Assembly: GCA_964351965.1 (NCBI GenBank)
Contig: CAYGPM010000012.1
Coordinates: 46,827-78,826 of the forward strand
Length of the DNA: 32,000 nt
From: an uncultured Hyphobacterium sp.
GTDB taxonomy: Bacteria > Bacteroidota > Bacteroidia > Cytophagales > CCMP332
Reading direction: 5' to 3'
Both the position numbers and the translations under genes were made by a program. Below, one piece after another: positions 1 through 32,000 of this stretch. Numbering within the stretch: the stretch's first letter is position 1; every line of letters begins with the position of its first letter. The notes beneath the pieces are model-generated. The model was given only the letters and a program-made list of their open reading frames with translations, did no database searches and was not told where the DNA came from.

Positions 1-1532
1 ATAAAAAAAATAAAGCAGAGAAAAACGTGCCCTCTCATCAGGTGCTGTTAAAAGTTATCGGTGGCGCATCAGCTGGAGGAATGACAGGCATCATCGCCAG
101 CACCATGGTTAATGAAATTTTTGATCCAATAAAACATGTGGATCAAAAGGATCTTTTTGCCCAACAGCCCGGTAACAAACTTTATCATTCTTGGGTAGAC
201 CAGTTGCAAAAAGATATGTTTCCTATGCTTTTAGATAATTCGGACATCTCTTCCCAAAATATTCCATCCCTGTTAAATTCCGGATTTATCGATAAAATAG
301 CAGATCGTGCCATTCAGGTAAAGGAAGCTTCTCAAACCTCACGAAACTATATAGATGAGAATCTTAAATTTTTTACGACCCTTACTAATCTTAACGGCCT
401 GAAATATTCTGCCACGCAGCAAGGAAACCTTCAATCCAATGATTATTACTTAAGTCAGCATAATGATTATGCCTGTTTTCAGCTTCAATCTAAAAAGGTC
501 AAAACAAATGATTCAACCTTTCCTACAGAAACAAATAGAGGTTGGATACCTGTTGACTACTTAAACGGATTGAATGTAAAGGCAGTTAAAGAAAGTGCTA
601 TGGCCACAGGAGCCTTTCCTGTTGGTCTAAAATCACGATATGTTAGCCGGCCTGCAGATTATGTGAATAAACTAGAATGGCATGAAGCAATAACCGAACA
701 TTTTCCTGTTCCAGGTCCCAATTATTCTACATTGAATGTAGATGGCGGAACAATAAATAATGAACCATTTGAACGTGTTAAATCACTACTAGATGGAATC
801 AATGAAAATGAGGAGAAGTTTAGTGCTGCTTCCATCATGATTGATCCGTTTCCAAGTGCTGAGCAAGCAGATAAAATGATAAAGGATGATATTACAAGTA
901 GTATAGGCGCAACACTTTCAGCCATGCTCGGTCATTTGCGTTCAAAACCTGAAATCTTGGATCAAATGTATTCCAAAGCTTATGCCGGGCAGTTCCAAAT
1001 TGCGCCACGTCGTTCGATTAATCAAAAAGACGTTGAAGGCTCAAAAGCCATTGCTTGCGGCTTTTTAGGAGGTTTTGGGGGCTTTTTAGATAAAGAGTTC
1101 CGTATCCATGATTTCTTTCTAGGAAGAGCAAATTGTGAGTGGTTTTTACGTCATCATTTTACCGTGCCTGCAGACACCAAAAATCCCATTTTTAAAGATG
1201 GCTATGAAGGTGTAAATCTGGAAAATTATAAATCTTCTAAAAACGGCAGGTTGCCAATCATTCCACTATTTACCAAAGCCGCTAACCAGATGTACATGCC
1301 GACGTTTGCTTCCGGAAATAATTGGCCAAGCAAGAAAGAAAAAGAAATCACCCGGTTTAAACCAAAGATTAAGCATAGGGTTGGCAAGATCATCATGAAT
1401 ATAAGCAAGTATAGCTGGAGCCAGCGCATTCTAATTGGTATTGGCAACAGAATTATCTTGCGAAAGAAAATTTCAAATACAATTATGGATTCTATACTTA
1501 AGTCGATGAGCAGCCATAACCTATTACGATGA
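1..1532 (+). CDS. patatin-like phospholipase (5' end probably outside window)
   Basis: GGASAGG (GxSxG nucleophile elbow) lies near the N-terminus and VDGGTINNEP matches the catalytic DG[GA] motif. The frame stays open from nt 3 to the listed GTG at 27, so the oxyanion-hole region is probably upstream of the window. Confidence 0.75.
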   Translation, partial: KKNKAEKNVPSHQVLLKVIGGASAGGMTGIIASTMVNEIFDPIKHVDQKDLFAQQPGNKLYHSWVDQLQKDMFPMLLDNSDISSQNIPSLLNSGFIDKIADRAIQVKEASQTSRNYIDENLKFFTTLTNLNGLKYSATQQGNLQSNDYYLSQHNDYACFQLQSKKVKTNDSTFPTETNRGWIPVDYLNGLNVKAVKESAMATGAFPVGLKSRYVSRPADYVNKLEWHEAITEHFPVPGPNYSTLNVDGGTINNEPFERVKSLLDGINENEEKFSAASIMIDPFPSAEQADKMIKDDITSSIGATLSAMLGHLRSKPEILDQMYSKAYAGQFQIAPRRSINQKDVEGSKAIACGFLGGFGGFLDKEFRIHDFFLGRANCEWFLRHHFTVPADTKNPIFKDGYEGVNLENYKSSKNGRLPIIPLFTKAANQMYMPTFASGNNWPSKKEKEITRFKPKIKHRVGKIIMNISKYSWSQRILIGIGNRIILRKKISNTIMDSILKSMSSHNLLR

Positions 1533-1638
1533 TCTATTCTATTTCACCCCACACTCTTTAAACCAACATTGGTATTTAAAGCTAACGTTGAATACATATT
1601 TGATATCATGTGCAAGGGTTAAAAAACGCTACTAATTT

Positions 1639-2220
1639 GAAAAGCGAGAAATAGAGAGTTTTATAAACTGAATTAAATAATTGACCTTTTGTGTACCTTA
1701 ATTGGACTTGAACATTGTTCTTACAAGTGTCATTTCAACTTGAAAAGCGAGAAATAGAGAGAATAAAAGTTGAATTATGCATAACTAGGGTGCTTTTCTT
1801 GCTCGACACCCTCTCCTGTTTACAATATTTTCATTTTCTTATGAATCATAAATGAGTTGATTACTTCAAATATGCCTTTTACAGAGGATTTGAGGCATTA
1901 ATCATCCAAAAGCGAGAAATAGAGAGTTTATGAATATGGGTGGTTTATTTCTAAAGATCATTGCTTATCCCTATTTAAGAGCCTCATATAAAATATATCC
2001 TATTAGCGTTTTTGGGTGAAAAGCGAGAAATAGAGATTGGCAGAATTTGATTCAAAATGATTATTAAAGCCAATGAAGAGACATATAATCAGAAATTATT
2101 GAAAAGCGAGAAATAGAGAGTTTATTCAATTAATTCCATTTGTTCCATAAAATACTTCGATTTAGAAAAAGGAATGGCATTGCTATCATCAATTCAAAAA
2201 CTGAAAAGCGAGAAAAAGAG
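1639..2220 (+). repeat. six dispersed direct iterons, consensus GAAAAGCGAGAAATAGAG
   Basis: Copies start at 1639, 1742, 1907, 2018, 2101 and 2203, spaced 83-165 bp. All have the same orientation and lie just beyond the 3' end of rep. Confidence 0.85.
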
Positions 2221-2244
2221 CAAGTAGTATGTGCTTAAATTGCG

Positions 2245-3240
2245 CTAATGAGCGTTTTGAGTCAATTCTTGGTTCTTTGCTTCCAGAACATTTCGAAAAA
2301 CACCAGCAGCATAGGCTCCAATATTGGATTTAATGATGTTATTGGACTTGGCCAATTGAATTTGATAACACAATTGATTGATTTCCTGAGTGTCTAATTT
2401 GGCAATGATGTCGCGTGAGAGTGCTGGAGAAAGTCCATATTTTGATCTTAGTGAATCATAAAGTGGCGAATCTGAAAGAAACATCTGAGCTTGTTGATTT
2501 GAAGGATCTCTTTCGATTAAAAAATCGATGTGCGTGAAGCTTCTACCACTTTTTTTGCGATAGGAATATGTGAAATTAATATTAGAAATGCTATTTATCT
2601 CCTTCTGAGCAGCTTGAATGACATAGCGATCAAAGTCAGAATGTTTTTCAAACTTTTCCTTTTCTTTTTTTTGGGATTTAGAATCGATCAATCCCGGTGT
2701 TAACCCAAGTATATACCTCAAGTCCTGTAGTGGATAACTTTTCATGCCAATATCATACCACTGACTCAGGAGCTCATAAATCCGTTTTGAATAAATACTT
2801 TTAAACTGTAAAGCGTAGGTGAGTGAATACTGTGTAAAATTCTTTTTTAAATCGAAGAGATAAGGACGTATCTGTGGAGAAAGTCCAATTTCAATCCTCC
2901 CCTTCCCTATAATATAGCGGGCATGGGAGATGAGAGACACCTGCAGAACTGTTTTGACTTTTTTTCCGTTTCGTTCCTCGATTTCCTTCACTTCCAGCAC
3001 ACGCTGCAGTAATTTTCTAGTAGCATCGCGGTATTTGTCAACAGAAGTTTGAGTTTTTGATAATTTTTTAAGCTGAACAGTGTCAATCTCATAAACTGTA
3101 TTTGGATCATCTTCTTCATTTAACTCACCCAAAACGCATAGAAATATATTCTTTTCCAGTAAGGACATGCGGTAATGGGCATTGGTAACCGCATTCCCCT
3201 GTCGGACAACCTTATTCTTTAAAAACTCTTCATCCTTCAT
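2245..3240 (-). CDS. plasmid replication initiator, Rep_3/RepB-like
   Basis: 331-aa ORF. The N-terminal VVRQGNAVTNAHYRMSLLEKNIFL resembles the Rep_3 initiator signature. The gene is flanked on both sides by iterons. Confidence 0.75.
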   Translation of the reverse strand: MKDEEFLKNKVVRQGNAVTNAHYRMSLLEKNIFLCVLGELNEEDDPNTVYEIDTVQLKKLSKTQTSVDKYRDATRKLLQRVLEVKEIEERNGKKVKTVLQVSLISHARYIIGKGRIEIGLSPQIRPYLFDLKKNFTQYSLTYALQFKSIYSKRIYELLSQWYDIGMKSYPLQDLRYILGLTPGLIDSKSQKKEKEKFEKHSDFDRYVIQAAQKEINSISNINFTYSYRKKSGRSFTHIDFLIERDPSNQQAQMFLSDSPLYDSLRSKYGLSPALSRDIIAKLDTQEINQLCYQIQLAKSNNIIKSNIGAYAAGVFRNVLEAKNQELTQNAH

Positions 3241-3276
3241 TTGTCAAATATAAAAATGTAAACTCTGTTATAAAAA

Positions 3277-3409
3277 TCTCTATTTCTCGTATTTCAACTC
3301 TATTTCTCGCTTTTCAGACACATATTTATGCTTCTTCTCGCTTTTACGTCTCTATTTCTCGTTTTAAAGTCCTAATTTCTCGCACTTAGGTCTCTATTAC
3401 TCACTTGAA
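3277..3409 (-). repeat. tandem iteron array in inverse orientation (origin core / rep operator)
   Basis: CTCTATTTCTCGCTTTTC, the reverse complement of the iteron, is perfect at 3298-3315. Degenerate copies start near 3277, 3330, 3349, 3370 and 3390 with about 20-21 bp periodicity. An A+T-rich stretch follows at about 3430-3490. Confidence 0.8.
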
Positions 3410-3592
3410 GTCTATATAACTTGCTGAAATACTGTGATTTATGCTTACCTACAAATAATACAAATAAAATAAATAACACAAGTAATTGTTATGGCTTTTA
3501 AGATCAATAGAGAGACCACCATTTCCCAAAATGGGACAAACATCCTCCGGCGTCAGCAATAAAACAGGTATGCGCGTGTAATACATGGTTAG

Positions 3593-3687
3593 ACATTGTA
3601 TGATGTAATGCTATGTGTTACATTGTAGATTCACTTTAAATGCATTTTGTATATTGTATTACATTGTATTAACTTGCGTACATTGTA
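3593..3687. promoter_or_regulatory. five (A/T)CATTGTA repeats upstream of parA (candidate centromere/operator)
   Basis: ACATTGTA occurs at 3593, 3620, 3661 and 3680, and ATATTGTA at 3651. The last copy ends 10 nt before the parA ATG. Confidence 0.5.
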
Positions 3688-3696
3688 ATACAAGGT

Positions 3697-4458
3697 ATGA
3701 TGAAGATAATAAGCTTAGCCAATCGAAAAGGAGGTGTAGGAAAAACAACGAGTTCATTGAATATCGCCGCTGGACTTGCACGAAAAGGATATCGTGTTTT
3801 AATGATTGATTTGGATCCGCAAGGCAATCTCAGTCAATCTCTTTTAAAAGAAGAAGCGCAGAACACAATATTTACGCTTCTTATGAATGAATGCACCCTA
3901 AAAGAAGCAGTGGTACTCATCAAAAAAAACCTGAATCTTATTCCCTGTAATAACACCTTTTCTAGGTTTGAGAAACAATTTGCAGGGGAGTCAGACGCAC
4001 AGTTTATTTTGCTCGACTTTTTGGATGCCCTTAAGACGTATTTTAAAAACAAACTGGACTTTATCGTTTGTGATTGCCCACCTTCACTAGGATTAATTAC
4101 AATTAACGCTTTTGTGGCTTCACAGGATGTTTATGTGCCCATGGAGGCACAGCAATATAGTCTTGACGGTTTACGACAAGTGCTTACAGAGGCTGAGAAG
4201 ATAAAAGCAAGGCAAAATCAAGATTTAGCGGTCAAAGGGGTGTTTTTTACAAGACATAACCCAAGAACCTATATCAGCCACGATATGATCGCGCTCTTAG
4301 AGAAAGAGTTTCCGGGTTTGTTAATGAAAACCCATATCAGGAGAAATATTGCTCTAGAGGAGTCTCCGAGCTTACGACAGGATGTTTTTTCCTATGAAGA
4401 GGAAAGTCATGGCGCAGAAGACTACAATAATTTGGTTGAGGAAATCTTAAATCGCTAG
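3697..4458 (+). CDS. parA: ParA/Soj-type partition ATPase
   Basis: Deviant Walker A NRKGGVGKTT. 253 aa. Typical position next to rep. Confidence 0.9.
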   Translation: MMKIISLANRKGGVGKTTSSLNIAAGLARKGYRVLMIDLDPQGNLSQSLLKEEAQNTIFTLLMNECTLKEAVVLIKKNLNLIPCNNTFSRFEKQFAGESDAQFILLDFLDALKTYFKNKLDFIVCDCPPSLGLITINAFVASQDVYVPMEAQQYSLDGLRQVLTEAEKIKARQNQDLAVKGVFFTRHNPRTYISHDMIALLEKEFPGLLMKTHIRRNIALEESPSLRQDVFSYEEESHGAEDYNNLVEEILNR

Positions 4459-4460
4459 AG

Positions 4461-4784
4461 ATGAGCCGCAAAAAACGTGAATTTAATTTATTCGAAAGGG
4501 GAGAAGATAAGAAGGATGAATCCCAAAGAGTTTCTGACATCAGTTATATCGATGAAGTTGTAGATGAAAACTCAACACCTGAAAAAGAATCGGATGCGAA
4601 GAGAATAGAATCAGAAAAAGACTATGTAAGACACACATTCATCATCAACCCTAATGATTTGGTGAAACTCAAATCAATCGTGCATGATGTTAAAAGTACA
4701 GGCCGGTATAAATATTCCCAAAAGGAAGCCTTACATGATGCTATTTCATTACTGCGTGAAAAAATAAACAATAGCCTCAGTTAA
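4461..4784 (+). CDS. small partition adaptor candidate (ParG/RHH-like), hypothetical
   Basis: Starts 3 nt after parA. It has a charged, low-complexity N-terminal half and a short structured C-terminal segment. No motif was recognised with certainty. Confidence 0.4.
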   Translation: MSRKKREFNLFERGEDKKDESQRVSDISYIDEVVDENSTPEKESDAKRIESEKDYVRHTFIINPNDLVKLKSIVHDVKSTGRYKYSQKEALHDAISLLREKINNSLS

Positions 4785-4952
4785 TACAGTGGGGGGGGGA
4801 GAACCAATCAAATCTAGGGGTGGCCTTTAATCAAGTTATTTACATATTATGGAGTAAAATGAGCAATGCAATTTGTAAAAATGAACTAAAAAAGACAATT
4901 GATGCGAATGCCAATGCAGGCGTTTTTTCTTTAAACAATTATCCAAACATTT

Positions 4953-5261
4953 ATGCCCCATTTTGAAACAACTATCAACGGCTTAATTTTTCATTCTCAA
5001 ATCCTAGATGGTGGAAAGTTTGTGATCAATACAATGCCATCAGAGCTGCGCACCCAACCTCAATCTAGGCGAACCTTTTCAGAGCTTCTAGTCAATGCTA
5101 TTTTTAAAGTACACCCCTTTGACCTCAATAAAGTACATTGGGTAGAAGATTTTAACGATTCTGACCACATGGATCTGCTTTATTTATGTCAGTACGGAAA
5201 AACAATTCATATTACAGAAAGAATTTTAGTGGAACGGGAACATGTCTATTTTCCAAACTAA
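4953..5261 (+). CDS. hypothetical protein, 102-aa family copy 1
   Basis: Roughly half of its residues are identical to the ORF at 13420-13728 over the full length (ILDGGKF, HPFD.NK.HW and LLYL..YG.TI.IT.RI.VERE blocks shared). Confidence 0.6.
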   Translation: MPHFETTINGLIFHSQILDGGKFVINTMPSELRTQPQSRRTFSELLVNAIFKVHPFDLNKVHWVEDFNDSDHMDLLYLCQYGKTIHITERILVEREHVYFPN

Positions 5262-5556
5262 CATTAGATCATACCATTAGAAGCTACTGCTCATTTAATT
5301 ATATAATATTTACGATAATTGTTTTGAAATTTACAATGTCATTGTGTCATGAAAAGATCAAATTTCTATTCTATTGGTCACAGAATGAGATAACGTCTTT
5401 GCACACCACTATTTTACTTAAAGACCATTTTTTCTTGAAAAATTGTCCTTTTTAAGGAGAACTTTGATTGAAGAAGATGAATGATAATTTTAACCCAAGA
5501 TTATTAACGTTGGTCATGCAGAGATACAGACGGCCTTGTTAATTGAGCCACCTTAA

Positions 5557-5892
5557 TTATTTCTTAAGATAGAATGGCACACCTACACGGTCTATATGTT
5601 CTAAAAAGTCCGGGTCGCTAATGCGATGATACACTGAGATGTCAAACTTATAGGGCAGGAGCAAATTGTCTAAATCCATTTCAATCTTGAAAAGCAGATC
5701 TAGTGTGATGTTTTCACCAATCAACGTTAAGTCTATGTCGGATGAAGGCTTATAATTGCCCATGGCCCTGGAGCCATATATCAATACCTTTTCAATGTCA
5801 TGATACCTGGAAAAGACATCTTGAATCTCTCGTTGTTCTTTTGATGTTAGACCCGTGTTCATCAGGCTAAAGCAGTTTTCCTTGCTCTCCAC
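5557..5892 (-). CDS. minimal nucleotidyltransferase (MNT) of a HEPN-MNT module
   Basis: YGSRAMGNYKPSSDIDL matches the GSxxxGxxxxxSDxDL nucleotidyltransferase motif. It overlaps the upstream HEPN gene by 26 nt. Confidence 0.85.
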   Translation of the reverse strand: MESKENCFSLMNTGLTSKEQREIQDVFSRYHDIEKVLIYGSRAMGNYKPSSDIDLTLIGENITLDLLFKIEMDLDNLLLPYKFDISVYHRISDPDFLEHIDRVGVPFYLKK

Positions 5893-6340
5893 TTCTTTTT
5901 GATTCCATTGTAGCCTGAAACTCTAGAAAAGCGGGGTAGTAGTCAGTCATGATTTTAGAATAGATTTCATTGGCCGTTGCCGAGTTATAGGTATGGCTTG
6001 TTTTATTACGGCTACCTATCATTTCCATCCATACCTGACCATCGGTGACCAACTGGAGTTGAAAAGCTTCACGTGAGGCATCTCTGCTACCTCCTATGCT
6101 ATTATTACCCTGATAGGCGGCATAGTCCTTCATAACGTTCCAGGCGAGCTCATGAGTGTATTCAAAGCGTTGAATGAGCCCTTCAATAATGATTTCATCC
6201 AAGGTATCTGTTTTTGCTTCGTTTTCATCAGGATCAAAGCGATTGATACGCATCTTGATATAGTCCACAGCTTTGGATAGTTTGTCAAGGGCTTTATTGT
6301 AATTGCTGAAACGCTGCTGCCACCGAATATCCTGTTCCAT
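5867..6340 (-). CDS. HEPN / HI0074-type nucleotidyltransferase substrate-binding protein
   Basis: Rx4H motif (RNKTSH). 157 aa. Paired with the MNT gene. Confidence 0.8.
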   Translation of the reverse strand: MEQDIRWQQRFSNYNKALDKLSKAVDYIKMRINRFDPDENEAKTDTLDEIIIEGLIQRFEYTHELAWNVMKDYAAYQGNNSIGGSRDASREAFQLQLVTDGQVWMEMIGSRNKTSHTYNSATANEIYSKIMTDYYPAFLEFQATMESKRSGEQGKLL

Positions 6341-6765
6341 TGTGAGTTCTTGTTGCTATTTATGTAAAACTACTAAAGTCAAAGACACAATTGGAATTTT
6401 ATATGGCCTAATTGTATTCTGACAGCCTCTTTTTCTTTTCTTAGTAGGGGAGAGGTGATAAAAAAAAGCCCCATGCTGCAATCGCCCCTCCTTTAAGAAC
6501 GAAAATGGAGATCAATATGTCCTATTTAGATTATTTTAAATGGTTTTATTCGGTTAATTCAACCGCAATAAGGGCATCTATTTACAAAATGGAACAAGCA
6601 ACTAAAAAAAGATTTTGATACACCTGAAATGGCTTTTTTAAGAAATGTCAATTACCGCACCAAAAGGCTAAAAAACCTTTTAAAGATTAAGTGCGATTAT
6701 CGTATCAAAGATCGAATGTTAACCTCAATAGCTTTGTTAGCTCTTAACATACGGTCAAAACCGAT

Positions 6766-7122
6766 TCACGCTCTTGTTACTAATAAAACATTGTCTTGGC
6801 CTAGCTCTTTATATCCCTGATCATAATAATAGCGATACTCTTGATTAGACTTAGACTTGTGAATATTAGTAATGAAGTCAAAAAGAAAGTCACGACTTTC
6901 GAGTTCTATCCTAGGGACTTTGTTTGTTCCCTCTGGATTAAGAGCAACCAATATTTTCCGGTTACCTCTTAGGATTCGATTTATTCTGTCAATGGTTTTC
7001 CGTGTGTCTGCCCGCTCTTTATTGCTAAGGGTTGATCGACACACATCCGAGCAAAATCTTTTATCTGCTCGTCCTGTGTAAAGTTGCCCATAGTCTATAC
7101 ATGGGTGTGGATTAGCGTACAT
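6766..7122 (-). CDS. hypothetical protein with FCSDVCR zinc-ribbon-like segment
   Basis: 118-aa ORF with the pattern C...FCSxxC followed by a basic helix. The start codon is uncertain. Confidence 0.4.
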   Translation of the reverse strand: MYANPHPCIDYGQLYTGRADKRFCSDVCRSTLSNKERADTRKTIDRINRILRGNRKILVALNPEGTNKVPRIELESRDFLFDFITNIHKSKSNQEYRYYYDQGYKELGQDNVLLVTRA

Positions 7123-7305
7123 AACATTTACTGTTTGGTTTTACGCTCTTTCTCCTTTTTAGGAAACTATGCTTTTAAAACATCGTCTAATGTTCCCTCA
7201 ATGGATAACTTCTTCTCGTATTGCTTTGAACGTTCTTTACTTTTTCTTTTCGCTCATAGTGTAAAGATAAGATTTTCTATTTTTAGAATACATCAAATAA
7301 ATAAT

Positions 7306-7599
7306 ATGAAAAAGCTAACATTAATAATCGCCTTTGTATTTATGTCAATCTTAGTTCAGGCGCAACAAAAAGAATATATTGTGATAGAGGTTGATTATGA
7401 TGATTTACAATATTTTAATAACAACGAATTTGTTAAAATAACTTATAAGAGGCATGAAAGGGTTAAATTTATTACTGAATTATTAAATGAACTTTCAAAA
7501 GATGGATGGGAATATAAATCTGTAGGATCAGGTGTTAGTGTTGCAGAACAATTAGTAGTTCATATTTTAGAAAGAGAAATTCCCATTAAGGAAGAATAG
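7306..7599 (+). CDS. small secreted hypothetical protein
   Basis: The internal ATG at 7306 gives MKKLTLIIAFVFMSILVQAQQ, a signal-peptide-like N-terminus. The longer listed ORF from 7084 is probably an artefact. Confidence 0.5.
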   Translation: MKKLTLIIAFVFMSILVQAQQKEYIVIEVDYDDLQYFNNNEFVKITYKRHERVKFITELLNELSKDGWEYKSVGSGVSVAEQLVVHILEREIPIKEE

Positions 7600-7694
7600 T
7601 TTTCACACACCCAAAACCCACTTTCATACATTTGGTGATTGTTAAAACGCCTAAATAGAATATATTAAAGTATGAATTATGGTTAAAAAGGAAC

Positions 7695-7727
7695 AAAGCC
7701 GGCTTCTATTAGGGGTTGGCTTTTTTA
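7695..7727 (+). terminator. candidate Rho-independent terminator
   Basis: AAAGCCGGCTT ... GGGGTTGGCTTT hairpin (AAGCC/GGCTT plus G-U pairs) followed by a T-run. Confidence 0.4.
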
Positions 7728-7958
7728 TGTATTTATTATATTTACAATCCTCCTATAAAATAACTATTGAACTGCCTATTTCTATCGGGAGTCAGAAACA
7801 AGCTGTTAAAAATTTATTTTGATTAATTCTAATCAGTCATGCTCACCAACCTGACTCTTATGGCGCTATCGCTTGTCCAATTTTGTATATAGTCGCAGCA
7901 ATAGGCTTGCACACTAGTAGAGCCTATACCATATCGTCAGACAGCCTATTATCAACTT

Positions 7959-8426
7959 TTATTGTTTGAACCGGGCATCAAATTTCAACGGCACTTTTGA
8001 AATGATTTTAATATGTGCAGCATCGGGGTGGTTGGGATTAATAAGATAATTGAATTCCTGAGGAATGATACAGCTTGGCACTTTCAATACCGCTGCAGAT
8101 TTGTCTTTTACAAAATCATCACCGATAAACTGGGTTTCAAGAATAGGGGGTTTTGAATCCCAGTGGTCCGGTAAGTCTTCCAATTCTAATTCAAGAATTT
8201 CAAGATCATCCGGAATGTCAATCTCAACATAATATCGATCACTTGGCAGATCTTCACTTATATCCAAGTGAACCGACACTTCCAAGGTAGCCAGAGCACG
8301 GGATTCAGCGCAGTACACCATGTGGGTGTTCAGGCTATTCCAGCGATAGCCTTCAGTTAGCGCTGCCCCAATGCCTTTTAGGGTAACATTAAGATATTTT
8401 TTTCTTTCGACCCTAAAAACGCGCAT
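7959..8426 (-). CDS. RES-domain toxin
   Basis: GYRWNS and YCAESRALATLEV supply the Arg/Glu/Ser signature. It overlaps the upstream antitoxin gene by 1 nt. Confidence 0.85.
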   Translation of the reverse strand: MRVFRVERKKYLNVTLKGIGAALTEGYRWNSLNTHMVYCAESRALATLEVSVHLDISEDLPSDRYYVEIDIPDDLEILELELEDLPDHWDSKPPILETQFIGDDFVKDKSAAVLKVPSCIIPQEFNYLINPNHPDAAHIKIISKVPLKFDARFKQ

Positions 8427-8926
8427 TAGGCCATATTTCCATATTCTAGCCTATTGAGACTGTTTTTAACCTCTTGAATCCCGGTTACCGTATCAAATAA
8501 ACTTTCCGGTTTGACTCCACCCAAGGAGATATTGGGTTTTTTTAACCACCTATGAAATTTATCGCGTTCATTATTAAAGACTTCCACGCCAAAATCCAGT
8601 AGCTCAGTCAACAGTAACACCACCTCACTTTCTCTTCCATTGAGATGGTCTTTTTCCCTTTTCTTTTTATTATACGTAGTTTGTGGGATGCCTATTATCG
8701 AGAGAAATTGTTTGACTGGAAGATCAGTTCTTTTGCTAATCACTTCAATGGACTCATAGGGCAAGCCCTCTCTTATCAAAGCCACCCGCTCCATTTTACT
8801 GGACCAAACTGCTTCTCCTTCCGAAACAGCAATGCGCCAGCCTGGTTTGGAGTTTCTTTTTGCTCTCGCTCGTTTAATGCTTTTTTTGGCATCAAGTTTC
8901 GCTGTTTTAAGTGTTGGTTTTTTCAT
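8426..8926 (-). CDS. Xre-like antitoxin with DUF2384-type C-terminal domain
   Basis: The C-terminal FHRWLKKPNISLGGVKPESLF...GIQEVKNSLNRLEYG is typical of partners of RES toxins. Confidence 0.8.
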   Translation of the reverse strand: MKKPTLKTAKLDAKKSIKRARAKRNSKPGWRIAVSEGEAVWSSKMERVALIREGLPYESIEVISKRTDLPVKQFLSIIGIPQTTYNKKKREKDHLNGRESEVVLLLTELLDFGVEVFNNERDKFHRWLKKPNISLGGVKPESLFDTVTGIQEVKNSLNRLEYGNMA

Positions 8927-9154
8927 GCTAAAGCAATATGGTTGTAATTAAGCAACAAATATGCTATAATAAAAATTCATTGAAATATAATTTGCAGATG
9001 TAAGGGTACCTATTGGATTAGAGTTTTAACTACTACTGGCTCTAGTACTGATTTGATTCTTTCGCTATTTTAATTTTTACTAGAAAAATTGCACCTATTT
9101 AAAACCCTTTGTAAGGTTCTTGGATGATTTTGCAATTGCTGCACACGGATTTCT

Positions 9155-9580
9155 CTATGTGTCAGTAGCCTTGGGTTGAGTATTTAAATTCATCAACACA
9201 CCGTTTTTTTCATTTGGTCGAATGGCAGAACTATTCTCTTCCGGATAATATTTTATGATGGCCTTTAGTTTATTTTCTTTTTCAAGGACTTCAAGCTCAT
9301 AGACAATGGCATTCTTACGGCTGTCTGCATTGACCATGACCCACAGTTTTCTTTGGATACGCAGCGCGCCTGAGCTGTCAAAAAACCCATTGTCAATTAG
9401 AAGTAATTTAATTCTGGTGTCCTCAATCTCATTTACTTGGCTTATGGGAATTCCACCATGATGAAATAGAAAGTAAAAATAAGTATTCGATGTGGCATGA
9501 TACCCCAAAAAGTGGCCTTCAGCGCCAATTTTTAGTATGGAGTTATCCAATTTGAACTTTATATAGTCATGTTTTTTCAT
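9155..9580 (-). CDS. hypothetical protein
   Basis: 141-aa ORF downstream of and co-oriented with the XRE regulator. No motif recognised. Confidence 0.45.
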   Translation of the reverse strand: MKKHDYIKFKLDNSILKIGAEGHFLGYHATSNTYFYFLFHHGGIPISQVNEIEDTRIKLLLIDNGFFDSSGALRIQRKLWVMVNADSRKNAIVYELEVLEKENKLKAIIKYYPEENSSAIRPNEKNGVLMNLNTQPKATDT

Positions 9581-9667
9581 CCAAGCCCTGTTTGATCGCT
9601 CTTAGATTGTCTGAACCAATGTAAGAATATACAACTTAAATCGAGCTGTTGATTAAACGTAAATTCG

Positions 9668-9904
9668 CTACTGTGCGTTTTGGTTAACTTTAGCAATAAG
9701 GTCCTGCGGAGAGATATTTAGAATAGAGGCTAGTTTAAATACCGTGGTCAGGGTGGGTTGCTTATGGCCATTCTCAAGCCTGGAAATATGTGTGGAATGA
9801 GAATCGATTCCATGGGCCAACTGTTCTTGAGACATGCCTGCCTCCAGCCTGCAAGATTTAAGAACCACTCCAAAGGATTTGATTATTTCAGCGTCAGTTA
9901 ACAT
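9668..9904 (-). CDS. XRE-family helix-turn-helix regulator
   Basis: GMSQEQLAHGIDSHSTHISRLENGHKQPTL is a classic HTH_3 pattern. Confidence 0.85.
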   Translation of the reverse strand: MLTDAEIIKSFGVVLKSCRLEAGMSQEQLAHGIDSHSTHISRLENGHKQPTLTTVFKLASILNISPQDLIAKVNQNAQ

Positions 9905-10125
9905 CCATTCGAAAATGAAGTTAAATGGAATCCCTTACCATAGCCTTTAGGACAAGTTTAGATTATATTTTATATTTGGTATTTCGTGTATTTGATCGTT
10001 TTAGGAGTGAAAATATAAACCTGTTACTTCCTACAGATTTGATGAATATTCTTAATTCGACAGAAAGTGGGATTAGATTATTACACGAATTTTCTTGTAT
10101 AGGAAAATAATAAAAGCATACAATT

Positions 10126-10887
10126 ATGGGATTACCGAGATATGCCTATGATTTGAGGGAGGAATTAGTTAAGTATTTACAAACCGGTAGAATTAAAAAA
10201 AAGGGATATTTAGTTAATGGGGCATTCAAGTTTTTTTTTCAAAACCGGACTGGATTATTAAACATCTCTCATTTTTTTGTGTGGTCATTCAGAGTTTCTG
10301 AAATCAATTATTCTCAAGATTATGCTAAACACTATTTTAATTCAACTGAAGCCTCTTTTGATTTATTATTCAATCGTTGCTTCAAACGTCTATATGAATA
10401 CGATAGTTATCGAGGCAAAGAGAAGATGAATTCAGATGACTCATTTAAAAAATACAAAGTAAACTGGTTTGTGGCCTGGTATCGAGATGAGAAAGGGAAT
10501 TTAAAAAAAGAAACGGTCAAGGGCTTTACGAGTAAATGGTTTTTGAAGAAAGCCAATCAGATAAACAAGGATAGGAGTGAAAGAGAAAAAAATGCTTTCA
10601 TGGATAGGGAGGTCTTTCAAAGATATTCTACGCGTATATACCCAAGCCGAGTATTTCCACCAAAGCTTCGAGAGTTAATTTTTAAAAGAGATAATTATAC
10701 ATGTCAAAACTGTGGTAAAAACAAAGAAAACTGTATTGAAAAGAGCTTAAGATTAGAGGCGCATCATATACAGGCATACCAAGATGGCGGAGACACATGT
10801 TATACTAATGGATTGACTTTATGCAGTGAATGTAATATTGGCATACATCATGCTAAACCATTTAAAGATTTACCAAAACGACTTTAG
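10126..10887 (+). CDS. HNH endonuclease-domain protein
   Basis: The C-terminal CQNCG...LEAHHIQAYQDGGDTCYTNGLTLCSECNIGIHH gives CxxC, HH, N, CxxC and HH. Confidence 0.75.
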   Translation: MGLPRYAYDLREELVKYLQTGRIKKKGYLVNGAFKFFFQNRTGLLNISHFFVWSFRVSEINYSQDYAKHYFNSTEASFDLLFNRCFKRLYEYDSYRGKEKMNSDDSFKKYKVNWFVAWYRDEKGNLKKETVKGFTSKWFLKKANQINKDRSEREKNAFMDREVFQRYSTRIYPSRVFPPKLRELIFKRDNYTCQNCGKNKENCIEKSLRLEAHHIQAYQDGGDTCYTNGLTLCSECNIGIHHAKPFKDLPKRL

Positions 10888-11242
10888 TTTAAGCATTAAA
10901 GATATTGACGAAACCGCCCCAAGACCGGGTAGGGAAGGGGGCATATTTGAGGAGTCCAAACCTTCAGAATATAAGAAACCTGAGCCGAATGTTTCGCAGA
11001 AAAATGAACAAAAAGAAGCGGTGCCAAAGACTGCCTCAATGCTGATAAAGGAAATGGATTACAGCTTGATGGAAAAACTCAAAAATATTGTTTATACAGA
11101 AAAGGTTGGTGGTGATTTTTTTGTCACCCAGAGCAGTATTGCGATTAGGTCCATTAAGGAATTTGTAGAGAATTATAACAAAGAGATTCTGGAGCGTCCG
11201 GACCGGATTAAAGAGACAGAGAGGAAACTCCGGAGGCGTTAG
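10826..11242 (+). CDS. hypothetical protein; C-terminal segment resembles that of ORF 4461-4784
   Basis: The pattern L.(E)KLK.IV...K..G.....Q....I is shared with the parA-adjacent small protein. The start is uncertain (62-nt overlap with the HNH gene; alternatives at 10850 or 11039). Confidence 0.4.
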   Translation: MNVILAYIMLNHLKIYQNDFSLSIKDIDETAPRPGREGGIFEESKPSEYKKPEPNVSQKNEQKEAVPKTASMLIKEMDYSLMEKLKNIVYTEKVGGDFFVTQSSIAIRSIKEFVENYNKEILERPDRIKETERKLRRR

Positions 11243-11424
11243 GAGCATTGGTTATTTGAAAGAGGTGAACTCATAATAAGATCTATTTATTATGGAATTT
11301 TTGCAATATCGCGAGCGATTGACTATTTTCACTAAAGGTTCGATTTGCATTAGAAGCAAGACGTGTTTATCAACACCATAAACGTGCATTTCATTTCGTT
11401 TACGGCGTCTCCAACAGCGCCTTG

Positions 11425-11453
11425 GTTTTGGTCAAACGCGATGCTACCAAAAC
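11425..11453 (+). other. candidate oriT hairpin
   Basis: GTTTTGGT (11425-11432) and ACCAAAAC (11446-11453) form an 8-bp inverted repeat with a 13-nt loop, about 50 nt upstream of the mob operon. Confidence 0.25.
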
Positions 11454-11499
11454 AGTAAAAGCGATTTAAAATAGGTATAGAATTTATTTTCACGTCATT

Positions 11500-11814
11500 A
11501 TGGCAAGACCTAAGAAAGCGGTAAAAAGAGATAAGCAATACAGCGTCCGACTCACCATAGCCGAGGCTAAGCGAATAGAAAAAAGCGCCCATAGCTATGG
11601 GATTTCCGTCTCTGCCTATTTAAGGAAAAAAGGTTTGGGGGATAAAATGAAACCTCCGATTAGTGATATCGAATCAGAGGCCTTCAAACAGCTTCAAGGT
11701 ATTGGTAAGAACCTGAATCAACTCACGCGATATACCCATCAGAAAAAGCTTTTGACTAATGAGGTATTGAAGCTCATAGATCTGACCGATAAAGTTTTGA
11801 AAAAATTGGCATGA
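11500..11814 (+). CDS. relaxosome accessory protein (MobC/RHH type)
   Basis: The N-terminal KQYSVRLTIAEAKRIEKSAHSYGISVSAYLRK is ribbon-helix-helix-like. It overlaps the relaxase start by 4 nt. Confidence 0.7.
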   Translation: MARPKKAVKRDKQYSVRLTIAEAKRIEKSAHSYGISVSAYLRKKGLGDKMKPPISDIESEAFKQLQGIGKNLNQLTRYTHQKKLLTNEVLKLIDLTDKVLKKLA

Positions 11815-12596
11815 TAGGAAAAGTTGTCATCGGAAAATCATTTGCAGGATGCGTTCGCTATGTGATGGAGAAGAAAGGAGCTCAGGTGCTTGATGACTTT
11901 GGGGTTCGTAGCAAGGATGCCACTTTGGTTATAAAGGATTTTAACGTCATTCGAAGAAAGAAGCCTAGCATAAAAAATGCGGTGATGCATACCTCGATTT
12001 CCTTTGCGCACCAGGACATTGTGAATAATGATTTGATGATGCATATTGGTCGGGATTATGTGGAGAAGATGGACATGCAGGAGCATCAGTATTTAATTGT
12101 ACGCCATCAGGATACCCGGCACGAGCATATGCATATTATCTCGAACCGTATTGGCTTTAATGGAGAGGTGGCCAGCGACCGGTGGTGCAAGAACAGGGCA
12201 GCTCATGCCTGTGATGAGTTGGAGGAGAAATATGGGCTGACGATAGCTCGATATCAACAGAATAAAAAAGATGTACGATTAGATAAGGTTCCGGTGATGA
12301 AGCGGGTGAAAGAAGAAATTAGAGGTGCGGTTCAGGAGGGTCTTGATCGGGGCGTGGATGATTTGGATGAATTTATTGAAGGACTTTCTGTTAAGAAGAT
12401 AGAGGTGAAGATAAAAAAGCAGAGTACCGGCAGGATCAATGGTATTTCCTTTGAAAAGGATGGGCTAGCCTTCAAGGGTAGTGCGATCTCCAAAGAATTC
12501 AGCTACGGGAGGTTGAATAAGCGATTGGAAGAGAACTGGTCACAAAATAGACATAGAGGAAGGGGCATGGGTGAAGGAGCGGGATTGAGCATGTAA
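11811..12596 (+). CDS. relaxase/mobilization nuclease
   Basis: HQDTRHEHMHII matches the HxDxxHxHxH histidine triad region. The N-terminal GKSFAGCVRYVMEK is typical of this family. Confidence 0.85.
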   Translation: MIGKVVIGKSFAGCVRYVMEKKGAQVLDDFGVRSKDATLVIKDFNVIRRKKPSIKNAVMHTSISFAHQDIVNNDLMMHIGRDYVEKMDMQEHQYLIVRHQDTRHEHMHIISNRIGFNGEVASDRWCKNRAAHACDELEEKYGLTIARYQQNKKDVRLDKVPVMKRVKEEIRGAVQEGLDRGVDDLDEFIEGLSVKKIEVKIKKQSTGRINGISFEKDGLAFKGSAISKEFSYGRLNKRLEENWSQNRHRGRGMGEGAGLSM

Positions 12597-12620
12597 TTAT
12601 AACTAAAAACAAATACGGAT

Positions 12621-13316
12621 ATGAAATTTGAAGAAAAGGTAATGATCCTTACTGAGTCGCTTATAGAAGCGCTAGGTGCTAGTGCTAAGCTGCATCCTAA
12701 AATTACGGACATGGATTCTAGGTCTAATCTACAGGACAGGGTAGAGGTGATGCTTGAAGTTGCCTCTGAAATACTAGAAACCCAGAACCGGGCAGCAGTG
12801 AGCACTACAATTTCTGAAGAGCTTGTGAAGGTGCGCGAGCAATATGAAAGCATGCCTGCTCTCTTGCAACTCGTAGATCTTTCAATACCAGAAGTGGACG
12901 CAGTTAGCAAGCAGAATAAAGAGATCTACGCTAAGCTAGGGGAGGTGTTAAAAACAATCAATCAAATGAGCGAGGCGGCTCAAGAGAAGGTTGAGTCTGA
13001 ACCAGAGCCGCCTGCAAGCAAGGAAAAATTATTCAAGATTTCTTTTCTTTTGGTATCGGGTCTATTTATGCTCTTTATCGCTTTAGCCAGCTCCCGGTTT
13101 AAGAATCATGACTACTATAAATCCAGTCATCAAAAATACAGTATACTAAGAATACAGGACACCTTAGGGCCTTATGACCTTATTGATCGAGCCTGGAGGG
13201 TAGATAGTATTCGAGAGCAGAATATTGAATGGCTGAACGGCCAGCAAGAAAAGAAAAAATATGAAGCGGAGCGCAGAGAAATAGACCGGAAGTTAGAGAG
13301 AATCAATAACCTGTAG
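12621..13316 (+). CDS. hypothetical coiled-coil membrane protein (third mob-operon gene)
   Basis: 231 aa with one hydrophobic segment (ISFLLVSGLFMLFIALA) and charged flanks. Co-oriented, 25 nt after the relaxase. Confidence 0.5.
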   Translation: MKFEEKVMILTESLIEALGASAKLHPKITDMDSRSNLQDRVEVMLEVASEILETQNRAAVSTTISEELVKVREQYESMPALLQLVDLSIPEVDAVSKQNKEIYAKLGEVLKTINQMSEAAQEKVESEPEPPASKEKLFKISFLLVSGLFMLFIALASSRFKNHDYYKSSHQKYSILRIQDTLGPYDLIDRAWRVDSIREQNIEWLNGQQEKKKYEAERREIDRKLERINNL

Positions 13317-13419
13317 GGCTGCATCGCTTTAAAATTGGCAAGCAATATATATTTCTTACAGGCACTGCTATTAATCTTTATTTATGAATACATGTTTTAC
13401 TTATTAACCCCAACATTGG

Positions 13420-13728
13420 ATGCCGCTTTACGAAACCAAAATTGATGACCTTGAATTTACCACTGTCATATTAGATGGGGGAAAATTTGCCATGAACACC
13501 TTTCCCGAAGAGTTGAAAACAGATCCATTAAAACGCAAAAACTGTTCAGAAATATTGGTTAATGCGATGTTCAAACATCACCCTTTTGACTATAATAAGA
13601 TTCATTGGATCGAATCCTTTGAAGGAGAGGGGCGCATGGAGCTGCTTTATCTCACTAAATATGGTCAAACCATTCGCATTACCGACCGGATTGTCGTGGA
13701 GAGAGAGAAAGTTTTTATTCCGGAATAG
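13420..13728 (+). CDS. hypothetical protein, 102-aa family copy 2
   Basis: Full-length paralog of the ORF at 4953-5261. Confidence 0.6.
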   Translation: MPLYETKIDDLEFTTVILDGGKFAMNTFPEELKTDPLKRKNCSEILVNAMFKHHPFDYNKIHWIESFEGEGRMELLYLTKYGQTIRITDRIVVEREKVFIPE

Positions 13729-13811
13729 ACTGAGTTACATTCATTTGTTTTGCAAAAACTTAGTGAATCACTGAGGTGCTCTAAAATGTTACACATGTTT
13801 TTTAGTCCATC

Positions 13812-14126
13812 TCATTTCTCCAGAATTTTTTTCCGATATCTTGATAGACTTTCACTAACACACATATTTATTTCAATACGCGCCTGTTTGTCCCTGAAAT
13901 AGCACTGTAAAAGTTCATATAAATCGAACTCACCAACTGAGCCTCCTGTTAGGTTCAGATAGGTGACGATAAGCGACACAGTATCGTTAACTTCATTGAC
14001 ATCTAATTTACCCCAATCCTCAGACCCTGTTCGCTTTCTGATCTGAGGTCTTAAGTTTAAAATGTTGTTTTTCTCTTTAATTGAGCCAATGAGAACCTTG
14101 TGTTTTTGTTCAGGTGTTGTTTGCAT
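13812..14126 (-). CDS. hypothetical protein
   Basis: 104-aa ORF. No motif recognised. Confidence 0.4.
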   Translation of the reverse strand: MQTTPEQKHKVLIGSIKEKNNILNLRPQIRKRTGSEDWGKLDVNEVNDTVSLIVTYLNLTGGSVGEFDLYELLQCYFRDKQARIEINMCVSESLSRYRKKILEK

Positions 14127-14194
14127 CGTATTTCTATATGTTTTATTTATTTTACTACAGCCTTAATTAAGCGAATTCGAGTGATTCTTGAAGC

Positions 14195-15877
14195 CTATTG
14201 TTTAACAATTTTTCCTCGGATTATTTGCTCATCTGTGCTTAACGAATAAAAATAAAGCCCTGATGGTAATTCCGAAGTCCGCAATACGAAATTTGTGGTG
14301 CGTTCATTAAAAAGATTTTTACCTCTTTTGATACCCTGAACATCATAGAGCTCTAAAAGTACTTCTCGGTCCGGAGTTTCAGAAAACTCAATATTCAAAT
14401 AATCAGAAACTGGATTGGGATAAATCTTAACTTCCAAGTCTCTATACTCCGAAATCCCATTTGGTTCAAAGATCAGGGTTTTGTTCACCGTATCTCTGCA
14501 ACCGTACCAGTTGCTTATGATGAGTTCTACATCAATTGTATTACTGATGGCTGTATCAAAAAAGACCAGCAGGCTATCATCAGTTCCACTTGTTCCCACA
14601 CTGGTATTCCATTGCCAGGTATAGACGGTGTCAAGGTATTTTAATCCTCCGGAAGAGGTGTCTCGAAGGGTTAGGACGGGGTAGTTATATTCAAAATCAA
14701 AACCAGCCACCGGTGGTTGATAAGAGCAACGATCCGGAATCCATTCTTCACCAACACTATCTATTTTTGCAACCCAGTAGTTGGTTGAATTCAAAGTGTC
14801 GTGATAACCACTTAAAATCAAATCATCATTATCAATCCAGTAATCATAAGCGATTTTAAAATTTGAGGAAGCATTACCATAGGTTAGATTCCAAATTTCT
14901 GATAACGTGGTTTGGTCATTAATTGTAATGGCAAAACTGTTGTTTGAAGTGAGTCTATTGAATATATATGAACTATTGTTTAAAACAACGGGGCCAAAAT
15001 AAATTCCGTTTTGTTGTTGTAAAGATCCGGTAACGATAAGATTTGTGTCTAGACTTAGATATTGCCCAGTGTTTATTGTGAAATTCTGTCTGTTTAAAAG
15101 ACCAATCCCGATATTGTTCTCCGGATGCAAATTTGCATCCTGAAACACCGGGTTTCCTCCTATTGAAGGAGCTCTTATTGAGTCCAAAATGACGCCATCG
15201 AACCCTATTCGAAGTAATAAAATATTATCGTCCCTGTAATCTTCTCCAGCAACGATTAAGCTCCCATCCATCATCTCAACGATATCATGGCCTTCCTGAT
15301 CGCCCGGCATGGGATAATTCTTTTCCCACATCAAATGACCCAGACTATCAATTCGTCTTACAATCACGTCTGCCATTGTATTAGGATATTGATTCCAGCC
15401 TGTTACAACAACAGAATTATCATTTAGTATTAAAGGGCTTCTCACCGTATTAAAAAACCCAAAATATTGATACGTATTTCTCCAAAGGGTGTCTCCCTGC
15501 CCGGTGATTTTATACAAGAAGTCAAAAGTACTTCCCTGAATATAAGTACCTGTTACATAATAATTATTTTCGTTTTGTATTTTAACGATATCTCCTGAAT
15601 AGGAAATATTAACATTGGGCCTTAAAACCCTCTTTTTCCACATCAGGTTTCCACTGAAATCAACTTTAATGATTTCTGCAGTTTCCTGCATTCCTTGCGC
15701 AATATATCGCCCTGTTCCGTATATAAGGTAGCCTGAGTCCGCCTCTGCAATGGAAGTGCTATACTGATCATCTGGCAGATTGATTGAATTCTCCCAAAGC
15801 AATGCCTGTGCTAATGTGAAAATTGGGGAGCATAGAAACGCCCCCAGAATTATTAATAGTTTTATTCTAAAACTCAT
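14195..15877 (-). CDS. secreted T9SS cargo protein (repeat/propeller-like region, PKD-like segment, C-terminal sorting domain)
   Basis: Signal peptide MSFRIKLLIILGAFLCSPIFTLAQA. The C-terminus KIYPNPVSDYLNIEF...GLYFYSL...GKIVKQ matches the Por/T9SS CTD pattern. Confidence 0.8.
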   Translation of the reverse strand: MSFRIKLLIILGAFLCSPIFTLAQALLWENSINLPDDQYSTSIAEADSGYLIYGTGRYIAQGMQETAEIIKVDFSGNLMWKKRVLRPNVNISYSGDIVKIQNENNYYVTGTYIQGSTFDFLYKITGQGDTLWRNTYQYFGFFNTVRSPLILNDNSVVVTGWNQYPNTMADVIVRRIDSLGHLMWEKNYPMPGDQEGHDIVEMMDGSLIVAGEDYRDDNILLLRIGFDGVILDSIRAPSIGGNPVFQDANLHPENNIGIGLLNRQNFTINTGQYLSLDTNLIVTGSLQQQNGIYFGPVVLNNSSYIFNRLTSNNSFAITINDQTTLSEIWNLTYGNASSNFKIAYDYWIDNDDLILSGYHDTLNSTNYWVAKIDSVGEEWIPDRCSYQPPVAGFDFEYNYPVLTLRDTSSGGLKYLDTVYTWQWNTSVGTSGTDDSLLVFFDTAISNTIDVELIISNWYGCRDTVNKTLIFEPNGISEYRDLEVKIYPNPVSDYLNIEFSETPDREVLLELYDVQGIKRGKNLFNERTTNFVLRTSELPSGLYFYSLSTDEQIIRGKIVKQ

Positions 15878-18800
15878 TCAATCATTAATTTTTGTATTTC
15901 AAGAACGGTTCCATCGGCGTACATCACTTTTATTAGGTACATGCCTGATGATAACGCCGAAACATCCAATTGCGTTTCACCGCTTTCTTCCAGTTCAAAT
16001 TCAGCCATTACAATACCCATGCTGTTAAGAACCTGGCAAGATGCCAAATCCGCCTTGTCGTAGGAGCTGCTTAAAGTTACGGTGCGATCTGCTGGATTGG
16101 GGAATAATCTGATATTTCCTTTAGAAAACGACCTGCCAAAACCGCCCGCAATTCTGCTGAGTGGAAAAGGTATATCTAAAACCCTAATACACGGATAGGA
16201 TGGGGGGTTCTGGGATTGGGCAGCAACCCTGACTAATTCAGATGGATATACGGCATCCGTACCCCAATGTTTGGTAGAATCTTCTCCGAGCCATTCATTT
16301 TGATATCTCCAATAGTTCCACCCTACACCTGAGGTCTCTTCATCGGCGTTGGCATCATAGATGGAATACCAACGAATGGGTGGGTCCCAATTGAAGACAT
16401 TAGGCGCAGACCCGCCATTGGTCGAGTCCGGATACCCGTTGGTGGAATCAGCAGGCCATCCATTTCCAGCCGGAGGAAAAACAGCACCACTTCCCCCAAT
16501 ATCATCAGTAATAGCGCCCCCGGCTTCCACATAGATGCCGTATTGAAAGAAGTCGGTGTTGCTGCTTTTAACAAAATTGGTGCAATTCATACTGATGTCA
16601 GTATTTACATCTTGGGGTATATGAATGGCGATCACATTTTCCTCCATTCTACTTTCAAGCAAGCTTAAACCTGTTGATCCCTCTCTCAATTGATAGCCAT
16701 AATCCAATAGTCTGAGTCCGATTGAATCCGCACTGGTAATTGCGTTACTGCTGACACCGATTGAATGATTTAAAGGCTCTGATACAGCGAAGGAGTTACC
16801 ATCACCTGTAACTGTCACACCTTCCATTCTCAATTCCCAATTATCCATATACACCCCAAATAACTTCGTGTCCACTCCTAGAAAATCATATTCGGCTTCC
16901 TGTTGCCAATCTGCCGTAGTCCAGCTTTTCAATTCTATGGAATCATAGCCGAGAACCAATTGATCCACATTCTCAGCAGCATAGATACCGGCTACTTTTG
17001 GCCGTATAACCCATGTGAGTGCCAGGGTATCTATGTGCGCGTTTTCATTGAAATAAACTCCATAGACGTGGTCTGAAATATAGATCATTGAGTCTACACT
17101 GTAGCTGCCACTGACATCCCCATAGGTCCAGTTTTTAGGAAAAATGGAATGCACGCTATTTGAGCTTCCCTGATAAATATCGATGGCTTTATAAGAGCTG
17201 GAATAGGCCTCATTACTAGCATAATCATAGGGGAACAGCATGTCTGTTGTTTCACAACTAAACTCCCCAAAGATCACATCGGCCGAGCCTGGCAAGTCTT
17301 TTATGTTATAATAGGAGACGGAGATATAGTTATTGTGGAATTCATTATTATAACCCTGATAGATATTGGCATCATCCTGGATGGGCGCATCATTGAAATC
17401 CTGATCCGGCCGGATGCCTTTATAGCTGTCCTGCATATAGTTGCCTTCATAAATCAGAGTTGCTTCTTTGTTCAGCTGAATACCGCCCCACATGGTGTCG
17501 CACTGAGCTACAAAACTGGAAACCTGAATCCGCATTGTTACCGAATCATTCAGGTTGATATTCGGCCCTGTTGCCTCTCCTCCTTTTGTTGGAGAATCAT
17601 AATGATAGGCATCCCCCATAAAGTGAAAATCTCCCCTGAGCTCATAGTAGCGTTGTACAGCCGTATTGAGGTCTTCAACCACTAAATAATTTTGATCATA
17701 CACAAATTGTGGATCTATCTCTCCATAAAGTAGTTCCATAGATGATATGCCAGAACAACATCCCTCAGGAACAACATAAGCCCGATAATTTATGGTTGTA
17801 TCAAAACAGCCATTTCCGAGTGTAGATAATACCACCACATCATTCCACCCGGTTATGGTCAATGATAAATTATGGATGCCACTAGCGTCAAAGATAGTAC
17901 CTTGAGATATTCCATTAATAAATAATGTGTGTGTAGCGGATGATGGATAACTCGAATTGGTTATTTGAATTCCTGAATACTGACAATAGATGTCATTGGC
18001 AGTGGAAGAGGTTATTTGGATGGTATCCGTTGGTAAAGGGAGCGTGTCAATATCGACCAACAAGGTGTCTGTATAATATATACAGCCGGCAGGATTGGTA
18101 ATGATCACCCAATAATTCCCATCGCCATTAATGCTGGATAGCGTGCTTCCGGTATTGGTATTTCCATTATACACTTCAAACGTATAGTAAGGCGGGCTTT
18201 TGGGCTGATTGATTGTAGGTGAAATGACAAAAGTATTGTTTAAAGGCTCACCTGGGCAATAGGCCGTGTCCCCCGATAAAGATAATGTAAATGGCTCCTG
18301 TGCGTATGCTGATGTAATAGTAATGACGTTACTTGTATCCAAGCAGCCGGTGCTTAAATCAGTAGTAACTAAGAAGAAATCCCCAGGGTGTTTTGCTATT
18401 AACTGGTTTGTGGAGGCAAAAGGCACTTGAGAAGTGTGTCCATTATCATTGGTAAAGTTCCATTGAAAAGAATGATTCGAATAATTTGAAGAACTATCTA
18501 AGGTTAATGTCGGGAATCCAGTACTCAGCCCCCCTCCACTTGGATTGCAAATAATAGTATTTGGCCCTGTTGATGAGATGTTAGTGTTCATTCCTTTAAA
18601 GATTATGAATGTAGATTGAATCCCAATATCACAGGTATCGTTTTTATTAATAACTTCTACGTAGTACCAAAAACTAGCACTATCATATCCTGAAATTAGT
18701 AAGGTAGAGTCCAAACTAATAGGTGCATTACCATTGCTGGGATATCCCAAATACCATTTATGTTGATAATTTGTATTACCTGAAAAATTAGTTCTTAATA

Positions 18801-19899
18801 GAAACTCATTTTGGCACAATGAGTTTGGGTGGCCAGAATTTAGTGAAACAACTAAAGGATAAGGGTCAGATATGCAATCACTGACAGTAATTATCATATC
18901 TACAAAAACACTTCCAATGAGTTCTTTCGTTCCGTCATTGTCTATATCTCTATATTCTTTGATCCAAACGCCAACCGTATACAAACCCTCAGGCGTGTCT
19001 GGAATAAATGATATTTCACCAGTTACCTCATCAATATCAAAATGCTCATTCGCGTTTATTCCGGGTATTTGGACAAGGTTCGAATAACCAGGCTGCCAAC
19101 TTGTGGGACTGAATTTTGTATTAGGATCAATAAAGGGGCTTGATACTGGGGAGGTGCTTCCAGGCAATAGATTAAAACCACTTTTTGGAGCGTTCAGTGC
19201 AAAAGCCATTGAATCTCCATCGAAATCTGTAAAGTTGTTTGACAATGCCTTTGTTGTCTGATCGCAAGTTATTTCTTGTGCCAGCTGCATCGGGTTCAAG
19301 ACGAATGGAGGATTGTTGTAGTTTGTATTGTATGAAATTCCATTTTTTGCTAATACTAAACCAGACCAAGAAATGTACAGGTTAATATTATCAGTAGAGG
19401 AGCTTATGTTTTGAGTATTTTTTCTTTTAGCACCTTTAAAAGAAATGATCCAACCAGACGTGTCCTGATCTGTATAGCTTCTAGCTACAAAATAATTTAC
19501 CATTTGAAGAGGGGGTCTATTAACCGTTGTGTCACAGGGGTGGGCTGGTCTGAAATAGTTTGTGGTTAATTTCCAAATAGATTCTTTTTTTATAATTCGA
19601 TTAGAGCCATCTGCCGAAGAAAAAACAATACTCGTATCCATTTTAGCAGGAGTGGTTACCCCAGAATCCATTACTAAATGTAGGTACATATGATATCTAT
19701 CAGCTGAAACATGTCTAAAACCAATATGCCCACCATAAATGCTATCAAAGTGAATGGTTTGGCTTTCTGCTTTTCCAACTGATATTATTGTTATTATGAT
19801 GAAAAAAAATGAAATGATAAAAGTTTGTTTATACAACCAAAACAAACGTGCAAATAGACAAGTAGATAGTTTAAAAGGATTACAAGGACATGGCTCCAT
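15874..19899 (-). CDS. very large secreted T9SS cargo / surface protein
   Basis: 1341 aa with a hydrophobic N-terminus. The C-terminal RLFPNPADRTVTLSS...SGMYLIKV...KLMIE is a T9SS CTD. Its stop overlaps the next gene's start (ATGA). Confidence 0.8.
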   Translation of the reverse strand: MEPCPCNPFKLSTCLFARLFWLYKQTFIISFFFIIITIISVGKAESQTIHFDSIYGGHIGFRHVSADRYHMYLHLVMDSGVTTPAKMDTSIVFSSADGSNRIIKKESIWKLTTNYFRPAHPCDTTVNRPPLQMVNYFVARSYTDQDTSGWIISFKGAKRKNTQNISSSTDNINLYISWSGLVLAKNGISYNTNYNNPPFVLNPMQLAQEITCDQTTKALSNNFTDFDGDSMAFALNAPKSGFNLLPGSTSPVSSPFIDPNTKFSPTSWQPGYSNLVQIPGINANEHFDIDEVTGEISFIPDTPEGLYTVGVWIKEYRDIDNDGTKELIGSVFVDMIITVSDCISDPYPLVVSLNSGHPNSLCQNEFLLRTNFSGNTNYQHKWYLGYPSNGNAPISLDSTLLISGYDSASFWYYVEVINKNDTCDIGIQSTFIIFKGMNTNISSTGPNTIICNPSGGGLSTGFPTLTLDSSSNYSNHSFQWNFTNDNGHTSQVPFASTNQLIAKHPGDFFLVTTDLSTGCLDTSNVITITSAYAQEPFTLSLSGDTAYCPGEPLNNTFVISPTINQPKSPPYYTFEVYNGNTNTGSTLSSINGDGNYWVIITNPAGCIYYTDTLLVDIDTLPLPTDTIQITSSTANDIYCQYSGIQITNSSYPSSATHTLFINGISQGTIFDASGIHNLSLTITGWNDVVVLSTLGNGCFDTTINYRAYVVPEGCCSGISSMELLYGEIDPQFVYDQNYLVVEDLNTAVQRYYELRGDFHFMGDAYHYDSPTKGGEATGPNINLNDSVTMRIQVSSFVAQCDTMWGGIQLNKEATLIYEGNYMQDSYKGIRPDQDFNDAPIQDDANIYQGYNNEFHNNYISVSYYNIKDLPGSADVIFGEFSCETTDMLFPYDYASNEAYSSSYKAIDIYQGSSNSVHSIFPKNWTYGDVSGSYSVDSMIYISDHVYGVYFNENAHIDTLALTWVIRPKVAGIYAAENVDQLVLGYDSIELKSWTTADWQQEAEYDFLGVDTKLFGVYMDNWELRMEGVTVTGDGNSFAVSEPLNHSIGVSSNAITSADSIGLRLLDYGYQLREGSTGLSLLESRMEENVIAIHIPQDVNTDISMNCTNFVKSSNTDFFQYGIYVEAGGAITDDIGGSGAVFPPAGNGWPADSTNGYPDSTNGGSAPNVFNWDPPIRWYSIYDANADEETSGVGWNYWRYQNEWLGEDSTKHWGTDAVYPSELVRVAAQSQNPPSYPCIRVLDIPFPLSRIAGGFGRSFSKGNIRLFPNPADRTVTLSSSYDKADLASCQVLNSMGIVMAEFELEESGETQLDVSALSSGMYLIKVMYADGTVLEIQKLMIE

Positions 19900-20144
19900 T
19901 ATATATAGGTTTAGTGTTACACATTTTATTGCGTTGCAATTGATTTGGATAGCACTACTCCTAATATATTGATATTAAGGAGAAAGAGGGATCGAGAAAC
20001 ATTCTTATCCCAGTAATTAACAATTTATGAAATATTTTGGAAACAAGAGGAGATTCCTACATTATTATTTTGCACAATGATTACACGCCTTCCTTTTTTT
20101 ACTTTTCCGGTCTCTAGGCCTTATATATTATTTATTGAATACAA

Positions 20145-20669
20145 TTAATTCAATTTGGAATATCTGATGATTAAATCACCGAGCCTTATTGCTCCTGACT
20201 TGATTTGATTTTCCCAGCCCTCATTGTTTAATGGGTTCTCAATTAGGTTTATTGAATGCCAAGGCAACTTTGCAATTTCCGATGTATCTGTATTTAACTG
20301 GTTGGTAAAAAATACTGCCTCGACATTATAATATCGAGCCTTGAGGTTGTTGATCATTTCGCTTATGTCGTTTATAGAGCCCCCATGCACATGCGATGAT
20401 AATACACAGACATCAGCATCTTTGAAGAAGACATCAAAATAATTTTGAATTGATTTATAGTCTCCTAGTTTTTCTTGGATGCTTCTGTTAATAGTAAAAA
20501 GTGTCTTCAATTTCCGAGGGGATTCTGGATGATTGATGTGGTGTACTAAGTTTGTGTTTAATTTATTAAATTTATCTATACCACATAAGTGAAGAATTAG
20601 GTATTTCTGAAAGGTTGTCTTTCCGGTACAGTCGTCGCCAATTAGAATGAATGCTGTCCTTTTAATCAT
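20145..20669 (-). CDS. small P-loop NTPase-like protein
   Basis: Walker A-like GDDCTGKTT at residues 11-19. 174 aa. Confidence 0.55.
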   Translation of the reverse strand: MIKRTAFILIGDDCTGKTTFQKYLILHLCGIDKFNKLNTNLVHHINHPESPRKLKTLFTINRSIQEKLGDYKSIQNYFDVFFKDADVCVLSSHVHGGSINDISEMINNLKARYYNVEAVFFTNQLNTDTSEIAKLPWHSINLIENPLNNEGWENQIKSGAIRLGDLIIRYSKLN

Positions 20670-20723
20670 AATAATAAATTTTATAGAGTAATAGAAGCGC
20701 CCTCTAAGACTCAGTCCATGTTA

Positions 20724-20975
20724 TTAGAGCAATTCAATTGCCTCTTTTAAAGATTTTTGTTGTTCATAAGTCATAGCATTGATAGACGCCCTAAACTCAC
20801 TTTCACCACCCTTGGCCTCATAAGTTCGGCAAGAATCTATTATAGAGCGAACCATTACCCATTTGTGTTCGGGCACTTCATGCTGATCCAACATGTCTAA
20901 TTCATAAACAGCATTGGCAAGCTGTTGATCAAGGTCTCCACGAATGCTAAGTTCGCTTTTAGCTTTTTCTTTCAA
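20724..20975 (-). CDS. hypothetical small protein
   Basis: 83-aa ORF whose listed start is TTG. The frame stays open upstream into the repeat at 21055-21119 without an ATG. Confidence 0.35.
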   Translation of the reverse strand: MKEKAKSELSIRGDLDQQLANAVYELDMLDQHEVPEHKWVMVRSIIDSCRTYEAKGGESEFRASINAMTYEQQKSLKEAIELL

Positions 20976-21054
20976 ATCTCTAAATCTTCTGAATGTTGGC
21001 CACGTAGCTGGTGAATTTGTTTGTTGTTTGCTTATTTTCTGTTTTCTTGTTTCA

Positions 21055-21119
21055 TCTGCTCAAACCTCTTAGCTACAGTGGTTGCCTCGACCGTTTTGCT
21101 TGCTTCAATGCAGAGAACC
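21055..21119. repeat. 65-nt repeat, copy A
   Basis: 52 of 65 positions are identical to 22472-22536, with no gaps. It abuts the stop codon of the 87-aa ORF. Confidence 0.8.
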
Positions 21120-21383
21120 TCAAACTTTAATATCAACAATTAATTTATCAAATTGATTTAATAAATCCGAATCGATTAGACCGGGTTCCATTTGCCGTCC
21201 TTCTTTAATTAGAGATTTCAGAACCTTTTTAATTTCCTTTAGTTCAGTGGGGCTTTTACGTATTAAAAAAAAGAGCTCATCGAGCAGCTGCCCAATAGCT
21301 CTGGTGTCTGCAGGATGCAAACTGTTGATCGCATAATTGAGCTTAAGTAATAGGGATTCGATTCTATCAATCATAGATTTCAT
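21120..21383 (-). CDS. hypothetical small helical protein
   Basis: 87-aa ORF, 28 nt downstream of the PD-(D/E)xK gene on the same strand. Confidence 0.45.
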   Translation of the reverse strand: MKSMIDRIESLLLKLNYAINSLHPADTRAIGQLLDELFFLIRKSPTELKEIKKVLKSLIKEGRQMEPGLIDSDLLNQFDKLIVDIKV

Positions 21384-21411
21384 CTAAATTTTACGAACCT
21401 ATTAGTCTTTA

Positions 21412-22419
21412 TTATTTGTTCCAAACCTCAAGACCAGATTCATTCATAAATTTTTCGAAAAACTCAAATGAAGAATTAAACCAGTCTAAAATATCCCTTT
21501 CTGGATCCTCTTTATTGAGTAAAGTTGATAGTTCGCGCTCCAACCAGAACGAAGTTGCATAATCCAATTTGTCCATTGTCAACTCTGCATATTTTTCTGC
21601 TATCTTGACAACGCTGTCATGGTGTTCATTTTTTTTCTCCAGATAGACACCGACATAAATCGATGAATTTTCAAAATACATTCCATATGATAATTCAGAC
21701 GAACCCTTGCCTTCAACAATATTGTTTACATAGTAAACAAATATATTTTCATTCATGATCTGGGAAGTTGATTTGCCATTACTGACTTTATTTATTTTAC
21801 AAAACTTTTGTTCAAAATTGGGCCTAGCCGAATCTAAATATTCACTACACTTATAAAGCACTTCCTGTATGTTTTCAAAGACCATGAAGTCTTTCGTGTA
21901 TAATGTTGTGTCCTTTGCCATATCGTATGTTATTAAAAATTCTAAAAAGTCCGAAACCATTGCCTCACTTTCAAATTGTGTTAAAAAATGATGCAAATCA
22001 AGCCACCTGTGCTGTTTGAAGTTGTGGCTATTAATTTCTTTTATATCAGTATACTTTGTACAATAATGAAGTGTTGCATTGAGCCCTTTTTGGCTAAAAT
22101 AATCCAAGGCCAAACTATATCGTTCCAATTGACGGTACCCCTCTGAAGAGTTCACTTTATTTTCTATGAAACAAATGTTACTGGATCCTTCAATTACCAT
22201 GTCTATGATACAATCAATATCATTATCTAAAGTGTATTTCTTTTGAGTTCTAATGCTGTAATCATCCTCTGGAAGACTTAAGAATTCAAACAGGTATTCT
22301 TTTTTTATTTCGTTGTTGCTTTCTAAAAGTCCCGCAAGAGCTTCGGTTGCAAAATCTTCTAAAGGAGTTTTTCCAGAATTTACATTTTTTGAATACAGTT
22401 CCACTAATCTTTCTAGCAT
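21412..22419 (-). CDS. PD-(D/E)xK-type nuclease-like protein
   Basis: DCIIDMVIEGSSNICFIENKV gives the D...ExK arrangement, followed by QLERY. The N-terminal EDFATEALAGLL is typical of this class. Confidence 0.55.
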   Translation of the reverse strand: MLERLVELYSKNVNSGKTPLEDFATEALAGLLESNNEIKKEYLFEFLSLPEDDYSIRTQKKYTLDNDIDCIIDMVIEGSSNICFIENKVNSSEGYRQLERYSLALDYFSQKGLNATLHYCTKYTDIKEINSHNFKQHRWLDLHHFLTQFESEAMVSDFLEFLITYDMAKDTTLYTKDFMVFENIQEVLYKCSEYLDSARPNFEQKFCKINKVSNGKSTSQIMNENIFVYYVNNIVEGKGSSELSYGMYFENSSIYVGVYLEKKNEHHDSVVKIAEKYAELTMDKLDYATSFWLERELSTLLNKEDPERDILDWFNSSFEFFEKFMNESGLEVWNK

Positions 22420-22471
22420 CTGCTATCAATAATAGATTTAATTATAACTGATAATTGCCTTTCTTTATTCT

Positions 22472-22536
22472 TCTGCTCAAAAGCTTCAGCTACAGTGGTT
22501 GCCTCAGCAGTTTTGCTTGTCTCATTTCAGAGAGCC
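22472..22536. repeat. 65-nt repeat, copy B
   Basis: See copy A. It lies 52 nt upstream (minus strand) of the PD-(D/E)xK gene start. Confidence 0.8.
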
Positions 22537-22673
22537 AATAATAATTTGTACCAGTAAAACTAATTATAGTTTATTAATGAATTCTTGCTCGACCCGGCGG
22601 AAGGGTAGCTACACAATTGGCCAGGCAATTGTCACATTCTATTTCGAGCGGCGTCATAGGGTCTAATACCAAA

Positions 22674-22749
22674 GAGCCGTATGATGGGAGACTATCACGT
22701 ACGGTTCTATGAGAGGTTTAGGGGTGAGATTCCACTTTACCTACTCGAC
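22674..22749 (+). mobile_element. group II intron 3' remnant: domain V (22674-22707) and domain VI (22711-22746)
   Basis: GAGCCGTATGATGGGAGACTATCACGTACGGTTC is a 34-nt domain V hairpin with the canonical GAGCCGUAU...ACGUACGGUUC arms. It is followed by GAGAGGT...ACCT-A-CTC, a helix with a bulged A at 22743, 6 nt before a terminal AC at 22749. No reverse transcriptase ORF and no GUGYG 5' end are present. Confidence 0.8.
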
Positions 22750-23535
22750 TTATATTCTCATTTCAGTTTCAGACATTTTTGGTTCAGGCAATTTAAGTTT
22801 ACTGCAAAGCCCTTTAATATTCTCAAATTTCCAACGCTCCATTTCTGGATGACAAATAATCTCAATCAGTTCAATAAAGTTTTTTGTAATGTTATATCTA
22901 AAGAACTCTGGATTTGAGTCGGCATTGGAGGTAGGTGTAGCTATTAGAAACCGAAATTCTTTCTCATAATCATAAGCAACATCTTTTTTAAATGAACTGT
23001 ACTTAGGAAGTGTTTTCTTTTCAAATGGGTCAAATGGATTAAGCTTTAGATATGTTATACTTCCACAAATAAATTCGTTCTTTGGGTAGAAATGCGGCTG
23101 TAGTTCAAGATTTCTCTTGAAATAGTCTATCAAGTCTCTTGCGTTAGCTTTGATGGCAACACTGTTGCGGTTTGAGTACAAGTTCCACATTGCCACTGAT
23201 TCGCGCTGGGATTTAATCCAACAATTGATAAACTGAGTTCTCTGTTTCAGCGAAGATTCCGCTTCATAATTCTTCAGAGTCTTTTTATTGTTGCTATTGT
23301 GTTTGTCTCTGATTTTTTTGTCGATAGCAGGATTAGTCATGTTAGACTTTTGGGCAAAATATCGTTCTGCTATCAACTTGTATGTCACTCCTTCAAAAGG
23401 GTCTGAGAATTTATCAGTTCTTGTAAAGTGCAATTCCTGTGTGTTAGATAGGTCAATTAGCTTGTGTAAGTCAACATATCTCCAAAGCAAGTCTCCCTCT
23501 TTAAGTTTTGATTTTGATATTTCCTTAAATCTCAC
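22750..23535 (-). CDS. DUF2971-like protein
   Basis: The N-terminal LWRYVDLHKLIDLSNTQELHFTRTDKFSDPFEG fits the DUF2971 signature (Y..l..l..il....l.fs....fnDP.E). Confidence 0.6.
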   Translation of the reverse strand: MRFKEISKSKLKEGDLLWRYVDLHKLIDLSNTQELHFTRTDKFSDPFEGVTYKLIAERYFAQKSNMTNPAIDKKIRDKHNSNNKKTLKNYEAESSLKQRTQFINCWIKSQRESVAMWNLYSNRNSVAIKANARDLIDYFKRNLELQPHFYPKNEFICGSITYLKLNPFDPFEKKTLPKYSSFKKDVAYDYEKEFRFLIATPTSNADSNPEFFRYNITKNFIELIEIICHPEMERWKFENIKGLCSKLKLPEPKMSETEMRI

Positions 23536-23885
23536 AGGTAAGTAATCATTGAAGCATTAGCAATAAGTTTGTTTTTAATCTCGTCCTCTTTACATGCCAT
23601 GATCTTGTTGTAAATAAGTTTCATAGCCTTTTTGGGAAGAGTGTACAGGTGGCCCTTGTTTATTTTAGAATATACTGCTCCGGTATATAAGTCAAGTTTT
23701 TCGGGTGCATCGACTCTGTCTGCATGGGGGTCACTTGGAAATATCGTGTCTGGGTCGTATTTGTTGATTTTCCAAATTCCGTTGTGCTTGACCACTTTTT
23801 CAAGTAGTATTTGTTGTCCATCTTGGGTAATTTCCGCAAAGTCGGGAAGTTGAAATTCAAGTAATGGTTGTGCTTTCTTGTCCAT
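23532..23885 (-). CDS. hypothetical protein
   Basis: 117 aa. Its stop overlaps the DUF2971 start by 4 nt. Confidence 0.5.
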   Translation of the reverse strand: MDKKAQPLLEFQLPDFAEITQDGQQILLEKVVKHNGIWKINKYDPDTIFPSDPHADRVDAPEKLDLYTGAVYSKINKGHLYTLPKKAMKLIYNKIMACKEDEIKNKLIANASMITYL

Positions 23886-23889
23886 GGGG

Positions 23890-24219
23890 CTAAAAGTTTA
23901 TGGTAGCTAAATACCAGTCATTTTCCATTGTGTCATAGGTGATATGACCGTCATTTAGATATGTCAGGAGCACGATATAGTCCCATTGTTGGCTGTCTGT
24001 TGTTGTCTGCATTTGCCAAAGTGCTTTAAAAATCTCTTGCTTATTGAGTAAAGGAGGGAAATTGACTGTCTGATGTCGTTCTATGAAGTCTTTGATGTCT
24101 TGGTTGTCCAAGTTCACTTGGTTAGCCTGTGCAGTAAATTCGATTGATTGTCGCTGTCGAACAATGTCTTTAATTTCTTTGTATGTTATTCCGTTTCCAA
24201 GTTGTTTTTGTGTCTGCAT
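23890..24219 (-). CDS. hypothetical protein
   Basis: 109 aa, ending 4 nt before the next start. First gene of a tight three-gene operon. Confidence 0.5.
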   Translation of the reverse strand: MQTQKQLGNGITYKEIKDIVRQRQSIEFTAQANQVNLDNQDIKDFIERHQTVNFPPLLNKQEIFKALWQMQTTTDSQQWDYIVLLTYLNDGHITYDTMENDWYLATINF

Positions 24220-24237
24220 GATTGTCTTTTTAAAATT

Positions 24238-24369
24238 GCTGCCAGCGCTCGGCTATGGCAAGTGGCAGTTTTTGAAAAACGTTTCTGTCCACCGTAACCG
24301 AACGTAATAGCAAGATAAATATTTCGTTAACACTTTCGCCCGCCATTGGCCATAGCTATTGTTGGCAGC
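24238..24369. repeat. attC-like imperfect palindrome E1
   Basis: GCTGCCAGC (24238-46), 5-nt spacer, GCTATGGC (24252-59), variable centre, GCCATAGC (24349-56), 4-nt spacer, GTTGGCAGC (24361-69). It lies 7 nt after the stop of the 698-aa gene and 18 nt before the next ATG. Confidence 0.6.
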
Positions 24370-24376
24370 TGTATTT

Positions 24377-26473
24377 TTATTCTCTTCTTTTCTTTCGTTT
24401 CTCTTTTTTTTGCTCCAGTTTCTCAATCATTCTATGATATTCATTTATAGGATAACCCTTTACGAGTTTGAAGTTTTTGTCAAATAATGGGTCAATGATT
24501 GGCACCATATCGTCACCAAAGATCATTCTCATGTAGTTGTCAAAGTCTTTATCACTTTTTATGATTTTTAATTCCACCTCATTTAATTCAATACCAAACT
24601 GAGCCCAGTTGTTAAGTAAGTCTTTGAATTGTAATGGGTCTGAAACTATTGGTACGACATTACCGAGATTAACTATTGTTTCAGTGTCTTTATCACGTAC
24701 AAGGCATAATGGAGCGTAATAAAATATATCTAAGTCAAAAACTTTGGCAATAAGTTTACTGTACTTAGTGATTTCAGCGGATTTTATTTCGAGAATTACC
24801 TCATCAGTCTTTTTAATCTTTAATAACTCTGAATAAGAAGCAGTAATTTTACTTATGGACAACACACACATTGGGTCATTCATTTCAACATGTCTTTTCT
24901 GTGTCTCCTTAAATAATTCTAGGTACTCCTCTGCTTGAAGCTTATTTACTCTTTCAATCTTACTTCTTTCATAAGCATATGATGTGGAGCCATCCTCAAG
25001 ATTAAATTTTATACAATAACTGTAGTCGTTGTCATACTCCTCCTTCGAATTCCATGATATGACAGGCGTCCTCCCATGAAAGAGTTGTGGTTTTGCTTTT
25101 AACGAATTCAACATCCCTTGGCCTTTCATGAGTAGGGTAATCCACAATTTAAAATCAAAGGATTTCAAAAAGCTCTCTATTTCTTTTCTGGGAATTTGAA
25201 CTGTTCCTAGTATCCGGTCAATTGACCTTAAACAGGTCTTATGAACATTTCCAATGGCGGCAATTGTCTCTTTATCTTCAATTTCAACTAGTAATGCGTC
25301 TGAATCGCCAATTTGTTTCCCACAGTGAAGGCATAACTCAGGACTTTTATTACTCTTCACAAGAAATTCCAGATGTTCCTTGTGTAGCTTGGCACAAGCA
25401 GACTCTTCTATTGACTCAATCTCTCCAGCTGGGATTATTGCAATTCTTTTATCCTTGTACAAATCTTGGTATTCCTCCATGTACCTATCCAGTCCAGCCA
25501 TAGTTGCAAATCTCTGCACGACTTTCCATTCATCACCATTTCCTATCTTTATCTTACTGTTGTAGAACGTATTCTTAACTTGACAATCATCCTTGAATCT
25601 ATATAACTCGACAATCATAAAATCTAATTTGTCGAAGAATGATTCAATGAGAAGAACCTCCTTTCCTACAGAAAGTTCACCTTGAGAGATAACTTCAGTT
25701 TGCAAAAAGCTAGGGGTACGATCACTCTCCTTATCATCGTCTAAATATTTGTTGAAGATGTCAGCAACTTTCTGCTTATCTATCGAGAGCCTGCGAGAAG
25801 AATAGATTAAGGAATTCTTTATTAGAACTGCCCAAATCGTCTGAGGGCGTTTAAACCCAATGCTTTTTAAAAGCATAAATGATGCAATCTCCACGGTGTG
25901 TCCAGTTTCAGCATCTATAACTCCAATAAAAATTCTTTTTGCGAATAATTTAAATATGTCGGATGAAGGTTTTAATTTAATTGCCTCCTCATATATTTTA
26001 TTAAAAACCATCTCGAACTTCTGAAGAGTATCTTTCTCAGATTCGTTCAAAGGATTTTCGTCAAATGCATCTTCATTTAATCGAATAGATAAAACAATTT
26101 TCTTTAAATCATTAGTGATTTTGCTTGAAGCATCACTTGTAGTAATTAGACCAAAATAATGTTTCGTATTTTCGTTTTTGATGAATTCCTCAACAAACTG
26201 TTTTACTGTTTTATAAAACTCACTTGTCTCTCTGGTTGAAAGAGTCAAGCTTCTTTTTATCTGTAGAAAGACTATTTTTTCATTTCTACATAATAAGTTG
26301 ATGTCGTCAATAGCTCTACCTGTTTCAAAATATATCTTTTCAATAAGGAGTTCCTCATCTATCTGATCAAAATACGCTGAGATGTCAAATTGCGTATATT
26401 GGTTAATTAAACACCAAGCAGCAATTCGTTGTTGATAATCTATTCCGGAATTTGTTGCTTGTCCTCCTGTCAT
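24377..26473 (-). CDS. DUF4297/Cap4-like nuclease-domain protein with a large uncharacterised C-terminal region
   Basis: The start is taken at the ATG at 26473 (MTGGQATNSGIDYQQR...). GG....G.DYQ followed by FETGRAIDDINLL...VFLQIKRS (E, DD, QxK) resembles the DUF4297 PD-(D/E)xK fold. There is a CxxC...HxxC pair in the middle of the protein. Confidence 0.55.
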   Translation of the reverse strand: MTGGQATNSGIDYQQRIAAWCLINQYTQFDISAYFDQIDEELLIEKIYFETGRAIDDINLLCRNEKIVFLQIKRSLTLSTRETSEFYKTVKQFVEEFIKNENTKHYFGLITTSDASSKITNDLKKIVLSIRLNEDAFDENPLNESEKDTLQKFEMVFNKIYEEAIKLKPSSDIFKLFAKRIFIGVIDAETGHTVEIASFMLLKSIGFKRPQTIWAVLIKNSLIYSSRRLSIDKQKVADIFNKYLDDDKESDRTPSFLQTEVISQGELSVGKEVLLIESFFDKLDFMIVELYRFKDDCQVKNTFYNSKIKIGNGDEWKVVQRFATMAGLDRYMEEYQDLYKDKRIAIIPAGEIESIEESACAKLHKEHLEFLVKSNKSPELCLHCGKQIGDSDALLVEIEDKETIAAIGNVHKTCLRSIDRILGTVQIPRKEIESFLKSFDFKLWITLLMKGQGMLNSLKAKPQLFHGRTPVISWNSKEEYDNDYSYCIKFNLEDGSTSYAYERSKIERVNKLQAEEYLELFKETQKRHVEMNDPMCVLSISKITASYSELLKIKKTDEVILEIKSAEITKYSKLIAKVFDLDIFYYAPLCLVRDKDTETIVNLGNVVPIVSDPLQFKDLLNNWAQFGIELNEVELKIIKSDKDFDNYMRMIFGDDMVPIIDPLFDKNFKLVKGYPINEYHRMIEKLEQKKEKRKKRRE

Positions 26474-26491
26474 TTTGAAAAATGTGTTCGT

Positions 26492-27792
26492 TAAGATACA
26501 TCCTTTACACAAGTTATAGATTAGCCTTTACACTAGATTAGTTTCTAACCTTACTGATTGTTCTTTCGTTCTTAATTCATTTTCATTAAAGTATCCTAAA
26601 AATACATTTCTATAAAACACCCGCCAAATTCCATTTCCCATCTCTAGGGCTCCTATGTATTTCCCTTGCAATGAAGCAGATACATATACCCAGTTATAGG
26701 AGCCCCATCGGACAGATCCGTTCTTGGTCACTTTTAAGACTTTCATTTCTGAGTCATAGTCAAAGTTGTTGATTCTTTCGGGAAAAGGACGCGTAGAAAA
26801 CTCATGAACAGAAGCAGGTGTTTGCATGTCCAGAGCTTCGTGGGGTCTTATGTGATTATACTCCTTTACAAATCGATTTAAACGCCTCTGTTGGGCTTTT
26901 AAATCATAAGCTGAAGGTTTGGCGCAAGCCGCCTTTAAATCTCTGTGCATTCGCTCATGTCTTCCGTTTTGTTCAGGGTGCGAAGGATCAGAATAAACAG
27001 GTATGATTCCAAGTTCAATGAACCAGTAGGAGAGCCTGGTAAAACGTTGTATGGCTTTAACAGATCCGAAAGGGCTGCCGTTGTCAGTATGGATTTGTTT
27101 AGGAATACCATACATCCTGAAAACCCTGGTAAAATCTGCTTTAGCTGAAGCCAGGTTCTCTTTGTAATGTCCTTTTGCAGTAAATACAAATCGGCTTTTT
27201 GAATCGGCAATAGTAAGTGGATGACAGTAGATTTTATTACCCATTAAAAACTTTCCTTTGTAGTCTGCACTCCAGACTTCATTGCACTGCTTCGGATCGA
27301 AAATGGGGTGAATGGGTTTGACTCTTCGCAGGCGTTTCTGAGGGCTTACCAAACCATGTTTTTTCAGGATGTTGTGTACGGTCAACATACTTGGGATCAT
27401 TTCATCTGAAAAATCGTTATACAACAGTTTGTGGATTTTTTTTGCTCCCCACAGCTTGTGTTTTTCTTTCAGTTTAAGAATGCCTTCTATCACTTTTTCA
27501 GCAGTGGTATTTGGATGAGGTCCGCGAGGTTTTCTTGAAAGTTCTCTTAGCCCTTCATAGCCTTCGTTTTCAAATCGGGTTATGATTTTATAGGCAGTAG
27601 GCCTCGATATTTCAAAACTTCTGCACAGCTCCGAGATCGTATATTGACCGGTGCGCCATTCACAGATAAACTCAATTTTTTGTTCCATTATCGTTGTTTC
27701 TTTCCAAGGCATGGCAATCTGAATTTTTCTTCAAATTGCATCTTAAAAAGTGTAAACGATGTTTCTATAACTCTGTAAAGGATGTTTGTATA
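26492..27792 (-). mobile_element. IS481-family-like insertion sequence
   Basis: Core inverted repeats are ACATCCTTTACA[CA/G]AGTTATAG at 26498-26519 and its complement at 27765-27785. The outer ends are approximate. A possible 4-bp TCGT duplication lies at 26488-91 and 27793-96. Confidence 0.7.
26528..27712 (-). CDS. DDE transposase/integrase (rve core), IS481-like
   Basis: N-terminal HTH (ISELCRSFEISRPTAYKI), plus WSADYKG, HTDNGSPF and HPEQNGRHERMHRDLK, which supply the D, D, E triad context. Confidence 0.85.
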   Translation of the reverse strand: MPWKETTIMEQKIEFICEWRTGQYTISELCRSFEISRPTAYKIITRFENEGYEGLRELSRKPRGPHPNTTAEKVIEGILKLKEKHKLWGAKKIHKLLYNDFSDEMIPSMLTVHNILKKHGLVSPQKRLRRVKPIHPIFDPKQCNEVWSADYKGKFLMGNKIYCHPLTIADSKSRFVFTAKGHYKENLASAKADFTRVFRMYGIPKQIHTDNGSPFGSVKAIQRFTRLSYWFIELGIIPVYSDPSHPEQNGRHERMHRDLKAACAKPSAYDLKAQQRRLNRFVKEYNHIRPHEALDMQTPASVHEFSTRPFPERINNFDYDSEMKVLKVTKNGSVRWGSYNWVYVSASLQGKYIGALEMGNGIWRVFYRNVFLGYFNENELRTKEQSVRLETNLV

Positions 27793-27804
27793 TCGTACCA
27801 TATT

Positions 27805-28002
27805 GCTGCCAACGTTTAGTATATGGCAAGTAGGGCAGTAGAAAGCGATAAACTTTCAGCTTTGCACTGAGCCAAAGCGTTGTATTTTGTTTTTAATTTA
27901 TTCATTTTAAAAGTCAAATCAACGATTTGGCTGTGTTGGTAAATAGTACTGAACTTTCCTAAACCATAGAACGCCCTATTTGCTATATACCGTGTTGGGG
28001 TG
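27805..28002. repeat. attC-like imperfect palindrome E2
   Basis: GCTGCCAAC (27805-13), 6-nt spacer, TATATGGCAAGTAGGGCAGT, variable centre, AACGCCCTATTTGCTATATA, 4-nt spacer, GTTGGGGTG (27994-28002). It overlaps the last codons of the NmrA-like gene. Confidence 0.6.
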
Positions 28003-28870
28003 TCGTTATTTTTTCTTTTTCTCGTTCAATAAATTCTTTTAATGTAGTTGGAGCTTTTCCTGTCAGTTTTTGATAATTGTCTGAAATTCGGGGTTCAGCT
28101 TGAAGTCGTGGTAAAAAGTGAAGTAATGTCATAACCATAGCAAACCCACCGTTTAGTCCTTCTTTTTTCTTGCGGAAATAAAAGCTGATAGGATTGATAC
28201 TATTAAACCTTATTCTTTTACCTGTAATATCGGTCATCAAATCCGCAACGTCTCCAAAACTTTTGTTTTCAGTGCCCGTGATTTCATAGGCTTGATTTTG
28301 ATAGTTTTCAAATTCTGCAATAAGTGTTGCTGTAGATTCACCAATATTCTTGACATCAATCCAGTTAAATTTCGCTTTTCCTGAAGGTAGTGTAATACTC
28401 TTTTTTGTCAAGATTTCAGGCAGCAAGGTTGTTGTCAAGTTTTGCATAAAATAGCTTGGTCGGATAAAAATGTAGTCGAACTGCAATTCTTGAACTAATC
28501 GTTCAATTTTGTTGTGAGGAATTACCTTGCTTTTTTCAGCACCCTGAACGGATAAGAAAACGACTTTGTTGATCCCATTTTCCTTTGCTAAATATAAGAG
28601 TGGTCGAAAGACTACTTCAACATCCGAAATGTGGGGTGGTCGCAATAAAAAGAGAATGTCGACTTGGTCGAATGCTTCGGAGAATGTGCTTTTATTCTCA
28701 AAATCAAATTTTCGATAATGAAGGTTAGAATAATTCTTAAAAGTCTTTTTTGCTTTGTCAATATTTCGAACAGCAGCCAAGATTTCAGTGTCAGAATTTA
28801 ACTCACTTAAATAATGGATAACTTCAAGTCCAATATTTCCTGTTGCTCCTGTTACAAGAATTCGTTTCAT
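27983..28870 (-). CDS. NmrA-like / NAD(P)H-binding SDR-family protein
   Basis: The N-terminal ILVTGATGNIGLEV is a Rossmann GxxGxxG motif. 295 aa. Confidence 0.8.
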   Translation of the reverse strand: MKRILVTGATGNIGLEVIHYLSELNSDTEILAAVRNIDKAKKTFKNYSNLHYRKFDFENKSTFSEAFDQVDILFLLRPPHISDVEVVFRPLLYLAKENGINKVVFLSVQGAEKSKVIPHNKIERLVQELQFDYIFIRPSYFMQNLTTTLLPEILTKKSITLPSGKAKFNWIDVKNIGESTATLIAEFENYQNQAYEITGTENKSFGDVADLMTDITGKRIRFNSINPISFYFRKKKEGLNGGFAMVMTLLHFLPRLQAEPRISDNYQKLTGKAPTTLKEFIEREKEKITTPQHGI

Positions 28871-28882
28871 TTCCTTTTAATG

Positions 28883-29045
28883 CACCCCAACAATTGGCTA
28901 AAGTTATTGACTTTATTTCTATTATAGTCGATCCATGATCGATTGTAAAAAACGCAAAAAATGATACCAAAAGCATATTTATTTCAAAAGACTAAAAAAG
29001 TGACTTTATCCACTTTGCGGTAACTTAAAACCATCGTTTGGTGTG
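28883..29045. repeat. attC-like imperfect palindrome E3 (more degenerate)
   Basis: CACCCCAAC (28883-91) ... GTTTGGTGTG (29036-45). The inner arms GGCTAAAGTTA / TAACTTAAAACC are partly complementary. It starts 12 nt upstream of the NmrA-like ATG. Confidence 0.45.
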
Positions 29046-29164
29046 ACTTTTGGATATGATTTTAAAAAACCTTTAGACAGGCTTTATCTAGACATAATCA
29101 ATTGTTTAAGGCGTGATACTTTGAATTAAATGACCGTTTTCTTTAACCAAAACCAGAGAAAGTA

Positions 29165-29469
29165 ATGCATCATTTCGAAACTGTACAGACGGAATAATTT
29201 CTTAGACTACACTGCTTGATAAAGTAAAACTTATCATTAACTCGATTACCAAAGACATCACAAAAGACTCTTTGGAGCATAGACGCTATTCCCAAATTTT
29301 GGTAAATTCCATACATGTCAAGGTGGAGTTTGATTGGAACAAAATTTACTGGGTATAAATGCATGAAAGCTCCGATAAGATGGAGCTCCTATACCTCACT
29401 ACTTATGGCAAAATAATTTTCATCAACGAACGCATCCCCTTAGTTGCGGATCAGGTTTATATTCCTTGC
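29165..29469 (+). pseudogene. decayed third copy of the 102-aa family
   Basis: MHHFET..., ILVNSIHVKVEFDWNKIYWV* and MELLYLTTYGKIIFINERI...QVYIP align in order to the two intact paralogs. They are split over several frames by stops and frameshifts. Confidence 0.7.
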
Positions 29470-29825
29470 TTAGATTATCTATTGTCGATTTTTAATTTCA
29501 AGACCAATTTAATCTGCACAATACCATTTCGCATTTACTCAATTGTAAATCCTTGTGTGTCTAATTTAATATGGAGATTCCAACTTATTCCAAAAGTGTT
29601 GTTATGTCTTTGCCCAATCAACAAGGTGCAGAATGCTAAAAAGAATAGAAAATGTTTCATTTTCACCTTTTTTGAATCTGTCAGAACGTCAACTCTTGCT
29701 GTGCAGTAATTAGGTAAATGAAAAAAGTGAGGAACGAATGAATGAAACGAAATTAATGAAAGTACATGGGTGAGGGAAAGGTTTAATACCCCAAGCATCA
29801 CACTTGAGGCATTAATTGATCCCAA

Positions 29826-30341
29826 TCATAACTCTTCTTTGACGCTTCCACAATGCAGCATTTTATCTCCAAAATAAGGATTGTTCACTTTTTTTTCGGC
29901 ACTGAGCCAATAGGCACCTTCGTTGTTGAACGCCATCGGACAATACTGCTTATAGAGCTTTTGATCATTTACTTTGGTTTCTTTTACCCATTTGTAAATG
30001 TTTACTGAAAGGGCATTGAAGTGATTACGTTGGTGATCTATATTTTCTGTATTAGCGATATGCTGAGCATCATCACGCACCTTTTTCATTGGTGCATCTT
30101 GGTCATAAGGAATGCTATTTACAAGTTTTAATGCCGCTTTGCTAGCTGCTTGTTCATTTGATTGCACCAAGGCATCTTTAATATCAAGGTAGCTCTTCAG
30201 AATGTTTGAATCTTTTTCTGTCTGGATGTTTGTGGTCTCCATCTTACCTGTTGATTCATTTGATTGTGAACTTCCACATGAGGTTATTATTGACAAGCTG
30301 ATTGCCAATGTTACTAAAAAAATTGATTTTGACTTTTTCAT
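29826..30341 (-). CDS. DUF3347-type lipoprotein (metal-resistance associated)
   Basis: Lipoprotein signal (LSIITSCGSS). The C-terminal CPMAFNNEGAYWLSAEKKVNNPYFGDKMLHCGSV repeats the C-terminal domain of the adjacent adaptor protein. Confidence 0.65.
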   Translation of the reverse strand: MKKSKSIFLVTLAISLSIITSCGSSQSNESTGKMETTNIQTEKDSNILKSYLDIKDALVQSNEQAASKAALKLVNSIPYDQDAPMKKVRDDAQHIANTENIDHQRNHFNALSVNIYKWVKETKVNDQKLYKQYCPMAFNNEGAYWLSAEKKVNNPYFGDKMLHCGSVKEEL

Positions 30342-30364
30342 TTGATTTGATTTTAAGTGAATAA

Positions 30365-32000
30365 TTATTTGATCATTTTAATTACTTCTCCGCAAGTCAG
30401 CATAGACTCACCAAAATAGGGGTTGCGAATTTCTTTTTCCCGGCTCAGCCAGTGCGTACCTTTATTTGAATCAGCCATAGGACAATGCTGAATGTAAATT
30501 GTGGATGAATTGGGTTCAAAAGATTCTGCTATTGCAATCATCTCCTTTGAAATATGTAAAAAACTTTCCCTCAGAGATGCTATGTTATCTTTGTGTTCAA
30601 TGTTTTGCAAAGAATTTTTCAAGGAAAAAGATAATTCCATCCATACATCATGAGCATCACCTTTGAATAGGACCATATTTATATTCCCAAGTGAGGTCTT
30701 CATTGCCAAACCTGATTCCTTTGCTTTTTTAAAATCATCAGATGCCAGGGCAGTTTTAAAGCTAAAATAAGAGTCGAAAAGAGGCTCTATGGATTTTTTT
30801 GCAGAGGTAGATAAGGAAGTCTTCTTAATGGCAGAGGGCTTATTCTCCCTTGGAGAATTTTTTGTGCCACCATGGTTGTGCCCTGTCATAGCTACCCCGC
30901 CTTGAGGGTTCATCATGCTAGGTTTTCCAGCCAATTGAGCTGCTGCATCAATGCTAAAGGTACCGTGAACTGCAATCTCTTCCCCAGCTTCTAAACCTGA
31001 CTCAATTACGTAACTATCTCCTAATTCTGGTCCCAACGTAACCACACGCATCATAAAACTAACACCTTGTGAGCTCTTTTGCATGACGTAAACAACAGAA
31101 CGAGTGCCTGTCCACATAACGGCTGATTTAGGTACCGTTATTGATTGCTTTTTAGTTGAAGTACTTGCTTCCACAATTCCACTGGCAAACATTTCGGGCT
31201 TTAGCAATAAGTCGGCATTGCTTCGTTCTACTCTTGCTTTGGCCACTCTTGTTTTGGGATCTATTACAGGGTCGATGTAACTGATTTCACCACTGAATGC
31301 TTTACCCGGTATAGATTGGATGGTGTATTTGACTTCATCTCCTTGGTTTATTAAACCCATGTCCGTCTCATAAATATCAAACAATACCCAAACCTTTGAT
31401 AAATCGGCTATTTGATAAATTGGTTCGCCTTGACTGACGTAGTCTCCAAGGTTGACCATTTTTTCTGTAACATAACCTGATACATCCGCAAGAATAGGAA
31501 ATGACTCAATAGCCTGACCTGAAGTCAGCACCTGATCTATTTGCTTTTCAGTGAGCTTCCACTTCTTTAATTTTTCCTTGGCTGCATTGAATAGAGCAGG
31601 CTGCGTCGTGGCAATTTTTTGTGCTTCGAGAAGTTCTTCCTGAGCTGTCACTAATTCGGGCGAATAAAGCCTTGCAATGATCTGACCTTTTGAAACAAAA
31701 TCTCCTGTAAACGTTACCGCTAGTTCTTCGATACGTCCTGAGACATGGGAAGATTGCGTATGCAGCAATCGTTCATCTTCTTGCACTTTGCCATTCAGTT
31801 GAATGGATTTTGTGACATTTCCCTTACCCACCGTGAGCGTTTGAACCTGTGCCAACTGCATAGCGGTAGCAGACATACTTATTGCCATGGGATCAAGTTC
31901 TTCGTTTTGGCCTGACTCCAGCGGTATTAAATCCATCCCACAAATAGGGCAATCGCCTGGCTCATCTTTTCTGATTTGTGGATGCATAGAACAGGTCCAG
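30365..32000 (-). CDS. efflux RND periplasmic adaptor (CusB-like) with N-terminal metal-binding motif and C-terminal DUF3347-like domain; 5' end outside window
   Basis: (W)TCSMHPQIRKDEPGDCPICGMDL is a heavy-metal-binding motif, followed by a membrane-fusion-protein core. The frame is open through nt 32000. Confidence 0.8.
   Translation of the reverse strand, partial: WTCSMHPQIRKDEPGDCPICGMDLIPLESGQNEELDPMAISMSATAMQLAQVQTLTVGKGNVTKSIQLNGKVQEDERLLHTQSSHVSGRIEELAVTFTGDFVSKGQIIARLYSPELVTAQEELLEAQKIATTQPALFNAAKEKLKKWKLTEKQIDQVLTSGQAIESFPILADVSGYVTEKMVNLGDYVSQGEPIYQIADLSKVWVLFDIYETDMGLINQGDEVKYTIQSIPGKAFSGEISYIDPVIDPKTRVAKARVERSNADLLLKPEMFASGIVEASTSTKKQSITVPKSAVMWTGTRSVVYVMQKSSQGVSFMMRVVTLGPELGDSYVIESGLEAGEEIAVHGTFSIDAAAQLAGKPSMMNPQGGVAMTGHNHGGTKNSPRENKPSAIKKTSLSTSAKKSIEPLFDSYFSFKTALASDDFKKAKESGLAMKTSLGNINMVLFKGDAHDVWMELSFSLKNSLQNIEHKDNIASLRESFLHISKEMIAIAESFEPNSSTIYIQHCPMADSNKGTHWLSREKEIRNPYFGESMLTCGEVIKMIK

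Follow-up and report, generated by a model that had tools for sequence, protein, structure and literature searches.

A DUF2971 gene probably welded to a separately mobile two-gene unit in a Bacteroidota integron-like array

The window is a 32,000-nucleotide stretch of contig CAYGPM010000012.1, assigned to an uncultured Hyphobacterium sp., and the locus described here is a compact run of three genes on its minus strand, referred to as A, B, and C. A and B are separated by a 4-nt gap (23886-23889), and B and C overlap by four nucleotides, GTGA, the arrangement described in the first-pass annotation. The features are as follows, in order of coordinates:

22672..22749, plus strand: remnant of group II intron domains V-VI (Rfam RF00029, 63.7 bits), antisense to the operon
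22750..23535, minus strand: gene C, 261 aa, DUF2971/PDC-S31-type, predicted ADP-ribosyltransferase-like fold
23532..23535, minus strand: fusion junction GTGA (B stop TGA and C start GTG), a putative deletion scar
23532..23885, minus strand: gene B, 117 aa, hub protein of an undescribed family
23890..24219, minus strand: gene A, 109 aa, member of a rare family without known domains; B has at least three alternative partner families, this being one of them
24234..24373, no strand assigned: E1, an attC-like imperfect hairpin upstream of A (single-stranded DNA fold of -23 kcal/mol, z -2.2)

The two small open reading frames are genuine genes with homologues elsewhere. Coding selection on all three genes is evident from the substitution pattern of A and B, with dN/dS of 0.08-0.28 for A and about 0.05 for B, and from the retention by C of the invariant residues of its family. 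Sequence-identical contigs carry the A-B-C junction in at least nine runs of a single study, so the junction is no assembly artefact. The genes are intact and tightly packed, which makes it plausible that they are co-transcribed and that B and C are translationally coupled. No terminator-like site was seen within 22300-24500. A scan for sigma-70-type promoters returned 8 sites against 5.8 expected and identified no promoter, such a scan being uninformative for Bacteroidota.

Gene C belongs to the DUF2971 family. It scores 23.8 bits against Pfam PF11185, a small margin over the cut-off of 22, and matches PADLOC PDC-S31 (E 5e-14) and phrog_34615 (E 1e-23); plasmid proteins annotated as DUF2971 match it over the full length by tblastn. 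The family call made earlier is thus borne out, but not its placement at the N-terminus, since the Pfam match covers residues 116-196. A profile search of PDB sequences with C found nothing. DUF2971 is described as an ADP-ribosyltransferase-like domain whose core consists of a basic or histidine motif I, a Tyr/Ser motif II, and an ExE motif III (PMC12522546). Among 21 homologues reaching down to 25% identity, E112-S113, M116-W117-N118, Y120-S121, Y162, and E191-x-E193 are invariant and R39 is nearly so (at least 90% of sequences). C therefore carries the conserved core of the DUF2971 ADP-ribosyltransferase-like enzymes, the assignment of residues to motifs following PMC12522546 rather than a structure. 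By this analogy, C is predicted to adopt an ADP-ribosyltransferase-like fold and may be an active enzyme.

The two proteins encoded upstream were said to match nothing known, and this holds: neither A nor B gave a significant match to Pfam, NCBIfam, PADLOC, or PDB-sequence profiles, or in Foldseek. The A family is rare, with 6 clusters among 5.8 billion proteins, and no DNA-binding domain was found in it; its AF2 model (pLDDT 80) has no Foldseek match in PDB (best E 0.08) or BFVD. The B family is larger, with 367 clusters at E≤1e-3, and it belongs to no Pfam or NCBIfam family even when its long forms are included; the AF2 model of B (pLDDT 83) likewise finds nothing in PDB (best E 0.7) or BFVD. 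The family has the invariant motif W..HK.D.D..FPSD.H.(D/H) ... LDLYTG, and B is probably a small, strongly conserved, metal-dependent enzyme-like protein, which may have an enzyme activity. Counting its own genome, B occurs in 3 of 401 genomes of the phylum and in 2 of 401 genomes of the order, the others being long forms. Scans of viral contigs found no B in phages, and the match of B to phrog_10735 is weak (E 1e-4). The long forms show ThiS matches of 16-18 bits that fall below the cut-off and serve as a lead only. A Rosetta-stone relationship, in which A or a partner of 92-99 aa would correspond to the N-terminal domain of the long B forms, was rejected at an hhalign probability below 1%.

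The first-pass annotation had read the tight spacing of the three genes as suggesting translational coupling and a stoichiometric complex, which would make the trio an old, dedicated three-protein system whose coupling fixes stoichiometry. The spacing is indeed very tight, and each of the three genes is intact and shows selection, as such a complex would lead one to expect; several observations nevertheless make this reading very improbable. First, the trio co-occurs nowhere else in the material searched. Neither A nor B lies beside C relatives in 80 metagenome loci and L022-L027 (about 90 loci), and C lies beside no A or B relative in about 20 loci. A survey of 400 further genomes of the phylum found B in 2 and members of the C family in 22, with no genome holding both. 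Absence of co-occurrence was the outcome that the annotation itself had named as telling against a complex, which is thus left unsupported. On the evidence of these loci, the A-B and C units evidently exist independently of each other: C relatives of 71-78% identity stand without A or B (L022-27, L054-58), and A-B recurs with the identical 4-nt gap in four other contexts (L005-7, L019, L142), each without C. Decayed forms of the A-B pair are seen in L002-4 and L008.

Second, the homology breakpoints fall exactly on the boundary between B and C. DNA homology to A-B loci covers 24250-23532 and ends at the B stop codon, and homology to C loci covers 23534-22750 and begins at the C start codon. 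Third, C starts with GTG here versus ATG in 11 of the 11 close relatives read (L022, L024, L054-L058, L060, L064-L066), and the upstream cassette box that many close relatives possess is missing before C. The change of start codon is consistent with the loss of the recombination site between two cassettes in a deletion across a shared TGA, one that the stop codon of B would have had in common with an ATGA at the ancestral start of C. Taken together, A-B-C is probably two separately mobile units that were recently welded and not an old three-protein machine.

The cassette nature of both units is indicated by the sites that flank them and their relatives. Upstream of A, the outer boxes of E1 read, on the plus strand, GCTGCCAGC at 24238-24246 and GTTGGCAGC at 24361-24369, and the inner stem pairs 24252-24266 with 24342-24356. 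The box GCTGCCAGC lies 18 nt from the A start codon, as noted earlier. The same R'-type box, CGTTGGCAGC(A/T)ATTTAAAA, is found 12-22 nt ahead of the start codon in A relatives (L019, L005) as well as in C relatives (L022, L024, L054-L058). The stretch at 24236-24282 had been reported as about 80% identical to 27802-27850, implying a shared site family or a shared regulatory leader. The similarity is real, although the figure of about 80% applies to the first ~33 nt and the whole stretch reaches about 60-65%; of the two options, the shared site family is the correct one, the common part being the right-hand half of attC-like hairpins. Many C-relative loci are single-gene cassettes between complementary GTT.../...AAC boxes of attC type. 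In 14 of 57 non-redundant C-family loci, an exact upstream GTT-box of at least 9 nt has its reverse complement no more than 50 nt past the stop codon, against 0.54 expected by chance.

Relatives of both units have both boxes, whereas here the upstream E1 is present and foldable and the downstream site of C is replaced by the intron remnant. The remnant was correctly recognised in the first pass as an antisense group II intron fragment at the 3' end of the operon; its final base immediately precedes the complement of the C stop codon, a place in which relatives have the left box (...AAC) of their attC-like site, 3-12 nt past the stop. It comprises 78 nt or somewhat more, with no RT open reading frame, and a search of the same genome for a full-length copy recovered only a flanking 77-nt repeat. 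The surrounding array is decaying, with an IS481 insertion in addition to the intron remnant. A search of the genome for the IntI integrase (TIGR02249) gave 8 weak tyrosine-recombinase matches, all below the cut-off and outside the contig of the window.

A-B behaves as a mobile pair in which B is the constant element. B is tightly linked to three unrelated partner families at a spacing of -8 to +14 nt, and the possibility that the other upstream partners are remote homologues of A was examined and rejected. Two-gene cassettes with boundaries on both sides are seen in L005 [A-B] and L015 [99 aa-B]. With small, co-oriented, tightly spaced genes that are enclosed by boxes in L005, the pair has the layout of a type II toxin-antitoxin (TA) system. 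Neither A nor B is similar in sequence or predicted fold to known toxins or antitoxins, and neither has a recognisable domain of either kind or that of a DNA-binding antitoxin. We infer that A-B is an autonomous TA-like addiction or defence module, of which B would be the likelier effector. The TA reading is not clean, as each gene is also seen without an intact partner: A is intact and under purifying selection beside a decayed B in L002-4 and stands alone in L001, and B apparently has no partner in L137, L020, and L016 and a decayed A beside it in L008.

These solitary occurrences, the lack of resemblance of either protein to known toxins, antitoxins, or defence proteins, and the decay of the array around A-B also suit a different explanation, in which the pair is neither TA-like nor defence-related. 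A-B would then be an accessory pair, such as a small enzyme and a subunit that serves it as specificity factor or chaperone, and would owe its place beside C to neutral decay of the array; C may even be silent. We consider this improbable. A conserved hub that swaps unrelated partners at overlapping or nearly overlapping positions is a pattern typical of TA or effector-immunity pairs; the neighbouring genes are HipBA, Fic, HEPN, restriction-modification, and PD-(D/E)XK genes; and C retains all invariant residues of its family.

The genes found behind B raise another explanation. In L019 [A-B-155 aa] and L141 [97 aa-B-DUF5343-HEPN_Swt1], one pair of complementary boxes encloses the whole set, and these are therefore single cassettes; L142 [A-B-DUF5343...] looks alike, but its contig stops short of the right boundary. 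PADLOC lists the third genes as defence candidates, PDC-S31 (C) and PDC-M34A/B. Comparison of L141 and L142 suggests repeated joining of B to one effector family, as the B proteins are 76% identical, the DUF5343 genes only 27%, and the front partners unrelated. Because defence candidates follow B with no intervening site in L019, L141, and L142, the weld to C may be no mere accident. Accordingly, a partner and B could form a portable front end (sensor, regulator, or activator) that serves whichever effector is welded behind it, so that A-B-C would be a functional, modular three-gene defence system, young as a trio. We hold this to be unlikely. The complete partner-B cassettes L005 and L015 argue for autonomous function, the C relatives are overwhelmingly stand-alone, and Aristaios, a lactococcal DUF2971 antiphage system acting by abortive infection, works as a single gene (PMC11381338). 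Moreover, the B contexts sampled are a small set of about 18, and defence genes cluster anyway. A wider proposal, likewise doubtful in our judgement, takes B to define a fairly large, new superfamily of small enzymes with a His/Asp motif and three architectures (short with a separate partner, fused to a ThiS-like beta-grasp, and fused to a helical N-terminal domain), the partner-plus-B pair capturing and driving diverse promoterless effectors (DUF2971 ADP-ribosyltransferase, DUF5343-HEPN, and others) within single cassettes.

With moderate confidence, we instead read A-B-C as a chimeric cassette that is now immobile and belongs to an integron-like array of Bacteroidota type on a plasmid contig, an autonomous TA-like A-B pair having been welded to an Aristaios-like defence gene of ADP-ribosyltransferase type. 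The following history would account for it. Unit 1 would be the two-gene A-B pair, TA-like and probably equipped with its own promoter, by analogy with the TA cassettes of sedentary chromosomal integrons, which carry their own (PMC13108822). Unit 2 would be C, elsewhere a promoterless single-gene cassette. A deletion from the TGA stop of B to the ATGA start of C would have eliminated the recombination site along with the leader of C, which would then start at the GTG inside GTGA. Translation of C would thereby be coupled to that of B: the A-B transcript would be the sole source of C, through re-initiation by ribosomes terminating on B. In a separate event, an antisense group II intron would have hit the site 3' of C, leaving domains V-VI alone.

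On this reading, the locus provides a base-by-base example of how an array can weld a defence gene lacking a promoter behind two genes that form a self-sufficient unit, and such welding is one route by which multi-gene defence operons may newly arise. The locus also cautions that tight spacing alone is no proof of an old protein complex. The B family, with no relative in Pfam, NCBIfam, or PDB across its clusters, is newly flagged here for its TA-like partner swapping and its recurrent place before anti-phage candidates. If the portable front end were true, it would amount to a modular 'driver plus swappable effector' design so far undescribed in integron-like arrays.

Comparison with known systems places the locus at the meeting point of several. 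Fused integron cassettes arise by loss of attC and are transcribed polycistronically (PMC4670013). The present case is similar in joining two co-oriented ORF units that are separate elsewhere, with no site between them and presumably one message, and the surviving site is the upstream E1. Unlike the fusions of class 1 integrons, the host array is Bacteroidota integron-like and its genome has no IntI; unlike published fused cassettes, the first unit is itself a two-gene unit, the join is exact to the base (a stop/start overlap), and the start codon has changed. A-B resembles the TA cassettes of integrons (PMC13108822) in being two genes for small proteins at near-zero spacing, located in cassette arrays beside TA and defence genes, and it resembles the 'mix-and-match' TA families in pairing a conserved B with unrelated alternative partners. 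It differs from TA systems in that no known toxin, antitoxin, or DNA-binding domain is present and each gene also occurs alone. C shares with Aristaios and PDC-S31 the DUF2971 domain over its full length, the conserved ExE-type motif, and relatives that stand alone in mobile or defence contexts. It differs from Aristaios in length (261 versus 316 aa), the kinship being at the level of the domain, and in that C has no leader of its own and would depend on the genes upstream. Finally, group IIC-attC introns habitually lie antisense between a gene and its attC (PMC3001079). The remnant matches them in that its domains V-VI are antisense to the cassette genes and sit beside a gene end, and it departs from them in having neither the RT open reading frame nor the 5' end, with the adjacent attC-like site gone.

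The operon under study comprises three minus-strand genes, here named A, B and C, and is bounded by an attC-like hairpin (E1) and by part of a group II intron:

24219–23890, minus strand: gene A, 109 aa, ATG start
23885–23532, minus strand: gene B, 117 aa, ATG start
23535–22750, minus strand: gene C, DUF2971 protein, 261 aa, GTG start
Upstream of A: E1, a 130-nt imperfect hairpin with an inner stem and outer boxes GCTGCCAGC and GTTGGCAGC
22672–22749, plus strand (opposite to the operon), downstream of C: group II intron domains V–VI, Rfam match of 63.7 bits

The first-pass annotation described a tight three-gene operon, and both the open reading frames and their spacing proved as stated. A and B are separated by 4 nt, and the stop codon of B overlaps the start codon of C within a shared GTGA, the minus strand reading CTG-TGA-GAT at the join. 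No terminator-like site was found within 22300–24500. Folded as single-stranded DNA, E1 reaches -23 kcal/mol (z = -2.2). At least nine runs of a single study yielded contigs, identical in sequence, with the same A-B-C junction, which is therefore no assembly artefact. The two small open reading frames have homologues and a coding signal, in keeping with their annotation as genes: A has five homologous clusters among 5.8 billion proteins (51–87% identity), B has 25 by word search, and dN/dS against relatives, at dS >1.4, comes to 0.08–0.28 (A) and about 0.05 (B). For C, 57 homologous clusters were found, and metagenome contigs yielded 285 confirmed stretches.

The gene spacing had been taken to suggest a stoichiometric complex, but no A-B-C trio appeared in the loci or genomes searched. 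The A-B pair, with the identical 4-nt gap and without C, occurs in four contexts; no C accompanies it in the comparison loci L005–7 (A 74%, B 80% identical), L019 (A 76%, B 88%) or L142 (B 88%). Decayed forms make up the fourth context, with a frameshifted B in L002–4 and a decayed A in L008. Conversely, neither A nor B lies near the C relatives of 71–78% identity (L022–27, L054–58), and of 80 metagenome loci that carry C-family genes, not one gave a tblastn hit to A or B. Among 400 other genomes sampled across the phylum, two carry B-family genes, 22 carry C-family genes, and none carries both. B was found in 1 of 400 other genomes of the order and went undetected in the three same-genus and four same-family genomes sampled. 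In L008, from a Saprospiraceae MAG, the decayed A and a B with an altered C-terminus (5674–6414) sit between the genes for the two glutamate synthase subunits, an unusual setting for a pair carried on cassettes.

The B/C join coincides with a break in DNA homology. Alignment of window positions 24250–23532 with A-B loci stops exactly at the B stop codon, and alignment of 23534–22750 with C loci starts exactly at the C start codon. With this break, and with no second occurrence of the trio in the loci and genomes searched, the suggested three-protein complex is unlikely. In relatives of both A and C, a common box, CGTT(G/A)GCAGC(A/T)ATTTAAA, which is the right end of an E-type hairpin, lies 12–22 nt before the ATG; in the window it is present only at A and not at C. 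A complementary left box follows the stop codon in relatives (GCTGCCAA, 7 nt after B in L005; GCTGCTAAC, 10 nt after C in L024). Of the non-redundant C-family loci, 57 in all, 14 carry upstream an exact GTT-box (≥9 nt) that is matched by its reverse complement within 50 nt after the stop, where shuffles predict 0.54; some of these pairs are the classical GTTAGGC/GCCTAAC. C is therefore normally a single-gene attC-type cassette, and A-B normally a two-gene cassette. The 71%-identical C relative in L024 (4500–12000) and L027 (2900–10900) lies in a long array of near-identical repeats 420–520 bp apart, with boxes GCTGATAAC and ATTGCCAAC and an adjoining EcoRI restriction-modification system; the whole looks like a large cassette array of mostly very short cassettes.

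We infer that the A-B/C junction is a deletion scar. Every close C relative read starts with ATG, several with ATGA, and in the window GTGA the leading G belongs to CTG, the final codon of B. If C ancestrally began with ATGA, a deletion from the TGA stop of B to the TGA of that start would explain the exact abutment, the missing site and leader, and the change from ATG to GTG.

The DUF2971 call for C held up: C scores 23.8 bits against the Pfam model (residues 116–196; gathering score 22), matches PADLOC candidate PDC-S31 (E 5e-14) and phrog_34615 (E 1e-23), and its alignment with DUF2971-annotated plasmid proteins from several phyla spans ~90% of the protein. Across 21 homologues, down to 25% identity, E112-S113, M116-W117-N118, Y120-S121, Y162 and E191-x-E193 are invariant and R39 is nearly so (≥90%). 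C counts as a new member of an already known family. In published work, DUF2971 is placed near DarT and AbiGi as a domain resembling ADP-ribosyltransferases, in which a Tyr and an ExE motif are conserved (PMC12522546). Aristaios, an abortive-infection system that lactococcal plasmids encode in one gene, has DUF2971 as its sole domain (PMC11381338). The window's genome also holds a second, distant member of the DUF2971 family at C3:132000–132491 (E 4e-12 to the C profile).

A-B belongs to an undescribed family. As the first-pass annotation had remarked, the small proteins match nothing recognisable: Pfam and NCBIfam searches were blank, and the predicted models of A (pLDDT 80) and B (pLDDT 83) gave no fold matches. 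B is the conserved one of the two. A full HMM search places it in a family of 367 clusters at 50% identity (E ≤1e-3), whose members are built in three ways: some are short, as B is, some start with a domain that weakly resembles ThiS (16–18 bits, below cut-off), and some have a helical N-domain. Short and ThiS-type forms align with an hhalign probability of 99.9%, and Pfam and NCBIfam models matched neither short B, nor ten ThiS-type and other long forms, nor 19 helical-N forms. Residues W38, D44, D46, P50, S51, H54 and D56, followed by L-D-L-Y-T-G, are invariant in the family, D56 being His in long forms; these residues suggest a metal-binding active site. In the ~160-aa relatives P0104, P0113, P0120, P0122, P0128 and P0172, the weakly ThiS/MoaD beta-grasp-like N-terminal domain finishes with R-G-(G/E/A), immediately ahead of the B domain, an ending that recalls a ubiquitin-like tail. 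Helical-N forms precede a 123-aa gene by 4 nt (L030:1075–1986) or follow a P-loop (zeta-toxin-like) gene and an NYN-domain gene (L143:519–1794), surroundings that are toxin-antitoxin-like.

The small partners of B are mutually unrelated, each tightly linked to it:

Upstream: A, 109 aa
Upstream: 92–99-aa family, spacing -8 to +7 nt (L015, L139, L141)
Downstream: 145–148-aa coiled-coil family, spacing +8 to +14 nt (L009, L010/11, L013)
Others: L012, L014

B and its partners lie inside cassette arrays, with HipBA, Fic, HEPN, restriction-modification and PD-(D/E)XK genes as neighbours. A conserved hub with swapped partners, near-zero spacing and such surroundings is typical of toxin-antitoxin or effector-immunity pairs, and toxin-antitoxin cassettes are classical promoter-bearing two-gene cassettes of integrons (PMC13108822). 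We give the toxin-antitoxin-like reading of A-B somewhat less than an even chance, because A occurs intact without a working B, B occurs without an obvious partner, and no known toxin or antitoxin resembles either protein. The status of A-B as an autonomous two-gene unit is more secure.

The operon neighbours are also defence-like. The N-terminus of a 711-aa protein (24377–26512) matches PADLOC PDC-M54A (E 1.5e-26) and LmuA (E 8e-5), and a 335-aa protein (21412–22419) matches PDDEXK_4 and PDC-S26. The latter PD-(D/E)XK gene is bracketed by a 77-nt direct repeat (21043–21119 and 22460–22536, 79% identical), with a third copy, 85% identical, on another contig of the window's genome (C18:5415–5492); the repeat does not resemble the E elements and could represent either a leader in common or another family of sites. 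Elsewhere, a gene of 331 aa at 2245–3240 has on its two sides (1638–2139 and 3268–3318) five direct copies of a 21-nt motif, AAAAGCGAGAAATAGAGAG, along with inverted ones; they resemble the iterons of plasmid replication origins.

As box pairs reveal, some cassettes with B are longer, which keeps the three-gene idea partly alive. L019 holds A-B-155 aa between GTTGGCAGC and GCTGCCAAT, and L141 holds 97 aa-B-DUF5343-HEPN_Swt1 between GTTAGCAGT and ACTGCTAAC; in L142, A-B is followed by DUF5343 and the contig ends before any right-hand box. DUF5343 with HEPN_Swt1 is PADLOC candidate PDC-M34A/B, and the next cassette in L005 is DUF488 (PDC-M45B). A partner-B pair acting as a functional front end for swappable effectors would account for such cassettes, but we consider this the less likely reading. 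We prefer repeated welding of promoterless defence cassettes behind a promoter-bearing pair, since the weld would let them be expressed. Between L141 and L142, B is 76% identical, the DUF5343 genes only 27%, and the upstream partners are unrelated. Both readings rest on about 18 B contexts, too small a sample to choose between them.

At the 3′ end, the Rfam match bears out the antisense group II intron remnant reported there, and stops a single base short of the complement of C's stop codon. With the 3′ site lost, E1 is the sole intact site, and A-B-C is therefore no longer mobile as a cassette by itself; no integron integrase scored above the TIGR02249 cut-off in the window's genome. Introns of the group IIC-attC type target the bottom strand, where they lie between gene and attC and antisense to the genes of the cassette (PMC3001079). 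The remnant has exactly the same place and orientation; the attC-type site and everything else of the intron have been lost. Fused cassettes arising from attC loss, with polycistronic transcription, are documented in integrons (PMC4670013), and A-B-C taken together is one such fusion, an event of known type, here in a Bacteroidota integron-like array.

Follow-up and report, generated by a model that had tools for sequence, protein, structure and literature searches.

The region from 22.7 to 28.9 kb of the 32,000-nucleotide stretch of DNA analysed here, hereafter called the window, is interpreted, with a probability of about 0.8, as the remnant of a rAID-type integron-like cassette array of Bacteroidota without a recombinase. 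Two intergenic elements within it, E1 and E2, are real attC-like hairpin sites which bound mobile gene cassettes, and a third, E3, is not. The original prediction was of an integron-like array; its attC-like sites, its cassettes, the lack of a recombinase and the plasmid location hold, but membership of the classical integrons or CALIN is not supported, the related arrays being headed by XerA/XerD-like recombinases. The array looks partly decayed, with an insertion sequence, an AGC triplet in E1, an intron fragment at the expected third site and a half-site at its head.

Organization of the array and its plasmid context

The backbone genes are of plasmid type (Rep3, ParA and a MobA relaxase) and are accompanied by proteins with type IX secretion (T9SS) sorting domains, in agreement with the Bacteroidota plasmid backbone proposed earlier. 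A megablast search of the backbone against plasmids gave no match. Every gene from 20145 to 28870 is on the minus strand, and the G+C content of the array is 0.35, compared with 0.37-0.40 in the flanks. The cargo of the window consists of NmrA-like, PDC-M54A/LmuA-like, DUF2971/PDC-S31 and PDDEXK_4/PDC-S26 proteins (Pfam, PADLOC), the last three matching candidate defence families, as expected from the defence-type cargo that had been predicted. The features of the array are as follows.

22672-22749, plus strand: 3' end of a group II intron (domains V-VI), 5'-truncated (Rfam Intron_gpII)
22750-24219, minus strand: three tightly packed genes of 109, 117 and 261 aa, downstream of E1 (Pfam, PADLOC)
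24238-24369, plus strand: E1, attC-like site of cassette 2 (fold, right half-site HMM, similarity to pPP2)
24377-26473, minus strand: gene for a 698-aa protein, cargo of cassette 2 (PADLOC)
26480-27804 (ends approximate), minus strand: IS481-family insertion sequence (Pfam, terminal inverted repeats)
27805-28002, plus strand (putative recombining, bottom-strand orientation): E2, attC-like site (ssDNA fold, half-site HMMs, identity with pPP2)
27813-28890, minus strand: cassette 1, a gene for an NmrA-like NAD(P)-binding oxidoreductase with its own attC, E2 (boxes, boundary rule)
28883-28906, minus strand: meaningful part of E3, the array head junction (sequence, comparison with the post-recombinase regions of relatives)

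The public contigs carrying the window's proteins, found by exact-protein look-up, are all identical and come from one sample series, breaking off at the IS, E2 and the intron; no cassette-level variation of the window's own cassettes is present among these copies. An Rfam scan (E up to 10) found no family at E1, E2 or E3. The repeat D1 was considered as a fourth type of site and rejected, having neither a conserved hairpin, nor the AAC/GTT layout, nor copies elsewhere.

The sites E1 and E2 and their cassettes

E1 and E2 have the same orientation and the same R''/L''/L'/R' box layout, lie 3.4 kb apart, and belong to a family of repeats that occurs in arrays with homologous recombinases at their head. 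The Persicobacter plasmid pPP2 contains at least 44 copies of a ~195-nt repeat of this family in a ~100-kb single-orientation array of small genes. Half-site HMMs, built without the window's elements, matched both halves of E2 (1.6e-6 and 1.1e-6) and, more weakly, the right half of E1 (E = 0.019; left half, E = 1.9), and had no further match across the window.

E2 has the layout GCTGCCAAC-GTTTAG-TATATGGCAAGTAGGGC...GCCCTATTTGCTATATA-CCGT-GTTGGGGTG, with its outer boxes at 27805-13 (GCTGCCAAC) and 27994-28002 (GTTGGGGTG), and overlaps the last 20 nt of the NmrA-like ORF (27983-28870; Pfam NmrA, 8.9e-22). As ssDNA, its plus strand folds at -34.6 kcal/mol (z = -6.0), forming the outer and inner stems. 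It is ~94 % identical, centre included, to the pPP2 copies of the repeat, it also matches a Flammeovirga plasmid, and its 19-nt inner box has exact matches in more than 120 metagenome contigs, mostly with marine-type names. Since an internal motif is also common to the members of the family, the element centres do not lack similarity as had been supposed. The inner box pair had been put at roughly 8 bp; the inner stem in fact measures 17 bp (E2) or 9+6 bp (E1). The boxes of cassette 1, GTTGGGGTG and CACCCCAAC, are complementary at 9 of 9 positions, and the cassette ends were set at AA|C in both, following the rule from the pPP2 breakpoints described below.

E1 has the layout GCTGCCAGC-GCTC-GGCTATGGCAAGTGGC...GCCATTGGCCATAGC-TATT-GTTGGCAGC, with outer boxes at 24238-46 (GCTGCCAGC) and 24361-69 (GTTGGCAGC), and its single-strand fold likewise contains the outer and inner stems. 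Including the internal motif, it is ~77 % identical to the WP710-type site of pPP2. The AAC/GTT triplets are retained in five of the six boxes, as had been read in the sequence; the cleavage-side triplet of E1 is AGC instead of AAC. Because of this triplet and a spacer 2 nt shorter than in its relatives, E1 is probably inactive on that side. Around cassette 2 the boxes GTTGGCAGC and GCTGCCAAC are again exactly complementary over 9 nt. The N-terminal 240 aa of the 698-aa protein match the candidate defence family PDC-M54A (PADLOC, 1.5e-26) and, weakly, the Lamassu effector LmuA (PADLOC, 7.8e-5); no Pfam or NCBIfam family was found in the protein. The IS481-family element sits inside cassette 2, where it separates the E2 box from the start codon of this gene; it has terminal inverted repeats (ACATCCTTTACA) and a transposase ORF at 26528-27712 (Pfam rve, rve_3 and HTH_32).

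The array head and the downstream block

E3 had been described as a third copy of the same architecture. As a hairpin element it was rejected, with a fold z of about -1 and no match to a family or half-site HMM, and no ORF ends beside it, the nearest real gene ending at 29826. Its left box, CACCCCAAC at 28883-91, opens the NmrA cassette (G|TTGGGGTG on the top strand), and the top strand before this box reads TTTAGCC-AATT, resembling the attI-like sites found directly downstream of the recombinases of relatives (post-recombinase regions of L012, L024, L013, L050, L116 and pPP2 compared). E3 has no partner arm; by its sequence it is a half-site only, composed of the box CACCCCAAC and an attI-like arm.

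Downstream of E1, the box rule is not obeyed by the block of three genes, the last of which encodes the 261-aa DUF2971 protein of candidate defence family PDC-S31. The arrangement of the block is identical in all public contigs, and it may represent a multi-gene cassette which has lost its attC. The adjoining group II intron fragment (Rfam Intron_gpII, 63.7 bits, E = 1.7e-10) runs antisense to the cassettes and lies directly against the stop codon of the 261-aa gene, the position at which attC-targeting introns insert; domains D1-D4 gave no match, the 5' part and an adjacent attC being absent. Classical integrons have group II introns in antisense orientation too, placed between the gene of a cassette and its attC (PMC3001079). 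An intact group II intron in the Chondrinema plasmid L013, without sequence similarity to that of the window, is located between a GNAT gene and its site, at the bottom-strand GT|T. Related arrays harbour both hairpin-targeting group II introns and IS110-family elements.

Cassette boundaries

The complementarity of boxes across genes, exact over 9 nt in both cases in the window (2/2), was confirmed as first reported, as was the observation that the two outer boxes of E2 itself have only CCAAC/GTTGG in common. The window as a whole contains 25 NNNNCCAAC and 23 GTTGGNNNN sites, and the number of perfect 9-nt pairs is not significant by itself because ~2.2 would be expected and 2 were seen; what is significant is that both pairs are position-defined partners flanking single cassettes, the chance of a match outside the core being 1/256 for each. 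Relatives follow this rule too, with complementarity of at least 5/6 in all 13 short gaps of pPP2 and of 9/9, three times, in Flammeovirga, and it was also seen in Pontibacter, Rufibacter and Parabacteroides. Generic scans for AAC-spacer-stem...stem-spacer-GTT with stems of 9 or 12 bp gave matches at the level of shuffled sequence, except for E2. An unbiased k-mer test, based on the longest reverse-complement match shared by consecutive intergenic regions, gave too much noise to be of use.

The crossover that had been deduced from the box complementarity gained independent backing from ten pairs of duplicated cassettes in pPP2 which have different neighbours, in which identity is lost precisely in front of AAC at one end and, at the other end, immediately behind xxxxxxAACGG(T). 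These breakpoints corroborate a predicted cassette boundary at G|TT (AA|C when the opposite strand is read), placing it to within AACGG. Among metagenomic sites, 62/64 and 50/57 had their flanking genes on the opposite strand.

Hairpin structure and strand preference

When 17 elements were aligned over the 17-bp stem, 91.6 % of the cells were paired, compared with 73 % in shuffled alignments and 30-47 % when partners were slid, and 64 cells with double changes were counted against 21.5 expected, demonstrating strong compensatory covariation. A single array carries many different stem sequences. The inner boxes of E2-type sites are identical in 69 of 83 copies. Fixed positions of the stem carry two G·T pairs in 14 of the 17 elements and in all 83 metagenomic E2-type copies. 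Only the gene-complementary strand forms these wobbles, and it is also the better-folding strand in 17 of 20 elements; as judged from the aligned stems, the strand bias stems from the two G·T pairs. The attC-like folding of single strands that had been postulated was borne out for the outer and inner stems of E1 and E2, but E3 has no significant fold and the 17 stems have no conserved bulges or extrahelical bases.

The recombinase of related arrays

No tyrosine recombinase was found in the window by tblastn, as had been stated, nor was a recombinase or its remnant present in the window or in a further 10 kb upstream in the public contigs. In pPP2, L012, L013, L023, L024, L025 and L008 a XerA/XerD-like recombinase is encoded directly upstream of the array and in the same orientation, and the metagenome loci L050, L116 and L141 have the same arrangement. 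This recombinase (380 aa, with an extra N-terminal region of ~100 aa) has XerA as its best match (PDB 5hxy, 1.4e-45) and is without the insertion specific to IntI: on TIGR02249 the array-head recombinases reach 198 bits, below the cutoff of 265 and split in two stretches, and their alignment to IntI4 (PDB 2a3v) likewise falls into two pieces. A single-protein query of reference genomes for the recombinase gave few relatives. The IntI-specific domain of integron integrases reads the extrahelical bases of attC, and since the recombinase of these arrays is without it, single-strand recombination is proposed here by analogy.

Proposed mechanism and alternatives

In this explanation every cassette carries a gene lacking a promoter and, after it, a long imperfect palindrome of 130-200 nt, which on the gene-complementary strand reads xxxxxxAAC, a spacer of 4-6 nt, a stem of 15-17 bp, a variable centre, the stem partner, a spacer of 3-4 nt and GTTxxxxxx. 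This strand would fold into a hairpin mimicking a two-arm recombinase core site, with an outer R box, an inner L box and an unpaired bubble between them. A tyrosine recombinase supplied in trans could then cleave within AAC and exchange one strand with a second site, the exchange being resolved by replication as in integrons. This would explain why each cassette begins with the complement of the box beside its own stop codon.

The same family of sites could instead be recombined by conventional duplex Xer-type exchange at the box, spacer and inner box, the palindrome serving termination, binding of an accessory protein or the like. The relationship of the enzyme to XerA and its lack of the IntI-specific domain are consistent with such an exchange, as are the near-invariant inner boxes of E2-type sites, which a protein-binding site would also have, and the resemblance of the attI-like sites at array heads to duplex sites. 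It is nevertheless considered unlikely, since within one array served by one recombinase many unrelated stems are kept paired by compensatory changes, the invariant G·T pairs form on one strand only, the better-folding one, and the arrays contain hairpin-targeting group II introns and IS110-family elements. Slightly less probable again is that the array is the remnant of a classical integron (CALIN), with ordinary attC sites served in trans by a canonical IntI elsewhere in the host. The R''/spacer/L''...L'/spacer/R' grammar with AAC/GTT and the G|TT boundaries are the same as in integrons, and group II introns insert as in classical attC sites; however, every array head examined has a XerA-like recombinase with the low, two-piece match to the integrase models and no IntI insertion, co-oriented with the cassettes and not divergent from them, the stems lack conserved extrahelical bases, and classical integrons are nearly absent from Bacteroidetes (IntegronFinder 2.0, PMC9024848).

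MITEs, REP-like palindromic repeats or transcription terminators without any tie to gene mobility, which had been named as alternatives, would account for the many copies with conserved interiors and for their location at the 3' ends of genes. These readings fail, however, and are very improbable: there are no target-site duplications, and the flanks are inverted complements across genes instead of direct repeats around elements; the elements keep one orientation with respect to the genes; the breakpoints of duplicated cassettes lie at AAC; a T-run is absent, and the G·T wobbles form in the antisense strand and not in the mRNA; and a generic hairpin scan of the window was at noise level except for E2.

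With the array read as a rAID-type remnant, the rAID/integron-like arrays of Bacteroidota gain a concrete site grammar, crossover point and strand preference which can be tested at the bench. Their range is widened from gut Bacteroidales to hosts of the Cytophagales and Flavobacteriales, to plasmids and to metagenome contigs mostly with marine-type names, and their cargo can include candidate anti-phage genes besides T6SS immunity genes. Tools and cassette surveys keyed to IntI might miss or undercount such arrays. A wider reading, to which we give slightly less than an even chance, is that Bacteroidota have a second, phylum-wide integron lineage, comprising the 100-kb 'superintegron' of the Persicobacter megaplasmid, small plasmid versions and the gut rAID clusters, in which a XerA-like recombinase without the IntI insertion would act on folded ssDNA sites recognized by two G·T wobbles and not by extrahelical bases, either as an independent invention or as an early branch of hairpin-site recombination. 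A single-strand mechanism without the IntI-specific domain would, if true, bear on the evolution of integron recombination from Xer recombinases.

Comparison with known systems

The recombinase-associated acquired interbacterial defence clusters of Bacteroidales, rAID-1 (Ross et al. 2019, bioRxiv 10.1101/471110; PMC12247911), have an architecture published as 'reminiscent of integrons' (bioRxiv 10.1101/471110), and the relatives of the window array resemble them in being headed by a co-oriented XerA/XerD-like recombinase without the integron-integrase insertion. In L025, a rAID-1-like Parabacteroides plasmid cluster carrying T6SS immunity genes, the recombinase shares 39 % identity with that of pPP2 across its whole length, and the intergenic sites, which are shorter than those of the window, follow the same cross-cassette box rule, as xxTAAC / ATTAxx. 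The window array has at least two co-directional genes and a G+C content of at most 41 %, as rAID-1 clusters do, but lacks their orphan immunity genes and their XerD-like recombinase at the 5' end, for which the definition requires at least 44 % identity with BF9343_RS08045. It differs further in its sites (130-200 nt, compared with ~45-60 nt), in its Cytophagales-like host type and plasmid context, and in its cargo of candidate anti-phage and oxidoreductase genes instead of T6SS immunity genes. The parts of the rAID-1 papers available to us (bioRxiv 10.1101/471110; PMC12247911) describe motifs, and not hairpins, strand asymmetry or a crossover point.

MITEs are defined by terminal inverted repeats, direct target-site duplications and insertion in either orientation, whereas the sites of this family have flanks which are inverted complements across genes, and a fixed orientation. 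Group IIC-attC introns resemble the window fragment in being antisense to the cassettes at the stop codon of a gene, although the window copy consists of domains V-VI only. As in CALIN, at least two attC-like sites of the same orientation occur within ~4 kb (E1, with AGC on one side, and E2), and the boundary is at the G|TT of R', as located by the pPP2 breakpoints at AAC and followed by the window boxes; an intI gene with the IntI-specific domain, which defines an integron, is found neither in the window nor among the array-head recombinases. Classical integrons, including sedentary chromosomal ones, differ from these arrays in their recombinase, which in the window's relatives is without the IntI insertion, has the extra ~100-aa N-terminal region and is co-oriented with the cassettes, and in their sites, which here have an inner stem of 15-17 bp with two conserved G·T wobbles and no conserved extrahelical bases. 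They share with them the R''/L''/L'/R' grammar with AAC/GTT, the boundary at G|TT with cassettes starting with the complement of their own inverse core, near-identical sites inside large arrays (e.g. the VCR repeats of the Vibrio superintegron), the antisense group II intron between gene and site (PMC3001079) and a favoured strand which is complementary to the genes.

Architecture of the elements and their relatives

The box positions originally predicted for the intergenic elements were borne out by the sequence, and E1 and E2, folded as single-stranded DNA, each formed both the outer and the inner stem. The fold of E2 was strong on the + strand (-34.6 kcal/mol, z = -6.0). The two elements, shown on the + strand, are laid out as follows:

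24238-24369, E1: GCTGCCAGC-GCTC-GGCTATGGCAAGTGGC...GCCATTGGCCATAGC-TATT-GTTGGCAGC
27805-28002, E2: GCTGCCAAC-GTTTAG-TATATGGCAAGTAGGGC...GCCCTATTTGCTATATA-CCGT-GTTGGGGTG

With megablast only the inside of E2 was matched, to the Persicobacter psychrovividus plasmid NZ_AP025294.1, hereafter called pPP2, and to a plasmid of Flammeovirga kamogawensis. In pPP2 the matches lie in an array that spans some 100 kb (about 302500-404592) and consists of small genes in a single orientation, several of them repeated; it contains at least 44 near-identical elements of roughly 195 nt with the E2 layout as well as other subtypes of 130-200 nt. In scale this array, covered by the fetched loci L001, L003, L005 and L006, resembles a Vibrio superintegron. 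E2 shares about 94% identity with two pPP2 copies, and E1 about 77%, internal motif included, with a further pPP2 subtype. Half-site HMMs trained with E1 and E2 left out gave E-values of 1.6e-6 and 1.1e-6 for E2 and of 1.9 and 0.019 for E1. The third predicted element, E3 (28883-29045), did not hold up as an attC-like element, its fold being not significant (z about -1), and neither there nor anywhere else in the window did the HMMs give a match.

The 19-mer TATATGGCAAGTAGGGCAG was found exactly in at least 120 metagenome contigs, mostly with marine-type names. Among the matches listed, the usual element length was about 195 nt, the outer boxes were hypervariable (104 distinct left boxes in 123 elements), flanking genes were encoded on the opposite strand (62/64 and 50/57 cases), and all copies in multi-copy contigs were co-oriented. 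Two short-read assemblies of the same plasmid as the window (L015 and L016) end inside E2, at 27883 and 27974, which suggests that E2-type repeats were multi-copy in the samples. A semi-conserved motif (about GAAGCACTTTCCTGTCCACCGAAACC) follows the inner stem in columns of about 47-80 of A2, an alignment of 17 site elements; it is common to E1, E2 and the Persicobacter, Flammeovirga and Chondrinema sites, with examples in the window at 27839-27866 and 24270-24300, and could represent a further structure or a site for binding.

Cassette boundaries and crossover

Ten genes or gene pairs are present twice in pPP2 with different neighbours. On the stop-codon side the identity of the duplicates ends exactly before AAC, and on the start side just after xxxxxxAACGG(T). 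On that strand a cassette thus runs C + site + gene + box-AA, with the crossover inside the conserved AAC(GG), which accounts for the hybrid pattern noticed originally, in which boxes match across cassettes. The crossover logic proposed for it was corroborated by the pPP2 duplicates and by recurrence of the rule in relatives: complementarity across cassettes was at least 5/6 in all 13 short gaps of pPP2 and 9/9 three times in Flammeovirga, and the rule was also seen in the Pontibacter, Rufibacter and Parabacteroides arrays. Applied to the window, the pPP2-derived rule bounds two cassettes:

27813-28890, minus-strand gene: NmrA cassette
24246-27812, minus-strand gene: 698-aa cassette

Across the whole window, such boxes give perfect 9-nt complementarity in just two pairs, GTTGGCAGC/GCTGCCAAC and GTTGGGGTG/CACCCCAAC. 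Their number alone is at chance level, about 2.2 pairs being expected from 25 x 23 candidate boxes; what carries the signal is their placement on position-defined partners flanking single genes.

Structure and strand preference

In A2 the 21 proposed pairs were 91.6% paired, compared with 73% in column shuffles and 30-47% with slid partners, and 64 double-change cells were counted against 21.5 expected. Since many unrelated stem sequences occur within one array, on which a single recombinase presumably acts, it is argued that shape rather than sequence is recognised. At two positions of the stem the pairing is G·T in 14 of the 17 A2 elements; among the matches listed, 83/83 metagenomic copies of the E2 type have it too, and none has G-C. 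On the coding strand both positions would become A·C mismatches. The gene-complementary strand folded better in 17 of 20 elements, by a mean of 1.95 kcal/mol (Wilcoxon p = 3e-4, the sequences being related). No conserved bulged bases were seen. We infer single-strand recombination at such sites.

Recombinases of related arrays

The pPP2 array is headed by a 379-aa tyrosine recombinase, co-oriented with the cassettes, which is unannotated and missing from the gene table because its gene spans the origin of the record. With 226 bits it clears the cutoff of 220 for the NCBIfam XerA/"integron integrase" model; it misses the integron-integrase model (198 bits vs 265), which it matched in two pieces. 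XerA structures are matched better (1.4e-45) than IntI4, which aligns in two stretches (1.1e-31). At its N-terminus the enzyme carries about 100 additional aa. Full-length homologues lie directly upstream of co-oriented site-bearing arrays in Persicobacter sp. JZB09 (L012), a 15-kb Chondrinema plasmid (L013), Pontibacter (L023), Rufibacter (L024), Parabacteroides (L025), a Chryseobacterium metagenome-assembled genome (L008) and the metagenome contigs L050, L116 and L141; two contigs with weaker recombinase matches have a divergent arrangement. The stretch from recombinase to first cassette ends with a short palindrome or an ATATA-like arm, 4 nt and GTT, and this attI-like site may be able to form a hairpin of its own. 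At about 4290-4330 of L116 and about 3525-3560 of L050 a perfect short palindrome (e.g. GGATATAGTGCAC-TAG-GTGCACTATATCC) is followed by 4 nt and GTTG.

Plasmid context, cargo and insertions

The window is from a plasmid of a Bacteroidota host, with backbone genes for a Rep3 initiator, ParA, a MobA relaxase and RES/Xre and HepT-type toxin-antitoxins; it also encodes proteins bearing sorting domains for type IX secretion (T9SS). Of the two toxin-antitoxin pairs, at 5557-6340 and 7959-8926, one joins a nucleotidyltransferase-substrate-binding/HepT-like protein to a small partner, and the other combines RES and an antitoxin of the Xre type. Adjoining the array, at 14195-19899, two large secreted proteins are encoded, of 560 and 1341 aa, the former with a T9SS C-terminal sorting domain. 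Every gene in 20145-28870 is on the minus strand, and this stretch has a G+C of 0.35, compared with 0.37-0.40 in its flanks; a metal-efflux operon lies upstream of E3. The cargo consists of an NmrA-like oxidoreductase, a 698-aa protein whose N-terminus is PDC-M54A/LmuA-like, and one protein each of the DUF2971/PDC-S31 and PDDEXK_4/PDC-S26 types; these are candidate defence genes.

A 77-nt direct repeat (79% identity) occurs at 21043-21119, just downstream of an 87-aa gene, and at 22460-22536, beside an intron fragment. It has no conserved hairpin and no further copies in the fetched loci; it may be a small-gene remnant, as its minus strand gives similar peptides (EASKTVEATTVAKRFEQMKQE / ETSKTAEATTVAEAFEQKNKE).

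Two insertions were identified:

22672-22749, +: group II intron domains V-VI (Rfam, 63.7 bits)
about 26480-27804: IS481-family element, between the E2 box and the 698-aa gene

IS110-family transposase genes are found inside the arrays of L023 (11868-13223) and L024 (15953-17011), and on the array-bearing plasmid L013 elsewhere than in the array (247-1239). They recall the IS1111-attC elements, which target classical attC sites. The intron fragment of the window is antisense to the cassettes, abuts the stop codon of a 261-aa gene and is 5'-truncated, as domains I-IV were not found there. In L013 an intact intron with a reverse transcriptase lies between a GNAT gene and an E2-family site; its insertion point is GT|T on the bottom strand, 14 nt past the stop codon. 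IIC-attC introns of classical integrons are placed alike (PMC3001079), and by this parallel the window has probably lost a third site at its intron fragment.

State of the array and comparison with known systems

E2 looks intact. E1 has AGC for AAC and a shortened spacer on its cleavage side, and the three-gene block after it does not obey the box rule. At the array head, E3, only a box and an attI-like arm are left (TTTAGCC-AATT-GTTGGGGTG, top strand). As noticed originally, the window has no tyrosine recombinase, tblastn giving neither a gene nor a remnant. Public contigs with the window's genes are all identical and from one series of runs, so that the evidence for mobility comes from the pPP2 duplicates rather than from the window's own cassettes. 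The readings of E1 and E2 as MITEs or as terminators were considered and excluded.

The texts consulted on rAID-1, recombinase-associated clusters of Bacteroidales (bioRxiv 10.1101/471110; PMC12247911), contain no hairpin, crossover or strand analysis. The site grammar, AAC breakpoints, covariation, invariant G·T wobbles, marine and plasmid spread and 100-kb Persicobacter array were not found in the literature searched. Classical integrons are nearly absent from Bacteroidetes according to IntegronFinder 2.0 (PMC9024848). The integron-like reading stands for E1, E2 and the crossover logic, and membership of the integrons of IntI, the classical integrase, is not supported. The array is best described as a recombinase-less, partly decayed array of a Bacteroidota rAID/integron-like system, the cassette unit of which is the same as that of a classical integron.

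Follow-up and report, generated by a model that had tools for sequence, protein, structure and literature searches.

A one-gene anti-phage sensor-effector not described before is the most likely interpretation of the 698-residue protein encoded on the minus strand of this 32,000-nucleotide stretch of DNA (the window). Structure prediction and profile comparison support a Cap4/LmuA-type nuclease fold with an intact catalytic motif for its N-terminal domain, which is connected by a low-confidence linker to a large, well-folded C-terminal module (Table 1). The probability that the protein works as a single chain, independently of partners, with the C-terminal module sensing infection and activating the effector by oligomerization, is put at roughly 0.6.

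The mechanism proposed for such a protein would proceed in the following way. The putatively zinc-binding C-terminal module would hold the protein inactive until an infection cue appears, perhaps a protein of the phage or some species of nucleic acid. Detection of the cue would lead the module to drive self-association, through which the PD-(D/E)xK domains would assemble into an active dimer or tetramer. In this state the nuclease would cut DNA, its presumed substrate, without sequence specificity, and the degradation would prevent the phage from replicating, probably at the expense of the host cell, as in abortive infection.

Table 1. Features of the gene and its surroundings (window positions).
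Feature	Position	Strand	Basis
Complete gene, 698 aa and stop codon	24377..26473	minus	ORF list and translation
Cap4/LmuA-type PD-(D/E)xK nuclease domain (predicted) with helical subdomain, aa 1–245	25739..26473	minus	AF2, Foldseek, hhalign, PADLOC
Predicted catalytic core E50, D56/D57, Q71-x-K73	26255..26326	minus	Invariant in alignment A1; aligned to Cap4_nuclease motifs
Low-confidence linker, aa 246–264; exchange junction of the N-terminal domain	25682..25738	minus	AF2, caspase variants
Conserved C-terminal module, fold without known relative, aa 265–698; putative sensor/regulator	24380..25681	minus	AF2, searches
Putative zinc site C381-x2-C384 ... H411-x2-C414, on beta-hairpins	25232..25333	minus	Conservation, AF2
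Lys/Arg-rich C-terminal tail EQKKEKRKKRRE	24380..24415	minus	Translation
attC-like imperfect hairpin, outer boxes GCTGCCAAC and GCTGGCAGC	24225..24376	minus	Sequence, DNA fold
IS481-family insertion sequence, transposase ORF 26528–27712	26498..27785	minus	Pfam hits, terminal inverted repeats
attC-like 3' box GTTGGCAGCAAT; IS now between box and gene	27802..27813	minus	Pattern search

The gene and its nuclease domain

The reading frame originally proposed for this gene was borne out in strand, extent and length by the list of open reading frames and by the translation. The protein opens with MTGGQATNSG... from an ATG at 26473 and is full length when compared with about 100 homologs. A longer reading of 711 residues from a TTG at 26512 would begin inside the inverted repeat of an insertion sequence, and the N-termini of the homologs lend it no support. 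The basic tail noted at the C-terminus is indeed present in the translation; its sequence is not kept across the family, and the tails of homologs differ, some being extended by 70–100 residues.

The nuclease domain, originally taken to comprise about 100 residues, spans about 245 instead. Its last element in the AF2 model (pLDDT 83) is the helix 233–244, which is followed by a disordered stretch, residues 245–264, with pLDDT below 50. The motifs listed in the original prediction are all found, namely G3-G4 ... G10-x-D12-Y13-Q14, E50-x5-D56-D57 and Q71-I72-K73, although the first is spaced as GG-x5-G and not as GG-x4-G. In an alignment of 38 sequences reaching down to 29% identity (A1), G10, Q14, R16, E50, D56, D57, Q71 and K73, together with C381 of the C-terminal module, are invariant (38/38). 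Across the family, the GG..YQ, E-x5-DD and QxK motifs are invariant, and the listed motifs are not chance matches.

The assignment to the DUF4297/Cap4-like nucleases is upheld by Foldseek, hhalign and PADLOC but not by the Pfam model. The check suggested for it, a profile search against PF14130 (Cap4_nuclease, DUF4297), gave no match at E ≤ 0.1 when the protein was run against Pfam-A with hmmscan, no PF14130 match at E ≤ 1e-10 was found in a six-frame search of its own genome, and no nuclease family of Pfam or NCBIfam was matched by the full protein. The comparison of A1 with five genuine PF14130 proteins (A5) by hhalign gave moderate support (probability 72.6%, E 3.2e-5, 216 columns) and paired the GG..YQ, FE..HDD and QxK motifs of both alignments, the last corresponding to Q84-x-K86 in A5. 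Among PADLOC models, PDC-M54A matches residues 1–240 with an E of 1.5e-26, and the LmuA HMM gives 7.8e-5.

The top 16 PDB matches of the model in Foldseek, all with E ≤ 0.002, are LmuA, HamA, Cap4 and HerA-DUF4297 chains. The best of them, LmuA 9hr5_A, covers the N-terminal ~280 residues with an E of 1.2e-5, and the probability is 1.00 for 9hr5_A, 9nxx_D, 6vm5, 6wan, 6vm6, 6wam and 9c1m_G. The equivalent D/E/K triad is essential in HerA-DUF4297 (10.1101/2024.10.24.620088). A word-seeded search restricted to the N-terminal domain returned the same family only and no new architecture.

The C-terminal module and its exchangeable effector

The C-terminal module comprises 434 residues and is modeled with a pLDDT of 89.2. 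That it would match nothing recognizable had been stated at the outset, and this holds in PDB, BFVD, Pfam and PADLOC; the AlphaFold and Foldseek check suggested for it thus yielded a confident model and no fold match. No match at E ≤ 0.001 was found by Foldseek in PDB or BFVD, the best PDB value being 0.27, and nothing recurrent appeared when 46 diverse C-terminal modules were searched against Pfam and PADLOC. In the PDB, neither sequence nor profile searches with the protein and with alignments A1 and A3 gave anything significant, and the C-terminal extension of the 770-residue variants had no PDB sequence match. The sole recurring PDB sequence match is a marginal Hha/YmoA-like one, with an E of about 0.02. 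No recognizable ligand-binding or oligomerization fold was found in the module, and a STAND or AAA sensor was ruled out, as a Walker A motif was searched for and is absent.

The pair of CLHCG and HKTC motifs named in the original prediction was located in the translation as C381-L-H-C384 and H411-K-T-C414. C384, H411 and C414 are each kept in at least 90% of the 38 sequences, and the model puts the site, which may bind zinc, on beta-hairpins, with strands 393–400 and 403–411. The module also carries four invariant arginines, R292, R321, R420 and R508.

The combination of a PD-(D/E)xK nuclease with a Cys/His site and invariant arginines is also what could be expected of a restriction-like enzyme of the type IV or modification-dependent style, in which the module would bind the DNA to be cut, and restriction-modification genes are among the neighbors in some loci. 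This reading is considered unlikely. The module has no match to a known DNA-binding or modification-reader fold, and the same module is found on a caspase-like protease, to which a DNA-target-recognition module would be useless. In 15 of the 237 C-terminal-module relatives fetched (about 7%), a Peptidase_C14 caspase domain replaces the nuclease, and the module begins at the equivalent position, about residue 273. On the tree of the module (FastTree), the exchange between nuclease and caspase needs at least two changes. Both effector types, the Cap4-type nuclease and the caspase-like protease, are proximity-activated.

The architecture alone suggests a sensor role for the module in the single-chain sensor-effector preferred here. 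More tentatively, and at distinctly less than even odds, the module may represent a new fold family of immune receptor within bacterial cells that requires no NTPase, second messenger or partner, responds directly to a phage cue and controls interchangeable proximity-activated effectors. If this is true, it would be a compact single-chain counterpart of the Avs/NLR-type receptors.

Relation to known systems and to neighboring genes

The closest structure to the N-terminal part is that of Lamassu LmuA of the Cap4-nuclease type (9hr5, 9nxx), for which the PADLOC HMM match is weak. In LmuA, too, the nuclease comes first and a regulatory part follows toward the C-terminus; its deposited structure is a tetramer bound to DNA, in support of proximity activation. 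Unlike in Lamassu, no LmuB (SMC-like) or LmuC adjoins the 698-residue gene in the 53 homologous loci compared, and the C-terminal part here is of an unrelated fold with a Cys/His site. CBASS Cap4, a DUF4297 nuclease joined to SAVED (6vm5, 6wan, 6vm6, 6wam), shares the nuclease fold (Foldseek E 2e-4 to 2e-3) and the order of motifs, with G..YQ in an N-terminal helix and FE..DD and then QxK after it. It also unites the effector and a sensor in one chain, the sensor role being putative in the present case; however, the 698-residue protein lacks a SAVED/CARF domain and a PF14130 match, and no CD-NTase or other cyclase is nearby. The nuclease fold is also common to HerA-DUF4297 (9c1m, 8zir, 8ziq), but here there is no adjacent HerA ATPase and the C-terminal domain is different.

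PADLOC PDC-M54A is the strongest sequence-profile match, with residues 1–240 of the query aligned to positions 1–257 of the model. However, this model of a multi-gene candidate system has 1657 positions, and only the first ~257 are shared; the literature search found no paper naming PDC-M54. Shedu, a single-protein sensor-nuclease defense, is likewise described as encoded by one gene, with a nuclease held inactive and released through conformational or oligomeric change, and with variable sensor domains (10.1101/2023.08.10.552793). Its nuclease, however, is DUF4263 and not Cap4-type, and no sequence or fold relation to it was detected.

No partner gene is conserved across the 53 loci, which come from at least seven phyla. 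The lack of an SMC, HerA, cyclase or SAVED partner, first noted in the window, where none is present, extends to these loci, among which none is conserved. The most widespread neighboring ORF family occurs in at most 5 of the 53. A conserved small ORF partner was considered and rejected, none within 700 bp being shared beyond close kin.

This bears on the possibility that the protein is an orphan effector of an LmuA-, HerA-DUF4297- or Cap4-like multi-gene system, dependent on an SMC or HerA partner that is not linked to it or on a nucleotide signal produced elsewhere in the cell. It is in line with the closest solved structures being LmuA, Cap4 and HerA-bound DUF4297, with the LmuA HMM match, and with a DUF87/HerA-type ATPase on contig C3 of the genome; all DUF87 matches lie outside the contig of the gene, on C3 and C4. 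The consistent absence of such neighbors and the protein's own conserved module, which stands where LmuA has its C-terminal domain and Cap4 has SAVED, nevertheless make it less probable than the restriction-like reading. A search of the same genome for DUF3732 (LmuB) likewise came up empty, which is weak evidence because the search was also silent in positive-control genomes.

Other defense systems or mobile elements are frequent beside the homologs. The genes immediately adjoining them include, depending on the locus, Pycsar, Shosta, DRT, AbiH, AbiE, PifA, BrxD and restriction-modification methyltransferases, and Hachiman lies beside the homolog on Agrobacterium pAt. A Pedobacter homolog has a SIR2-HerA pair, which is a separate system, and a reverse transcriptase nearby, while one caspase variant adjoins HEPN, PDDEXK_1 and a resolvase.

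Distribution and mobile-element setting

In 1.8 billion proteins, the profile of the C-terminal module found 359 cluster representatives, and the family occurs in at least seven phyla. Their distribution is patchy and tied to islands and mobile elements. The family is rare, as 50,697 phage records yielded no homolog and 72,556 plasmids a single full-length one; most homologs are chromosomal.

Many of the neighbors are housekeeping genes, and some loci lie in the midst of metabolic genes, which together with the PD-(D/E)xK fold could point to a housekeeping nuclease of DNA repair or recombination. Such a role is very improbable, as the gene was not found in any of the 60 related genomes searched, including three of the same genus, the flanking genes differ from locus to locus among the 53, disrupted or frameshifted copies occur (L038, with an IS3 insertion, L004, L037 and L053), and the exchange of nuclease for caspase does not fit repair. 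L038 was also considered as a "sensor swap", which was ruled out, as this copy is truncated by the IS3-type insertion.

The defense-island and mobile-element context originally proposed for the window holds and can be refined to a plasmid backbone, with Rep3, ParA, a MobA relaxase and a RES/Xre toxin-antitoxin pair; the neighboring DUF2971 and PDDEXK_4 genes match PADLOC candidate families only. No related plasmids were found by DNA comparison. Next to the 698-residue ORF lie an IS481 transposase, matched by rve, rve_3, HTH_32 and LZ_Tnp_IS481 of Pfam, and small ORFs without assignment in Pfam or PADLOC. The insertion element lies upstream in the same orientation as the gene, with 24 nt between its end and the ATG; the leader of the closest homolog lacks it, and no target-site duplication was identified when looked for. 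It may have cut off this copy of the gene from its promoter.

Directly 3' of the stop codon, the outer boxes of the attC-like hairpin pair with -23 kcal/mol (z = -1.95), a weak signal. The box GYTGGCRGYAAT has two copies in the window, a number also reached in 19 of 100 shuffles, and in three loci from other samples (L060, L062 and L063) the same attC-like box immediately precedes the homologous gene. The window contains no integrase. Defense genes are documented as cargo of integron cassettes (10.1101/2024.07.02.601719).

The plasmid-type replicon, the attC-like hairpins flanking the gene and the homologs near relaxases, integrases and resolvases in some loci could also indicate a selfish or competitive function, either as an addiction toxin of the plasmid or cassette or as a weapon against rival plasmids. 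This is about as unlikely as the restriction-like reading: an adjacent antitoxin or immunity gene of any size is not conserved, and the single full-length plasmid copy and mostly chromosomal homologs speak against it.

Cap4-type nucleases recur as immune executioners in CBASS, Lamassu, HerA-DUF4297 and some Avs/NACHT proteins, and the informative part in each of these systems is whatever switches the nuclease on. Here the switch would be a large, well-folded module with a putative zinc site, which has no PDB, Pfam or PADLOC relative and is also fused to a caspase-like protease. If the gene confers defense, it would represent a new sensor class and a one-gene system of about 2.1 kb in which to study the control of proximity-activated effectors, and it would illustrate how a plasmid or cassette array of Bacteroidota can store defense genes.

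Nuclease Domain and C-Terminal Module

The gene is complete and its start is placed at the ATG because all homologs open with M-x-GG-(Q/S/A)-AT-N/S-SGI; an in-frame TTG at 26512, which would add 13 residues, falls within the terminal repeat of the insertion sequence. The translated 698-residue frame contains every motif named in the original prediction: GG-x5-G-x-DYQ, E50-x5-D56D57, Q71-I-K73, C381LHC384...H411KTC414 and a Lys/Arg tail. In an alignment of 38 sequences, down to 29% identity, G10, Q14, R16, E50, D56, D57, Q71, K73 and C381 are invariant, and C384, H411 and C414 are kept in at least 90%; the nuclease and Cys/His motifs are therefore under selection and not chance strings.

A Pfam profile search found no match of the protein to PF14130 (Cap4_nuclease, formerly DUF4297) at E ≤ 0.1, and an NCBIfam search gave none. 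In PADLOC, residues 1–240 match the N-terminus of the candidate protein PDC-M54A (E 1.5e-26), with a weak match to LmuA (E 7.8e-5). The AlphaFold2 model built from the family alignment (pLDDT 83.3) has as its closest PDB structure the Lamassu LmuA 9hr5_A (E 1.2e-5), and the other top matches are LmuA 9nxx_D, Hachiman HamA 8zue_A, CBASS Cap4 (6vm5, 6wan, 6vm6, 6wam) and HerA-DUF4297 9c1m_G. All have a probability of 1.00 and, HamA excepted, cover ~245–290 N-terminal columns; the HamA alignment runs over 463 columns at 15 Å rmsd and is trusted for the nuclease core only. When five proteins of the same bacterial order, each scoring above the PF14130 cut-off, were aligned, hhalign matched the family alignment to them at 72.6% probability (E 3.2e-5, 216 columns), pairing GG..YQ with GG..(F/Y)Q, FET..IDD with FE.HDD, and QIK with QVK. 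The equivalent D/E/K triad is needed for DNA cleavage by HerA-DUF4297 (10.1101/2024.10.24.620088). Since profile HMMs, structure match and profile–profile alignment, three independent tests, agree despite the Pfam miss, the domain is classed as a divergent Cap4-type PD-(D/E)xK nuclease with an intact predicted active-site signature, outside the PF14130 threshold yet homologous at the level of predicted fold and profile. The proposed DUF4297 nuclease thus holds by fold, hhalign and PADLOC and fails as a direct match to the Pfam profile; its proposed size of ~100 residues was too small: the domain spans ~245 residues, comprising the core and a helical subdomain.

A linker (residues 245–264), predicted to be disordered (pLDDT <50), divides the nuclease from the C-terminal module, residues 265–698. 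Modelled alone on 46 diverse sequences, the module reaches pLDDT 89.2, with every segment at 50 or above. Its predicted elements are, in order, a β-rich subdomain, helices, two β-hairpins, a helical segment and a larger α/β region with a long final helix. The C-x2-C...H-x2-C residues are placed on the two hairpins, and from their pattern we infer zinc binding at this putative site. Invariant residues of the module include R292, R321, R420, R508, E397, D641, W444 and C487 beside the Cys/His set.

The AlphaFold and Foldseek check proposed for this part yielded a confident model and no significant fold neighbor, the best E-value being 0.27 in the PDB and 0.034 among predicted viral protein structures. 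PDB sequence searches found no relative of the module, Pfam and PADLOC no recurring family in its 46 members, and the protein has no Walker A motif. The prediction that it resembles nothing recognized is confirmed by these PDB, viral-model, Pfam and PADLOC searches. One helical segment gives a repeatable marginal profile match (E about 0.02) to Hha/YmoA, small modulators that bind H-NS; the resemblance is probably not significant.

Exchange of the Effector and Distribution of the Family

The profile of the module finds 359 cluster representatives at E ≤ 1e-3 and 322 at E ≤ 1e-10 among 1.84 billion. This is a genuine family, though a rare one, and a literature search found no published description of it. 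The nuclease is present in 204 of the 237 module-bearing proteins fetched. In 15 others an N-terminal Peptidase_C14 (caspase) domain takes its place, 12 of them full length (P0096, P0099, P0131, P0135, P0151, P0168, P0183, P0184, P0193, P0205, P0215 and P0224, the last at L061:10001-12112) and three truncated; the remaining proteins are truncated. The exchange junction coincides with the disordered linker, and the caspase label changes at least twice on the FastTree tree of the module. Of the clues to function this swap is the strongest: it points to the module as a unit driving two unrelated effectors. That the protein is a restriction-like enzyme, with a C-terminus for binding the DNA to be cut, is an unlikely reading, as pure target recognition is hard to square with a protease partner of the same module. 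Subfamilies of ~770 residues (L005, L006, L007, L009–L011) and ~795 residues (L019–L026, L050) carry an additional 70–100 residues C-terminal to the common module, with no PDB sequence match.

Scanning one genome per species located 53 loci in at least seven phyla (Bacteroidota, Pseudomonadota, Desulfobacterota, Campylobacterota, Cyanobacteriota, Bacillota and Actinomycetota). The two flanking genes on each side differ at every locus, and include housekeeping genes and many distinct defense or mobile-element genes: Pycsar, Shosta, DRT, DrmC, AbiH, AbiE, PifA, BrxC/D, R-M methyltransferases, KAP NTPase, Schlafen/AlbA, resolvases and Cass2. On Agrobacterium tumefaciens pAt (L054, CP048471.1 306160-324151), the sole full-length plasmid homolog found, a Hachiman pair (DUF1837 and DEAD/DEAH helicase) begins immediately downstream of the gene, in an island with VapBC and RelE/ParE toxin–antitoxin modules, an integrase and two TcmP genes. 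In Pedobacter lusitanus a reverse transcriptase and a SIR2-HerA pair precede the homolog, another homolog comes after an integrase and an R-M pair, and one caspase variant neighbors HEPN, PDDEXK_1, HTH and resolvase genes. The gene occurs in none of 60 related genomes, three of the same genus among them, and no homolog was found among 50,697 phage records. A Saprospiraceae copy (L038:10001-10810), 52% identical over residues 1–246, is cut off at residue ~260 by an IS3-type transposase insertion, and the copies in L004, L037 and L053 are each split into two frames. Distribution, neighbors and broken copies fit an accessory gene of conflict that spreads horizontally; a housekeeping nuclease is very improbable.

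Clustering of frames of at least 70 residues within 10 kb places no family in more than five of the 53 loci, and no small-frame partner within 700 bp is common beyond close kin. As noted earlier, HerA, SAVED, cyclase and SMC partners, which define CBASS, Lamassu and HerA-DUF4297, are absent from the window, and none is a conserved neighbor across the 53 loci. An orphan effector dependent on an unlinked partner or signal is a reading of low probability, slightly below that of the restriction-like enzyme.

Genetic Setting in the Window

Features of the window
Feature	Position	Strand	Remark
Patatin-like phospholipase	27-1532	+	
RES-toxin/Xre-antitoxin pair	7959-8926	-	
HNH endonuclease	10126-10887	+	
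77-nt direct repeats	21043-21119, 22460-22536		79% identical
attC-like imperfect hairpin	24225-24376		~150 nt, directly after gene
Gene, 698 residues	24377..26473	-	ATG at 26473
Hha/YmoA-like segment	~25364-25519		residues ~319–370
IS481-family element	26498-27785	-	co-oriented with gene, end 24 nt from start codon
Box GTTGGCAGCAAT	27802-27813		upstream of gene, element between box and ATG

The window is plasmid-like: a Rep3 initiator, ParA and a MobA/VirD2 relaxase form, with the RES/Xre pair, a backbone that bears out the mobile-element setting noted earlier. It also encodes a CusB-type efflux component and two T9SS cargo proteins, whose sorting domains, like the closest homologs, indicate a host among the Bacteroidota. 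An addiction or competition function of the mobile element is considered about as doubtful as the restriction-like reading. The HNH endonuclease has weak HMM matches to type II/IV restriction enzymes. The adjacent DUF2971 and PDDEXK_4 genes match only the PADLOC candidate families PDC-S31 and PDC-S26 and are not conserved neighbors across the 53 loci. The direct repeats bracket the PDDEXK_4-like module downstream of the gene.

The gene is flanked by attC-like hairpins with boxes GCTGCCAAC / G(C/T)TGGCAGCAAT. The outer boxes of the downstream hairpin, GCTGCCAAC and GCTGGCAGC, pair together in DNA folding with z = -1.95, a weak signal. On the contig of the closest homolog, box GTTGGCAGCAAT passes directly into leader and ATG without an insert. 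The same 3' box and an A-rich leader lie directly upstream of homologs, 67–83% identical in protein, on three unrelated metagenome contigs, that of the closest homolog included (L060:36-47, L062:9962-9973, L063:53-64), which suggests that the gene moves as a cassette. The window has no integrase; L062 encodes a 584-residue tyrosine recombinase ~6 kb upstream. A target-site duplication of the IS481-family element was looked for and none identified. The element may shut the gene off or, by read-through, drive its transcription.

Proposed Mode of Action

Cap4, LmuA and caspases occur in other immune systems, where they are activated by induced proximity. The preferred reading, with a probability of roughly 0.6, is a stand-alone sensor-effector: the C-terminal module would detect an infection cue and then self-associate, building an active oligomer of the Cap4-type nuclease that would break down DNA. 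In this the protein would work like Cap4, LmuA and Shedu, where a fused regulator controls a nuclease. It does not belong to CBASS, Lamassu, HerA-DUF4297 or PDC-M54, since the partners or domains that define these systems were looked for and are absent. The effector type is known; what is new is the uncharacterized putative sensor module with its natural effector swap, and as a single 2.1-kb gene the system can be tested alone.
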